Origin: Podarcis erhardii
Taxonomy: Eukaryota
NCBI GenBank assembly: GCA_964252035.1
Contig: OZ176216.1
DNA: 64,000 nucleotides
Direction: 5' to 3' (one strand)
The notes under the pieces were generated by a model. The model did not search any database. It had not been told where the DNA came from and saw nothing but the letters and a program-made list of their open reading frames with translations. This document shows positions 1 through 64,000 of the stretch, in pieces (within the stretch, counting starts at the first letter, position 1; each line of letters starts with the position of its first letter). The translations under genes were made by a program, and so were the position numbers.

Positions 1-30
1 CTGCCAAAGAGGAAAGACAAGACACAAAGG
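1..30 (-). other. Strong 3' splice acceptor (polypyrimidine tract + CAG) for a minus-strand exon lying just left of the window
   Basis: Reverse complement of 1-30 is cctttgtgtcttgtctttcctctttggCAG. Position is compatible with HSPB2 exon 2 or C11orf52, but the exon itself is outside the window. Confidence 0.4.
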
Positions 31-469
31 TGTTAAGGACTTTTCCCACAACCGAATGCCCTCCATTAGGCCCAGCCCTTCAGTTCTTACCCTCAGGAAA
101 GCAGGCAGAGGACTGCAATCTTTCCTCAGTAGAAATGATTCAAAGAGTGCAAGAAGCATCACCATCGCAATCATCATCCCTTATTCATTTGTGATGTGAT
201 GTGAAACCAGAGACTTATTGAAGACCCTTTGGGGCAGCAGGTGCACAGACTTCTTGTCTCCCTTGTTATTTACATGAGGCGAAACTGGAGAAGGAAGCCA
301 TCTTAGAGACCATAGCTGGCTACAGCCAGGCAAAATGTTGCCCCCACCCGCCAACCCCCCACCTTACAGCTCCATCCTACTTCAGTAGCATCTGGTCCTG
401 GCTGTCACAGGATGGCTCAAGGGAGAACCCGTGCCCTTTTAAATGGAAAGTATAAAAGCATACCAGCCT

Positions 470-757
470 CTCTCATCAATTTTTCTCTCCTTTGAAATTC
501 AGTATCCTGCAAATTTCATGCAGCTCTCCAATGGAAAATTATTCCTAGAAATGCAAATATTAGTGCAAATATGACACACAAGTGCATTGTATTAGGTGAA
601 ATTGCTTGCCAAAATGGATTAAGGGAAATGCACACTAAAATGCTGGTGAATTTTTGCAAGGACTTCAAAAAACCCTGAAAAACTAATGTGGAAATTTAGT
701 GAACTGAACTGAAGTTTGGGAAATAGAGAGATGCAGAAAATGACTGATTCATCCATC

Positions 758-759
<2 letters not shown>
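470..759. repeat. Degenerate squamate interspersed repeat, probably DNA-transposon derived
   Basis: AT-rich with recurring tgcaaat/attagtg/aaatgc motifs, ending catccatccc. Resembles a common lizard repeat from recollection only. Confidence 0.35.

Positions 760-760
<1 letters not shown>

Positions 761-794
<34 letters not shown>
761..794. repeat. (TG)n microsatellite
   Basis: Direct inspection. Confidence 0.95.
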
Positions 795-797
<3 letters not shown>

Positions 798-1200
798 TAT
801 TAAATTTTCTGTTTCATAATTTAGAATATTCATTTAAACAACCTTAAAATATCAATGACTTCCCTTCTTCTCTATCCATGGTTCATTTTACAGAGCATAA
901 ATCCCTGCATATTTTATATAAACTAAACCATTCAGTATTCCATTATTACTTCCATCAAAACTTATTTACACTGTTGAATTTATCTTAATGCTGCCAGTGT
1001 TTTCAAGTGTACACAATTTCCCCCATATATTCAATAAACATTTTCCAATCTTTCTTAAACGAATGTTCTTCTCTTATTCTATAAGTTAGATCCACAAGCT
1101 GCACATATTCCACCAGTTTAAGTTGCCATTCTTCTTTGGCAGGGACCTTGTTCGTTTTCCATTTTGGGGCTAACAAAACATAAGCCGTTGTGGCAAAGAC
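795..1200 (-). mobile_element. 5'-truncated L1/Tx1-type LINE 3' end (ORF2 C-terminus + 3' UTR)
   Basis: TTAYVLLAPKWKTNKVPAKEEWQLKLVEY..KDWKMFIEY is clearly paralogous to TTAARILLAKYWKTQELPTLEEWQTKVIDF..EDWKKFKVY in the L1 at 47763-48856. Confidence 0.8.
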
Positions 1201-1462
1201 AGTTCCCAATAGCTGCCAGCCAGATGCCTCTGAGAAGCTCTTAAGGAGGGCATGGGAAAGATTGCCAGCATATGGCAACACATGTCCAATCCTTCCGTAA
1301 ATTTAGCAATCATAGCTCAGCTTGGCCAGCTCTATTGGAGGGCTGCTTCTTGTTGCCTGCAAGTTCCCCAAGAGGCCCCAGCTCAGGTGCAATCACAACT
1401 ACAGATCTGACAAAAGGCAACTCCCAGCTACGGGTACCACCAACGCACAGCATGGGTTACAC

Positions 1463-1574
1463 CCTTGGAGGGTTGGGGGCGAAGAAAGAGGAACAGAGAG
1501 AGTGGAAACAGGTCAGGCAGCATTCATGTCATGCTCAGCTGGAGGTGGTGTAATGGCTGGCTGCAGCCTTGCAT
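1463..1574 (-). pseudogene. Possible decayed HSPB2 exon 1 relic
   Basis: ATG at 1574 reads MQGCSQPLHHL, then after a frameshift AEHD, versus human HSPB2 MSGRSVPHAHPATAEYE. In-frame TGA present. Head-to-head with CRYAB, 1582 bp ATG to ATG. Similarity is weak. Confidence 0.25.
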
Positions 1575-1615
1575 CTCCTTTCAGAAGCCTGAGCAATCAG
1601 ACTTAACACTCCCAG

Positions 1616-1669
1616 TTTTAAATTTAACCCAGTAAGGCTACATTAGTCAGCTCTTATTCTTAGCAGCTG
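1616..1669 (-). promoter_or_regulatory. Muscle-type promoter-like cluster (E-box, MEF2-like, TATA-like) facing away from CRYAB
   Basis: CAGCTG 1664-1669; CTAAGAATAA (1 mismatch to MEF2 YTAWWWWTAR); TTTAAAA about 45 nt upstream of ATG 1574. Confidence 0.3.
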
Positions 1670-1873
1670 AATCGGAGGGAAAGGGGGTGGGAAGTGTTTG
1701 GCTTGAAGGGAAAGATATGAGGAAGTAAACAAACGCTCAGAAGTTCAGATCCAAACATGGCAAGAAGGATAAACGGATAACAAAGTACCTTCTTTCAATA
1801 TAACCTCTTGAGCACGTGAACAGAAATGGAATTCAAGCAAGCAAAGGCTTCCAGATCAATAAGGTCAAATGAT

Positions 1874-1930
<57 letters not shown>
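1874..1930. repeat. (GAAA)n microsatellite
   Basis: Direct inspection. Confidence 0.95.
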
Positions 1931-1932
<2 letters not shown>

Positions 1933-2094
1933 CTTTTTCTGTGTTGCTCCAAAGGACAGGACTAAAACAGATCACTGGAAAGTAAATGTAGAGCAGATTT
2001 CGGTTAAGTATTAAAGAAACTCCCCAATGGTTCAACTCTGGGATCTCTCTCAGTGAAAGATTTAATTCATCTGTCATGGATCTTGCCATTGCTG

Positions 2095-2245
2095 ATGCTG
2101 CACTGAGCACTGGGTTAAGCTAGATTGGTTGGCCACTGTGAGAACAGGATGCTGGACTAGGTGAACCTTTGGCCTGATCCAGCAGGCTATTCTTACATTC
2201 TAGATGACCTCTAAAGCACCTTCCAGCACTATGGTTCTATGAAAG
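2095..2245 (+). mobile_element. CR1 LINE 3' end fragments
   Basis: ggccactgtgagaacaggatgctggacta..cctgatccagcagg..ttcttacattct and gatgacctct..ccttcca..ttctatga tails typical of sauropsid CR1. Confidence 0.6.
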
Positions 2246-2719
2246 AGGAAAAAACCTTGCCAGGTCCCTCTGCACTAGTATGATGTTCCTAACAGCAGCC
2301 GCCTGAAGACCTCTGGAAGATGACAAGCAGGGCATTAAGGCAGTAGGTATGTCCTGTTTGCCTCCACCATCTTGTAACCAGAGGCACGTGGATGCTTTGT
2401 GTTCAGATATCCTGGCTATTAGCAGTGGGCATCTCTTCCACGGATCTATCTCACCCTTAAAAACAACAGAAGCCACCCAAAGGAGTTGCTGACACCACCA
2501 CATCTTCTTGTGGCAGTGAGTTTTCTAAGCACTGGTCACACAGAGTGGAATGGGACTTCCTTTTTGCCTGTGCAGATTCTGCCACAAATCAACTTTCTTG
2601 GGCAACTCTTTGAGCATCAGTTTTACATCATGGGGACCAAGATGTCTCATTGAGTAACCTTTCTGTTTCAACACAGCCAGAGTGGAGAGGAAGGACGCAG
2701 CCAGGCTGCAATGGAAATC

Positions 2720-2729
2720 GGAAGATTCC
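2720..2729 (+). promoter_or_regulatory. GGAAGATTCC element matching alphaBE-4 of the mammalian alphaB-crystallin muscle enhancer
   Basis: Exact 10-mer about 390 bp upstream of the inferred TSS, a position similar to mouse as I recall it. Confidence 0.5.
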
Positions 2730-3019
2730 AAGCGACAGAGATACAACAGTGCCTTGTTTCTCTGTGTGTGAGACAAAGATAGTAACTGTGTGAGTGGCGC
2801 TGGCATCTGAAGTAGGGGAGAATACCAGATCAGCCTGACTGGGCTTTTTTTAATATAAAAAATATATAATAAGAAGGGAGGGGGCGAGAGGAGATTTCAT
2901 GCTGACCCGCTAGAATTTAGCTGTGTTCTTTTTCCTTGGCAATGTGGGTGCTGAGTGGGGTGTACAAATCTCCAGCTAATCTGCCAGCCAGCGCTGAATG
3001 GTGCAGATGGGGGAACAGG

Positions 3020-3093
3020 GATAATGAAATGCCTGACATCACCGTTCCAGAGAATTCAGCCTGGGCACAGCCTGGCACCAGGGAGCATATAAA
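3020..3093 (+). promoter_or_regulatory. CRYAB: CRYAB proximal promoter: LSR2-like block, degenerate HSE and TATA box
   Basis: gataatgaaatgcctgacatcaccgttccag resembles mammalian GATAATAAAACCCCTGACATCACCATTCCAG; TTC-ca-GAG-aa-TTC at 3045-3057; TATAAA 3088-3093. Confidence 0.75.
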
Positions 3094-3155
3094 GCCCTGG
3101 CTCTTGGCTTGCTGGAGTGCACTGCTGCCCACTGTCTCCTCCGGGACCAACTCAG

Positions 3156-3353
3156 ATGGATATCACCGTTCACCACCCCTTCTTCCGCAGACCCCTGCTA
3201 TCAAGCCTGTTGCCCAGCCGCATCTTCAACCAGACTTTTGGGGAGCACCTTGTGGAATCTGAACTGCTCCCCAGTTCCTCAGCTTTCAGCTCTTTCTTTT
3301 TGAGACCCTCCATCCTAAGGAACCCCAGCTGGCTTGAGAGCCGACTCTCAGAG
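3156..3353 (+). CDS. CRYAB: alphaB-crystallin exon 1 (aa 1-66)
   Basis: [52 protein letters not shown]; donor GAG|GTAAAA. Confidence 0.97.
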
Positions 3354-4039
3354 GTAAAAATATTTTCTCTTGCTAAACTTCCCCCAGCTCCCATGCAGTC
3401 CTTGAACCAGGTAGAGGGACACCTGTCCCCTTTGCAGTTCGTGCCCTTCATCAGTTAATTTATTTAACTGCATACTTACTATGAGCTTAAAATACAAATC
3501 AAGAGACATTAGCATTAAAACTGGTGACGTGAAAATCCTTGACAAAGGGAACATAAAGACTCGCCAAGAATGAAGGCGAAGAAAATCGATATCTGCCCCT
3601 TAACGTACCCCGCCACGAAAACCTGTTGTTTCCTCCAGTGACGCTAAGAATACCTTTGAAACTGGAATGAGTCATCTGTGAAGATTATTCACACAGGAAA
3701 GCCCACAGAAAACAGCCAGATTTAGATCTAAAAGTAGACTTCATTTGAATGATAAACTCTGGAAACAGAAACCTCAGGCTTAAGGATTGCTTGCAGGGGG
3801 GAGGCGGAAAGACAAAAGGGAGTTCTTCTGCGTAGGTCATAATCAAAGCTGTGTAAGAGTATCCATTTCCATGGGACGCACACAGGAGAAGTTGCTGATG
3901 GATTTGTGCAATACAGAGTCAAAAAAGGGAGCAAAGTTCTGTAGCCTGGGAGGCTGCTGCGGAGAATGCACTCACACTGTGAATATGGTAGTCAACAAGG
4001 GCAAGATGTCTGTGAAGGACTAGGAATTGTAATGGGGAA

Positions 4040-4230
4040 TGTTAGAAGAAGCTTCCTAAGGGGTAAAAAGTGATCAAAAATGGAACAAACAGCCTCGGGA
4101 GGTGGTGGGCATCCTCCACTTAAGCAGAAGCTGGATGTCTACCTGTCAAGAGATCCTGTAGCTGCAGCTTGATCCTGCACTGAGCCAGATGACCTCCAAG
4201 GTCCTTCCCAACTCTGTGTGACTTTGAGGT
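4040..4230 (+). mobile_element. CR1 LINE 3' fragment
   Basis: aatggaaca..gggaggtggtgggcatcctccac..gatcctgcactgagc..gatgacctccaaggtccttcccaactct. Confidence 0.55.
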
Positions 4231-4776
4231 TTAGGCCCTGTTGGATTAGCCACCCTGTATTTTATGGCTGACAGTTAGCATTGTTATTGCCTTACTGCAG
4301 TTGTTAATCATTCCACGCATGGAATTTCTTTCATTATATTTTTTTCATTAGAACGCAACTGTACCATGCAATATGCATTTTCACATTACTATTACACCCT
4401 AAAATTGCTGGATGCTGTACAAAAATTAAAAACCAGCAACACAGGCTCTTACAACCTAAAGGACAAGACACAATGGGGAAGTAGGTGAGGGAGAATAAAA
4501 GCCAAGAAGGGTAAACTGTGGTAAGTCGAACAGATCTGTTTTCAAAGAACCTGGATCTGAAAAATGGAAGAGAATTGGCTGCCAGGTTGGGGGGGGGGAC
4601 TTTCCAGTGGTAGCGAGTTGCAAGGGAAAAGGAGACGCCGTGGGGAACAGTTCTGGTAGCTACACTGGTGGATCTCTTCTGCCTTTGTATGGTAGAGTTT
4701 CCATGCCAGCACAGCTCATTTCTAGCATTATGGCTTTGAGAATCCATCACATCAAAGCCATAGTTTTCTCTGTATT

Positions 4777-4935
4777 AAGAACACAAGAACCTGGTTGGAT
4801 AGGACCATCTAAACCCGGCAACCTGTTTCTCACAGCAGCCAATCAGATGCCTCTGCAAGGCCCACAAGCAGGGCCTGAAGGCAATAAACATCCCTCACTG
4901 ATGCTACCTAAGCAACTGGCATTCAGTGATACACT
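4777..4935 (-). mobile_element. CR1 LINE 3' fragment
   Basis: aagaacacaagaac tail followed by cagccaatcagatgcctctg..cccacaagcaggg; same family as 8530-9200. Confidence 0.5.
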
Positions 4936-5284
4936 GAAGAGGTTCTATATAGCCCCCATGACTAGTATTTTTATTATATTTATATCCCACCTTCGCTCCG
5001 AAAAGCTCAAAGCTGCCTCCCTCCGGTCCTCAAAACAACCCTGGGCAGTAGGTTAGGCTGAGATGCAGTGATCGGTCCAGTGAGGATTTGAACACTGGTT
5101 GACATGAACTTTCCTCCCCCACAGTCTTGTCTAATCCCTTTGTAAAGCAAGCAAATATACTGGCCATCATCCCATCCCATGGGGGTGAATTTCATAAGTT
5201 AATTATGCAATGTGTGGGGAAGTCCTTTCTTTTGTCTGTCCTGAGTCTACAGCCAGTCAATGTTACAAGGGCGAACAAACCCTC

Positions 5285-5394
5285 ATATTTATGTATGTAT
5301 TTATCGTGTTTTTAATATTCTATTGGGAGCCACCCAGAGTGGCTGGGGAAACCCAAGCAGATGGGCAGGGTATAAATAAATTAGTAGTAGTAGT

Positions 5395-5425
<31 letters not shown>
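5285..5425 (+). mobile_element. LINE (L2/CR1-type) 3' tail ending in (TAG)/(ATC)n
   Basis: gccacccagagtggctgggg..cagatgggcagggtataaataaa; second copy at 15650-15775. Confidence 0.55.
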
Positions 5426-5948
5426 ACATGCATGATCTCTATCTCACCTCCCCACTCCCAGTCAGCTGTGGAGATTGGCAGCAGCCCCACCTACCCCCCT
5501 GAAATTAGACTTTGAACAAAAAAACCTCATTCACATCAATGGGAACTTTCTTTTCCTAAGCACAATTGCCATGTGAGGAAGGCTTATAGAAAAGATTTCA
5601 CTCAACAGCCAACTCTCTTCCTGTTTCTATGTGGTGGGTGTGTTTGAGACAGAAAGAGGGAAGAAAGGGGGTGTGGCTCACTGCCAGTACTGGTTCCAAG
5701 AGATTTCCTCTGGAGGAACTGCAGTCCTCAACATGAAGAAATGTTGCCTGACCTTAACCCACATGCTACCACAAAAGTAGCATACAGAACAGCCTTGCAC
5801 TTTGGGGATGTGGAATAGCAAATGATCTACCACACTGATCATAAGGCTACAGGCAAGGCCTCATGTCTAATTATCTGCTTCAAATACAGCACCTAACAAT
5901 TAGTAAACATTAAATATTGTAACTGCCCTAACTAGACACTTTTGTTAG

Positions 5949-6092
<144 letters not shown>

Positions 6093-6533
6093 TGAGCGCA
6101 GCTGGCAGGGCGATGGGAGGCAGGGTGGAAGGAAGGAGAAACTGACCCATTCTAAACAAGGTTGCCCACCAAGGAAGGAGACGTTGACAGTGCCATGCTA
6201 CTGCCTTGGGCAGAGGAAATAGAAATGGTCCCTCATTCATTTATTCATTTGGTTTTAAATCTGAGAAAGCCAAAGCTGGACCACAGCAAAGGACCATTGG
6301 CCCAGCTCATTTAGTACTGGCCACTCTGATTGGCAGCAGCTTTCCCAGGTCTCTGGCAGTGGTCTTTCCAGGCCCTGATGCCCCTAAACTGGGGTACCCC
6401 AGGGGACTGAACTTTCTGAATGGGAAGAGTGCGTCTTAACAATGAACTATGAGCTCCCCTTATAGTAAACCATTTGCAACCAGACATATATGGTTATGTT
6501 CTTCTTCCCCTTGCCCCCTTCTCTTTTGAAAAG

Positions 6534-6737
6534 GATGAACACGGATTCATTGCCAGGGAGTTCAACAGGAAGTACAGGATCCCAGCTGATGTGGATCCCC
6601 TCTCCATCACCTCCTCCCTCTCTTCGGATGGTGTCCTGACAGTGAATGGACCAAGAAAAGCCATGGAAGTCCCAGAGCGCACCATCCCCATTGCCAGGGA
6701 GGAGAAATCTGCCGTACCAGCAGCGCAAAGGAAGTAG
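6534..6737 (+). CDS. CRYAB: alphaB-crystallin exon 3 (to stop)
   Basis: [55 protein letters not shown]; R120-equivalent and IPI motif present. Confidence 0.97.
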
Positions 6738-6864
6738 ACATGCCCTTTGAGACCTACTCTTTTATACCCAAGAAAGCCTTTCCATTGGATGCAAACAGCA
6801 GGCAGTGTCACTGGCTGGCTGTTCTTATTTATTTGTGCTAAGCAAATGATCTTGTTTACTAACA

Positions 6865-6870
6865 AATAAA
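6865..6870 (+). terminator. CRYAB: CRYAB polyadenylation signal
   Basis: AATAAA about 130 nt after the stop. Confidence 0.7.
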
Positions 6871-7138
6871 CCGATGAGTAAGCATCTGGCGGCTTCTTTC
6901 CTCAATCTTCGGGGCAGGGTCAATTTGAGACAGGGCTCAGCCCTACAGCATGCAAACTTTTGGTTAAAAAAAAGAGAGGGAGAATAGCTCTGAGCACATG
7001 CAGAGTTCCCTTCTGCTCTGGCTGAGCAACCACAAACAGTGTTGGGGGAAAATAATTTTACTGGCTCTTCTAGCCTTGGCTACACAGAAAACAAATGTAA
7101 CAGCCAACAAACAAAAATTCGGTGCTTCACAAAACGTC

Positions 7139-7154
7139 AGAGGGAAAGTACAGT

Positions 7155-7193
<39 letters not shown>
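7139..7193. repeat. (CA)n microsatellite
   Basis: Direct inspection. Confidence 0.95.
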
Positions 7194-7195
<2 letters not shown>

Positions 7196-7243
7196 CAAGC
7201 CACGAGAAGTAAGAAGAATCTCCTTCTCACTGACGCAGACTCT

Positions 7244-7249
7244 TTTATT
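7244..7249 (-). terminator. CFAP68: CFAP68 polyadenylation signal (candidate)
   Basis: AATAAA on the minus strand about 140 nt after the stop, followed by a GT-rich tract. Confidence 0.55.
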
Positions 7250-7389
7250 CACAGACATGGTTTGTGAGTTGCTGCATGGCAGCCTAGCTTTTAAGTGGGT
7301 GGGGAAGAGAGGGGGCAACTGGGTCACACAGGCAGGGCCTTTCAAGCAACCCAAACTGTCCTGAAGCGGAAGAGAGCCCTACTCTAGTC

Positions 7390-7568
7390 CTACTGCTTCA
7401 GCAGAATCCCTTGCTCTTCTTTGGGCTTCGTGTCAACCAAGCAGCAGGCTCCCTTCTTCTGTGGAGGCTCATAATCTATCATGTAGCATGACCGGGCAGT
7501 TGGCTTGATTGGAGGAGGCTCCAGCTCTGGCTGGTGTCCAGGGAACCAGTGAACATCTCGCATAACTC
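7390..7568 (-). CDS. CFAP68: CFAP68 (C11orf1) last coding exon
   Basis: ctctctctgctctTAG|GA-VMRDVHWFPGHQPELEPP..; matches human REPHWFPGHQPELDPP; phase 1. Confidence 0.9.
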
Positions 7569-8420
7569 CTAAGAGCAGAGAGAGGACAAGGCTGAGGAGC
7601 TCAAAAGAAGGCAGGGCAGTTGCAAGCCAGTAAAGCGGAATGAACACATTGATTGCACTGAACAAACTCGACAGCAGCCAAAGGCAGTCTTAGCTTCTGC
7701 CAATCTAAAAGGGAGCTGAATACCTGAGAAGGCACATTAGGAAAGTCATACGGGACATGCTGCTTTATCACAAGTGCAGTACGGAAGATTCTGCACCTGA
7801 ATCCAACCATTTCTATGGGTGCAGTTTCCAATTTGCATACCAGCAAATTTCAGCATATGCAATCATGTATAGATCCTAAATTTACACTCTTGCACTATCA
7901 GGGTGGTCTTGGTTGCTTTCTAAATCATGGACTAACTCTACCTTTTTATGTTGCTGTTACTTGCCCTGGGGACATTATGGTGAAAGAATGGGTAAGAAAT
8001 CATATGAATAATAATGGTGATGATGCCTGCCACTTTCTAAGTAGAAACAGTTCCCACGGATAGCTGGCAACTTCAGGGGAGATGGGGGTGGGTGGCACCA
8101 TTCAATTGTGCATCCAGACTGCGAGTACTTCATTACGTATTGCAATGGAATTTTTTTTGGTTCCTACAGGTCTCTTGCTGTCACCACTGACACTTGACTC
8201 GTGATATTTATTTATTTACTTATTGTTGTTCTAAGCTGCACTTTGGCCCCTCAAGGCACTCCAAATTATACATTATCACTTCTGTATTCCTCCTATTTGG
8301 ACTGCTCTGTTAAGAATATTTGAGAATAGAGGATTCAGAACTGGGGGAAGAACTTGGTCTTCCCAAAGTTCTCTTGCAGCTTTTAAATTAAGTGCCTGCA
8401 TTTCAGTTTTATGTACCTAC

Positions 8421-8487
8421 TTCTTGTACTGTGGGGCATATCCTTGGAGTAGTCCGATGTGTAGGTGGACTCAAAATAGTGAGCAAA
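8421..8487 (-). CDS. CFAP68: CFAP68 internal coding exon
   Basis: ttttccttttCAG|FAHYFESTYTSDYSKDMPHSTR-A|GTAGGT; human FGHYFETTYDTSYNNKMPLSTHR. Confidence 0.9.
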
Positions 8488-8529
8488 CTGAAAAGGAAAA
8501 CCCAGATTGAGTGCATGTTTACGGTAACT

Positions 8530-9200
8530 GAGAAACCATAAGAACATTAAGAAGAGACTGGCTGCTGAATCAGACCAAAAGCCCATCAAGTCCAGAATCC
8601 CAATTCCCATAGTGGCTAACCAGATATTTCTGGGAAGTCCACGAACAGGGCATGAAGGTAGCAGCACTCTCTTGCTCACGTTCTGGTACTCAGGCAGAGG
8701 CATATTGCCTCTGATCCTGGAGGTAGAATATATCTAGTATGACTAGCAACCTTAACCTCCACGAATTTAAACCTCCGTGTTCAAGCACCTATTATTATTG
8801 TTTTTTGCTTTGCAGCAATCTGCAGGAAACCCAAATTGCCATTTATTGTGCTTCGGCTTTTAAGAGCGGGTTTTCGCAAGTTAAAAAAAATAAAACCTCT
8901 TGGACACGGATCCGTGCCTGGAAAGACCAGGCAAAAGCTAAGTGTAGATAAGGCCTTATCTACACCAATCCCAACATATTGTGGGAGTGAATTCCATAGT
9001 TTAACTGTGAAGAAGAATTTCCTTCTGTCTGACACGAGTTTTGTAACATTCAGATTAATTGGATGACCACACTGGGTTCCAGTATCATGGGAAATAAATG
9101 CCTCTTTACCCTTTAATTCACACCACATGCAACTTCATATACTTGTATTCTGCATAATTTTGTACACCTCTATCATGCTCCCCTTTACTTGCCTTTTTTT
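8530..9200 (-). mobile_element. Decayed CR1 LINE 3' portion
   Basis: aagaacattaagaag tail; ORF2 remnant GHPINLNVTKLVSDRRKFFFTVKLWNSLP. Confidence 0.7.
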
Positions 9201-9861
9201 TCCTAGACAAAAAATCATGTAGAACTTTTAAGAGGACGAGCCTTATCACCAAAGCAACACCAGCTTGGCTTGGCTTGGCTTAGCGAGGCAGAAGGGCTGG
9301 GTATAATTAGGTACAGTATTGCGTGGTGGTGGAGGGTTTGGTGGGATGAAATGGCTAATACTGCAATCCTATGCAAGTTTACTCATAAAAAGTGTTCAGT
9401 GGGACTCTTTCCCAGGGAAGTGTACATAGGATTGCAGCCAAAGAAAATAAACTGGAACTGAACAGACGGAAAGCAAGGAAGGACAACATCAGAAACAGGA
9501 ATGCTGCCTACTATTACATTTCTGCTTCTTCCTTGGAGCTTGGAGCAACAGACATGAACTCCAAGGTGATGCCTGATTTAGGTCAGCCAAGCTCCCCTTC
9601 AAATATAAAATACAACAGAACATTTATATCCCACCTTTCCACCAAGGGGCCTACATGGTGCCCCCGCCTTTTAAATCCTCATCACAACACTGTGACATTG
9701 ATTAGCCTGAAAGAGAATGATGGACTCCAGAGACCAGTAACTACCGTGGCCGAACAGGAAAGTAAAGCAGTTCAAGTATCTTATCTTCACACTTGCTCTT
9801 CTAAAGCTGGGCTGGAATCATTCAACAGGTTATAAGATAAATTAAACACAGAGTACTAGAG

Positions 9862-10104
9862 CAGGGGTCAGCAACCTAAGGCCCATGGGCAGGAAGTGGC
9901 CCGTGGAGCTCATTTGACTGGCACACGAGCCACCCCCAAACGGAGCTGCCTGCTTGCGTGCTGCACTAAACTGGCACAGCGCAGCGCCTCGCTTCCGTGG
10001 CACTGAAAATTGCGTCTGTGCAGACGCAGACGCCAAAAATCATGGGGGCGCACGCTCACGCGGGCGCAATCCAGCCCAGGCAAGATAAACCTTGCTGACC
10101 CCTG
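9862..10104. mobile_element. hAT-superfamily MITE (243 bp)
   Basis: Perfect TIR CAGGGGTCAGCAA/TTGCTGACCCCTG; 8-bp TSD TACTAGAG at 9854-9861 and 10105-10112. Confidence 0.9.
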
Positions 10105-10313
10105 TACTAGAGCATGGGTGGAGGACCTTTGGCCACCAGATGCTGCTGAATTACATCTCCCCTAATCCCTAACTGGATGATGGTGTTGATGGGAATGGAA
10201 GTCCAAGAACATCCAGAGGGCCGCAGGTTAGTCGCCCTTGTGCCAGAGGGTTGAATATTTCACTTTACGTTAACAAGCTAACAAATAGGGCAATGTGAAT
10301 ATGGTACTCTGAC

Positions 10314-10538
10314 CTGGGAAGGGAGAGGCTTGGGCTGCAGTATTTTCCGAATGTCATAGCGCTCTTCGTTCCAGTTCCCCAAGAGGGTTTTGTTGGTGTA
10401 GGAGTCTTCGTTGGTGGTGCACCTCCAGCCATACTGGAAGAACTTGGCAGAGCTGTTCCAATCTGTCCACACTTCTCCATGACCATTGGCGCGTAATAAA
10501 CAGCCATGATGGGGGTTAAAGAAGCAAGACAGGGACAT
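10314..10538 (-). CDS. CFAP68: CFAP68 first coding exon (exon begins at 10541, GCC-ATG)
   Basis: MSLSCFFNPHHGCLLRANGHGEVWTDWN..KFFQYGWRCTTNE..LGNWNEERYD..QPKPLPSQ|GTCAGA; strong match to human C11orf1. Confidence 0.92.
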
Positions 10539-11758
10539 GGCCTAGGAAGAGACAGAAAAGTCAAATGAGGACAGGAAACAACTTGTATTAGGGAAGGCAC
10601 AACTACACTACAAAACTATCAAGTGCCATGTCTTCTCTCAGCAAATTCTGGGAACCGTATTTGAAGATGTCCTGAGCTGCCTTCTCAGAAAATTCCTAAT
10701 ACCCCCTAAGGAAGTAACTATTAAAGGAGGTTACGGCTATAATCCTAATCACACAAACTGTATACCCCAATATAGTGGTTTACATTAGGGCAAACATGTT
10801 CAAGATGACCTTTTAACACTGCAAACCCATACACACTGACTTACTAGACAAAGTTCAGTTGAAATCAGTACAACTTACTTTTGAATAAACCTGCACAGGC
10901 ACATACTCCTTGTCTGTTGTGTAGGTATGTCTCAGAAAAAAAGACAGTATTAATCACTGTTCCTAAAATTATGTTTCCCCTTTAATACTACTTTTTAATA
11001 TTTATTTTATGCCACTAATATGGTACATGCTCCTCTACTACACCTCTTGCAATCTAATTATAAACTTGTGTACTCCTGAAAACCCACCTTTAGTGGGACT
11101 TACTTCCTCATCACACTTGGGATTTAACTATTTCTACATTTTAGAACATAACTTTACATTCTTTTAAAATTTGTTTTTCAGCCCTATGCTTCTCCAGTTC
11201 TTTTCCCACACCAAAATCAGTCTGATTCCCTGACACTGGACAGTGATATTAACTGCTGAAAGATCTTATTTTAACCAAAACATATGGGGATGGTTTCATC
11301 ATGTGGATAGGTTAGAAGGATGGATTGTGCTGAAATTTGGAACTGGAGTTCAGTAGGGGAATACCTCTGAATCAGAAAAGGTTGTAGCTGATAAAACTGA
11401 AGAACTGAGCTGATCCACATTTTCCCACATTTTCTTGCTTATTTGCCTTGGTTTCGATTGTAATTTTGCCTCAGGATCTCAGCCAAAATGGGCAGCCTCA
11501 GTAGAGTGAAGTTCAAGGCTGTAGCTGATGTTAAAAAGTGCTGAAGGTGGCAGGAGGAACTGGAGCAGGCAACCAGAAAAACTGATTGCTTTTGTTTGTG
11601 ATGCAACTTCCTGATCATCAGCTAGTCCTGATGTCACTGGTTTCTGAGCATCCATGGAGTGAGACACTTTTATCCAAAAATCAGTATGACCGGACCTTGT
11701 CATGAAGGAGGTCAAGCACTAAGATGCAGCTGTATTCCTATACAGCCTCACTAGTGAG

Positions 11759-12262
11759 CAGGGGCGCCGACTTATAAAAAATATTGGGGGGGGCGGGGGC
11801 CCATACCGACTTATAAAAAATATTGGGGGGGGCCCAAGACCTCCAAACCGCTGCTGCTGGGGGAACGAAAGGGGCGAGCCCCGGGCTGCCCCGACCTTAA
11901 GTGAACCTGTGAGGGCCCGCCCTTTGCGGCAGCCGATTGGCTGCCGCCGTGGGCGGTGAATATTAATGAGCTAGGGGGAATCCCCGCGAGATTGTTGATG
12001 GGTCATTGTTGATGGGTCGAGAGCCCGCAACCCCACCCCCTCTCTAGATCGGGAGTGGCTTTGTTTTAACTCATTACTGAATGTATTTTAAAAGGTAACT
12101 ATCGTCAAACAAGGAAAATAAAAAATACCAACATAATTTTGTGATTTTACAAAGCATAATATAACTAATACTTTTCTTAAATTATTGGGGGGGCAGAGCC
12201 CCCCCAAACGAATTTTTGAGGGGGCTCGGGCCCCCTCAGGCCCCATGGAGTCGGCGCCTATG
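11759..12262. mobile_element. hAT-superfamily non-autonomous element (504 bp)
   Basis: TIR CAGGGGCGCCGACT / AGTCGGCGCCTATG; 8-bp TSD CTAGTGAG at 11751-11758 and 12263-12270; CpG-rich. Confidence 0.9.
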
Positions 12263-12887
12263 CTAGTGAGTAAGGGCCACTGAAATAAGCAGCATTTAGA
12301 TTTGTGTAAACACACTCAAAAGGTTGCACTGCATAATAATATGCAGGCAGAAATACTACCAAATGTTTGAAGCAGCCACTTCAATTGCATATTGATGAGA
12401 TTTGAAACCTAGAATTATTTAAAAAATGATTTGTACAACTCACCGCTCAAGTTCTTTATAACCATCTTTTTAATTAAGGGTAGTATTCAGTGGCCCCACT
12501 GAAATTAACGTACATGTCGAAGTTACATCCCCTAATTTCAATGGAACTTCTCTGAATAAAATTTAGTTGAATACCAACCCAATGCTACAAGCCTTGTATC
12601 TTAATATCTTAAAATTAAATAAGCACAATATTGCCTGATATATTTAATTTCCCAGAAACATTATTAGCACAAAGGTGTGCATATGACATACTACAACACA
12701 ATCCTGCCATACACTCAGGGTGTGTACCTGAAAGCTCTCACCTCCCTTTTGATAACGCTGGTTTTGATGGCTCAGAAACAAAATGGAAGGCAATCTGTGC
12801 ATGCTTAAAGGCAGGTTCACTCCCTTATTGCTCTTTTGAAAAAGCTTTTAGGGATGAGCAAGTTACCTGATTTGAAAACAGCCTACA

Positions 12888-13268
12888 GCAGGTAGCGCTG
12901 TGGTCTAAACCACTGAGCCTCTTGGGCTTGCCGATCAGAAGGTCAACGGTTCGAATCTCCACAATGGGGTGAGCTCCCGTTGCTCTGTCCCAGCTCCTGC
13001 CAACCTAGCAGTTCAAAAGCACGCCAGTGCAAGTAGATAAATAGGTACCGCTGTGGTGGGAAGGTAAACGGCGTTTCCGTGCGCTCTGGTTTCCGTCATG
13101 GTGTTCCGTTGTGCCAGAAGCAGTTTAGTTATGCTGGCCACATGACCCAGAAAGCTGTCTGTGCACAAACACCAGCTCCCTTGGCCTGAAGCAAGATGAA
13201 CGCCACAACCCCATAGTCGCCTTTGACTAGACTTAACTGTCCAGGGATCATTTACCTTTTTTTTTTTA
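12888..13268 (+). mobile_element. Sauria SINE
   Basis: gcgctgtggtctaaacc..ggttcgaatc..gagctcccgttgct..caagtagataaataggtacc..tttacctt tail. Confidence 0.88.
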
Positions 13269-13549
13269 CAAGCCTATACACACTTGTAAGCACCATGGAG
13301 GCTATTAGGACACACTTCTAATAAATGTGCATTGAACAGTACTGCACACCCCTACGAGCAATGCATCATTGAGCCCAACCAAAGAATCACCTTGCTGGAT
13401 CAGATGGAAGAGTCTGTCAAGTGGAAGAACTCTGGCCAGTCACTCTCAGGCTAATCTTCCTAATGTAGTTGCTGTGGATACCTATGCCCACATGTGTGAT
13501 ATGGACATGTGTTTTGGATATATTAAAAAGTTCCCTTATTTTGTTATTT

Positions 13550-13920
13550 AATTTTGCTGCTTCTGAGGCTTCCGTGCTCTCCTGTTAGCTGTGATGGCCT
13601 CAATAATATTGTCCAAAAAATGATGATGATGGCATAAATCATTGAATGTTATTTTTAATATTGCAATTGTTGTATAAGGGATTATCATGATCAGAATGTA
13701 ATTGAAATTAATAAGATTTTGGAGCGCAGAAATAAAGAAAATCATCAAAGCATCCATTCTAGCACACGGGGGGGGGGGCACCTAAATGATATCATTCGGT
13801 ATTTGAACGATTGGTATTAGTAATTGTATTATAAATTGGTATTGTTATAATGTGGCTGTTATTGGAATGTAACTAAAAATTAATAAAAAATATTTTATAA
13901 ATTGTCAAAAAAAAAAAAAA
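13550..13920 (+). mobile_element. AT-rich retro-insert ending AATAAA..poly(A), probably an L1 3' UTR
   Basis: aataaaaaatattttataaattgtc(A)14; no TSD found. Confidence 0.35.
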
Positions 13921-13999
13921 GGAAGGAAGGAAGGTTAAGAACAGGAAAAGATGGTAGGCTGCATCTGAATATGGTGGCTCCATTTCAGCAGCATCCCTA

Positions 14000-14300
14000 A
14001 AGACTCCTTCTTTCCTCAGCTCCCTTCGCCAGGTGGCCCCTTCCCTTCCCTTCCGCCCCCCCCCCTGCCCCGCTCCATCCTCCCCTCGGTCTCAGCGGAG
14101 GCCGGCCCTTTCCCTATGCCCACCTGATAAAAAGGCGGAGTAAGGGGAAGGAAAAGCAGGAAGCCGTTTCCAAGGCAACCGCCCAAACGGCGCGCGCCGG
14201 AAGCGAAGGCGCACGCTGGCGGAAGTGACGTAAACATACCACGACGCCGGCTTCGGGAGAGTGGAAAGGTGTGTTTGCGGGGAGACCTAAGTGGGTTAAA
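14000..14300. promoter_or_regulatory. CpG-rich bidirectional promoter of CFAP68 (-) and FDXACB1 (+)
   Basis: CpG cluster; X-box GTTTCCAAGGCAAC 14166-14179; CCGGAAG; GCGGAAGTGACGTAA 14219-14233; divergent donors CAG|GTGGGC (minus, exon ends 14124) and AAG|GTGTGT (plus, exon ends 14268). Confidence 0.85.
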
Positions 14301-14454
14301 AGACCCGATGAAGAAGGGAAAAGGCGGGGGGGGGGCAGCAGTAATTTGCCTCCTTTATGCCCTCTGCGTGAGGGAGGGTCCTAAAGAGAGGGACGTGGTC
14401 AATCACATGCCACGCCCCCTAGGAATCCCCTATTTCTTTGTTTACATACAGTCA

Positions 14455-14697
14455 CATAGCTGTCAACTTTCAGATTTGAAAATAAGGGCTCAGCAGCCTC
14501 GAAAATAAGGGATCAGCAGCCTCGAAAATAAGGGATCAGCAGCCTCACCTGTCCCACGGAGCCTCGAAAATAAGGGGTCAGCAGCCTTACCTGTCCCCGG
14601 GACAGTCTACGGGTTATCTAACAATCCGGGATAGCAGCGGGAAACGGTGCTGGAATAAGGGGATTTCCTGCAAAAAAAGGAAACGTTGACAGCTATG
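14455..14697. mobile_element. hAT MITE (243 bp) with internal 23-bp tandem repeat
   Basis: Perfect TIR CATAGCTGTCAAC/GTTGACAGCTATG; TSD TACAGTCA at 14447-14454 and 14698-14705. Confidence 0.9.
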
Positions 14698-14703
14698 TAC
14701 AGT

Positions 14704-14880
14704 CAGTGCTTTTTTTCTGGGGGTACGCATGGGTACGCATACACCTAAACACTTTGTGAATCTTTGCACTTTTGTCCGTTTACTGTTTTTATTTTCCCGA
14801 TATGAACTATAAAATGGTGATTTTCTTGAGTCAAAATGAGAATAACCCTAAACATTTTTTTAAGGAAAAAAAAAGCACTG
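14704..14880. mobile_element. Older hAT MITE (177 bp)
   Basis: TIR CAGTGCTTTTTTT/AAAAAAAGCACTG; TSD CATACAGT at 14445-14452 and 14881-14888. Confidence 0.85.
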
Positions 14881-15803
14881 CATACAGTATATCCTGCCAG
14901 TTCGTGAAGGAGCTCCAAGGCGGTGTAAACATAATTCTCACCCAGCTCAACCTCCTCCAGCTTGTTCTCTCACAACATGCTTTAAGGGACTGGTCAGGAA
15001 TGAAGGGGCATCATAGTCCCAGCAGCGGCTGAAGGGCAGCAGAGTGGAGTGGACTAGCTGAAGAAAGGTCACCTCATGGCTTCGGGGTATTGGCCCTGGA
15101 TCTCTCCCCTAATCTCAGTGTGAGGTTCTGAGTTACTACAGTCTCATACCGACTCACCACTGCTTCAAGGAGGGGGGAATCTACTCACCTGTATATCCAA
15201 CCTTTAGAGAGCCAAGAGGACTCGCTTTTCTAAAATTACTAATTTTTTAATGCTCAATCTTTACTGTACTCTTCATTATTGGTATTTTTAAAAAAACAAA
15301 AATTGTACAGAATATTTGCAGTGTTGGGAGTATAAGGAATGAAGGTGTGGTAAACCACGGCATTGAATTAACATGATTAATGAAACAATCTAAACCGCTT
15401 GCTGCTAGTTTGATTCACATCTTGGCTTTGTCTTCAGCTTCCTGTCACCATACACCTTTTTTCAGCGTGTATTTGTGTATGTTAAAGTAAGATTAGAATA
15501 CTTGCTTGCTTATGAGCTTGAATTTTTGACCTGCACGAAGGATTTTCTACATTGCTGTCATGGCAGCTAGGCTGGCCTGGTGGATATTATTAGCAAATGC
15601 TTTTTCTGACTGGAGACAACTCTAGATGTTTTTGGAACCAGCCTGATTCTTATATTTTTTGTTTATAATGCCTGACATTTTATTATGTTTTTATATGTGT
15701 TGGAAGCCACCCAGAGGGGCTGGGGCAACACAGCCAGATGGACGGGATATAAATAATAATAATTATTTTTATTACATTTCTCTCCACGTAAGGTTTTGCC
15801 ACC

Positions 15804-15987
15804 ATGAGGCCTCTGCATCACCAGCCCTGTCTCCTCCTAGTTGGAGAAGGAAACTTTTCCTTCTCTGCCAGTGTGTGTGAAGCAAGGAGTTGTGAGGCTC
15901 ACATTGTTGCTACTTGCTATGAGAGTGAAGCTACTGCAACTAGACAAGCTGTTGCCAAGTCCAACATACAATATCTGAGGGACAGAG
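15804..15987 (+). CDS. FDXACB1: FDXACB1 first coding exon (exon starts 15793)
   Basis: GCCACCATG Kozak; LLLVGEGNFSFS..ATC..NIQYLRDRG|GTAAAA matches human LLLVGEGNFSFA..NLQCLRERG. Confidence 0.93.
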
Positions 15988-16902
15988 GTAAAAGGAAGAA
16001 GAAAAATAAAAAAAGAAAACTTGTTTGTTGCATAATTTCTGATGGCTGTTGTTGGAGAACTATTTTCACCAGAGCAAATTGGCTTCTTGGGACTCTGATA
16101 ATGGGCTTGCTGGGATGCCACAGGATAAATGGGGTTGCTAGGATCCTGCCTAGACATGTAAACCTTCTAAATAAGTAACTGGAAGTCCATCTGTCCTCCT
16201 CTTTATAGCAAGTTGGACTTGCCCTGCAGTAGGTCAGATGGAAGAAGCAGGATTAAGGGACCAGGGAAATGAATGGTGTGCAGAAGCCACGGTTGCATTT
16301 TCACAATATCTGATTAGAGCAAGTTGAAGAAAATTGAAAATAAAAACATTATTAGAAACTGTAGGAGGTAGAGGAAAAATTGGATTGTGCTTGTGGAAGT
16401 TGTTCCACTTGTTCAGTGACTTCCCAGAGCAGTTAAATGAAAACAAATCATGGCTCCACCATAGCCAGGCCACAGCCACACAGTCAAAAGGAATCAGTTA
16501 CAGCATTGTCATCTACATTCTTGGCACATTTAGAGAGCTGGAAAGGATCTTGTTTCAGTCTAGCTTGACTTGCTTCTTGAGTCACTTGAAGCTATTTATT
16601 GTATCTGCTGTGTACTTGTGGGCACAACAATCAGGTTTAGGTGAATTAATTTGTGGAAGACCTTGTCCTGAAGCAAGGAACTGTGATGTGGGTATTGGGT
16701 GAGGACCCTGCAAGTTCAAGCCTAAAGAATATATAAATTTGCTTTCAGTTGTTACCTTTGTTGCATTGGGAATACCCTTCCAGGCAGTGTCTCATTAAGA
16801 TAATGATGATAATAAAGATTCTGCCTTTTTCAAGTGCCCATTAAAGTGTGTATTGCATGATCTCCTAGTATCTTACATATCATTTTTCTTTTACCATTCC
16901 AG

Positions 16903-17059
16903 GTGCTAAAGTTCTCTTTTGTGTTGACTGCACAAAACTGAAGGAGCGTTTTTTGCCAGCTGATTGGAAATTTGATTGCATTTATTTCAACTTCCCCCAC
17001 TGTGGGAGAAAAGCTGGAGTGAAAAAGAACAGGGAGCTTCTTGCCAGGTTTTTCTTTAG
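16903..17059 (+). CDS. FDXACB1: FDXACB1 coding exon 2
   Basis: AKVLFCVDCTKL..FDCIYFNFPHCGRKAGVKKNRELLARFFF; AG/GT boundaries, 157 bp. Confidence 0.93.
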
Positions 17060-17739
17060 GTGAGGCCAAAATGAACCATGTCAATGTACTCTTGTTACTG
17101 GGAAGGTGGTGTGTGTTAATTTCAGTTGATGTTGCTACCTAGCACCAAAACCTGTCTTCAATATAAAATTGATATAAATGTGAGCCAGCTAAGTTCAGAT
17201 GTTCTGGTTTTATACAGGCAGGCATATTTAGTTGATGCGCTTTCTTTTAAACACTATATACAAATAAATGCTTTGTTGCAATTGGCTGTTTTGTGCAACG
17301 AGGCAGTGTGGTAGCAGATAGGGAAATGCACCAGGGTTTTCATGGAAGAGGTGATGGGCAGAGAACTAATAATTCTGCACCTTGGAGTTCCTATTCATTT
17401 TTGCAAGTTTTCCAGCACCTCCAGTTAGAGGAACTATAAAGATCCTATTTGGAGCTGATAAGGTCTAGTGAGAAAATATAAGCACTATGTGTTTCCCTCT
17501 CTTTGTAATCTTTCTTTTGCTGAAAGTTTCTTGTCATACCTGCCCAAGCACAGTAACCAATCATATAACACACTCTTTCCCCTCTCAAAGTGCAACTCTC
17601 ACAATTCTTCCCCCACCCCCTAAAATATTGCTAAAAGCAACACAATCCAAGGACTTCTTGGAAACAGCTCAATAAGGCAGCAGAGTGTTGCCTCGGGCAC
17701 AAAAGAATGCTCCCCATTACTCCTCTGTTCCTTTTCCAG

Positions 17740-17943
17740 CTGTGCAGAGGTCCTGGCAGAGAAAGGCAAGGTCCATGTGGCACTTTGCAGAGGGCAGGGT
17801 GGTACCCCTGCAGACCAGCCTGTGAGGGAATGGCATAACAGCTGGCAAGTAGTGGCTATGGCAGCGGAGGCAGGATTTATCTTGAGCGACATTCATCCAT
17901 TTAACATCGGGGATGCTTGCGGATATAAATGTACAGGTTACAG
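17740..17943 (+). CDS. FDXACB1: FDXACB1 coding exon 3
   Basis: CAEVLAEKGKVHVALCRGQGGTPADQPVREWHNSWQVVAMAA..YKCTGY; 204 bp. Confidence 0.93.
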
Positions 17944-18138
17944 GTAAGTTGCAGCACAGCACAGCAGATGGTGGCATTCCAGATGTCATTGTGGGTGTTG
18001 CCATGGTAACCAGCATATTAGCATCTGCTCTTGCTTCTGAAGCTGCCTCTGTGTTTAAGAAACAGCAAGGAAGTTTCTTTGCTGAATGTTGCAGTATAAG
18101 ATTCCTGTCTCTAGCAGAAAGAGTGCTATATTTTATAC

Positions 18139-18275
18139 CAGCCTTTCCCAGTCTGGTGCCCTCCAGATGTTTTTGACTGCTGACTCCCACCAGCCCTGAC
18201 TCACTGACCTTGCTGGTTGGGGTAATGGGAGTTGAAATTAAAAATTCATGGAGGACACCAGGATGGGGAAGGCTG
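18139..18275. mobile_element. Short hAT-like MITE
   Basis: TIR CAGCCTTTCCCA/TGGGGAAGGCTG; same family as 34360-34475. Confidence 0.65.
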
Positions 18276-18463
18276 CATTTTAACTGTCTTTGGTTCTCAG
18301 GACTTCTATCAGGTTAGTTGATAGAGGGAATGGATTGGATCTCAATCTCCAGTTCAGTGCTACAGAGATGCTGGGGGAAAGAGTCAGCACTCCAGTTTCC
18401 CATGCCTTCCTTCTACCATTTACTTTCAGCCAGCCTGGCATTTATGCCAAGGCCCTGAATCTA

Positions 18464-18714
18464 CAGTCGTACCTCTGCTTATATCCCTCTGGATATGTAA
18501 ACTTCGGGTTGTGAACGCGGCAAACCCGGACGTAATATACTTCCGGCTTTCGCTGTGGATGCATGCGCAAAAGTGCTCTCTGCATGACACATGCATGTGC
18601 AGAAGCGCTCAATCACGCCGCGTGCGTGCACAGAAGGGCGCCTCCGATTACAGACTTTTCAGGATACGGCCAGGCCTCTGGAACGGATCCCATCCGTAAC
18701 CAGCGGTACCACTG
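18464..18714. mobile_element. Tc1/mariner-pogo type MITE
   Basis: TA-flanked imperfect TIR CAGTCGTACC / GGTACCACTG. Confidence 0.75.
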
Positions 18715-18816
18715 TAATTGGTTTACTGTTGATCATGTAGCTCAGCAATAGTTTGGTTTTATGCTTGTGCAAATAAAGAGTGTCTATTTAACCATTCTTG
18801 GCTTGTTTGTTTGCAG

Positions 18817-18975
18817 GAGTCAGGATAAACCTTTTCATGTAGAAGGAGCTTTGAATCACATATTCACACAGAGTGTGCCTTTTCAGCATCCCAAGCCTAT
18901 GATCTGTCAAACAGAACTGGAAGGAAAGTTGGTTTCCTTCCTTGTTCCAGAGATATTTCTAGATAAGATTAACAG
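18817..18975 (+). CDS. FDXACB1: FDXACB1 coding exon 4
   Basis: SQDKPFHVEGALNHIFTQS..DKIN; 159 bp. Confidence 0.93.
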
Positions 18976-19571
18976 GTATGTAACTGAGTTTCAGCACCCA
19001 TTTGAAGTTAATAAATATACAGCATAGTCACTCAGTTGAGGACTGGAAAATTCAGTAGGCATCTTATTTTCTTAGCCCTGGGGTGATCTTTAGACCAGTC
19101 CTCACAATGTTAATTTTGATACAAGTTCCATTGACTGGTATTTACTTCTGCGTAGGATATGGTTGGTGTTGCAGTCTAATCTTCATCTAAAGTTTGTAAT
19201 GTATAAAATATATTGTGGTTTAATGGATGTTTGCTGAATCCAAATCCTGGGTAAAGCTGCATTCAAATTCTGCTTCATGGGATCTCTTTGTAGCTTTGAA
19301 CTACTAGAGACATGATATCCTGCTGCCGTTACTGCTGGAAGGGGGCTCCAGCTGTCAAAAGACAAATAGTCCTGTCTGTCTTGGATCATCTGGAAGAAAT
19401 AGTTGCTGCCAGATGGTCTTCCCACCTGCAAAACTCACTAAGGATCATATAGCTCCTTTGCACATTTTGGCGCTACATGAACAGAGTGCTGTTCTTTAAA
19501 ATACAAAATCCGAGCTTAACGACTTGCCTAAGAATATTGCTTTCTGTTGTTTTTTCCCTGTTTTTAAATAG

Positions 19572-20757
19572 GGGGTTCCTGGATACAAATTCGGAACATC
19601 CTATAAGAACAATAAACGCAAAGCTCACTGATGAGCTTTGCAAGTCTTTCCCAGTTCAGAAAGTGAGTGCTTCTCTTTCCTTGATGTTCCAAGATTGTCA
19701 CAGCTCTTCTTCCACTCTGGATGCCACTTGGATGGTTCCTGCTGCCCAAAGTAACCCAAAAGCCAAGTCTGTGGTTAATAAAACTGCAGCGGATACAGAG
19801 GCCTTTGCCTTTCCTTCTGGCTTTCCTGCCTGGGATGATACAGATCTGGGTGGCAACTTGATCAGCTGGGAAAGAGATTGGATCTTTGGACATTATTGTC
19901 TCCGACCTTCCCTTCTTGTTTCTCTTCACAGAACTGTACGAGACAGAGAGCTTCCTCTGGGGACTTTCCTGGTCCTCAGTGGGCTGGCATTTAGGAAATG
20001 CAAGCTCTCGGCTCATGCTCTGCCCATTTTTCATGAGTCCGTTTTTATCTGTGTGGTTAATAAGGGCACAGAAGAAGCGTGTAGCCAGCTCCTCGCAGAA
20101 AACCTTACAAGTACTTTATGTGCTCTGCTCCAGCCTTCAGGCTTCAAGCTAGACTGTACAGCGGACAAGCCAAAGACACAGCTAAATACTTTTGCGAATC
20201 CTGAACTTCAGCTCCTTAAATCAAAGTACTTTTTCAGTGTGACCCCTGACACTTCTGACCCAGACCCAAATAAACTTTGTGTAGGGACCGTAAGTACAAC
20301 GCCGTGGCAGCCTACAAGCATTGATCGAGAAATTGTTTGTGCTTCGCTGAACCTTGATCTTCTGGCCATGCATGTATGTGAAATCTTTGACTGGCGCATG
20401 CTCTGGACTTCTGACGAGCGCTTCCTAAATCAGTTTGCAGGAGGGCATTTAGGTCCATTCAAGAGCTTTTCCCTCTACCCGGTCTCCTACGTTCATGACG
20501 TCAGCTTCTGGGTTCCGAAACCAGAAGAGTTTAATGAGACCCAGCTCCATGCCATTGCCAGGTGTGTGTCTTCTGAATCAGTGGTGTCTATCCAACTGCT
20601 CGACAGCTTTCGGCACCCAGGCACAGGGCAAACCAGCCTCTGCTACAGGATCACTTACCAGTCTTGTGACAAAGCACTGAGTCGCCAGCAGGTGGCAACA
20701 ATGCAGATGAACCTTAGGAAAGAAATACAGCGCTGTCTGCATGTGACACTTAGGTAG
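19572..20757 (+). CDS. FDXACB1: FDXACB1 last exon (PheRS-like core and C-terminal FDX-ACB domain)
   Basis: GFLDTNSEHPIRTINAKL..LNLDLLAM..DWRMLWT..SLYP..YVHDVSFW..SLCYRITYQSCDKAL..VTLR*; total 629 aa. Confidence 0.95.
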
Positions 20758-20914
20758 TTCTTTATCATTCTGTGCAGACAGGTTTTGTTGGACTCCCCAA
20801 TTCAAATTAGCTGTGTGTGTTAACATCAGGCCAACCATAGCAAGCCTTTTATAAAGGCTGGATGGGCTTGAAGGTGGTGCATTCACCACCTTTTTCTATT
20901 TTCCTATTTAAGGC

Positions 20915-20920
20915 AATAAA
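20915..20920 (+). terminator. FDXACB1: FDXACB1 polyadenylation signal
   Basis: AATAAA about 160 nt after the stop. Confidence 0.7.
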
Positions 20921-21141
20921 GTCAAACACTTTATAAACCTTGTTTAACTCTTGTCACTCTCGGTGAGTTCTTTTTGGAAGAGGTTATTCATTGCAGGCCG
21001 ATGTAATTGTATCCAGCTCCTGTTCAAAAGCTTATGGAGGCTGTAGCTGGTCAGAGAAAATAATACAAGGCAGTTTAATTGAGTCCCATCCACTCTTCTT
21101 TTGCTTATTTGGAATGGCATAAATGGAAACCCTGGATATGT

Positions 21142-21377
21142 AACTAAGGCCCGGGGGCTGGATCTGGCCCAATCGCCTTCTCAATCCAGCCCGCAGACAG
21201 TCTAGGAATCAGCATGTTTTTACATGAGCAGAATGTGTGCTTTTATTTAAAATGCATATCTGGGTTATTTGTGGGGCATAGGAATTCGCTCATCCCCCCC
21301 CCCCAATATAGTCCAGCCCCCCACAAGGCCTGAGGGACAGTGGACCGGCCCCCTGCTGAAAAAGTTTGCTGACCTCT
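21142..21377. mobile_element. hAT MITE, left end truncated
   Basis: Ends aaaaagtttgctgacctctg, a TIR related to the 9862-10104 element. Confidence 0.6.
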
Positions 21378-23261
21378 GGTTAAGCTGTTCAGTTTGCATA
21401 TCAGAAGAGGTAATATTTATGAAGTGGAATTCCTGCAAAGTCTTTAGGATAAACTAAAAAAGAAGAAGTTACATTTCAGTTCTGCTACCCTGCAGACAGG
21501 CTCATGGCAATGCACACAATTCAACCATCACAACAACCTGCCTAGGCTGAGAGATGGTAACTGGCCTAAGTTCACTTAGCAAGGCTTGTGGCTGAGCCAG
21601 GGACTTTACCTTGGGCCTCCCTCATCTGAGTCCAAAGTGCTGACTGCAACATTAACAGCAGCTTTTATACAGGAAATTCTACTACAGAAGGAGTGGGGGA
21701 ACTTTTTCAGCTGAAGGGCCACTTTGACAGCCTTTCAGGGGCCACATGCTAGTGGTGGGGGGGGCAGATGCAAAAGTGAGTATAGCAACAAAGGTGAATT
21801 TTACCTTTGTACAATCAACTACTTTCTTCTCTCACACATGCCCTGCCCTGTCCACAATCCAGGCAAGCAAGAAGCAGGATTAGAGTTCAAGGGCACATTT
21901 CACCCAGGCAAAAACACTCAAGAAGGGTGCAAAGCAGGAGTGGAGAGGGGTGTGGACTGGGGAGGGTCCCATGGGCCAGGTAGAGAGGCCTGGAGGGGCA
22001 CATTTGGTCCAAAGGCCTGAGGTTTCCCAACTTTGCTGTGCAATGTCACCATGTTGACTCGGCCATGCCCACATCTTTAGGTGGTGGAATGAAAAGAGTA
22101 TGAGTAACAAAATGCCAACATATTTATAATCAGGTCTGGCAAAGACCTAAATCAGCAAGTGCTGTTTCTTATTTTTAGAGAGGATTGTCACAGTTGTTTC
22201 TTTGGTTAAAATAAGAGACTGTTACAGAATCCTGAGCCCTTTGAGTCTGCTAAGCCTGTGCAGGATAGCTGGAAGAAGGGAGAATGGGTCTTATGCCAGC
22301 CAAGCCTTAACTAATCCAATCAGTCTGGATGCTCACAAGCTTGGATGATCTCAGGTCTTATTTAAAACCAATGCAGTCACTTCTCTGCTACCCTGCTTCA
22401 TATTGGCACACGTGGTGCACAGTGATGTTGGTGAATTCAAGATGCACATACAGTGATATTTACTGCCAATGTTGTAATACTAAACAGATAATAAGCCCCA
22501 CTGAATGCGACCAAGTAAACAGGCATAGCGTTGTTGCAAGCTTATAAAGACTCGTAAGCTCCATTACATTCAGAGGGGCTTGTGAATAAATACATAGGAA
22601 CAGGGTGATGCACTTTTCAGCAAACATGCATGAAAGATGGAGACAAATTCTATTCCCCCCCCCCCCTTGTTCATTGGTTTGCTTCAAGTGGAGTGTGGAA
22701 AACTTTTGAATGCAGTAAGAGCAAAATCATGTAATGATGGCTGGTATGCAAGATCCAGATAAAATTTAGGCAATGCAAACCACCCTGTGTCGTGGTAATC
22801 TACTGAAAAGCAAGTCTCGTTCCAATAAATGGGTCTTGCTTGCATGTACGTAGAATCTCAGCCACAGACTCACTCTTGGCACAAAATAAATTGTAAGGCA
22901 CACACTGGGTGTTAATTTAAAAAAGGCACAGGAGGGTAGGGAGGTTAGTGAGGTAAGTATTAGTCCTGAACACATTTTACTCAGCAGTAAATCCTACATA
23001 TTTTGGGTATGCAATTCTAGGATTTATCTGCCAGTGCTGAGTGGGGAGAGATAATGAGTGCATTTGTGCAACTGGAGCATACTGTAAAACTACCATCTTG
23101 TGCTCAAGTTGCCAGCTGTGTGCGCACATCTGCAATCTTCAATTACTTACCTGGAAGCAGTTTTTACTTCAATAAATACTTACTTCTGAGTAAAAACATG
23201 TCCAGGATAGCAAGGGCACCCTAAAGGTTAGGCATTTCCCTTGTAGGCATTGAGGGTGTGA

Positions 23262-23455
23262 GACTTGAGTACACACTATACCTTTAAAGCACATCCAAAG
23301 CACATTTCCCTCTCAAAGAATTATGGGCACCGTAGTTTACCACTCCCTGAATTGCAATTTCCATCAATCCATAGCCAACCAGAGTGTCCATAATTCTTTG
23401 AGGGTGAAGCTGTGCTTTGAATGTGCTTTAAAGGTACAGCTGTAAGCAGCCTGAG
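23262..23455. mobile_element. Palindromic MITE (PIF/Harbinger-like?), second copy about 37525-37695
   Basis: Inverted arms tacctttaaagcacat..caaagaattatggg / cataattctttg..atgtgctttaaaggta. Confidence 0.55.
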
Positions 23456-23799
23456 AGGGAAGGGAGCAAGCCACGGCATGCACCACGTGGAAAACCTGAG
23501 CAGCCACCCACAGCAGTGCCCTACTTGGTGAGTTAGTGGAATTCTGGATTTTGCTGCTAAAGACGGAAGGGGTCACATTTTTGAATACTACTTCCCGTTC
23601 ACATTTATATATGTAGATAAAAAGCCCGCATCCCTGCAAGGAGAAAACTAGCGCTTCAGCGAGAGGCTCAACATTTCTCTGCTAACTGATGGCATACAAG
23701 GGATAATAAACAACATGAAAGGGCAAGTTCAAAAGCGACCCTCCCACTTGGAAAGTGAAGTGGTACAGTCTGAGAATGCATAAGGTAACAGCTGCGGCT

Positions 23800-24330
23800 C
23801 CTTTCTATAGAGTCTTCTCGCCCTGAGAGAGGGAGAGACACGTTTTCCTAGCGGCCGCCGGCGCCCCAGCACGGAAAGAGACTGCGCTTGCGCGTGTCTG
23901 TTTGCCCGGACCCATCATGGCGACCGCCACCTTCAGCTCTGACGTGTCCCTCTCTTGACTGCCGGGAGGAGCCTGCCGTCGAGGCCGTTCTCGTGCCCAC
24001 ACTCGGCATGGCGGCCAAGGGGCCCCGGCAGCGGCCTCGAGGGGGAGGTGGGGATGCGGCAGCGGCGGCTGCCGTTTCCCGCCAGCGAGAAGAAGCGCCC
24101 CCGCCGGCCACTGAGGAGACCAAAGCCGAGTAGGTGGCAGATAATGGGGTGGGGTGAGCGAGGAGGATATGGGGGGGGGCTGCCATTAGGTGGTGACTTG
24201 GAGGCACGGAGACACTTTCTAGGGGGGAGGGTTGCCTGAGGTAAATGGGGTCCCCTCGAGGAATTTGAGGGAGGGTCCGATAGGGAAGTCTCCTTTCGAG
24301 GTGGACTCGTGGGGGTGGGTCCTGTGGCGC
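23800..24330 (+). promoter_or_regulatory. ALG9: ALG9 CpG-island promoter
   Basis: CpG-dense; NRF1-like TGCGCTTGCGCG 23883-23894; YY1-like ATGGCG 23917; TGACGT half-CRE. Confidence 0.8.
24008..24129 (+). CDS. ALG9: ALG9 alpha-1,2-mannosyltransferase exon 1
   Basis: ggcATGG; MAAKGPRQRPRGG..TKAE; donor GA|GTAGGT in phase with exon 2. Confidence 0.85.
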
Positions 24331-25572
24331 CTGAATTACTAGGGCCTTCCTGACTTTTTAATTTTTATTTTATGGGGGCATTGGGCTGAGGGAAGCTTCC
24401 TTAGGAGTCGGGCTCAAAGGGTCATGAGCTGTGGGGCTTTGGAAATGGAATTTATGGAATTCTCTTTTTGTTTTGGTTGTTGGATGATTGTAAATTTCAA
24501 AATTTGGAAAAATTAAATGAATTTGAAAATTTGAAGAAGAAAAAGGAAGTGGAGCAGGGGTGGGAGACACTTGACTGGCTTTAGGCTTTGTAAAATGCTG
24601 TGTTGCATCATGAATATAAGCCATGTTGAGATACAGATTGTTGCTTGGAAGTAGAAGGACTCCCACAAAAAAATTGCACCTCTCAGAATCGTGTAACTCC
24701 CTCCCTTGAATCTCTGTCCACCACTGTCATATTCCACACACATAAACAAACACATCCCTCAATCCTGTAGGAGACATGAAGCAGACTTGAGGACATTGTC
24801 CAGAGGATAGAGTCTCCCTATTATTTGTAACTCCCTCACCCTATTCAGCTGCCTCCCCGCACTGCAAAAAACAAAACAAAACCACACATGTCCCATAACA
24901 GCATCATATAAATAGACAGGGTCAGTAGTATTCACACACACACAGAGGAAGAGCTTTGTGGGACTCTCCCCAATTCTATGGAGACTGCATCAAGACCAAT
25001 AGGATGTGTTGCTGTTCTCCCCACATATAAATGGGATGTTTCATGGGGGATTCTGAAGCAGAGAGAGACACACTTCTTTCTCTCTAATGCCACAGGCTCC
25101 CATTTGGGTGTGTGTACAGTAGCTTTGCATTCTTGTACATAGTTTATTGAACTGAAGGCAGGATACTGCCTCAAAGCAAGAAACTAATGCAGTTCTTGTT
25201 CCTGCCAGCAGCCATGCAAGAAGGTATTTAGAAAAGAACCTTTAGCAACCCGTGGGGTGGACATGACATCCTTCTTGATTATAGGCCAACCAAGGTTTGG
25301 GCCGATCAGTATTTTGTCAGAAGAAGAATCTGCACTCACTGATCAATGTGCAAATCAGTGAGAATTGACCTGCAGTCGTCTCCACAGTGAGAATTTTTAG
25401 ATGTGTGCAGTATTTCTGGGTGTTTAAAAATGCTTCATTTTAAAATCTGGAATGATTCCCTGAGCACCCTTCCCTTCTCTCAGCTTCAATCACCTTGCCA
25501 CTTTGGTCTAATCCCCTCACCTTATCATCCACTCATGGGGCTAACACCTGTCTTTTTTTGGCTCTCCCCTAG

Positions 25573-25711
25573 GTCGTCTGGGAGCAAAGCAGGACATGTC
25601 TGGGCCCCTGAAGGATCTACAGCTTTCAAGTGTCTAATCTCAGCCAGGTTCTGTGCTGCACTGCTGAGTAACATCTCCGACTGCGATGAGACATTTAACT
25701 ACTGGGAACCT
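25573..25711 (+). CDS. ALG9: ALG9 exon 2
   Basis: SSGSKAGHVWAPEGSTAFKCLISARFCAALLSNISDCDETFNYWEP|GTGAGT. Confidence 0.96.
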
Positions 25712-26020
25712 GTGAGTCTCGTTCATGTCTGTGAAGTGCCTTGTTGGGGTGTGAAGGGGGTACATGTTCAACCCAAATCCTTAATCACTCCTGAATTGAG
25801 TAGTAGTGGTATCCAGGGTATACCCTGTGGTTTGTTGTGATGCAGGATCACGATCCTGCAGGTTCATGTTTCCTAAGGGTGACACTGCAAATCCTTTGCT
25901 CTTCCTGTTAATCTTTTGCTCATAACTGGCTTAGCTTTTAGCATTGTGTGTGTGCGCACACATCTTACTAAAGCGAGAATTGGAACACCTTCTGACTTGA
26001 TTTTGTAACACGTCCTACAG

Positions 26021-26155
26021 ATGCACTACCTTGTTTATGGTAAAGGCTTCCAGACATGGGAATACTCTCCTGTCTATGCCATCCGCTCCTACGCATACCT
26101 GTGGCTCCATGCCTTACCAGCCTTGTTCCACGCCAGAGTTCTGCAAACAAACAAG
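26021..26155 (+). CDS. ALG9: ALG9 exon 3
   Basis: MHYLVYGKGFQTWEYSPVYAIRSYAYLWLHA..LQTNK|GTAATG. Confidence 0.96.
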
Positions 26156-26815
26156 GTAATGTGTATACTTCAGGAGTCAGGAATCCCAGGCCCAGGGCCA
26201 AACGCAGCCCTCTCTGTCTGGCCCTTGCTATCACCCAAGGCCACACACCCTCACCAGCCCTATGTCATACCCTCTTTGAATGTTTTTGCCTGCCTGGAAT
26301 GTGTCACTGAACTTAACTAATGCCTCTTGATTGTGTGGAAACTAGCTTAGAATACAAAGACATTGCTCTGTCCACTTCTGCCTTTGCCATCACCTACCGC
26401 TAGTATGTGAGGTCTAGAAAGTTGCTCAGATGGTTGGGTAGCCCTCAGTCTGAAAGATATTCCCCTCCCCCCATGGCATACCTTGACTTCATCTATGTGC
26501 TGGGTGCTTCCTCCATGGCTCACCCAAGCTTCCCCTGTCCCCAACCTCCTTCCCTCCCTTCTGCTAACATGGACTCCTATATCCTTGGTGCAGTGTGGGA
26601 CACCCAGTTTGCACATTGCAAAGGGTCTGCCCACAGTTTACTGGAGTCAAAAACAGCCTAACATTCTGTTTGTTAATCAAATATCCCTTTCTTTTTTAGT
26701 TTGGGCAAGTCCATCTTGGTGAAAGCTCTGGCTTTATGAGTCCTTACTCATAAGGACAGGGGTATGTGGGTTTGACTCTGTCTGCAAGCATTGTAATTGT
26801 AACTGTTCATCCTAG

Positions 26816-26886
26816 GTTCTCATCTTCTACTTCTTGCGCTGTCTCCTGGCCTTCCTGAGTTGTGTTTGCGAGCTTTACTTTTATAA
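26816..26886 (+). CDS. ALG9: ALG9 exon 4
   Basis: VLIFYFLRCLLAFLSCVCELYFY-AA|GTGAGT. Confidence 0.95.
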
Positions 26887-27928
26887 GTGAGTACAGAAAG
26901 TGCTTCCTCTATTACCATTGTGAATACTATGACCATTGACACAGCTGTCACTGAATGGGAATTTGTCAGTTCATCATATAAGAAATGTGCCTTGATAAAC
27001 TACTGGGCAAGTACATTTCTAGAGATCTTGGGCATGTTTTCTGTGTGCATATCTTACATTGTAAGCCACCTTAAGGATCTGATTCAGTTAGAAATCTTAA
27101 GAGCTGGAGCAATTTTGTAGGTTGGCCTAGGATATAAATCATTATTAAACTGTCAGATGAGACAGTCTTACCATTGAGCTGCCATTCAGCATTGCTATCT
27201 GTACAAAACCTGCTGCTTCTGGTATCCCTCAGCACACCAGTCTCAACTGGCATGTAGCTGGGAGACTCCAGCAAAAAGGCATAAGGGGGCAGAGGTGGTA
27301 GGGGTTGAATGGAGAAGTTCAGAAGACTTATTGAGAAGGAAATATAAAGCCTGGTACTATGTATGCTGGTAGCTGGATTCATAGTACAGAACTGGCCAGA
27401 GGTCATGTTAGTACCTTAGAGGTGCCCATAAGCCGTTAACATCTAAAGCTGTGTTGTATTCATCATTTATTTATTGTAAGATTTTTTTTTTAACTTTTCT
27501 GGCAAACCTCACCAAGTGGTTAATATAAAAATGTTAAAACAGTATGCATAAATTAAAACTACATAATTAAACAGCCAAGACAAGCTACAAAGGGTGTGGA
27601 AGCTTTCTGCAAAATATATTTTCTTTCAGAGCAAGATGGCTGCTTTAGTTGAGGGAGACGCTATCTCGTCTGAAGCTAGTCTTTGGCCTGTTTAGCCCAC
27701 TCCTGGGTCTTTCCCAGCCCAGACTCCTAAGCCCCCCTTTAGCTGCATAAAACACACCTCTGCTTTGTCACTAAGTTACGTGATAGGTCTGAAAACATAG
27801 CTGCCTTATTCTGAGCCATGCCTTTGGTCCACATTGTTGTCTGCTGTGCTCGCAAGTTCTTGGCTTTTGCAGGTCATGGAACTTTTTGTGCACTGGAACT
27901 GCGCTTATTTTACCTTCTACTTCCCCAG

Positions 27929-28017
27929 GGCCGTGTGCAAGAAATTTGGGTTGCATGTGAGTCGTCTCATGCTGGCTTTCTTGGTACTCAGCACTGGGAT
28001 GTTCTGCTCAGCGGCTG
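27929..28017 (+). CDS. ALG9: ALG9 exon 5
   Basis: AVCKKFGLHVSRLMLAFLVLSTGMFCSAA-G|GTGAG. Confidence 0.95.
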
Positions 28018-28429
28018 GTGAGTTAAGAAGTGAATTGCTTGAGGGTTAGGAACCGATTTCATATTGACTTTTGATGGGCAAGGATATTCTCCTGCAGAAT
28101 TTGCATTTTTGGGTAGAGATGGGTAAGAGGTTGCATGAGAGGTGGAAATTATATGGTCTGTATAGGCAAATCTTTCCTTCTCTCTCTTTCCAGCTCCCTG
28201 TATGCTGTTTGAATGATTCAGCTAACATTCACATATACCAGAGCTTTCAAAACTGTGTGTCGCAACACATTAGTGTGTCGGCTGCAGTGTGTAGGTGTGT
28301 TGTGTGAACACTTCCTGCACTCCTCCCAGGCCTGGATAGGGGTTAGGTTAACCTCTGGTTTTTTAGTAAAACTGAATTACGGTGTTGCGAAATGATGCAT
28401 GTTTAAAAAGTGTGTCACCAACATGAAAA

Positions 28430-28661
28430 TATTCAGGTAGGTAGCCGTGTTGGTCTGACACAGTCGAAGTAAAAAATAATAAATAAATAAATAATTGTCC
28501 AGTAGCACCTTATAGACCAACTAAGTTTGTTCTGGTATAAGCTTTCGTGTACATGCACTCTTCTTCAGGTACACAGACACACACTTTAGACTTCAGACAC
28601 ACTTCTGAAGAAGTGTGCATGCACATGAAAGCTTAGTTGGTCTTATAAGGTGCCACTGGAC

Positions 28662-28694
<33 letters not shown>

Positions 28695-28699
28695 TTTTT
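28430..28699. mobile_element. Fold-back Penelope-like element remnant with two inverted hammerhead-like cores
   Basis: 12-bp TSD CCAACATGAAAA at 28418-28429 and 28700-28711; near-perfect inverted arms about 28476-28568 / 28605-28698. Confidence 0.75.
28535..28572 (-). ncRNA. Minimal type I hammerhead-ribozyme-like motif
   Basis: Minus strand reads GUAC CUGAAGA A-GAGUG-CAUG-UACAC GAAA GCU U AUAC. Confidence 0.55.
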
Positions 28700-29214
28700 C
28701 CAACATGAAAAGTTTGGAAAGCTCTGGCATATACTTTTCAATCTTTTCTTCATACCAATGGGGGCCAGAAACTTGTAACAAAAATAAATACTGAGATGTT
28801 CAGGATTCTGAAAAGGACATTGGATTTTGCACTAGGTAGTCAGTGCAGACTTTTGTGCATCCAGATTCTGTGGAATTAGCAATGCATAAGGACTGTTTCT
28901 GGTTTTAAGATCAGTAGAATCAGAACATGAAAGGCATTCACTTTGCTTACTGCAAGAGTCCTCACTATTTGTTGGATCCTCAGGTGTAACTGGAGTAAGG
29001 GACTTGCCTTGCTCCCTGAGCCACTTGCATCTTGGCATAAAAAGAGACCATCTGTTGCAGAACATTTCCAGAGATGAAGAATGAGCCTCCAGTTAGCAAG
29101 AGGTTGCTTAAGAATCACCTTTTCCAGCAGAAGGATTCCAAGCGTTATGTTGGTTCATATATAACCTCAAGTACCCCCACCCCTGCCAATCTGTCTTACA
29201 TTGTGTACAGCCCC

Positions 29215-29356
29215 TGACCCATCTAGCCTAGTACTGTCTACTCTGACTTGCAGCAACCTGGGCAGAGAGGGTTCTTTCCCCTCTTTTCCAATCTAATAGT
29301 TTTAACTGGAGACTGAACCTGGAACCTTCTGCATTCAAAGCAGATGCTATCCCATT
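29215..29356 (-). mobile_element. tRNA-derived squamate SINE
   Basis: Minus strand gctgtagctcaatgggatagcatctgctttgaatgcagaaggttccaggttcagtc (A/B boxes); related copies at 49615-49960 and 52072-52403. Confidence 0.65.
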
Positions 29357-29517
29357 GAGCTACAGCGCCTTTCCTATGTCACATGTTCTTAGGTTTGTGC
29401 TGAGAAAATCTACTGCTGATAAGGAGTCCTGAAATGACCCCAAATCATCTGTGGGGCTCTGAATGCTTTCTGCTTTCTCCCAAACCCTGATTCCTTTTTG
29501 CTTCTTTTGCTTTTCAG

Positions 29518-29653
29518 CCTTCCTCCCCAGCAGCTTCTGCATGTACAGCACAGTAATAGCAATGACGGGGTGGTACATGGATAAAATCTCTCTGGCGGTC
29601 CTGGGCGTGGCTGCAGGAGCCATTGTGGGCTGGCCTTTCAGTGCAGCACTTGG
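29518..29653 (+). CDS. ALG9: ALG9 exon 6
   Basis: FLPSSFCMYSTVIAMTGWYMDKISLAVLGVAAGAIVGWPFSAAL-GG|GTAAG. Confidence 0.96.
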
Positions 29654-30676
29654 GTAAGCAAAAGGGAGTGGGGAATGTGGAAGCATTCAGGGACAGGTAG
29701 CTCTAGGTGGTCCCTAGCCAGCTGCAAGGGCAATGATGTCTCTCCAAGACTGATCAGTTTCACTATTGTCCTCAGGTTATTATAGCTCTGTGAGTAGGGC
29801 TGCAATGTTTGATTTGCTTGGGATTGTAGCTGCGCAATTGTTGTTCCTTGAAGAAATGTAAATGTTGTGCTTTGGAACCTGGTTGTTTTGCATTCCATTC
29901 AGGTGCTGTGACACTCAGCTATTGAAAACTCTTTAATTAACTTCCTAGGCCCCATGGTGGCTAGAGGAAAGTTTCAGAAATATGTGGGAGGTACCGTCAA
30001 AATTAGCGAGAGCTTCCATTAGTTAAGAGTAAACCTGGAAGCATTCAGCTATTATTGCAACTGGAATTGTTCAAGTTAAGAAATTATATCACCATGTGAT
30101 TTATAAAATTCTGAGCAGAGAACTTTGCATGCTGCCATCACAAGTGATACCTTAAGACACTGCTTTGTAGGCACTAAGTAGGTTTCTGTAGCAGTAGTGC
30201 TTCCCTAGAAAAGAGAGAGGAGAGATAACAGGTAGCTCTTATCCTGCTATGTTCACCATGGAAAGGGGATTCCCTCTGTTACTCCAAAAGGATTGCTCTA
30301 ACTTACCTCTCTCCGCTCTTTGCACCCCTCCCTTTTTTGTCCTCTATTTCCAAAGTTATCCAGCCAAATTGTTCCAAACTATGCTTTTTCTATCTCTGTT
30401 CCTTTTGCTGCTCTGTGTTACAGTGCTATTTATCTATTCCCATGATTCATAAATGTCACTCCCTACTCCCTCTGCTGTTCTTAGGGGGAAAAAATGAATT
30501 CCTTTGCATCCTTGATTAATTTAGAAACAGGATTATATTCAAAGGTAGGTGGGTGGGGCTCCACATAGTTGGTTTTGGGAGGGGGGAGGACTAGAGTGAG
30601 TGTGCAAGGGTCAACTGATAAATGTTTTTAAAATCCAAGTTGAGATGGGAATATTTTTGGCATCTCCTTTTGCCAG

Positions 30677-30764
30677 GCTTCCTATTGCCCTGGACTTCCT
30701 CATCCTGAAAAGAAAGTGGAGAAGCTTCCTGAAATGGTTTCTGGTCGCACTAGTAGTGTTTCTG
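30677..30764 (+). CDS. ALG9: ALG9 exon 7
   Basis: LPIALDFLILKRKWRSFLKWFLVALVVFL|GTGAGT. Confidence 0.95.
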
Positions 30765-31383
30765 GTGAGTTTTCCAAGTTATTTGTGGAGAAATAACTCA
30801 GAGGGGAGTGTTGTATAATGGGAACCGAGTTCTTCCAAAGGGGTTACTGAGGAGGAAGGGTCTCTTTTCCATAGTTCTTGCACTTCTGACCCCCCACTCT
30901 TCCTTCCAAAGGAGTATTCTGCTCAGTGAAGTCATGTGGGCATATCCAATTGTTTTCTGCATGGCTTTCTGGACAGGAAGGTATTTTCTCTATGGCTAAA
31001 ATAGGCACCCTGGGAAGGAGCAGTAATGTTCATGTCTCCTCCCATATTGTGGCATCTTCACAGTGTGTGTTTCCAACAAGTCTCCCTTGACAGCAGTAGA
31101 TAATGTGTTGGCTGTGGGAGGGCAACATACACTGCAGTGCCCTTCATGGTAGAAGTGATAACTACAGCGTTTTTTTTTGGGGGGGGGTGCTGTATATGTG
31201 CACACACACTTGATGGGAGGATGCTATGTTCAGTGTCAGCCTTGCATCTGCCACAGCCTGTAGTTGTGCCCTAAGTTCTGGTCAGCACCGCTGTTTCACT
31301 TGGTTTCCAAATGTGGGAAACGCAAGTGCTGTCCTGGAATTGAGACAATCTAGAAACAGCTGTGTTCTTCTTGTTGAATGAAG

Positions 31384-31489
31384 GTGCCCCTGGTGGCTGT
31401 TGACAGTTATCACTATGGGAAGCTTGTGATTACTCCTCTCAACATTGTCTTGTACAACGTCTTCACACCACACGGACCGGATCTTTATG
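31384..31489 (+). CDS. ALG9: ALG9 exon 8 (not in ORF track)
   Basis: VPLVAVDSYHYGKLVITPLNIVLYNVFTPHGPDLY-G|GTGAGT. Confidence 0.95.
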
Positions 31490-33117
31490 GTGAGTCCACA
31501 CCTGTAGGACATACATAAATATTTTGGGGTGCTGGGTAGGGACCACAAAAGCTAAGGTGTGATAATGGTGCACAGTTTTATGGGTTGTTCCCAGAGCTGG
31601 CCCTGTTTGCAGAGCTTCCTCTAGCAGCTATACCGTGAAACACTTGGGTTGTGCAAGCCCCAGCAGCCTCTCCGAAGGAATCCGGGAGCAAACCTCTTAG
31701 ATTCAACTCAAGTCCTTAAAATCACAGCTACTTCAAGCAGACTGCATGAGTCGCTGATACAGTCTTGCGGCCTCTGAGGGATCAAGGGACACCTGAACTT
31801 GCTCTTAGTTTGGAACTTCTTAACTTAATCTGAAGCATAAGAAGAGATGTTTTACCTTGGTAAAGAGATGCACCACCTGCAGACTTGAAATGGGATTTCC
31901 GCCATGCAGACAGCTGGTCTCATTGAAATATACAGCAGGAAGCAGGCAGGCAGTATGTAGTTATGGAATTTGTGGACTATAGGGGTTTTGGTGAGTCTAA
32001 CCTTCTCTGAAACTGCTGGTGAATAAGTCCAAAATGAGGACATTTATGCAGCGGGTTGGGAAGCAAATTTAGTTTCCTGTGAGATGTTTCGGCTGAGTTG
32101 GTTACTGCCTTCATTTATTCCTTTATAAGGACCTGTCTTACATTGGGGTTATACTTTTTGGGTTCAGCTAGCTCCATACTGGCTACTCTGTACTGACAGT
32201 GGTTATCCCAGGTCTTGGAGGTGTTCCCCAGACTCTGAGTGGGAGGCAATGATGTATGTAAGACTGCAGCTTCTGGCTCTGTGGCTGTGGCTGTAACAGC
32301 AGCTTGATCTTTGTCCTTCTGTGAGTCCTTCATCTCTGCACAATGATTCCAGACACACATCACTGTTGGACCTCGGAGCCTCTTCTCTCTGTCACTGTAT
32401 TGAGCCTGACCTTTACACATTCCATGCATGAGCATGAGCTGGCTCTGGTGTCCTCAGGGGACCAGTGAAATTCTGAAGTGTCTTACTCAGAATGACGCTT
32501 ATGTAACATCTTCATGCTAATGAGAGAGCTGCTTTAATACTGTCTCGCCTGGAAACACGATGAAGAGCAGAATGCTGTGTGCGTTTAGACAGTGTCACTG
32601 AGGCACACACTCAAGGATGACTCAAGGTCGGATGTGTCTGGATGGATTTTGTTTGTTTGTTCTGACTTTGAAGTAAGATTCCGTGTTTGTCTCATCCATC
32701 TGGGTTCAATGCTCAGGCATGGAATCTGGCATTTTAATTTTTGTTTTTAAAAAGCAAGTTTCTAGATCTCATGGCTGCTGCTAAATGTTTGCAAGGGGAA
32801 ACAAAACAAGGCTTGAAAGAGGTCTTCTGATGGTCAGAAAAAGAAGACTCTCTTCCTTTTCCTGTAATTATTCCTCAGGGCTGGAATTTATATTTGTCAC
32901 CAAGGCTGTGAAAAATGCGACACCAGCACCTTGGAATTTGGGATATGCTGCTGTCATCTGTTCTTGCTGCCCATAAACCTCATCACCATGCTCTTGTTTT
33001 GATCCAGTACATGCAACCCCTTATTATCCACTGTCACCTTGCAGAATCCTGAACTGATTTAATGCATCATACTTTCTACTTCCAAGATAAGATTAAAGGG
33101 TTTTAGCCAGTGCCTGT

Positions 33118-33320
33118 GACGGGGCGAGCTCCCGTTGCTTGGTCCCTTCTCCTGCCAACCTAGCAGTTCGAAAGCACGTCAACGTGCAAGTAGATAAATA
33201 GGTACCGCTGGCTTCCTTGGCCAATAAAGCGAGATGAGTGCCGCAACCCCAGAGTCGGTCACGACTGGACCTAATGGTCAGGGGTATCTGTACCTTTACC
33301 TTAGAGTACCTTTACCTCAG
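33118..33320 (+). mobile_element. Sauria SINE, 5'-truncated and internally deleted
   Basis: gagctcccgttgct..ataggtaccgct joined directly to ggcttccttggccaataaagcg..tacctttacc. Confidence 0.85.
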
Positions 33321-34359
33321 AGTAGACATGGCTAACATAGGCCCAATGTGGATCAGATATAAATTTTGAAGAGAAGCAGAAGCATAGCAATTGACAGAGG
33401 AGAGGAAAATGGAGACAAGGAAGTAAGAAAAGAATGTAATCTTGGGTTTAGTTTCAGGAAGCAATGAGGACTAAAGTGAGTGTGACCTTGGCTCTTGGCA
33501 TTACTGGAGTGCTTCTTAGCTTCCATGCTTCCATGCTGCTTGATAATCCACATAGCAGTGGCAATGCTCTTACCTTGTGCTAGAACAGTGTTGGGTAACG
33601 TGGTGGCCATATTGGCCTAAAACTTAACAAGCCCCACTCCAAAGATACAAAAGCTCATAGCAATTTGCTACTGAAGAAGCCCCCAGGAGACGAAAGCAAG
33701 GCAAAGACACACAATGTCATCCTTTTTACTCTACTAGGCGGCAGGTGGTACAGGCCTCTGTTCCTAGAGAATGTTCACCCGCAAGTTCAGAAACCCCCAC
33801 AAATAGATGACTGTGTTGCTGGCCTTTGGGCTGTTGACTTTGCTCTGTTGGGGATCATGACTTCCCCAAATACACATTGGCCTAGGAAGGGTGAAGAAAA
33901 CCCCATTTTCCCTCCAGCAACCTTCTGCACCTCTTTAAAGGGGGGGGGGCTGCCCTTGTTCTTGAGAGAGCCATGGGTCTTAAAGGAGAAGAAGAGATCA
34001 GCTGAAGCAAGTCGTGAAGGTTGTCTGCTTCACAGGGCTGTCTGCAGCCAGCTGCTGGATGAATCGTTCTAAATTGAGGTGGAACCGCGATGTCTTTTGT
34101 TCCTTGCATGCTTTTTATAGCTCCACTACGCAATGCAGCGTTACCCCAGAACTATTCTAATCCCTTGAATCTCCTGTGCCTCTGCCAAGCCTTCTAAATT
34201 GGGAAAGCACCTTTGCTAAAGAATTAAAGGGGTGGAGGAAGAGAAAGAAGAACCGTTCGTTCTTTGCCATGGCAGGTGGGGGGAAGGTCAGCTGCCTTGG
34301 AATTGCTGAGGACCCCAAGAGCAAGGCACCCTTTCCCCTTTCTGCATGACTCTGTGTGA

Positions 34360-34475
34360 CAGCCTTCCCCAAACTAGTGCCCTCCAGATGTTTTGAAGAA
34401 CAACTCCCATCAGCCCCAACCGGCATGGCTGTTGCAATTTGAAGCATCCGGAGGGCACCATGTTGGGGAAGGCTG
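34360..34475. mobile_element. Short hAT-like MITE
   Basis: TIR CAGCCTTCCCCA/TGGGGAAGGCTG; degenerate 8-bp flank repeat. Confidence 0.7.
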
Positions 34476-35191
34476 ATATGTGAAGAAAAAGGAGCAATGA
34501 TAATTATGGCCAGCATGTTACAGGACGTATTAACCTGTTTTGAGGGGAAAATAATATTTGGACTCTTGCTACCTGTTGCTTCCTGGTTGAAATTTGCAGA
34601 TTGTCAGTTGTCATTTCAGGTGTTGCTGAGCAAGGAGCCTGTATTTACTATGGGTTGTCCCCCCCCCCTTAAAAGTGAGCTGCAGTTCATCCCTGCTCTC
34701 TTGACAAACATCTCTGTCCGATATGAAAGTTCACACCTGAACGTCACATTTACATCTTAGGTGAACACTTAAAATAAGCAAATAAGCAAGGAGCTTAAAA
34801 AAATAAAAAGTAATGTGTGAGGAGGATATAATAGCTATTGGTTTTGATGACTATAGGAAGCCACCAATTCTAGAGGCAGTATATCTTGAAATAACGGGTG
34901 CTGGGGAGGAACCATGGGGGAAAGTTGTGGCATTCAGGCCCAGCATGTGGGATTCCCAGAGGCATCTGCTGGACCTTTTGGCTAGAGGGCTGCTCTTTAT
35001 GTTCTGGAGAGGCCAGAGGAATTGCTGGGTCCAGAACTTTGCTATTGCCTTGGAGAGTCTCTGTCTCAAGTGATAGGCCCTGACTGCAGAAGGGCATCAC
35101 GAGCCCTCTTCAGGAGTCTGTATGGAAATATTACACCTTTGCAACATTCCCCCCCCCTCCCAATTTTCTCTTCTCTCTTTGCCTCCCTTAG

Positions 35192-35314
35192 GTACAGAGC
35201 CCTGGTCTTTCTACTTCATAAATGGCTTTCTGAACTTCAACGTGGCCTTTGTGCTGGCACTCCTGGCCTTACCCCTGACTTCCCTCATGGAAAGTCTGCT
35301 GCAGAAATTTCATG
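35192..35314 (+). CDS. ALG9: ALG9 exon 9
   Basis: TEPWSFYFINGFLNFNVAFVLALLALPLTSLMESLLQKFH-G|GTGAGT. Confidence 0.96.
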
Positions 35315-37870
35315 GTGAGTGCTGCGGTGTGTTTTTGGGAGCTCAGCTAGAAGCTATGGTATGACTGTCAGGCGACAGCTTGCTTGCAAGCGCAACTTCA
35401 TTAGGTGGAATTGGCCAAATCCTTCCTGACTGCAAGTGTTCAGAGCAGCCACAGAAGGACAGGGCAGTCAGGGAACCTCAGGCGGAATTTTGTGTGCCGA
35501 GAACCTGCTATTACCCGCCACAAAAAATTGAAGTAGGATTCTAGCCCTTATGATCGCCAGAAAAGCATTAGAAGAGGTGGCTTTTGCTGGAATCCTGGAA
35601 GTCCAAGTGGAGCTTGAGCAGGACTTTCCAAAGGCTGGGGAGCAGGAACTTTGATGTCTGCCTGCAACTCCTTGTATCTTCTTCTTTGGCTAGTGCTGGT
35701 GGCTGTTACTCACCTTAGAAGCTTTTTGTTAAATTTAAAAGCAGAGTATAAGTACTTAACATGAATGAAGTGTGCCTTGCTTATGCAACCTCGCTGCTTT
35801 CTGTTTTCTTCTCCCCCCATTCTGAAATTCTTGTTCTGTATGTCAGTGGCTATGTGCAATCAAAGGGCACCAGTTCTCCAATCAGGACTGCTTTTTTTAA
35901 AAAAGCATCAAGCCTGCCTCCACAACCCCTGCCTGGTCCCCTACTGCCCTGATGCCTCAGAAATGTTTATTTTACTTTTTTTAAAAAATAATTTCTTTGC
36001 TAGCTGCAGGCTTGCTTATCCAGTATTTATAGAAGTTAAACAACTTGCAAATGGCAGCAGCCCAGCTTTGCCACAGGGCAGACACGCAAGTTCCTTCTTT
36101 GCACATTTTAGTTTTGAAAAACACCACGAGGATAGAGGAACTCAAAACATACCCCAGCCTGGTCTTCCACAGGGGTGGGCTGGCTTCACTCTGCTGTGGC
36201 CCAATGTATTTATTTGTTACTAGCATCCCTGGAGGTCACTGATGTGAGTGAATTTTTAAAGGATCTCTAAATGGTTAAGGCGTAACTTGTTCCTGCTAGG
36301 TGTTCCTGAGAAGGCTCACCTGCTTAACAGCACAAGGAGTGCTATTCTGGATCAGACCAAGCTCTGAAAAACTCCAGCATTCTTTGTTTTGAAACAAACA
36401 AACAAAAAAATCCTAGAAACCAGAGGGGCACTGGGGAGGGGCGTGTCTGCCAGATACTAACCAGCGGTCCACTGGTGGACCATGTTTGTCTTTCTGTCTT
36501 GCCCATCTCTGAAATGAAGGCTTGTACTTCCAGGGATGTCCACTAGAGTGCACTAAGCGCTCACGTTTTGCAGAGGGCACCGCATGCACTGTGGGAAACA
36601 TAAAGGCCTCTTGCCAGCCAAGCCCAGTAGTGGAGGCTGCTGTAACTACCCATTTCATGCCTTTCTGCTTAGCAGATTGTGTCCCGAAGCGGCGGCAGGG
36701 GGGGTCCCTTCAGTTGCATGTCTTGTTCTCACGGGCTTTGTGAAGCGCTGTGCAGTCCTGATTTGCTTTAACACCCCAAGCTTTTCCTTTTGGGGGCAAT
36801 TCAGGATTTTGACATATATTGAGCTGCCTCTGCAGCCCTTGCAAATTGAAGTAATTGCTGTTACTTCCAAATAAATGACTTCCTGCTTCATTCGAGGGGA
36901 GACAAGGGAGGTGGTGCCTTGGTTTTGTTTTCCTTCAAGAGAGAGAATGTGCGTTCAGAGTTCTCGGTGTACTCTGTTGCTGCCGTAACAAAGCGTTGGA
37001 GGTTTTAGAAGTGCCCGCCCCTAAGCAAGCACATTTTTCTTTCAACATCTTAGGCTCCTTAGAATTCCCCCTTGGATGAACTTCTACAACACCTACCAGG
37101 TAGCTGGTAAATCAAAGACTGTTCTCGTTTTTCCTATCGCTCTGCTTATAAGCCTGGGGGAAAGTATTTATTTGTGAAATTTGAGGTATATGCATTAATC
37201 AGATACCTTTGCCCAAGATCGGGTGGCTTTGAGATGTATTTAATAGCTGTGTACCAGGCACTTCCACTGGCACAGAGGAGAAATGGCAGAAGCCCCTGTA
37301 CCTATGCAGCTCAGGGTTCACATCGAAGTTCCATAAAGCAAGCTCCATAAAGCTGGGTCATGCCTGATGATAAGGATGCAAGAGGGGCATTGCTGGATTA
37401 GGCCAAGGGTTTCCTTAGCCCAGTTTTCCATTTCTAGCAGCAGCCAGATGGATGCTCATAAACAGAGCATGAAGGAGTGGTCCTCCCCTGCCAGTGGTGG
37501 TCTTCAGAGTTACAGTGCCTTCATGTGTGACTGTGTATACCTCTAAAGCACATTCATTATTTCCCTAAAAGAATTATGGGCACCCTCCCAGAGTTACAAT
37601 TCCCAGCAACCCTTAACATATTACATTTCCCAGAATTCTTTGAGGGAGAAAACATTCATCAAATGTGCTTTAAAGGCATAGTGTGTACGCAGCCTATGAA
37701 GCCCGCATCAGATTTCCCCACCCAAAAGCCCAACAGAGAGCTGAAATAAACAGCAAAGTGCTGCATTCCAAGATAAGGGTGTGGTGGGGTCCTGAACCAA
37801 ATGCCTTGGTTGTCCCTGAGCCTCTCCCATTCTGGAGCTAAACCCCCCCTTTTTTTTTTGTTTCTTCCAG

Positions 37871-38025
37871 TTCAGAATCTGGGACGGCCTTACTGGCTGA
37901 CGCTTTCTCCCATGTACATCTGGATCCTGATTTTCTTCAGCCAGCCTCACAAAGAAGAGAGGTTTCTGTATCCCATCTACCCCCTCATTTGCCTATGTGG
38001 TGCTGTAGGACTCTCTGCCCTTCAG
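37871..38025 (+). CDS. ALG9: ALG9 exon 10
   Basis: QNLGRPYWLTLSPMYIW..QPHKEERFLYPIYPLICLCGAVGLSALQ|GTGCGT. Confidence 0.96.
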
Positions 38026-38689
38026 GTGCGTTTGGGGGTGGCGATGGCTGAGTGTGGGTGCAGGTGGAGAGGGCCCACACCTAAGCAAAGCCATGTTCAT
38101 GCTAGGTGGTTCCCCCTTCACCACATTGCTCTGAGTTCCCTACTTGACACATGAGCTTTCCATGTATCCTCAAGAGTTGGCATGAAGCAATAGTAAAAGA
38201 GAGAGAGAGAGGTTTGCAGGAATCTGTACTATCCAGGAACACACAAGGAGCCTTTTTCTTCCTGTGGTCCCAGCTGCAAACAGGAGTCCTGGGCTGGGAG
38301 CTCTCAAAATTGGTCTGGGGTTGTGCCAAAAAAAAGTATAAAAGTGGGTAGCTGGCACCAAAATAAGTCCACACTGTTGTCTCCCAGTGATGCTCCAGTG
38401 CAGCCTTTGCCAACCCAGTACCCTCCAGAGGTTTTGAGCCACAACTCCTTCAGCCCCAGTGGCCAGGGATGATGGCAACATAAGGAGAGCGCCAGCTGCA
38501 CCATCCCATTCCACTTTGTATTTCCCGAACTTGTGCAGAAATATAATCTTATGGAAAGGCTGTTAGAGGCTTCTTTGCAGCAGCCACCATCTTCCTCCAC
38601 TGGGTTATTGAAATGAGCTCTATTCCCCCCTCCCCTTGTTGTAGTCTAAATGACATTCATATTTTGCTTTTCTCTCTTCCCTTCCTTAG

Positions 38690-38819
38690 AAATGTTACCA
38701 CTTCATATTTCAACGTTACCGCCTGGAGCACTACACGGTCTCTTCAAACTGGCTGGCCCTGGGGACCATCTTTGTCTTTGGGCTCCTGTCCTTGTCGCGC
38801 TCCGTAGCTTTGTTCAGAG
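38690..38819 (+). CDS. ALG9: ALG9 exon 11
   Basis: KCYHFIFQRYRLEHYTVSSNWLALG..SRSVALFR-G|GTGGGT. Confidence 0.95.
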
Positions 38820-39756
38820 GTGGGTTCTGGAGAGGCTGCCCTGCTGCTTATTAGTCCCAGGTGGACAAACAAACATCGTAATGCATTTCAGAGGTAGCTT
38901 ACTCCTCCCTTATCCAGAAACCATGGAGCAGGAGACACCTGACCATCAGCATGCCATCTGCGGAGAATGGCATTCTTGGTAGCTGAATCACAACTTTGGA
39001 ATTCCCATTTGCCCAAAGTCTGAGCCTAGTCATCTTCTGGGAGTCTTTCAGGCCTTTTGGTCTGTGCTGGTGGTTAATATTGGTGGTATCCATGGGATTT
39101 TAACAACTCTTGATTCTTTCTCTCCTGCCCCTTTTGCTTCTCTCCTGATTTAAGGATACTGTGTGCTACCCAGAGCCTTTGGGATTTAATGTAAAATCCT
39201 TCAGATGTCTTCTGAAATTGGGTAGCTAACCTAGGATGCTTAGCAAAGCACATACAGGAGTCCCTTTTGAAGTTAAGAGGCCTTATCATAAGAGCTGGTG
39301 TGGCATAGTGGCTAAGAAACTGAGGAAGTCCCTGGTTTAGATATTGTCTCTGGCATTTCAAGTAAGACTGGGAGAGTCTTGACTTCTGACTGAATGTTGG
39401 AGAGCCACTGCTGGTCTGAGCCTGTTGGACTCTGACTCCCATCAGCCCCAGTCACCATTACCAATGGTCAGAGATGCTGGGTGGTATAGTCCAATATTTG
39501 GAGTTCCAGGGGTTTTCTATCCCTAGTAGATAAGATGCTGAGCTATATGGGCTGGTGGCTTGGCTCCTTACAAGGCAGTTTCCAAAGTGTAAATTTCTGG
39601 TTCTCTTTGGTGAGTGCAAGGGAAGGGCATTTTCGCAGTTCATCATAGCTCAGGGAAGCTCATGCTGACTTGAAGGGGTTCCTAAAATTGTTTAGGCACA
39701 AAGGCACAGCCAAATCTTCTTCCTTTTTTTTCACTTGCAGTGTCTCTTCCTCTTAG

Positions 39757-39904
39757 GTTACCATGGGCCCCTTGACCTGTACCCAGAATTCCACAGAATC
39801 GCCACTGATCCCACAATCCACACTGTGCCAGAGGGGAGGCCGGTTCACGTTTGTGTGGGGAAGGAATGGCACCGTTTCCCCAGCAGCTTCCTCCTGCCAG
39901 ATAA
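39757..39904 (+). CDS. ALG9: ALG9 exon 12
   Basis: YHGPLDLYPEFHRIATDPTIHTVPEGRPVHVCVGKEWHRFPSSFLLPD-AA|GTAAGT. Confidence 0.96.
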
Positions 39905-40206
39905 GTAAGTCAAGACACAAACAGGGTTTATCCCACAAGGATGCAGGTGCTGTTCATCACAAGAGATAACCAATTAGAGCATAGAGCAGGAGTAAATAGT
40001 TGGGTGGACCAGTGTCCATGCCAGCTGCTCAACACTGTCAGCCTTCCAGGTCATTTATGCCCCATCTTCCTTCAAAAGCGCATGAGGTGGCTTATACAAA
40101 ATTAATGCAGCACAAGATAAAAGTAAAACCTAAAAACGAGAAAATGCTGCTTAGAAACAAAAGCAAACTAACTAGCCAAACCAGCATCAGTTAAAAACAA
40201 ACAAGC

Positions 40207-40362
40207 AGCAGTTTCCCCTCTGAATTCCCGGTGCTGGGAATCGCAGGAGGGGAGAATGCTGCTGCTATGCTCATGTCTTGCTTGAGAGTTTCCCATGGGG
40301 ATCTGGTTGGTCACTGGACTAGATCTTTGTCCTAATCCAGCAGAGCTCTTTTTACATTCTCA
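40207..40362 (+). mobile_element. CR1 LINE 3' fragment
   Basis: atctggttggtcactggactaga..cctaatccagcagagctctttttacattct. Confidence 0.5.
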
Positions 40363-41990
40363 GTTTTCAAAGTAGATCACACAGCAACAGAAGACTGAGG
40401 ACCATCGAACAATGTCCTCCTCTGGCTCCCAGGTTTGCCAGCTTTTAACTAAGGTTGCCTCTTAACCAAGATTTGAAACCAGGATCTGCTGCTGTTTTCC
40501 ATAGTTTGAGAGAGAAGCTCATTAGCAGCTGCAGTGGCCAAGTTCCCCCAGGCTCACCAATGGTGATGAGAACTGGGTTGCTTTTGGCCACTGCAGGAAT
40601 CAAAGGAAGGTGTTGAGGCCGGTGAGATGGAGAGAGTACCTGGACATTGTGACATAAACACTGGGCAGTGTTGTGTTGTGTTGAGGTTGCAATTTTGATG
40701 TGTTTTTGGTTTATTGCCAGGTTTAATTTTTCGAATGTTTCATTTTATTTTTTTACTAATATATTTATTGCTCAATTATTTTTGTAAACCGCTTTGAGCA
40801 TGTTTGTTTGTTACAATCAAGCAGTAAATAAATTTATGAAACAAGTAATTTTGCAGGACTGCAGCAAAAAAAATGCAGAATGTAGAATTAGGAGCAGAAT
40901 TCAGTTTCCTATAAAACCCACTTCAGGATTAAAAACCCCCACAAAGCAAGGTTTCTAGGTCTCATGGCTGCCGATAATACAAAGGGGACAGGAGCTTCTG
41001 TGAGGTGCTTGTTCCCCCCCTCATCTGCATCCATTATGCAAATAATTGCAGAAAATGACTTTTCAAAAGATGAGACATGATTCAGATTTGCTCAGGTAGT
41101 GCAGATGGCCAAATCCAGCTCCTACAGTAATGTACTTTGGTTTGGCTGAAGATAGAATTTCAAGTGGGATTTTTTTGGTTGGGTGTGTTGTGTGTGCTAC
41201 TGATTAGCACAGCTTTGCATTTAGCTTTTCATGGTGACACTGATGCTCACGTCAGGCTGCGCTTATGCCTGCCCCTTCAGCTTCAAACCGAGGCAGCTTT
41301 GCCTGCACAGACGTTACTGTAGCTGTAAATTCAAGGGTTTAATAACCTAACGGTACCTAGACCATAATGCGCCAGATGGATATCTCTCTCTCCCCCCCCC
41401 CCTTTAAAAAAAGAGAGAAAGAGAATGAGGCATTAAATCCCAACACCGTCACAAGGGATTGATGATTAAGAGGAACAAAACTCGCCCAAGACTACGTCAA
41501 AACTGCTGCAGCGCTGCAAGAGCTGGGATTAGCTCTGGCCTTGCCAGTGATTAGGGCTCAGGCAGCAGCCGAGGGCTGTGTTCTTGGAGTCACTGGAGCA
41601 TGAGTTAAGGAGCATCAAGGACAAAAAGGCTTTCTGGATCTCCTGCCCCACTGAAGCACCTTCTGCCAGGGTTGCTCTGACCCTGTTGCAGCAGACGGGC
41701 TCCGAATGATACCTGAGCTGCAAACTTTCTTGGCGCTTGTAGGCAAAATGTGAATTTAGCAAGGCTTTGTACCTACATGAGCCTGTTTGTATTCCTCTTT
41801 TCCTGACTCTGGCCTTTGTTCTCTTTGCACTCTCAGGAATGCTGCACGTTTCCCCCTATCACTGCCCCCCTCCAATGGCCTGTCACAACTGTAGCATTCC
41901 ATTTCCCCATGGTCTGCAGCCATCTGACGAGGGAAGCCCCTAGAATATGTAACATGAAGAGCAGTTAATGATAATGGGACTGTGAACATG

Positions 41991-42018
41991 CACACACACA
42001 CACACACACACACACACC
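41991..42018. repeat. (AC)n microsatellite
   Basis: Direct inspection. Confidence 0.9.
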
Positions 42019-42231
42019 CCACTCCCAAATCCTGATTCACCCATGAAGGAATCACAGGCACATCCTCATCCTGTGGCCTGCAGATTACGGTGAGCTGTTC
42101 TGTAGCGGACAGTTGGCAACCCCAAGCTGTGTTCACAGCCTTTGCCTTGCTGGGTTATTGCTGTGGCGTTTTGCTTGCAAGTTAAAAGCCCACAGGGTTT
42201 AATATCACCCCCTCCCTCTTACTCCCTGCAG

Positions 42232-42361
42232 TTGGCAGCTTCAGTTCATTCCATCAGAGTTCAGGGGCCAGTTGCCAAAACCATTTGCCAAGGGACCAAT
42301 GGCCACTCGCATCATTCCAACAGACATGAACGACCAAAACCAGGAAGAGCCCTCCAGATAC
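42232..42361 (+). CDS. ALG9: ALG9 exon 13
   Basis: WQLQFIPSEFRGQLPKPFAKGPMATRIIPTDMNDQNQEEPSRY|GTAAGT. Confidence 0.96.
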
Positions 42362-42870
42362 GTAAGTGGCATCTTCCCTCTCTCTCTCTCTGGTACCTTG
42401 GACAGGACACACTTGCTGTGCCCAACGGGAAACAGCACTCTTGATTTCTTTCAGGGCAGAACTTCTCTTTGGCATGTGGGGGATTCCTACGTACCTGTTT
42501 AAACATAAGCAGCCATAGCTGGGGGACGTCACTGCATTTGGACAAAGCTGTTTCCGTGATAAGTGCCTGGACACTCAAGTATTTTAAAAAAACAAAACGT
42601 AACTTCAGTCACCAAGTTGTCACAGGATACAAGCAGAACAGACACACCCAGGTCCTAAAAACATAAACTCTTATGCACAGTACAACCTGTGGCCCAAATG
42701 TGCATATGTGAGACAGCTGTAATGCAGAAAAGCATCCCAATTGTTGTTCTTCTACTGATGAGACAGGCAAGGAGATGTTGTCCCTGCAAAGAGTAGGAGT
42801 CCTAATGCTGTGTGAGCTGCATCCCTGTAGGAGATGGGAACCAACCCAAAATGTCCTCTCTCCCTTCCAG

Positions 42871-43001
42871 TTTGACATTTCCAAATGCCATTACCTGGTG
42901 GATTTAGACACTGCAACCGAAGCACCCAGGGAGCCACGGTATGCAGCCAACAGGGAAGAATGGATCAGTATCGCTTACAAGCCTTTCCTGGATAGTTCAA
43001 G
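42871..43001 (+). CDS. ALG9: ALG9 exon 14
   Basis: FDISKCHYLVDLD..PREPRY..EEWISIAYKPFLDSS-AG|GTAAG. Confidence 0.96.
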
Positions 43002-45833
43002 GTAAGATGCTGAAAAGCACAAGGGGAAAAGGAGGGCTATAGGGGGCGCATTCTGCCTAGTTAGGGATCTCTGCAAAACTCAATTCGGGAACTAGCATCT
43101 TTTGGGGAGGGAGGGATGGAAAAGTCGTTACCTGAAAAAGGGAGCAGTAGTCATGTCTGTGTGTGCATGTGTGTGCGCTCTTAATCTGCACAGGCAAACT
43201 GCACCTGCTCTGTCTACTCCTTATGACAGTGGTGTTTGGAATGGCAACAGCCTGCACTGCTGGTGGATTTTCAATAAAGTTTCCTTTTGGGATGACTTGG
43301 CCCAGGGTTTGAGTCATGCTAGAGGTCGGGAAGGAAGGAATTCCCCCCCAGCAGGGAGGACTGTTGGCGGCCAGCAGCACTCTTCTTCCTTCCTTCCCCC
43401 CTTTCCCTTGCAAGTGAGTTGTAGACTGCTAAAAAGATTACTGAGGTGTGAAGTTAATCACATCCCCTCACTTCTAAATTTGCATTTCCCCTGTGTCATC
43501 CTCTTCCTCTCGGCAACTGTTCTGGCTGAAGTTTTGCTCCCAAGTCTACTGGTCCGAGGGGGGCTCACCTTTCAGGAAAGATCTGCCAGCCTCATGAGAC
43601 ACTGAGGGTGGGATTTTGGGTCCCATGCAATCCTCTTCCCCTTCCAGCCTCACGTTGACGGCTGCGACATGTCTGGCTCCTCAGAAGTGTTCACCAGCTG
43701 TCTGGCTTCCCCAGCACTCCCCACGCTTTTCTCTTTATATATTTTAAAAGATAAGAGCATGATCGAGAATTGTTATTTTAAAAAAATAAATAAAAAGCTT
43801 GATGAGTGGGTGGAAGGGAAGCCAGCTCTGTGAGAATTTCCCCAAGGAAGGTGGCAGTGGGAGATGTGTTAATAGGTTACCAGCTTGCTGGAGCATCTCA
43901 ATTGGCAGCTCGGGGGGGGGGGTGGCAGGAAGAGGTTCAGCTGACTGTGCTGGCGACCCAGAGAGGCAGCATCCGAAGCAGCTGCTTCCATCCTTGGCCA
44001 CTTCTGCCAATACTGAATCTGAAGAAATTACATGGTGTTAAATATTCCATAGCTTGTGCAGCCTGGCAATAATTCTATGTGTGATGAAGTGGTATTTTTC
44101 ACTGTGGTTTGGCTTATTCATTCGCAAAACATATTTGTCTCACTGTCAATGCATATCTCCAGTGCTTTAGTTTCTGAAAAGAAAGATATCTGACCTTAAG
44201 TCTGCCCTCCTCACCTTGGGGAAATCCTTTCCTCAAATGTCAGATGTGTTTGTTCTGCACACGCCCAGAGGAAGTGTCACTTTCATTATTTTATATGTTC
44301 CAAAGGGAAATTGGGGGGGGTGTTAAAAACTGAAAAGTTACTGGGGCTCAGTCCTGGCATAAGTTTAATCCCTGAATATTCTAAGCAGCAAGCATGAATT
44401 GAAGCCCTGAGCCCTTTCCACTCCTTCCTTTTTATGGGAACCTGGTGGAAGACACTCCGTTGACTTGCCTGTAGCAGTGACAGCTGGTTACTGCTTGCTC
44501 CTGGTTCAGAGGGAGGAAGAGCGAGAGCCGGGGGCATGCTGGATTTTGGCAGCCTCTAGATCTGGCAGCTGCTCCGTCGATCCAAACATAGCGGTTCCAA
44601 AAAGAGAGAGTGGCGGGTGTGTGCAGGGGAATGGATCTGTTAATAGCTATTGGCTGTTTTCAGAGACTGGAATTTGACCGAGGAGATGGAGGGAGAGGGG
44701 AGGTCACGTGGCTGCTTGCAAACGGACTCGAACTTCTGGCTGGCTGCCCCTCTCTCAGCCCGGCTGACCTCCACTGCAGCGCAGCCAGCTGCCTAACTCC
44801 TGAACCCTCAAGGGGAGAATGTGGACTAACAACTGTCTGTTTCTCTGCCCCCCCTTTGTGGTCTCCAGGCACTGTGTAAATAAAAAACCACCGGCTTGAC
44901 CATGACCACTGCTCAGTGTTCTCAGGGAATTTCTCCATGGGTGGGCCTTAAGTTTAGCTGCTCCTGCTGCATTCTGTACCTGAGAGTGCCACAATTCTGC
45001 TCTTGAAACTATTTGTGTAAATGTAGTAATATAGCAGGGCTGTAGCTGAGATATGGGTTTTCAAGTAACATTTTGGGCTTGGAGGCTGGGGTAGGAGGGA
45101 CCAGTGCACAAACACAGGAGAGCCAGTGGGGGCTGCTGCTTTGGGCTGCCACTCTGCGCCTGCTGCCTGACGAATGCGTTTTATCTTTCTCACAACTACT
45201 GTTCCTCTTCTCTGGGAAACTGAATGACCCTGGCTGCTCGATTCATGCTTGCTGAACCAGAGGCTTCTGGGACACAAAGCGTCCCCCATTGACGTCAGCC
45301 AGTGCCGTGGTAACTCTCAGTTGGCTTTGATAAATGGTGCTGCTAATTGAATTAGAGAGCACTCAGAGCCATCGACTAATTATGCTACTCAGGCAGCAGC
45401 TTTGTCTGGGTCCATTTAATTCTGCATTGGCTGAGCGCTCCAGTTCTGGGGGAGGAAAGGGCAGGATGGATTAGGGATCCCAGCTGAGGCAGCAAAGGCA
45501 TGTGCCAGCACTTTTAAACCAAGGAGACCCTCCCCATTCCCCACCAGCCGCCTTAGCACTTCCCCACACCCTCAAGCATACAATAAGCTACCAGGGGCTT
45601 TAAGCAGGCCAGCCCTCCCTGTCAAATTCTTTTTTGTTCTCCTTTCCCTATAAGTGATGTTCAACTGCCCTTAATGTTCCAATTTTCCCCTGCATATCTA
45701 GGGAGTCTTAGAAACCCTCACTTTCTCTGTGGGTAGGCCTGTTTTGGTGCCTTCCCACCACCAAGTTTGCTATTAATAGCTAGCAATGTGTGTGTCATAC
45801 ATTTTATTTTCAAAAGCTTCCTTGGTTTTCCAG

Positions 45834-45957
45834 GTCCTCAAAGTTCTTTCGGGCCTTCTACATCCCCTTCCTGTCCCACCAGCACACAACGTACATGAAC
45901 TATACCATCCTGAAGCCTCGGCGCTTCAAGCAAGCCAGGAAGAAAGCTGGAGGCTAG
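45834..45957 (+). CDS. ALG9: ALG9 exon 15 (to stop; ORF track shows the wrong frame)
   Basis: CAG|G-SSKFFRAFYIPFLSHQHTTYMNYTILKPRRFKQARKKAGG*; human SSKLLRAFYVPFLS..NYTILKPRKAKQIRKKSGG; total 608 aa. Confidence 0.95.
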
Positions 45958-46835
45958 CTCGAGCCTCTGGCGATCCAACGAGAACCGGCCGAAGATGCTG
46001 GCTTCTTCTTCAGGTGTCTCAATCCCACCTGCCCACTCCCATTTTTTGTAAGAGTGGCAGTGGCAGTGGCTGTGGTGGGTGGGTAGGGAAATGCTTGGGA
46101 AGGTTTCCCTTTTTTGGCTGGCTGTGCTGCAATATTACTGACCACCTGATCTGCCATTGTTTGGGGGCTCTGCTTCGCTTTCAGGAACTCCTGGAAAGTA
46201 TGAGCAAGGCGTCATCTTGCTGAGGAGTCAACAGGAGCAAAAATCTTGGTTTGTGCGAACGTTTACCAAGTTTCTGGCTGAGAGGTAGCCTGGGGCTGCT
46301 GTGGGTCTTTCAGTATTTCCCCTCCACCACAGAACATCTCGCCAACCCCGGAGGGAAGTTTTTATTTTGGGAGGGGGGTGTATGTGTGTGTCTTAAGAGG
46401 CCTTTTGGAGAGAGAAAACAGCCTCACCAGCAGGAATGCACAACGCTCCCTGGTGGGTCTTCAGGGGAAAAGGCCCTCCTTGACTCAGATGGAGCAGAAA
46501 TAACTTGCACTTTCGAGAACTGTGACTCTGTTAATTACATAATTTAGTGAAACATCGACTTGTGCGTGAGTGGGTTTTATTTTAAAAACCTCCATTGTCT
46601 GTCTTGTCAGCTGCTGCCAAAACACGGGTTTGTGTAGGGTGCTTTTTTGTTTTAAGTTTCCTTTCACCCACCTCTACATTCTAGCTTCTTTGTGAAATGT
46701 CTGGCTTTGTAATGTTTCCAAATTTACTAAAGTGCAGAAGGGGGGTCTCCTCCTCACTGCACACCTTTCGCTGTGGAATACAGTGGCTTCTCATTCAGTC
46801 TGCACTGTATGTACTATGAAACTGTGTCATTAGTG

Positions 46836-46841
46836 ATTAAA
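46836..46841 (+). terminator. ALG9: Candidate ALG9 polyadenylation signal
   Basis: ATTAAA preceded by TGTA elements and followed by GT-rich sequence; first canonical AATAAA outside the L1 is at 49459. Confidence 0.4.
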
Positions 46842-47762
46842 AATTAGGCTTGTACCCCCCCCAAATGCAGTTTTAGGTGTGGAAGGAAAGTGTGTGTGTT
46901 GGTCTCTCTCTGTCTTTCATGCACCCAAAGCTCCAGTCTAACTGCATCATCCACAGCCTCAAAAGTAGATGAGAAAAGTGCTGACGACATGTGAGAGCAA
47001 CAGGTGATTTATTTCATGACGGGAAGGCCAAGGTCTCCCTTCTGAGGCTAGAGCTGACATTTTAAGCATCCAATGAGACTATCCTTCACCATGTACAGCT
47101 AATGCATCTAGCCGGGGGCCCTGAAGAAGTGGGAGGCAGCAGATGATTTTTCACCCTAAACTTACGCATGTTAAAAAAAAATCACAAAACATGTTATTCT
47201 GAAGAAATGTTTGAGGAAGCCAGTCCCAGAAGCAAATGAGTTGATTTTGGTCACTTGACCTTGTTCACCTGAATTGTAAGGAAGAAAATGCAGCCGCTAA
47301 GTTTTTCCACAAAAGATAACGTAACTAAATATTTCACATGGGAGCAGGGCTGCAGGCTGAAGATTCATTGCCACCAGGGTGGCCAGAAGTGGGATTGAAT
47401 GAACATCTCCACCCCAACACCGGAACAACACACAGAGGTTGCGAATCTGGAAAACCGTCGCATCATCCTCACAGGAAGGGCAGGAGATGTGGCTGGGCAA
47501 AGCTGTGAAGAGGAGAAGAGAAAGGGTTGTGTCAGAAACAGACTTAAGGAGAGCTGCTAGCCTCTCCCTCCACAGCTGAGTTGGTCCCTATTTGGAAACA
47601 GCAGAGGCTGCCTGGGATCTCCAGTGTGGCCTGATTCAGAATCTGGTGATTTTTTCCCCCTTTTAACATACTTTAGAGAAGAAATAGGAGAGTGCTGGTC
47701 CCATTTAAACACTGTACTTGCTGATTGCCCTTTTAGTCCTTCTAAACAGCACTGGCTTCTCT

Positions 47763-48856
47763 CCTTTTTTTTATATATATATATTTTTTATTGATTTTCC
47801 AACACAAATTTAAAACAAAATAACATACACACATAGACAAACAAAAACATATAAACAAGTATAATTTCAAATCCTCTTTTTCATAAACCTTCTTTCTCGG
47901 ACTTCCCCTTACCTCCCCCTCTCTGCATCCTTGTTTTAAATTTTTTCAACAACCCTTCGCTCCAATTAAATAATAACTTATTTTCTTTTTCAATTTCTTC
48001 TCCTAATTCATCAATCAATTACAGCTATAATTCTATTTTTTCCTTTCCCTTGACATTTTAGCACTCATCAATTTTACAACAGTTCTTAAGATATACTTTA
48101 AATTTCTTCCAATCTTCTTCCACCGTCTCTTTCTCTTGGTCACGGATTCTGCCAGTCATTTCCGCCAGTCCCATAAAGTCAATCACTTTCGTCTGCCATT
48201 CTTCCAGTGTGGGTAGTTCTTGTGTCTTCCAATACTTTGCTAAAAGAATCCTTGCTGCTGTGGTGGAATACATAAAAAAAGTCCTATCCTTCCTTGACAC
48301 CAGTTGGCCGACCATGCCCAAAATAAATGCCTCTGGTTTCTTATGAAAAGTACATTTAAGTACCTTCTTAATTTCATTATAAATCATTTCCCAAAAGGCC
48401 TTAATCTTTGGGCAAGTCCACCAAAGGTGAAAGAAGGTACCTTCAGTCTCATTACATTTCCAACATTTGTTATTGGGCAGATGATAAATTTTTGCAAGCT
48501 TGACTGGGGTCATGTACCACCTGTAAATCATTTTCATAATATTTTCTCTTAAGGCATTACATGCCGTAAATTTTATGCCGGTGGTCCATAACTGTTCCCA
48601 GTCAGCAAACATAATATCATGACCAATGTCTTGTGCCCACTTAATCATAGCTGATTTAACTGTCTCATCTAGTGTATTCCACTTCAACAACAGATTATAC
48701 ATTCTTGATAAATTCTTAGTATTGGGTTCTAACAGTTCTATTTCTAGTTTTGATTTCTCCACTTGGAAGCCAATTTTCCTGTCTTGATTAAACACCTCCA
48801 ATATTTGATAATAATGGAGCCAATCTCGTACCTTGGACTTTATTTTCTCAAAACTT
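47763..48856 (-). mobile_element. Young 5'-truncated L1/Tx1-type LINE
   Basis: 15-bp TSD AGCACTGGCTTCTCT at 47748-47762 and 48857-48871; open ORF2 C-terminus with CWKC..TFFHLWWTCP zinc knuckle; AATAAA and A/TA tail. Confidence 0.92.
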
Positions 48857-51800
48857 AGCACTGGCTTCTCTGCTGCCCACACCCCAAAGCTGTGCTCTCC
48901 TGTGCCTTGTAACAGCTTTGCAAAAGGCAAAAAAAATTCAACCCTCCTTAACAGCTAGGAATATCTTGCTACACAAAGCAGGCTGCATGAAGGCATATCG
49001 TCCTCACCACAAGAGTTTTGCACATGGGTGCAACCGTGCATGTGTGGCCTCCGTCCCCATTTGCTCAGTAGGGCAAAGAAGAGGCTCACGTGTGCCTTGC
49101 TATGTACAGAAAGGCAGAGAGCAGCTGGGAGTTTTGTTAGTCACGATGTCTCGAGCTGATGTTCTGGAGACTGGAGCGACCCTTCCAGCTGGTTTATGCA
49201 ATGCAGCATGAATCATGCCATCAACAAGCTCGGGGCCTATTATTAGATTAGGAAACTGCTGCCTCAATACAAGATCTGCTCATAAAGATCAGTTATTTTT
49301 TACCACAGTTCTCAACTAGGGGATGCTGGCCAGAGAAAATAAGAGGCTCTTTGCTTCTTAGGAATGCCTCTTCTCCTGCAGCTCAACTAACCTTTGACAT
49401 CCAGTACAGAACTTTGTTGTTGCCCGAGTTTTAATATTTGTCACTATCAGGAACTTGCAATAAAAAGCTGACTTTGCATGCTTCAATTAAAGCTTGGGCA
49501 CACCCCCTCCCCGACTTCTGAGCGATCACATTAATGACCAAAGAATCCTTTTGCAGCTAAGACCTGGAGCCAGTATTTCCTTCCTGCTAGTGACCCGGGT
49601 CCACTGATATGAAGCTGCCATTGACTCATCTAGTTTAGCATTGTCTACACTGACTAGCAGCAGTTCTTGAGGGTTTCAGGCAGGGTGACCTCTAGTGGAG
49701 GCTACTCTGTTAGGGCTAACAGGGCACAGCCTTACCAAGCTCTGACCTCAGCTAGTCTGCACCTGCCTACCTTTTTGCTTGCAACCAATCAAGAGATGTC
49801 TCTACCTGCCATTGGCTCTGGCTGCGCTGCCTGTTAGCTTTGTTTCTGCCCTAATGGTCTCAATGGGCATCAACCAGAACTGGTTCTCTCCTGACCCTAC
49901 CTAGAGTTGGGAGGGACTGAACCAGGGCCTTCTGCATTCAAGGCAGAGTACCAATGATCTATGACCAAATTTTCTACACCTTTTTCTCAGTGAGAGAAAC
50001 CTTCTCACTGCAGGGCTGCCCAAAGGAGGTCTTACTAAGAGAATCAGAAGTGTGTTTTACAACAGGGTGTATTCAGCCTAATGGGTGAAACATTGTGCAT
50101 TCCCTCAGGGCTGCCTAACATTATTAAGCATAACAACAAAGCAGCTGCATCTGGATTACGAATCAAACTGACAGACCCTGGAACACAAGCAGGGTGGGGT
50201 TTCTGGACCAGCACCAAATTCTGAGGAGGTTCCAGGTTGTCTCTACAGCAGTTCACACACCAGTTACAATCTATTGTGCCCACTAAGCTTGTGAGTCAGC
50301 ATGGCAGGCATCAGCTTGTGGTGCAAACATACCGCTCCAGCAGAGCTGTTGCCTCCCCCAAAATACCTACCCTCTGCTGTTCTATGGTTGCAGCATAATG
50401 TTCTCTCTTCTTGCAATACAACTTTTCAATCTCTCAAAAAGTATCAAGATAACTTACCAAAGAGTCACCCTCTTCAGACCACTCTATATATATATATATA
50501 AAATCAATGGGGAAGCTTTTGCTGGGTTGTATATACCACCTGAGGCCAAGGGTGTGTGTCCAGGTTTTAATGTCCCTTGTGGGGAAACACTCCCAACTGC
50601 ATAGAAAACTAACTCATCCAGAGAAAGCATTGGATCCAGAGGTTCGCCCTGTGGATTTCTTAATCTCAAAGAAGAAAAGGCGAAGGCAGCAAAATAACAC
50701 GCGATAAAATCTCACAGCTGCTGAAAAATGTGTTATCTATGGATAATCCTTTCCCCTTAACCCCACTGCCTGACACTTTCCAAGAGCCACTATGTCTGTT
50801 GATTTGCAGAGGTCAAATCACTCCCATCCCGTCCCTCCCCTCATTGGGCTCACTAGGGGACAGAAGTAATCTGGAGTTGGGGAACTAGAAGGGCCAGCTC
50901 TAATATTGGGTAGAGGGAGGAAGCTCGGGCAACACTCGGGTGGGGTGGGAAGGGAAGGGGGTGGTGGTGGTGGTGGTACTGGAGGACAGAGCTATGTGGA
51001 CCATGAGGTGTGACAGGTGCTCTTCATCCTGCCTTCAGGTACAGCAGAGGACATTGTCAACATTGAAAAGCCACCTGCCAGTCTGTGCATGGAAGGGGTT
51101 GTGAGCAGTAGAGGCTGCTGCATTAGGGGAAAAGGGGGCACTGCCCCAGCAACCTGTCTGCCTTCAACCTACAAGAGCTCAGGGTGGCTCCACTTTCATT
51201 GGCTCTGGCGCCACCTACTGTTGGTCTCCCTGCCTTCCACCCTACAGGCGTGAAATATGCAATTTGTCCTTCCCCCTCTCAGCAGAAGTTCTCGGGCCGG
51301 TCCTGAGAACCAGCCAGCACTTGTCCCCTTTGGAAAACACCCTATGCTCAAAACACACTAGGCCATTGGAATAAAAGGGGGAAATCCCACCAAATCCACC
51401 TTCACAGCACTTGAGAGGCCTTGCCTCCTTAGCACGGTCTTTCGTCACCCCCTGCCTGGCTTCCAGAAGGAGGAGCCTTGACCTCAGTTCGCCTTGGCAC
51501 CGCAAGGGTCTGCTCAGGGCAGGCTCTTTCCTGGGCTCGCTCCTGGCAGTAAACAGACAGCGTTGCGTCACCATCAGGCTCACCTTGTGACCAGCCAGCC
51601 GCCAGGAATGCAGCGACCCTTTCTCCAGGGAGCCTGAGGCCTTAGCGTTGGTTTTGGCTGCCTCCCAGTTGCTGCCTCAATCTGCGTTCAGAAGAGCTCT
51701 TGTTTCCCTCTGGATTCGCATCCGAGAGAGCGCTGTGACAACTTCGGCCCGCTCACTCTGCAGGAGAAAAACAGACAATCCTGCTCTCTGTCCACAGGTC

Positions 51801-52071
51801 ACCCTGCCCGGCTACCTCTCTCTGTCTGAAGCACTAACGTTGACTTTCCAGTGACGACCTCCCCTCCCTCTTTATGGGGGCGATGAGCTGGTGGGTGAAG
51901 CACGGAGGGAGCCGAGCAAGCTGCCTCTTTGCATTAATCCCCCTGCTGTTGCGAAGCCTCGCTGTAGATGGAAAGAATGAGTTCGCGCTGGGCTCGGGGC
52001 TGCAGCAGCTTGCCAGCTGGAAACAGCTCGCAGCGTGCAACTCGCCTGCTCTCTCACATAAATGACAAAGG

Positions 52072-52403
52072 GAGGAAGCTGCCTTATATATGCCGAGTCA
52101 GAGAACTGGTCCCTCCAGCTCAGCATTGCCCGCACTGACTGGCAGCAGCTCTCCACAGAGTTTCAGACGGGAGGTTTCCCCAGTCCTAATGGGAGTTGCT
52201 GGGATTTGAAAGCGGGGCCTTCTGTGGGCAAGCAAACCCTCCATTGCTGAGATATGTGGCCCTTAAGATGCAGGAAGCTGCCATTTACCAAGCCAGACCA
52301 ATGATGCATTTAGCTCAGCCTCACCAGCACTGACTGGCAGTGGCTCTCCAAGGTTTCAGATGGGGCATTCCCAGCCCTACCAGGTGACACCAGAGATTGA
52401 ATT
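52072..52403 (-). mobile_element. Two tandem tRNA-derived squamate SINEs
   Basis: aggaagctgcc..agctcag..cactgactggcag..ctctcca..gggatttgaa motif occurs twice. Confidence 0.65.
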
Positions 52404-52760
52404 AAAGATAAAGCGTAAAGGGACCCCTGACCATTAGGTCCAGTCGTTGCCGACTCTGGGGTTGCAGCGCTCATCTCGATTTATTGGCTGAGGGAGCTGG
52501 TGTACAGCTTCTGGGTCATGTGGCCAGCATGACTAAGCAGCTTCTGGCGAACCAGAGCAGCGCACGGAAACACTGTTTACCTTCCCGCTGGAGTGGTACC
52601 TATCTAACTACTTGCACTTTGACGTGCTTTCGAACTGCTAGGTGGGCAGCAGCAGGGACCAAGCAATGGGAGCTCATCCTGTCGCGGGGATTCAAACCGC
52701 CAACCTTCTGATCGGCAAGTCCTAGGCTGTGTGGTTTAACTCACAGCGCCAGCCGCGCCC
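52404..52760 (-). mobile_element. Sauria SINE inserted into an older SINE
   Basis: Full-length reverse copy; TSD CAG(A/G)GATTGAATT at 52391-52403 and 52761-52773. Confidence 0.9.
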
Positions 52761-55129
52761 CAGGGATTGAATTGGGGAGAAGCAAAAGCAGCGGTAGCCC
52801 CTTCCTTGCCTCTGCCAGGGGGCCACCACCTCTCCTTCCTTTAAACCATTGCTCAAATGTCCCTTTATGTGGGGAGCCCCTTGCATAAAATCCCTCATTC
52901 CTGGCACAAATTGGTATAAGGGTATTTGCCCATGTCTACTTCCCTGGCTGCCAAATGTTTGGAAATTTCTCGAGCCAGAGGCTTCCGGTTGCTAATTTCA
53001 CTGAACGGCACTTGGTGTTTTATTATACCTTTAATAGTTTATTCGTGGCATCGAGAATACCAGATTCACTTTTTGTTTCGTTCTTTAATAATGTGAAGAA
53101 GGGGGTGTTATGGGGATCGTACTGTGCTCCCCAATAAGGGCTTGCCATTTGCCTGACCCCTATTTTTCAAAACACAGTAAGTAATAAAGAGGTCTGGCAT
53201 GCATGTTAAGTAGGGAACAAATAGGGAGAAGGGGAGCTGCTCAACCTTCGCTGCTCCTCATGAGCAACTGTGATGGGATCCTCGCAGTGCCAGAATAAAT
53301 TCTCCTTGGTACCACCACAAAGAGAACGCTCAGCCCAGCCCTGCTGGCTGTTTATCAAAAATGCGCTTGTTTTTGAGGGGGAAAAATGTTAACAAAACAA
53401 GACTGGAAGGTTTTGGACTTTGAACTGGAACAAGGATAAATAAATAGCTGATAAAAGAGAGGCAGGAACAGGAGCCAGTGGGCTTTGAAGTGCATCGGGG
53501 GCATGAGGCAAGAATTGCAGGCCGAGAGCCGGAGAACACGCAGAGACAGGAATGATCATAATATTTTGTAACTGGTGGTACGAAGAACACCCCCCCCCCC
53601 ATATCCACATAATTCCTTGCTTTGTAGAGGTGGATGCCTGAAAGCTTACAACATTAAGATGACTTGGAAGGATACTGGCTTCCAAAGCATCCCTGGGAAT
53701 TTTGGTATAAAAGGGAGGGTTATTGTGAGAACTCTTGTTAGCAGAGGTGCTTGCATTTTCTAAGCAGCTGCAGTTCCCACAGGGTTCAGATTTGAAAAAT
53801 CAAACACTGATGTAAGCCCTTTGGAGAACAAGAAAGAGAAAATAAAAGCATACTGGCACAGAGAGGAATATATGTGTCGGACACACGTAATGTACGAATG
53901 GCCTTCAGAAAACGAGGGACTGCATTCATCAAGTCCAGGAGTCAAGTCAGAAAGAAACAGTGGCTGAATCCTACAGACAACCTCTTACCACAAAGTGCGT
54001 GTAAATTGCTTTGCAGGGTGGTTTTGTTTTGTTTTTTAAATCTGGATAACCAGCCAGAGTACTACTGGGCAGACCCATACCCCAAATTTATGTGGTAAGA
54101 CAGTGGGAATCACAGCATGCTTCTGAACAACTTGCTGGCTGAGTACTCATCCCAATTTGTGGGGAGATTAGATGAGGTTGCGTCAAAGCAAGGGTCGGCC
54201 TGCACTTTCCAAGATGTTTCCCACTCACTTCCCTTACGGTAAAAGTCTGATCATCAACCATCAACCGTAATTGTACAGCCGGGATTTGGCCAGTTTGTGA
54301 TGGAAACCCACACAAAAATAGCAACAGCCTTGGAACGCCCAAACGGAAGGGTGAGAACAGAAATATATCGGGTTTCCAACATGCTTGAAAGGACTTAATG
54401 TTATTAATGGATTAATGGATCCAGTATTTGTTTCTAGATAAAGCTGGCTATAAGGCTGTTTTGACTCGGAAAGTTTAGTCTGCCATTGTAACTCCACTTA
54501 CCTGGGAGAAAGTGTGCGTGCATTGTCCTTCCAGTCTGAAAGGCTGCTCCTTCAGGTAGTTGACTCTACCTTTCTACGATTCAGTGACAGGTGACATGGC
54601 TGCCCCCCCCCCATCCACCAGGGACAGCCAAAGCAGAAGCCTACTCACTCAATATGCCAAATGCCCCCCCCCCTTTGCTCACAGCAAGCCTGCAGAGGCA
54701 GTCACTGACTCTAAGGACAAACATGTTATGTTGTTTGGAGGGGTTACGATGCCAGCCGGGTGTTGTCCAAGATACCAGCCCCCACAGTGGCAAGAAAGGG
54801 AGATGACGGATGTGCACTTTGTTAAATTTCCAAAGAACGTGGCTTTGATAATAATAAAAATAATAATAAACCCGTTTCCTTGGCAACTGCTGATGTCAGG
54901 CTTGCTCTGGCAGGGAGTGTCGGCTGTGCGGACCCCTCAGAGCTTGAGGCTCACTGGAAGAAAGAGAGAGAAAAGCAAGTGTCAATAAATAACCCACCTC
55001 AACCGGCAAGTCACAAAACACTTCCTGGCCATTCACTGGTCTTGAACTCAGACCCCTCTGCCGATCCAAAGAGGCTCACTTGAGGTAAAACGTTTTAGTA
55101 GTTGTAAGGTGCTTATTGTCTTTGCAATC

Positions 55130-55615
55130 ACAACAGCAATGTGAGAGGTCATATATTCCTATTTTACAGACGCAACATTGAGGCCAAGAGACAGCAACTA
55201 GGTCAGTGGCCAAGAGCCCAGACTTAAGGGCAACTCAGGACAGATGTGGGCACGTAGCCTTTTCTAGTCTCCTTTCTAAGTTCACCTCCTCTGCTTATTC
55301 ATTATTGGCTTGCAGGCATATAATCTCCATCAAGGTTCACAGCCGGTATCTGGAAAATTGATCTCTTGAACTCTACATGTTTCAAGTCTCAGCCGTCAGA
55401 TTTGGGAGCTGGTGCAGCGTCAACAGCTAAGAGGGCAAGTTATGTATGAGTCGATATGTCTGCGCTTCAAACCTTGTGTCTGCTGTGAGCTCACCAGTGG
55501 GATTTTCTGTGTCAATTAAGTAACGCCCCCTCCACGACAGGGATGACTGTGGTCTACCTTACAGTGTTCTTGTAAGGTTTACTGAGCCAACACATATATG
55601 CTAAGAAGTGCTGGG
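55130..55615. mobile_element. Old MIR/CORE-like SINE remnants
   Basis: cctattttacaga..tgaggc and ctaccttacagtgttcttgtaagg cores; heavily decayed. Confidence 0.35.
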
Positions 55616-56217
55616 TTGAAAGGCTCTCCTAACACCTCCCAGTTACATCAACAACACAGAGATACCAGCGTTAATTGTGACGGGTTGATTCAGCCAGAAC
55701 AAGAATCTTGATACATGGCCAGACTGAATATCAACTGCTTTCTTTGCTTCTTCTGGGAACAACCCCCGCTGCTTCCAGTCCCCAGGTGCGTTGTGGCTGC
55801 TGCATGCAAGGCTGCAGAGATGGAGATTTATGCATTATGCACACTAATCCAAGTGTGGCTGTAAACGTAACCTGGGGTGGGGTGGGGGGAGAGGGGGCCG
55901 CAGCTTCTCTTCCTGCACAAGGTGACTGTGGGTCAGGCACTGGCAAGTGCGAGCAGAGCGTCTCCTTGGAGCCGTTGCCATGCCAACACATCTGCCTAGG
56001 TGATTGCCACTTGTTGAAGGTCGGAGATGAATTAGCAGCTGGAGGAAATGGCAAGGGGGAATGAGAGAGCTGAAGGGTTTAACACTCTCCAGCCAAAGGG
56101 TTTGACACCCAATTTCTCTTGCTAAAAGGTGCACTCTAAAGGAGCAGCGTCCCTTTCTCTGAGACTTCTACACTGCCTTGCAGATGCAAATTGAAGTGCT
56201 GTATAAGCAGATTGGTA

Positions 56218-56570
56218 GGGACGCGGGTGGTGCTGTGGGTTAAACCACAGAGCCTAGGACTTGCCAATCAGAAGGTCGGAGGTTCGAATCCCCGCAGCGG
56301 GGTGAGCTCCCGTTGCTCGGTCCCTGCTGCTGCCAACCTAGCAGTTCGAAAGCACGTCAAAGTGCAAGTAGATAAATAGGTACCACTCCGGCAGGAAGGT
56401 AAAAGGCATTTCCGTGGCTGCTCTGGTTTGCCAGAAGCAGCTTAGTCATGCTGGCCACATGACCCAGAAGCTGTACGCTGGCTCCCTCGGCCAATAAAGC
56501 GAGATGAGTGCCACAACCCCAGTCGGCCACGACTGGACCTAATGATCAGGGATCCCTTTACCTTTACCTT
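56218..56570 (+). mobile_element. Sauria SINE, full length
   Basis: gggacgcgggtggtgctgtgggttaaacc..ggttcgaatcc..ccctttacctttacctt. Confidence 0.92.
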
Positions 56571-57692
56571 CTATCCAGAGAGCCATCAGCCTCTAAAAGA
56601 AGAGAGGCCTGGGGGGGCGGTGTCAATCATTACTTGCTCCCCCAAAGCTGATATAAAGTAAAGCAGCAGCAGTCAAACACTGAGCTTTATGGATTCTTTC
56701 CCCAGGAAGCACAAATTCCGAATCCAAATTTGTTAGGTAATATTTAATATTGCTTTAATTTATTCTGCTTCCACAATCTGGGTTAACTAATAACTTGGAA
56801 GTTATCTGGAAACTTTTGAGGCTAGAAACAGGTGAGCAACAGAGATGTTTCCTTGTTATTCTCCGGGGTTAAATGAGAAAGAAGCGAGGAACAGAGATGT
56901 GCAGTCTTCAGGGTGCTGAATTTGGAAATGGGTGGCCGGCTGATTCTCCGTTTTTGCATGACCAGTCCTGAGATAAACAGAAAGCAGCCAGTGAAAATGT
57001 CTCTTGCCCAAGGTGTTTCCACGCTGAGCACAGGCAGATTTTGTTTCTCCAGGCACCTTCCCCCTCTTTTCCGCTCCTTTGAATTCGTACTCTGTACAAA
57101 AAAAGGAGAAAAGAAATATACTGCAGAAAAAGGCATCTGGCCTGTGCAGTTTTCTTTGCAGTAGGATGGCCTCAGCAGGGCCTCGCTGAAAGGGTAATGC
57201 ATACTCTGGCAATTTCAATGCAGGGTATTATTTACCCAGCTGACGTCATTCAGAGCACATTCTCCGCTTCCATTCTCTCTAGAAGCCTCCAGGATATAAG
57301 GCACCTGATCGTTTTACTGGCTTGAAAATGCTGGCTAGCCCTTTATATAGAGCACAGTGCATGAAGCAGAGGAAGGAAAGAGAGCGAGCGAGCGCGTCAT
57401 CTTGGACTATTTAGGAGAGTAAATAGCCTTCCCGGTTTAATTTGCTTCCTTCTATGCTCTTGTTGCCAATTCTCCCCCTCCCCAAAACTCTAGATGGATT
57501 ATTGCAAAAAAAGACAGGTTGCTACTATTTATGTTCCAAAATCTGAGGGAAAGGTTTCAAACAACTGACATGTCTGTCCCCTTCAAATGTAGACATTAAA
57601 TCGCTTTTTTAACACATGGAGGATTTTAAAAGAACTCACATGATATGGTCATTAACAATGATGTGTTCAGAGAAAGAGCTCAAGTCTACATA

Positions 57693-57823
57693 CTGTATTT
57701 TTCCATGTATAAGACTCAGATTTAAGAAAATGGGGGAGAGATGTATCCGTGTATAAGACACCCCCTAATTTTTGAATTCATTTTTTAGGGGAAAAACCTA
57801 GTCTTATACACAGAAAAATATGG
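57693..57823. mobile_element. pogo/Tc1-mariner type MITE (131 bp)
   Basis: TA-flanked TIR ctgtatttttccatgtataagact / agtcttatacacagaaaaatatgg. Confidence 0.8.
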
Positions 57824-59944
57824 TATTCTTGTTTCAGAGAAAAAGTCTCCTTCATCATTTTATCTTAAGAGCAACCTTCCAAAAGAGCAGTTGGTCAGGA
57901 TAGCAAGTGCATTTACAAAGCCAAACAGTATGAATATGACTGGTTTGTCTTCTTCTCGCAAGTAAGTTCCAACTAGGAATGTGTAGATAAAGCCTGTGCT
58001 CATCACGCCATATTTATATGCCAAGTTGGTGAAGGCTGCTCTAAGGTGTTCCGGAAAACCTCTGCTTGGCTAGCTTGTTAGTAAAATGAGAGCCTGTGCT
58101 TTACAAATGAAAACCCATAACGTATTGCAAATATTCCCCCATAGGCAAATGTATTGGTGGGAGGTATACACAGTGATTCACACACAGCCATCTTAAAAAA
58201 CCCCATCATCCACTGCAGCCAATGAATGGTGGAACTCCCTGCCGTAGGAGACAATGGATACCAGTGATAAAGCAGGACAGAAATGGGACAGGGGCATTGC
58301 TTTGCAATTAGTAGCCTCCTCAGGTCATGCCTGCCAATGCTGTGGGGCTAAAGGAGCCGCCATGTACACAGTTGAACTCCTGACCTGTTTAGCCTGCTAT
58401 AAATGTATGTTCCTGTGCAGATTACAAATGGTTAATATTTTCTTCCTTCAACTTCTCAAATCAGTTTCTTCCATCACACACATTACTGAGTAGAGAGACC
58501 TTAAGATTTTATATAACCACACACAGATGTTGTTGCTTATCAAATGTCTCAGATTTGCTAGACGTAGCTTCTGATTAGCGTATGACTTCTCTGCAAAGCC
58601 TGGCTCTGGCTTGCACTGAAAAACAAGTCTGAATATAGTCTTATTATTTTTTAAGTTCCCCAATTAATCTATGGAATCCATTTGCAACTCCCATCGTATC
58701 CGGCAAACAGAATTATTTATATCCTAATGGAGAGAAAGTACAAGAAAAGGAGAATCATTGCAATGACATCTTGTAATGTTGCTCCTGTTTTTCATCACCA
58801 TAATATCCTCCCCCCGATGTCAACAACAGAGCGTGAATTGAACAGGGCCGCTTGACATCTTGCTGAAGAAACTACTTTGGCAAGAAGGTGGTTTGCTTTT
58901 CATGTTACATATTATATATTCTGCAGAGTATATGTCTGCACTTCCCTGCCAGTGGTGGCACCAAAAATATATTAGGAGGGAAGGTCAGGGCATGGCAAAG
59001 GGAGAGAAACAGGGGTGAGATTTGCTCCACACATTAGATTTCTGAAAGGGAAACAATATATTTCCCATTAATGGTTTGATCCTAAAGGTAAAGGGGCAGA
59101 GGAACTCCCTCCTGCCCCAGTGCTAGCTAGGCATTCAGCCGTCTCCTAGCTTTGCTCTACCCCGGCAACTTGACAATTCCACAAAGACCGCTCAAAGTCT
59201 ATTGCAACTTAAAAAGCCTGGTTATTTTCCAGGGGTGAAGGTGTGGAGTCCCAAGAGAGAAAATGCCTCTGCAGTCCAGGACATCACTCCTTGCTCAGTC
59301 TCTTTCTGGCAGGCTGCCTGCAAAGTAAAAACTCTTCTCACTGTTTGCTTCCAGACCCAAAGGTGGCTGACTATTCTTACAGGACTTGGGAAGGAAGCCT
59401 TTTGAGAATCGGGTTTTTCAATTTGTTGCCTACAGGTGCGTGCAGAATCTCCTCCAGGGGAAAGGCTACCAAACATGGCATGCAAAGGAACAGAGAAGGC
59501 CACTGCAGCTCACTAATTTTTTTTTATATGTGTATATATATAAAAAAACCAGAAGGTCCATGTTCTTTATTTTGCATTAATACACGGTAATTGCTTTTAC
59601 AGAGTCCAGCATACCAACTGCATGTTGATTCTACAGATGGATGCGCCAAAAACCGGCGCTGACCAAACTAGTGCATTTCTCCCAAAGCGAAGACTAAAAC
59701 CCTTTTAACTCTTCTTAAAAAAATACATTAAAGAACGTACCACACACACATATTGCACTTGTCTCCATATGAAAAATTTGTTTAACCCCCCCCCCCGCCC
59801 CATGTACATCTCACCAAAGTCTCTTCAAAGGAACCTGTATTAAAACTAATAAAGCTAGTAATTGTTATACAGTAGTATACACAAATCCTCTAACAACAGA
59901 CATCAACAGCAGACTCGACAGAAGCGGCTATTCTGAAGGAGCAG

Positions 59945-59946
<2 letters not shown>

Positions 59947-59998
<52 letters not shown>
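59947..59998. repeat. (AG)n microsatellite
   Basis: Direct inspection. Confidence 0.95.
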
Positions 59999-60001
<3 letters not shown>

Positions 60002-61142
60002 CAGGCAAGTGCGCTAAGGATATGTAGAGTTAAGAAAAATGGATTCCTCTGTTGTAATATAAATGACAACAAATGTTCCGAAACACAAGCTGTTAAGCAG
60101 AAGGGGTTAGCTATGCCTGATATAGTTCAACATTCAGAACTTCTGCCCCATCTGCTGAGGTACAAAGCGACTGCCAAGGAAAGTGATGCTTATCACTTCT
60201 CTGCACCTGGATATGGAGCTACAGCCACCTCCTGAGGCTGGCTACAGGTTGTGCTCTGGGTGCCCCCGCCCCACCCAGGGGAAGGAAAAGCTGTGCAAGC
60301 CAAAGCTACATTATTCCTTGGTGGATCTCTGCTCTTCGGCTGCCCTCTGCAAGGACGTGAGCTGGGATCCTAACAAACCTTACTCCCCAGTCGCCACGGA
60401 GTAACGTCTTGCAAAGGAGATGCCAGCTCACGAATCTCCTGGGCGTTAAGTCAAGGACCACCAACATACAGTACCAGCGCTTATATCTTCCACGCACGAT
60501 GAAAGCCTCCTCCTATTGTGGGAAACAGCTCCGGAGACTAAGAACATGGAGGGTAGAATAGACAACACAAGGTCTGAACCTGGCGTCCAGCCCATCAAGG
60601 TTTTGGCTAACACAGACCATTGCTGCAATGCCCCCGGTGAAAAGCCTCTGTGGGTTGGACAGGGTCCAAAGGCTGAGGTTGCCTTCTCCACAGAGCAAAG
60701 GGGAGAGGAATGGCTGACCTAAGCTTGCTCACAGCACCACCACCATATGCAAACTGAATAAAGTAAGAGGTTAGCAGCTGGGTGGGCAGGTCTCAAGGGC
60801 CAGTGGGGGTTCCTCCCACTGCTTACAAGGAAATAAGGCAGTTGGCGTCAGCTTGGCTGACCTCTCCTCCCCACTCAAAGTGCATAGGATATAGCAGGAA
60901 AGGATTTCCTTGCGGGAAAAGCACCTTAAGTCAACGTGCTTCAGCAGTTTACAAGTCAACAGAAGGTTATTAATTCCTGGCTCGCCTCTCAAGAACCCAA
61001 AGGTCCCGGTTCCTAAGGGCAAGGATTGTCCACAGGAAGGAATTCCGCAAGGCAAGAGGTCTCTTCAGGACACAGCTCCTTGCTGAATCAAAGCCTGTCT
61101 CCAAGTCACTCATTTCTCTGAGAGTTCAAAACTTGGCTGAGG

Positions 61143-61170
61143 CGGGGGTGGGGGTGGGGGTGGGGGTGGG
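61143..61170. repeat. (GGGGGT)n tract, G-quadruplex forming
   Basis: Five G-runs separated by single T. Confidence 0.85.
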
Positions 61171-63283
61171 ATTAATGGCAAAGACAGCAGCTAGGAGCAA
61201 ACAGTTGGTGTGGCAATTAAAACGGGAAGTTTAAGCATCGCACAGTGTGAATGCGGCACGTGGACGAAAATGGGTCGGGAGGGGAGGGGTAAAGTTTCCC
61301 CTTGAAGAAGAGAGGCACAGTTCTCACCACCAAGCTGGGCTGCACCATTTCAGACTGTAGGGAGGGGTCAGGGCTGGAGAGGGGCTCACAGGATGGAATG
61401 TTCCCCCTTACAAGCCCCCTCCAAATTAGGGCTGAACTGGAAGTTCTCCGTTGGGAACCTTTTGTTTAGAAAACTGGGAAGCCTGACAAGGCACCATTTC
61501 AGCAACTTGGGGAGTGAGAGGGCTTGAGGTTTGTGCTTCTTTTCTTTAAAGCATCTGAATATCTTGAAAACAGGTGGTAGCTGCTGCAGAGGTCCTATTG
61601 CCAGCTGCTTCCTGTCAGCTGCCTTCCCTCTGCTGCCCCACACCCAGAAGGGCCCAGATGGGGCACGGCCACACCTGCAGCCCAAAGTGGTGCAGCTCAG
61701 GTGCCAGTTGAGCCCCTCAGTTGAGAACCAGGCCTACATTTGTCTTCAGCCAGATCAACTTTGCTAATCCATTGTTCTTTGTGCTTAAAACAAATCTGTG
61801 TTGTGCTTAAATCTTCATCTGCTCCCAGCAGGATGCTCAGTAACCCGTAGTGCCTTTCCTAACACTGTCACGGCATTTATTATTATCTAAATCCTCTTAC
61901 GTGACAAATTCAAGGGATCCTCTGTATTCTTTCCTATGGTTCTGTGGCCAGCGTGTCATGCATCGCAAAAGGTCTCGACCAAACGCTTGATAGAGCAGAT
62001 TGCCTGTTGAAGTGGTTAACAAGTCAACAGTTATTGATCCTAAATATTGCTGTAATACTTTTTAACATTTCAGATATACTAATGATGAACAAGTCAGAAA
62101 CACTTAAGGAGAACGTTAAACCTGCATTCCACATGGTGGAATTTGAGCTCTGAAGGGACTTTGGCGTCAGCATGGACATAAACGGGGGTATTTTCTACTT
62201 CAGAAAAAGAAAAAGAAAAAGAAAAAGCGTAAGAGTCTCAAAATGAACCCAAAAAGGCACAGCACTATCACTTCACATGGGTTTTCTGATAAGCTCATTT
62301 TGTTTCGTCCTTAAAATGCTAATTCCCTAAATAACTGTCGAAATATACAAAGCCTAAGAAACCAAAAGCAATACACACTGCTTAGTCCAAAGTAAAGTTG
62401 CTTCTTCTTTTAAAACAGAAAAGCAACAAAGGGCAGCTTATAACTACTTCTCCAGTGATCACAGCTCCCCCCATGCTCCCCCAAGGGGCAACATTGTATA
62501 GCCTCCCCACACACCCCTGGCTTTTCCCCACCCCCACACCTCCACCTCCCAATTCTTGTCCATTGATCTCTGGAGGGGCCTCCAACACACACTTAAGTTC
62601 TATGAAAATCCTGGACGTCCAACTCCAGCCTTCTTTTGACAACGGTATAGGGACCCTTTCGTCACAAGATCCAGGGGCTTGTCAGGGTTCATAAAGATCA
62701 GGAATTTCCTGGCGAGAGTCAACAGAAGAAGTGGAGATTGTGAGAGGCGCCATGTGAGTCCTATGAGGATCAGCTGCAGTCAAGTTCTACACCAGCAGCT
62801 CAGAGAAAGGTTGTTCAATCCCCAGCACGCTACGTTCCTGATTTGCTTCAATATCAGCGCACAACTTTGCAGCGTTCCAATGAAAAATGTATTGCTTTTA
62901 TTGCCAAGTAGCAAGGTGTCGTCCCATGTTTGCTACTCTTCTTGATCCCTTCCAGGCTTCCTCCGACAGGGGCTGCATGGTTTGCAGATCTCCTTCTTCC
63001 CTGCAAGTGTGTCGCCTCTTTCCTTTCAAAGTAGTCCCTTCTATCGAAAGTGCAGTACCTTGCCTCCACAACCCCTGCCATCGAGTTTCCTTGCAGAGCG
63101 AGTGATGCTCAGTCATTTCCCTGCTAGTACCAATTTAGGAGGGTTTGTATAGTCATCTGTTAAAGTCAAGGGTTGGGTCACAAACCATGAATTTTAGGGA
63201 TGGGACGTACATGGAAATCCACATGCATTTCCGTCCTTCACTTCAAACAATCCACCTTCCATCCGCAACACTCCAAAAACTTG

Positions 63284-63851
63284 CTAGTTCACCAAGACGT
63301 AGCCACCATGTTGGGGGTCAACAGTCTCCATCATTTCACAATCAAAGAGCCCTGGCAGCTCCACCAGGCCTAACGCCTCGTAGCTAGACTGGGATCCAGG
63401 AGGGTCAGAACTCCGCCGGCTGTCGGTCATTGCTACACTGCTCTGCTGGGTCGGGCCCAGGGGATATTGATGCTGGCTGGCATAGTCTGGTTCAGACGAG
63501 GTGCCAACGGGCAATTCGCAAGTCTGATAGGGATACTGCTGCTGTTGCAGGGGGATCTGCGAGGGCAGTCGAGAGGAACCGTGGATCGGGGGTGAGGGTG
63601 GCTGGTCAAGTTGAAGCTTCTGGTATTGGCTAAGGAAAGGGTCGTATTGCATTTGTTCGGCAGAAGGCTCCATGACGGGGCTCAGGGGCTGCACCAAACT
63701 GAACTGGGGAGGGGGGGGTGGCTGCTGCTCCTCGTGGCATGTGAGGGGCAGCTGGCTTGGTCTGGGGTAGGTACTTTCCGCTATTTGCATCTGGTTGAAA
63801 TACGCCTGCAGCTGGGATTGCTTCTGGAGAAACAGCCGCTTCTGGTGCAAC
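63284..63851 (-). CDS. SIK2: Salt-inducible kinase 2, last coding exon
   Basis: ctctctcgatcCAG|[51 protein letters not shown]; human ends LFDCEMLDAVDPQHNGYVLVN. Confidence 0.95.
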
Positions 63852-64000
63852 CTGGATCGAGAGAGACCAAGAAAAGTTGGTTCAGCCAGTTTCTTAAAAG
63901 CCATGCCACTTTCTTCTCCTCTAGAGGCAAGGATTCTAGCATCAGACATAAAAAATTGACATCCAGTCTAAACCTCCACTTGCAGCAAGGATCAGAAAAC

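Follow-up and report, generated by a model that had tools for sequence, protein, structure and literature searches.

All PP2A holoenzymes are assembled on either of only two scaffolds, one of which is encoded by PPP2R1B (A-beta). In mammals this gene and SIK2 overlap tail to tail, the long A-beta isoforms ending within the SIK2 3'UTR region. A-beta is able to replace PPP2R1A in the PP2A complex (PMC5483016). We found no report of A-beta loss in squamates, lizards or reptiles in the literature searched. A screen by Salve, Sonal and Vijay (BMC Biol 2026; PMC13005343) yielded 53 genes that lack annotation in every one of the 30 RefSeq squamates; the genes named there do not include PPP2R1B. Losses attributed there to segmental deletion (IL34 and others) share a preserved order and orientation of the flanking genes, a shortened intergenic distance, a lack of exon remnants and the presence of a paralogue that could compensate.

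The locus described here, from a window of 64,000 nucleotides of Podarcis erhardii DNA (the whole stretch that was analysed), has these features as well, the paralogue that could compensate being PPP2R1A. It differs from the published cases in that PPP2R1B is absent from the 53-gene list, in that the event would concern a sub-lineage and not all squamates, and in that it is known here from one locus. With unitary pseudogenes it shares the lack of a functional copy of a conserved vertebrate gene where synteny predicts one, and with the "hidden" genes of sauropsid assemblies, which are GC-rich and gap-associated, a gene that is expected from synteny and is not found in the assembly. On balance, we lean toward a segmental deletion, in an ancestor of the wall lizard and its close relatives, that excised the PPP2R1B unit from the ALG9-SIK2 interval where it ancestrally lay.

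PP2A-A coding sequence in the window

The first-pass annotation had reported that PPP2R1B is not recognisable between ALG9 and SIK2, and tblastn, HMM, nhmmer, blastn and Pfam searches all bore this out. No PP2A-A exon, intact or decayed, was found between the ALG9 stop and the SIK2 stop, nor elsewhere in the window. When 21 metagenome-derived full-length PP2A-A open reading frames and about 211 database PP2A-A proteins were used as tblastn queries, the best E values were 0.04 to 0.06. A search of an animal PP2A-A HMM against all 3,194 stop-free frames of at least 12 aa on both strands (hmmsearch --max) gave a best E value of 12. Fourteen exon DNA profiles, built from frog and two mammals, produced no nhmmer match inside the interval; their best match anywhere in the window (E=0.004) covered 27 nt of the last ALG9 intron. 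Comparison by blastn with the elephant locus (L123) and a second mammalian locus (L125) detected no PPP2R1B exon in the lizard interval. HEAT families were missing from Pfam scans of the stop-free plus-strand frames of at least 25 aa and of the minus-strand frames of at least 33 aa in 45900-61230, and a degenerate WRVRYMVA pattern had no match with three or fewer mismatches. Thus, neither the exons for 15 HEAT repeats that characterize a PP2A scaffold A gene (PPP2R1A/PPP2R1B) were recovered by protein and profile searches, nor any DNA similarity to orthologue exons by nhmmer and blastn. Throughout the window, the scores of protein, profile and DNA-profile searches for PP2A-A are at chance level.

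The same procedures were effective on a known gene. The HMM and tblastn pipelines recovered all 14 to 15 exons of the frog A-beta locus (L122), and blastn of frog against elephant at equal settings aligned all 14 exons at 75 to 86% identity.

Two tblastn matches were considered and judged to be due to chance. One, at 46187-46258 (TPGKYEQGVI-LLRSQQEQKSWFVR), resembled the KSWRVR motif and matched one "A alpha" entry with an E value of 0.055; it was rejected because its frame scored E=30 with the HMM, no vertebrate query supported it and nothing collinear lay nearby. The other, at 51861-52040 on the minus strand, had 25% identity (E=0.04).

Human protein entries were excluded from the window searches, and a metagenome contig (L021) resembling a PPP2R1A cDNA of a vertebrate, possibly of human, was excluded from all comparisons. 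Cluster listings and 50% representatives for A-beta comprised mammals, frogs, fishes and invertebrates only. No sauropsid A-beta representative was listed in the homologous-protein searches either, but canonical clusters seem to be missing from them too, so this was not counted as evidence. Among the individual queries, P0171 and P0102 proved mammal-like and no encoding contig was found for P0164. The frog loci had no neighbour genes within 10 kb.

Flanking genes and non-coding landmarks

On the left, the interval is bounded by the 3' part of the last ALG9 coding exon, a plus-strand frame at 45784..45957 whose translation ends in ...YTILKPRRFKQARKKAGG at the stop codon 45955-45957. Seven plus-strand frames of the window matching Glyco_transf_22 (Pfam) and an exon at 29517-29654 (E=4e-8) identified this gene as ALG9. 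Upstream of it, Pfam domains of the CRYAB type (Crystallin, HSP20) and of the FDXACB1 type (BMT5-like, FDX-ACB) were found. On the right lies the last SIK2 coding exon, a C-terminal open frame of 221 aa on the minus strand (63284..63949) with its stop at 63284-63286. Two segments, 63285-63387 and 63609-63853, aligned by blastn with elephant DNA at L123 67364-67983, inside a SIK-type kinase gene (932 aa, Pkinase and UBA_SIK3) that is arranged tail-to-tail with PPP2R1B. The SIK2 C-terminal exon had no usable Atlas match. Exons of ALG9 and SIK2 were queried one by one, without joined spliced models.

Collinear conserved blocks link 57202-63853 with the elephant region that extends from the last canonical PPP2R1B exon to SIK2. 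The leftmost of the landmarks is a conserved non-coding element of 66 bp on the plus strand (57202..57268), which contains a perfect palindromic CRE (TGACGTCA). It is 80.6% identical over 67 bp to elephant L123 61114-61180 (blastn, E=2e-10) and 81.8% identical over 66 bp to L125 39986-40051 (E=3e-11), where its counterpart sits 9.4 kb past the last A-beta exon; a three-way alignment was also used for comparison. Judged by this similarity, the element is orthologous to a site downstream of the last canonical PPP2R1B exon in mammals.

The SIK2 3'UTR appears to occupy about 3.7 kb on the minus strand (59545..63283), as delimited by an AATAAA signal at 59566-59571 (minus strand), contigs of RNA runs and blastn blocks. 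Two runs that are probably RNA, X16 and X17, have contigs at 59519-59940 with depths of 61 and 37, respectively; in most of the remaining non-repeat bins of 53941-59500 the depth is 0 to 7, and X17 reaches 11 to 22 in three bins. Further blocks at 62129-62185 and 62252-62394 are collinear by blastn and match the SIK2-proximal region of elephant.

At the distal end of this 3'UTR, a conserved block (59600..59883, plus strand) was detected by both tblastn and blastn. Its segments 59600-59650 and 59659-59694 were matched, in two frames, by the C-terminal extensions of P0075, P0166, P0172, P0158 and P0214, whereas 59666-59883 matched elephant 64520-64712 at the DNA level (E=6e-24), the elephant terminal exon being at 64438-64548. 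The left part of the block therefore corresponds to the alternative last exon that long PPP2R1B isoforms of mammals use. The lizard has retained, together with the adjoining block, a part of the mammalian tail-to-tail overlap, and the distance from the terminal-exon counterpart (59600-59694) to the SIK2 stop is similar, 3.6 kb in lizard versus 2.8 kb in elephant. Unlike in mammals, however, the lizard block is frameshifted, lacks upstream exons and lies under apparent SIK2 3'UTR transcripts; it is therefore conserved as SIK2 3'UTR and not as a PPP2R1B exon.

Flanking genes had been described from the letters as standing in the expected order and orientation, with neither a strong CpG island nor an assembly gap between them. 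These observations held: ALG9 lies upstream, the conserved element, the 3'UTR blocks and the last SIK2 exon are collinear with both L123 and L125, the CpG observed/expected ratio does not exceed 0.56 in 500-bp windows of the interval, and the interval contains zero N.

Origin of the shortened interval

The distance from the ALG9 stop to the SIK2 stop is 17.3 kb. Because its right 6 kb are orthologous to the mammalian stretch between the last canonical PPP2R1B exon and SIK2, the gene body is expected in the remaining 11.2 kb (45958..57201), where no PP2A-A exon was found on either strand. By comparison, the exons of PPP2R1B span about 21.7 kb in frog (L122), 38 kb in elephant and 20.6 kb in L125, spacers not included. 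The ALG9 3'UTR presumably forms the left start of the 11.2 kb. Apart from it, there is nothing but anonymous, for the most part single-copy, DNA with one piece of L1 and two copies of a SINE. The L1 fragment is a 290-aa open frame on the minus strand (48061..48930), which phmmer matched to residues 1050-1251 of the LINE-1 ORF2 protein in the PDB (8uw3, 9k6g; E=2.9e-12). The SINE-like copies at 52404..52761 and 56218..56570 are 88% identical and mutually inverted, and more copies occur at 12888-13265 and 33118-33302. The repeat has a very high copy number: the summed contig depth over 56218..56570 was about 2-3e7 in DNA runs, and all contigs broke there. No Rfam family or tRNA was detected in the interval.

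We propose that a segmental deletion would have taken the whole PPP2R1B transcription unit, from the promoter to exon 15, in the ancestor of the wall lizard and its close relatives. The present interval would then consist of the 3' flank of ALG9, repeats (L1 and SINE) that were inserted later, the ancestral downstream spacer, which carries the CRE element, and the SIK2 3'UTR. Because in-place remnants stay detectable to about 0.3 to 0.4 substitutions per site in a decay simulation (every replicate at 0.3, two out of three at 0.4, none from 0.5 upward), physical removal is more likely than decay, and we infer that PPP2R1B was lost by deletion.

The first-pass annotation had offered lineage-specific loss or relocation of A-beta, with PPP2R1A as the only scaffold left; the absence of the gene from its conserved position, on which both readings build, is supported. 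The deletion may have spared a second copy. A-beta might reside elsewhere in the genome following duplicative transposition, retrocopy formation or a two-break rearrangement, the ancestral copy alone having been deleted; we regard this as possible, although unlikely. The PP2A-A searches covered the 64 kb window, and 17 of the 53 squamate cases were put down to chromosomal rearrangement (PMC13005343). Since the screen does not name PPP2R1B, at least one squamate species, perhaps the present one (at another locus), probably has an annotated orthologue. On the other hand, ALG9, the downstream conserved element and SIK2 are still adjacent and collinear, and therefore a move would have had to excise exactly one gene. 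The omission of PPP2R1B from the same screen suggests that the loss is probably narrower than Squamata, and the squamate-wide event at which the first-pass annotation had hinted is not favoured.

It is very unlikely that the PPP2R1B segment was dropped from the assembly by a false join, for example by collapse between repeat copies, which would leave no Ns. The central and right parts of the interval are common to related organisms. Short-read contigs of organism A tile 53941-59796 with 0 to 2 differences, those of organism B tile 53967-59525 collinearly, and 40 to 90% of the sampled words of 49500-59499 are present under eight organism labels. This comparison extended over 49500-59499 for words and over about 6 of the 17.3 kb for contigs, and thus starts to the right of 45958-49499. 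The contigs break at repeats, namely near 54672-54712, at the SINE (56218-56570) and at a second high-copy repeat (57716-57800), and contigs of both DNA runs stop there with no bridging; all of the loose contig ends listed are at the SINE (56216-56570). However, the contigs beside each break fit the window with 0 to 2 differences in organism A and have equal order in the second organism. A shared artefact is unlikely because an independent species shows the same layout over the tiled part (53967-59525), and the two SINE copies, being inverted, would not collapse as direct repeats. Unlike the "hidden" sauropsid genes, the interval has no runs of N and no extreme GC content (0.35 to 0.59 in 500-bp windows), and short-read contigs from two organisms recovered about 6 kb of it. 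In these respects it does not resemble GC-rich DNA that resists assembly.

The interval also differs from a unitary pseudogene, in which recognisable pieces of exons persist in place and carry inactivating lesions. Here there is neither an exon to recognise nor a stop, frameshift or splice defect to describe, and the sequence is itself missing. At squamate neutral rates, 0.4 to 0.5 substitutions per site would predate crown Squamata. Very old inactivation without deletion, the exons having drifted past recognition, is the least probable explanation: the simulated signal is gone at 0.5 or more substitutions per site and 45958-57201 is mostly anonymous single-copy DNA, but the 11.2 kb left, partly L1 and SINE, amount to about half of the smallest exon span, the adjoining non-coding landmarks are still 70 to 82% identical to mammals, and an age before crown Squamata clashes with the published screen (PMC13005343).

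PP2A scaffolds in wall lizards

The weakest step of the deletion explanation is that the lineage would be without A-beta altogether and dependent on PPP2R1A. We give an even chance to the prediction that wall lizards, possibly all lacertids, have lost A-beta entirely and build every PP2A holoenzyme on PPP2R1A alone. If an A-beta copy exists elsewhere, the finding shrinks to an ordinary single-gene relocation. As to its kind, we judge the case to be an ordinary gene loss. If true, it would be a sub-squamate addition to the catalogue of deletion-driven squamate gene losses (PMC13005343). It would also amount to a naturally occurring knockout, in whole animals, of a conserved ohnologue of vertebrates, and could thereby serve to test in nature which A-beta functions can be dispensed with or are taken over by A-alpha.

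Flanking genes and composition of the ALG9-SIK2 interval

The plus strand of the window encodes CRYAB-type (Crystallin, HSP20) and FDXACB1-type (BMT5-like, FDX-ACB) Pfam domains, and seven of its frames match the Alg9-like mannosyltransferase family. A clean ALG9 exon was found at 29517-29654 (plus strand; E = 4e-8), and the reading frame of this gene ends with a stop codon at 45955-45957 on the same strand. On the minus strand, the nucleotide sequence of an open frame at 63284-63949 matched that of the 3' end of an elephant gene, whose 932-amino-acid product carries Pkinase and UBA_SIK3 domains and which is arranged tail to tail with elephant PPP2R1B. Thus, the interval is flanked by ALG9 and SIK2, in the order and orientation described in the first-pass annotation. 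The longest stop-free frame in the window (434 codons; 19453-20754, plus strand) lies 5' of the mapped ALG9 exons and may be a large FDXACB1-type exon or else a transposon ORF.

The interval comprises 17,326 bases with zero Ns, and its CpG observed/expected ratio reaches at most 0.56 in 500-bp windows, in accord with the earlier claim that it lacks an assembly gap and a strong CpG island. Its GC-richest patch, 51000-52500, is mildly enriched (GC 0.55-0.59; CpG observed/expected up to 0.56) and displayed no similarity to mammalian or frog PPP2R1B promoter regions. The same patch contains a pair of 68-nt direct repeats, 52088-52155 and 52283-52350, that are 74% identical. A C-terminal fragment of L1 ORF2 occupies 48061-48930 on the minus strand (match to LINE-1 ORF2p in the PDB; E = 2.9e-12), and two SINE-like copies with relatives in ALG9 introns are found at 52404-52761 and 56218-56570, inverted with respect to each other. 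The rest of 45958-57201 is single-copy DNA as judged within the window. Rfam and tRNA scans revealed no Rfam family or tRNA in the interval.

Search for PP2A scaffold coding sequence

Queries were obtained by running a degenerate WRVRYMVA pattern over metagenome contigs, which yielded 21 full-length ORFs of the PP2A scaffold subunit (PP2A-A) from diverse eukaryotes. An animal-type ORF (L063) then served as the seed of database protein searches, which returned ~210 PP2A-A proteins from frogs, fishes, mammals, birds (alpha type), and invertebrates. One metagenome contig (L021; ERZ786672 NODE-1287) was excluded from all comparisons. Its 575-codon frame has ends resembling vertebrate A-alpha proteins, and it may be a vertebrate, possibly human, PPP2R1A cDNA derived from host or human contamination.

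Every search bore out the claimed absence of PP2A-A from the interval. The degenerate pattern had no matches in the window, even at three mismatches. HEAT-type families were absent from the stop-free frames scanned with Pfam (at least 25 amino acids on the plus strand; at least 33 on the minus strand, to 61230), with only noise at E > 0.002. A tblastn comparison of the window with the 21 ORFs and the database proteins gave best E-values of 0.04-0.06 and no PP2A-A exon. An HMM of nine animal proteins, run with filters off on 3194 stop-free frames of at least 12 amino acids from both strands, scored no better than E = 12. At the DNA level, nhmmer with 14 exon profiles (frog and two mammals) produced zero matches in the interval, and blastn (word size 7) produced no exon matches to either of two mammalian A-beta loci. 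The controls were positive: the HMM and tblastn pipelines found all 14-15 exons in the frog A-beta locus (L122; E = 1e-6 to 1e-49), and with identical blastn settings 14/14 frog exons aligned to their elephant counterparts (75-86% identity).

Landmarks shared with mammals

Long mammalian A-beta isoforms have a C-terminal extension, to which two reading frames of the window, at 59600-59650 and 59659-59694, showed matches. In the elephant A-beta locus (L123), the long isoform has this extension as its terminal exon, which lies only 2.8 kb away from the SIK2 stop codon. Nucleotide alignment of the window with L123 gave blocks that are collinear and on the same strand: a 66-bp element (window 57202-57268; L123 61114-61180), a block at 59666-59883 (64520-64712; E = 6e-24), two SIK2-proximal blocks at 62129-62185 (66208-66264) and 62252-62394 (66314-66453), and two blocks of the last SIK2 exon at 63285-63387 (67364-67466) and 63609-63853 (67730-67983).

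Contig depth in two probable RNA runs was 61 and 37 at 59519-59940 and 0-7 in most other non-repeat bins of 53941-59500, and an AATAAA motif is found at 59566-59571 on the minus strand. These data place the end of the SIK2 3'UTR near 59545; thus, the apparent homology to a PPP2R1B terminal exon reflects conserved SIK2 3'UTR. Intergenic contigs of low depth (3-7) from the two runs map to 53941-54533, 55285-55519, 56624-56788, and 58437-58627 and could stem from weak non-coding transcription, read-through without splicing, or carried-over DNA.

The 66-bp element also occurs in a second mammal-like A-beta locus (L125), 9.4 kb past the last A-beta exon, and contains a perfect TGACGTCA. It is non-coding, ~81% identical between the lizard and the two mammals, and located ~6 kb past the end of the SIK2 coding region in lizard and elephant alike. 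Its core, GGTATTATTTACCC-N-GCTGACGTCA, contains a cAMP response element that is a perfect palindrome, and the 66-bp element may act as an enhancer near SIK2 that depends on CREB. All DNA from 57202 rightwards is ancestral downstream spacer, and the PPP2R1B gene body belongs in the 11.2 kb of 45958-57201. A-beta exons span ~21.7 kb in frog, 38 kb in elephant, and 20.6 kb in L125.

Assembly reliability and the fate of PPP2R1B

PPP2R1B has been physically deleted from its ancestral locus, with the downstream landmarks kept. We somewhat favor a real, lineage-restricted loss, which would have occurred by segmental deletion. Relocation, raised in the first-pass annotation alongside loss, is possible but distinctly less probable. 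Database protein listings contained no sauropsid A-beta; canonical alpha clusters were missing from them as well, making the blank uninformative. Chicken proteomics lists PPP2R1B (PMC3672136), and nothing relevant was found in the literature linking this gene to squamates.

Misassembly is improbable. Logan contigs from organism A, a label of short-read DNA runs that is probably the species of the window and may be its source sample, tile 53941-59796, each with 0-2 differences from the window. Those from organism B tile 53967-59525 in the order of the window, with 7-14 differing letters per contig (<2.5%). In both sets, the only contig breaks are near 54672-54740, at the SINE, and at a short high-copy repeat, 57716-57800, and the repeats are not bridged. 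This ~85-bp repeat, at which every contig breaks, differs from the SINE at 56218-56570 and has a summed contig depth of ~8-9e4 in both DNA runs. In eight organism labels from 10 studies, 40-90% of the words sampled from 49500-59499 were present. The collinear contigs and shared words argue against a private assembly error.

Extreme decay in place is very unlikely: when the frog gene was mutated in silico with substitutions and indels (three replicates), at least three exons were detected at E < 0.01 in 3/3 replicates at 0.3 substitutions per site and in 2/3 at 0.4, with all signal lost at 0.5 or more.

As for the extent of the favored lineage-restricted loss, the 53 genes named by a 2026 screen for genes without annotation in any of the 30 RefSeq squamates do not include PPP2R1B (PMC13005343). 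Squamate-wide loss of PPP2R1B is therefore unlikely, and the event is either a loss narrower than Squamata or one in which PPP2R1B is annotated elsewhere in these genomes.
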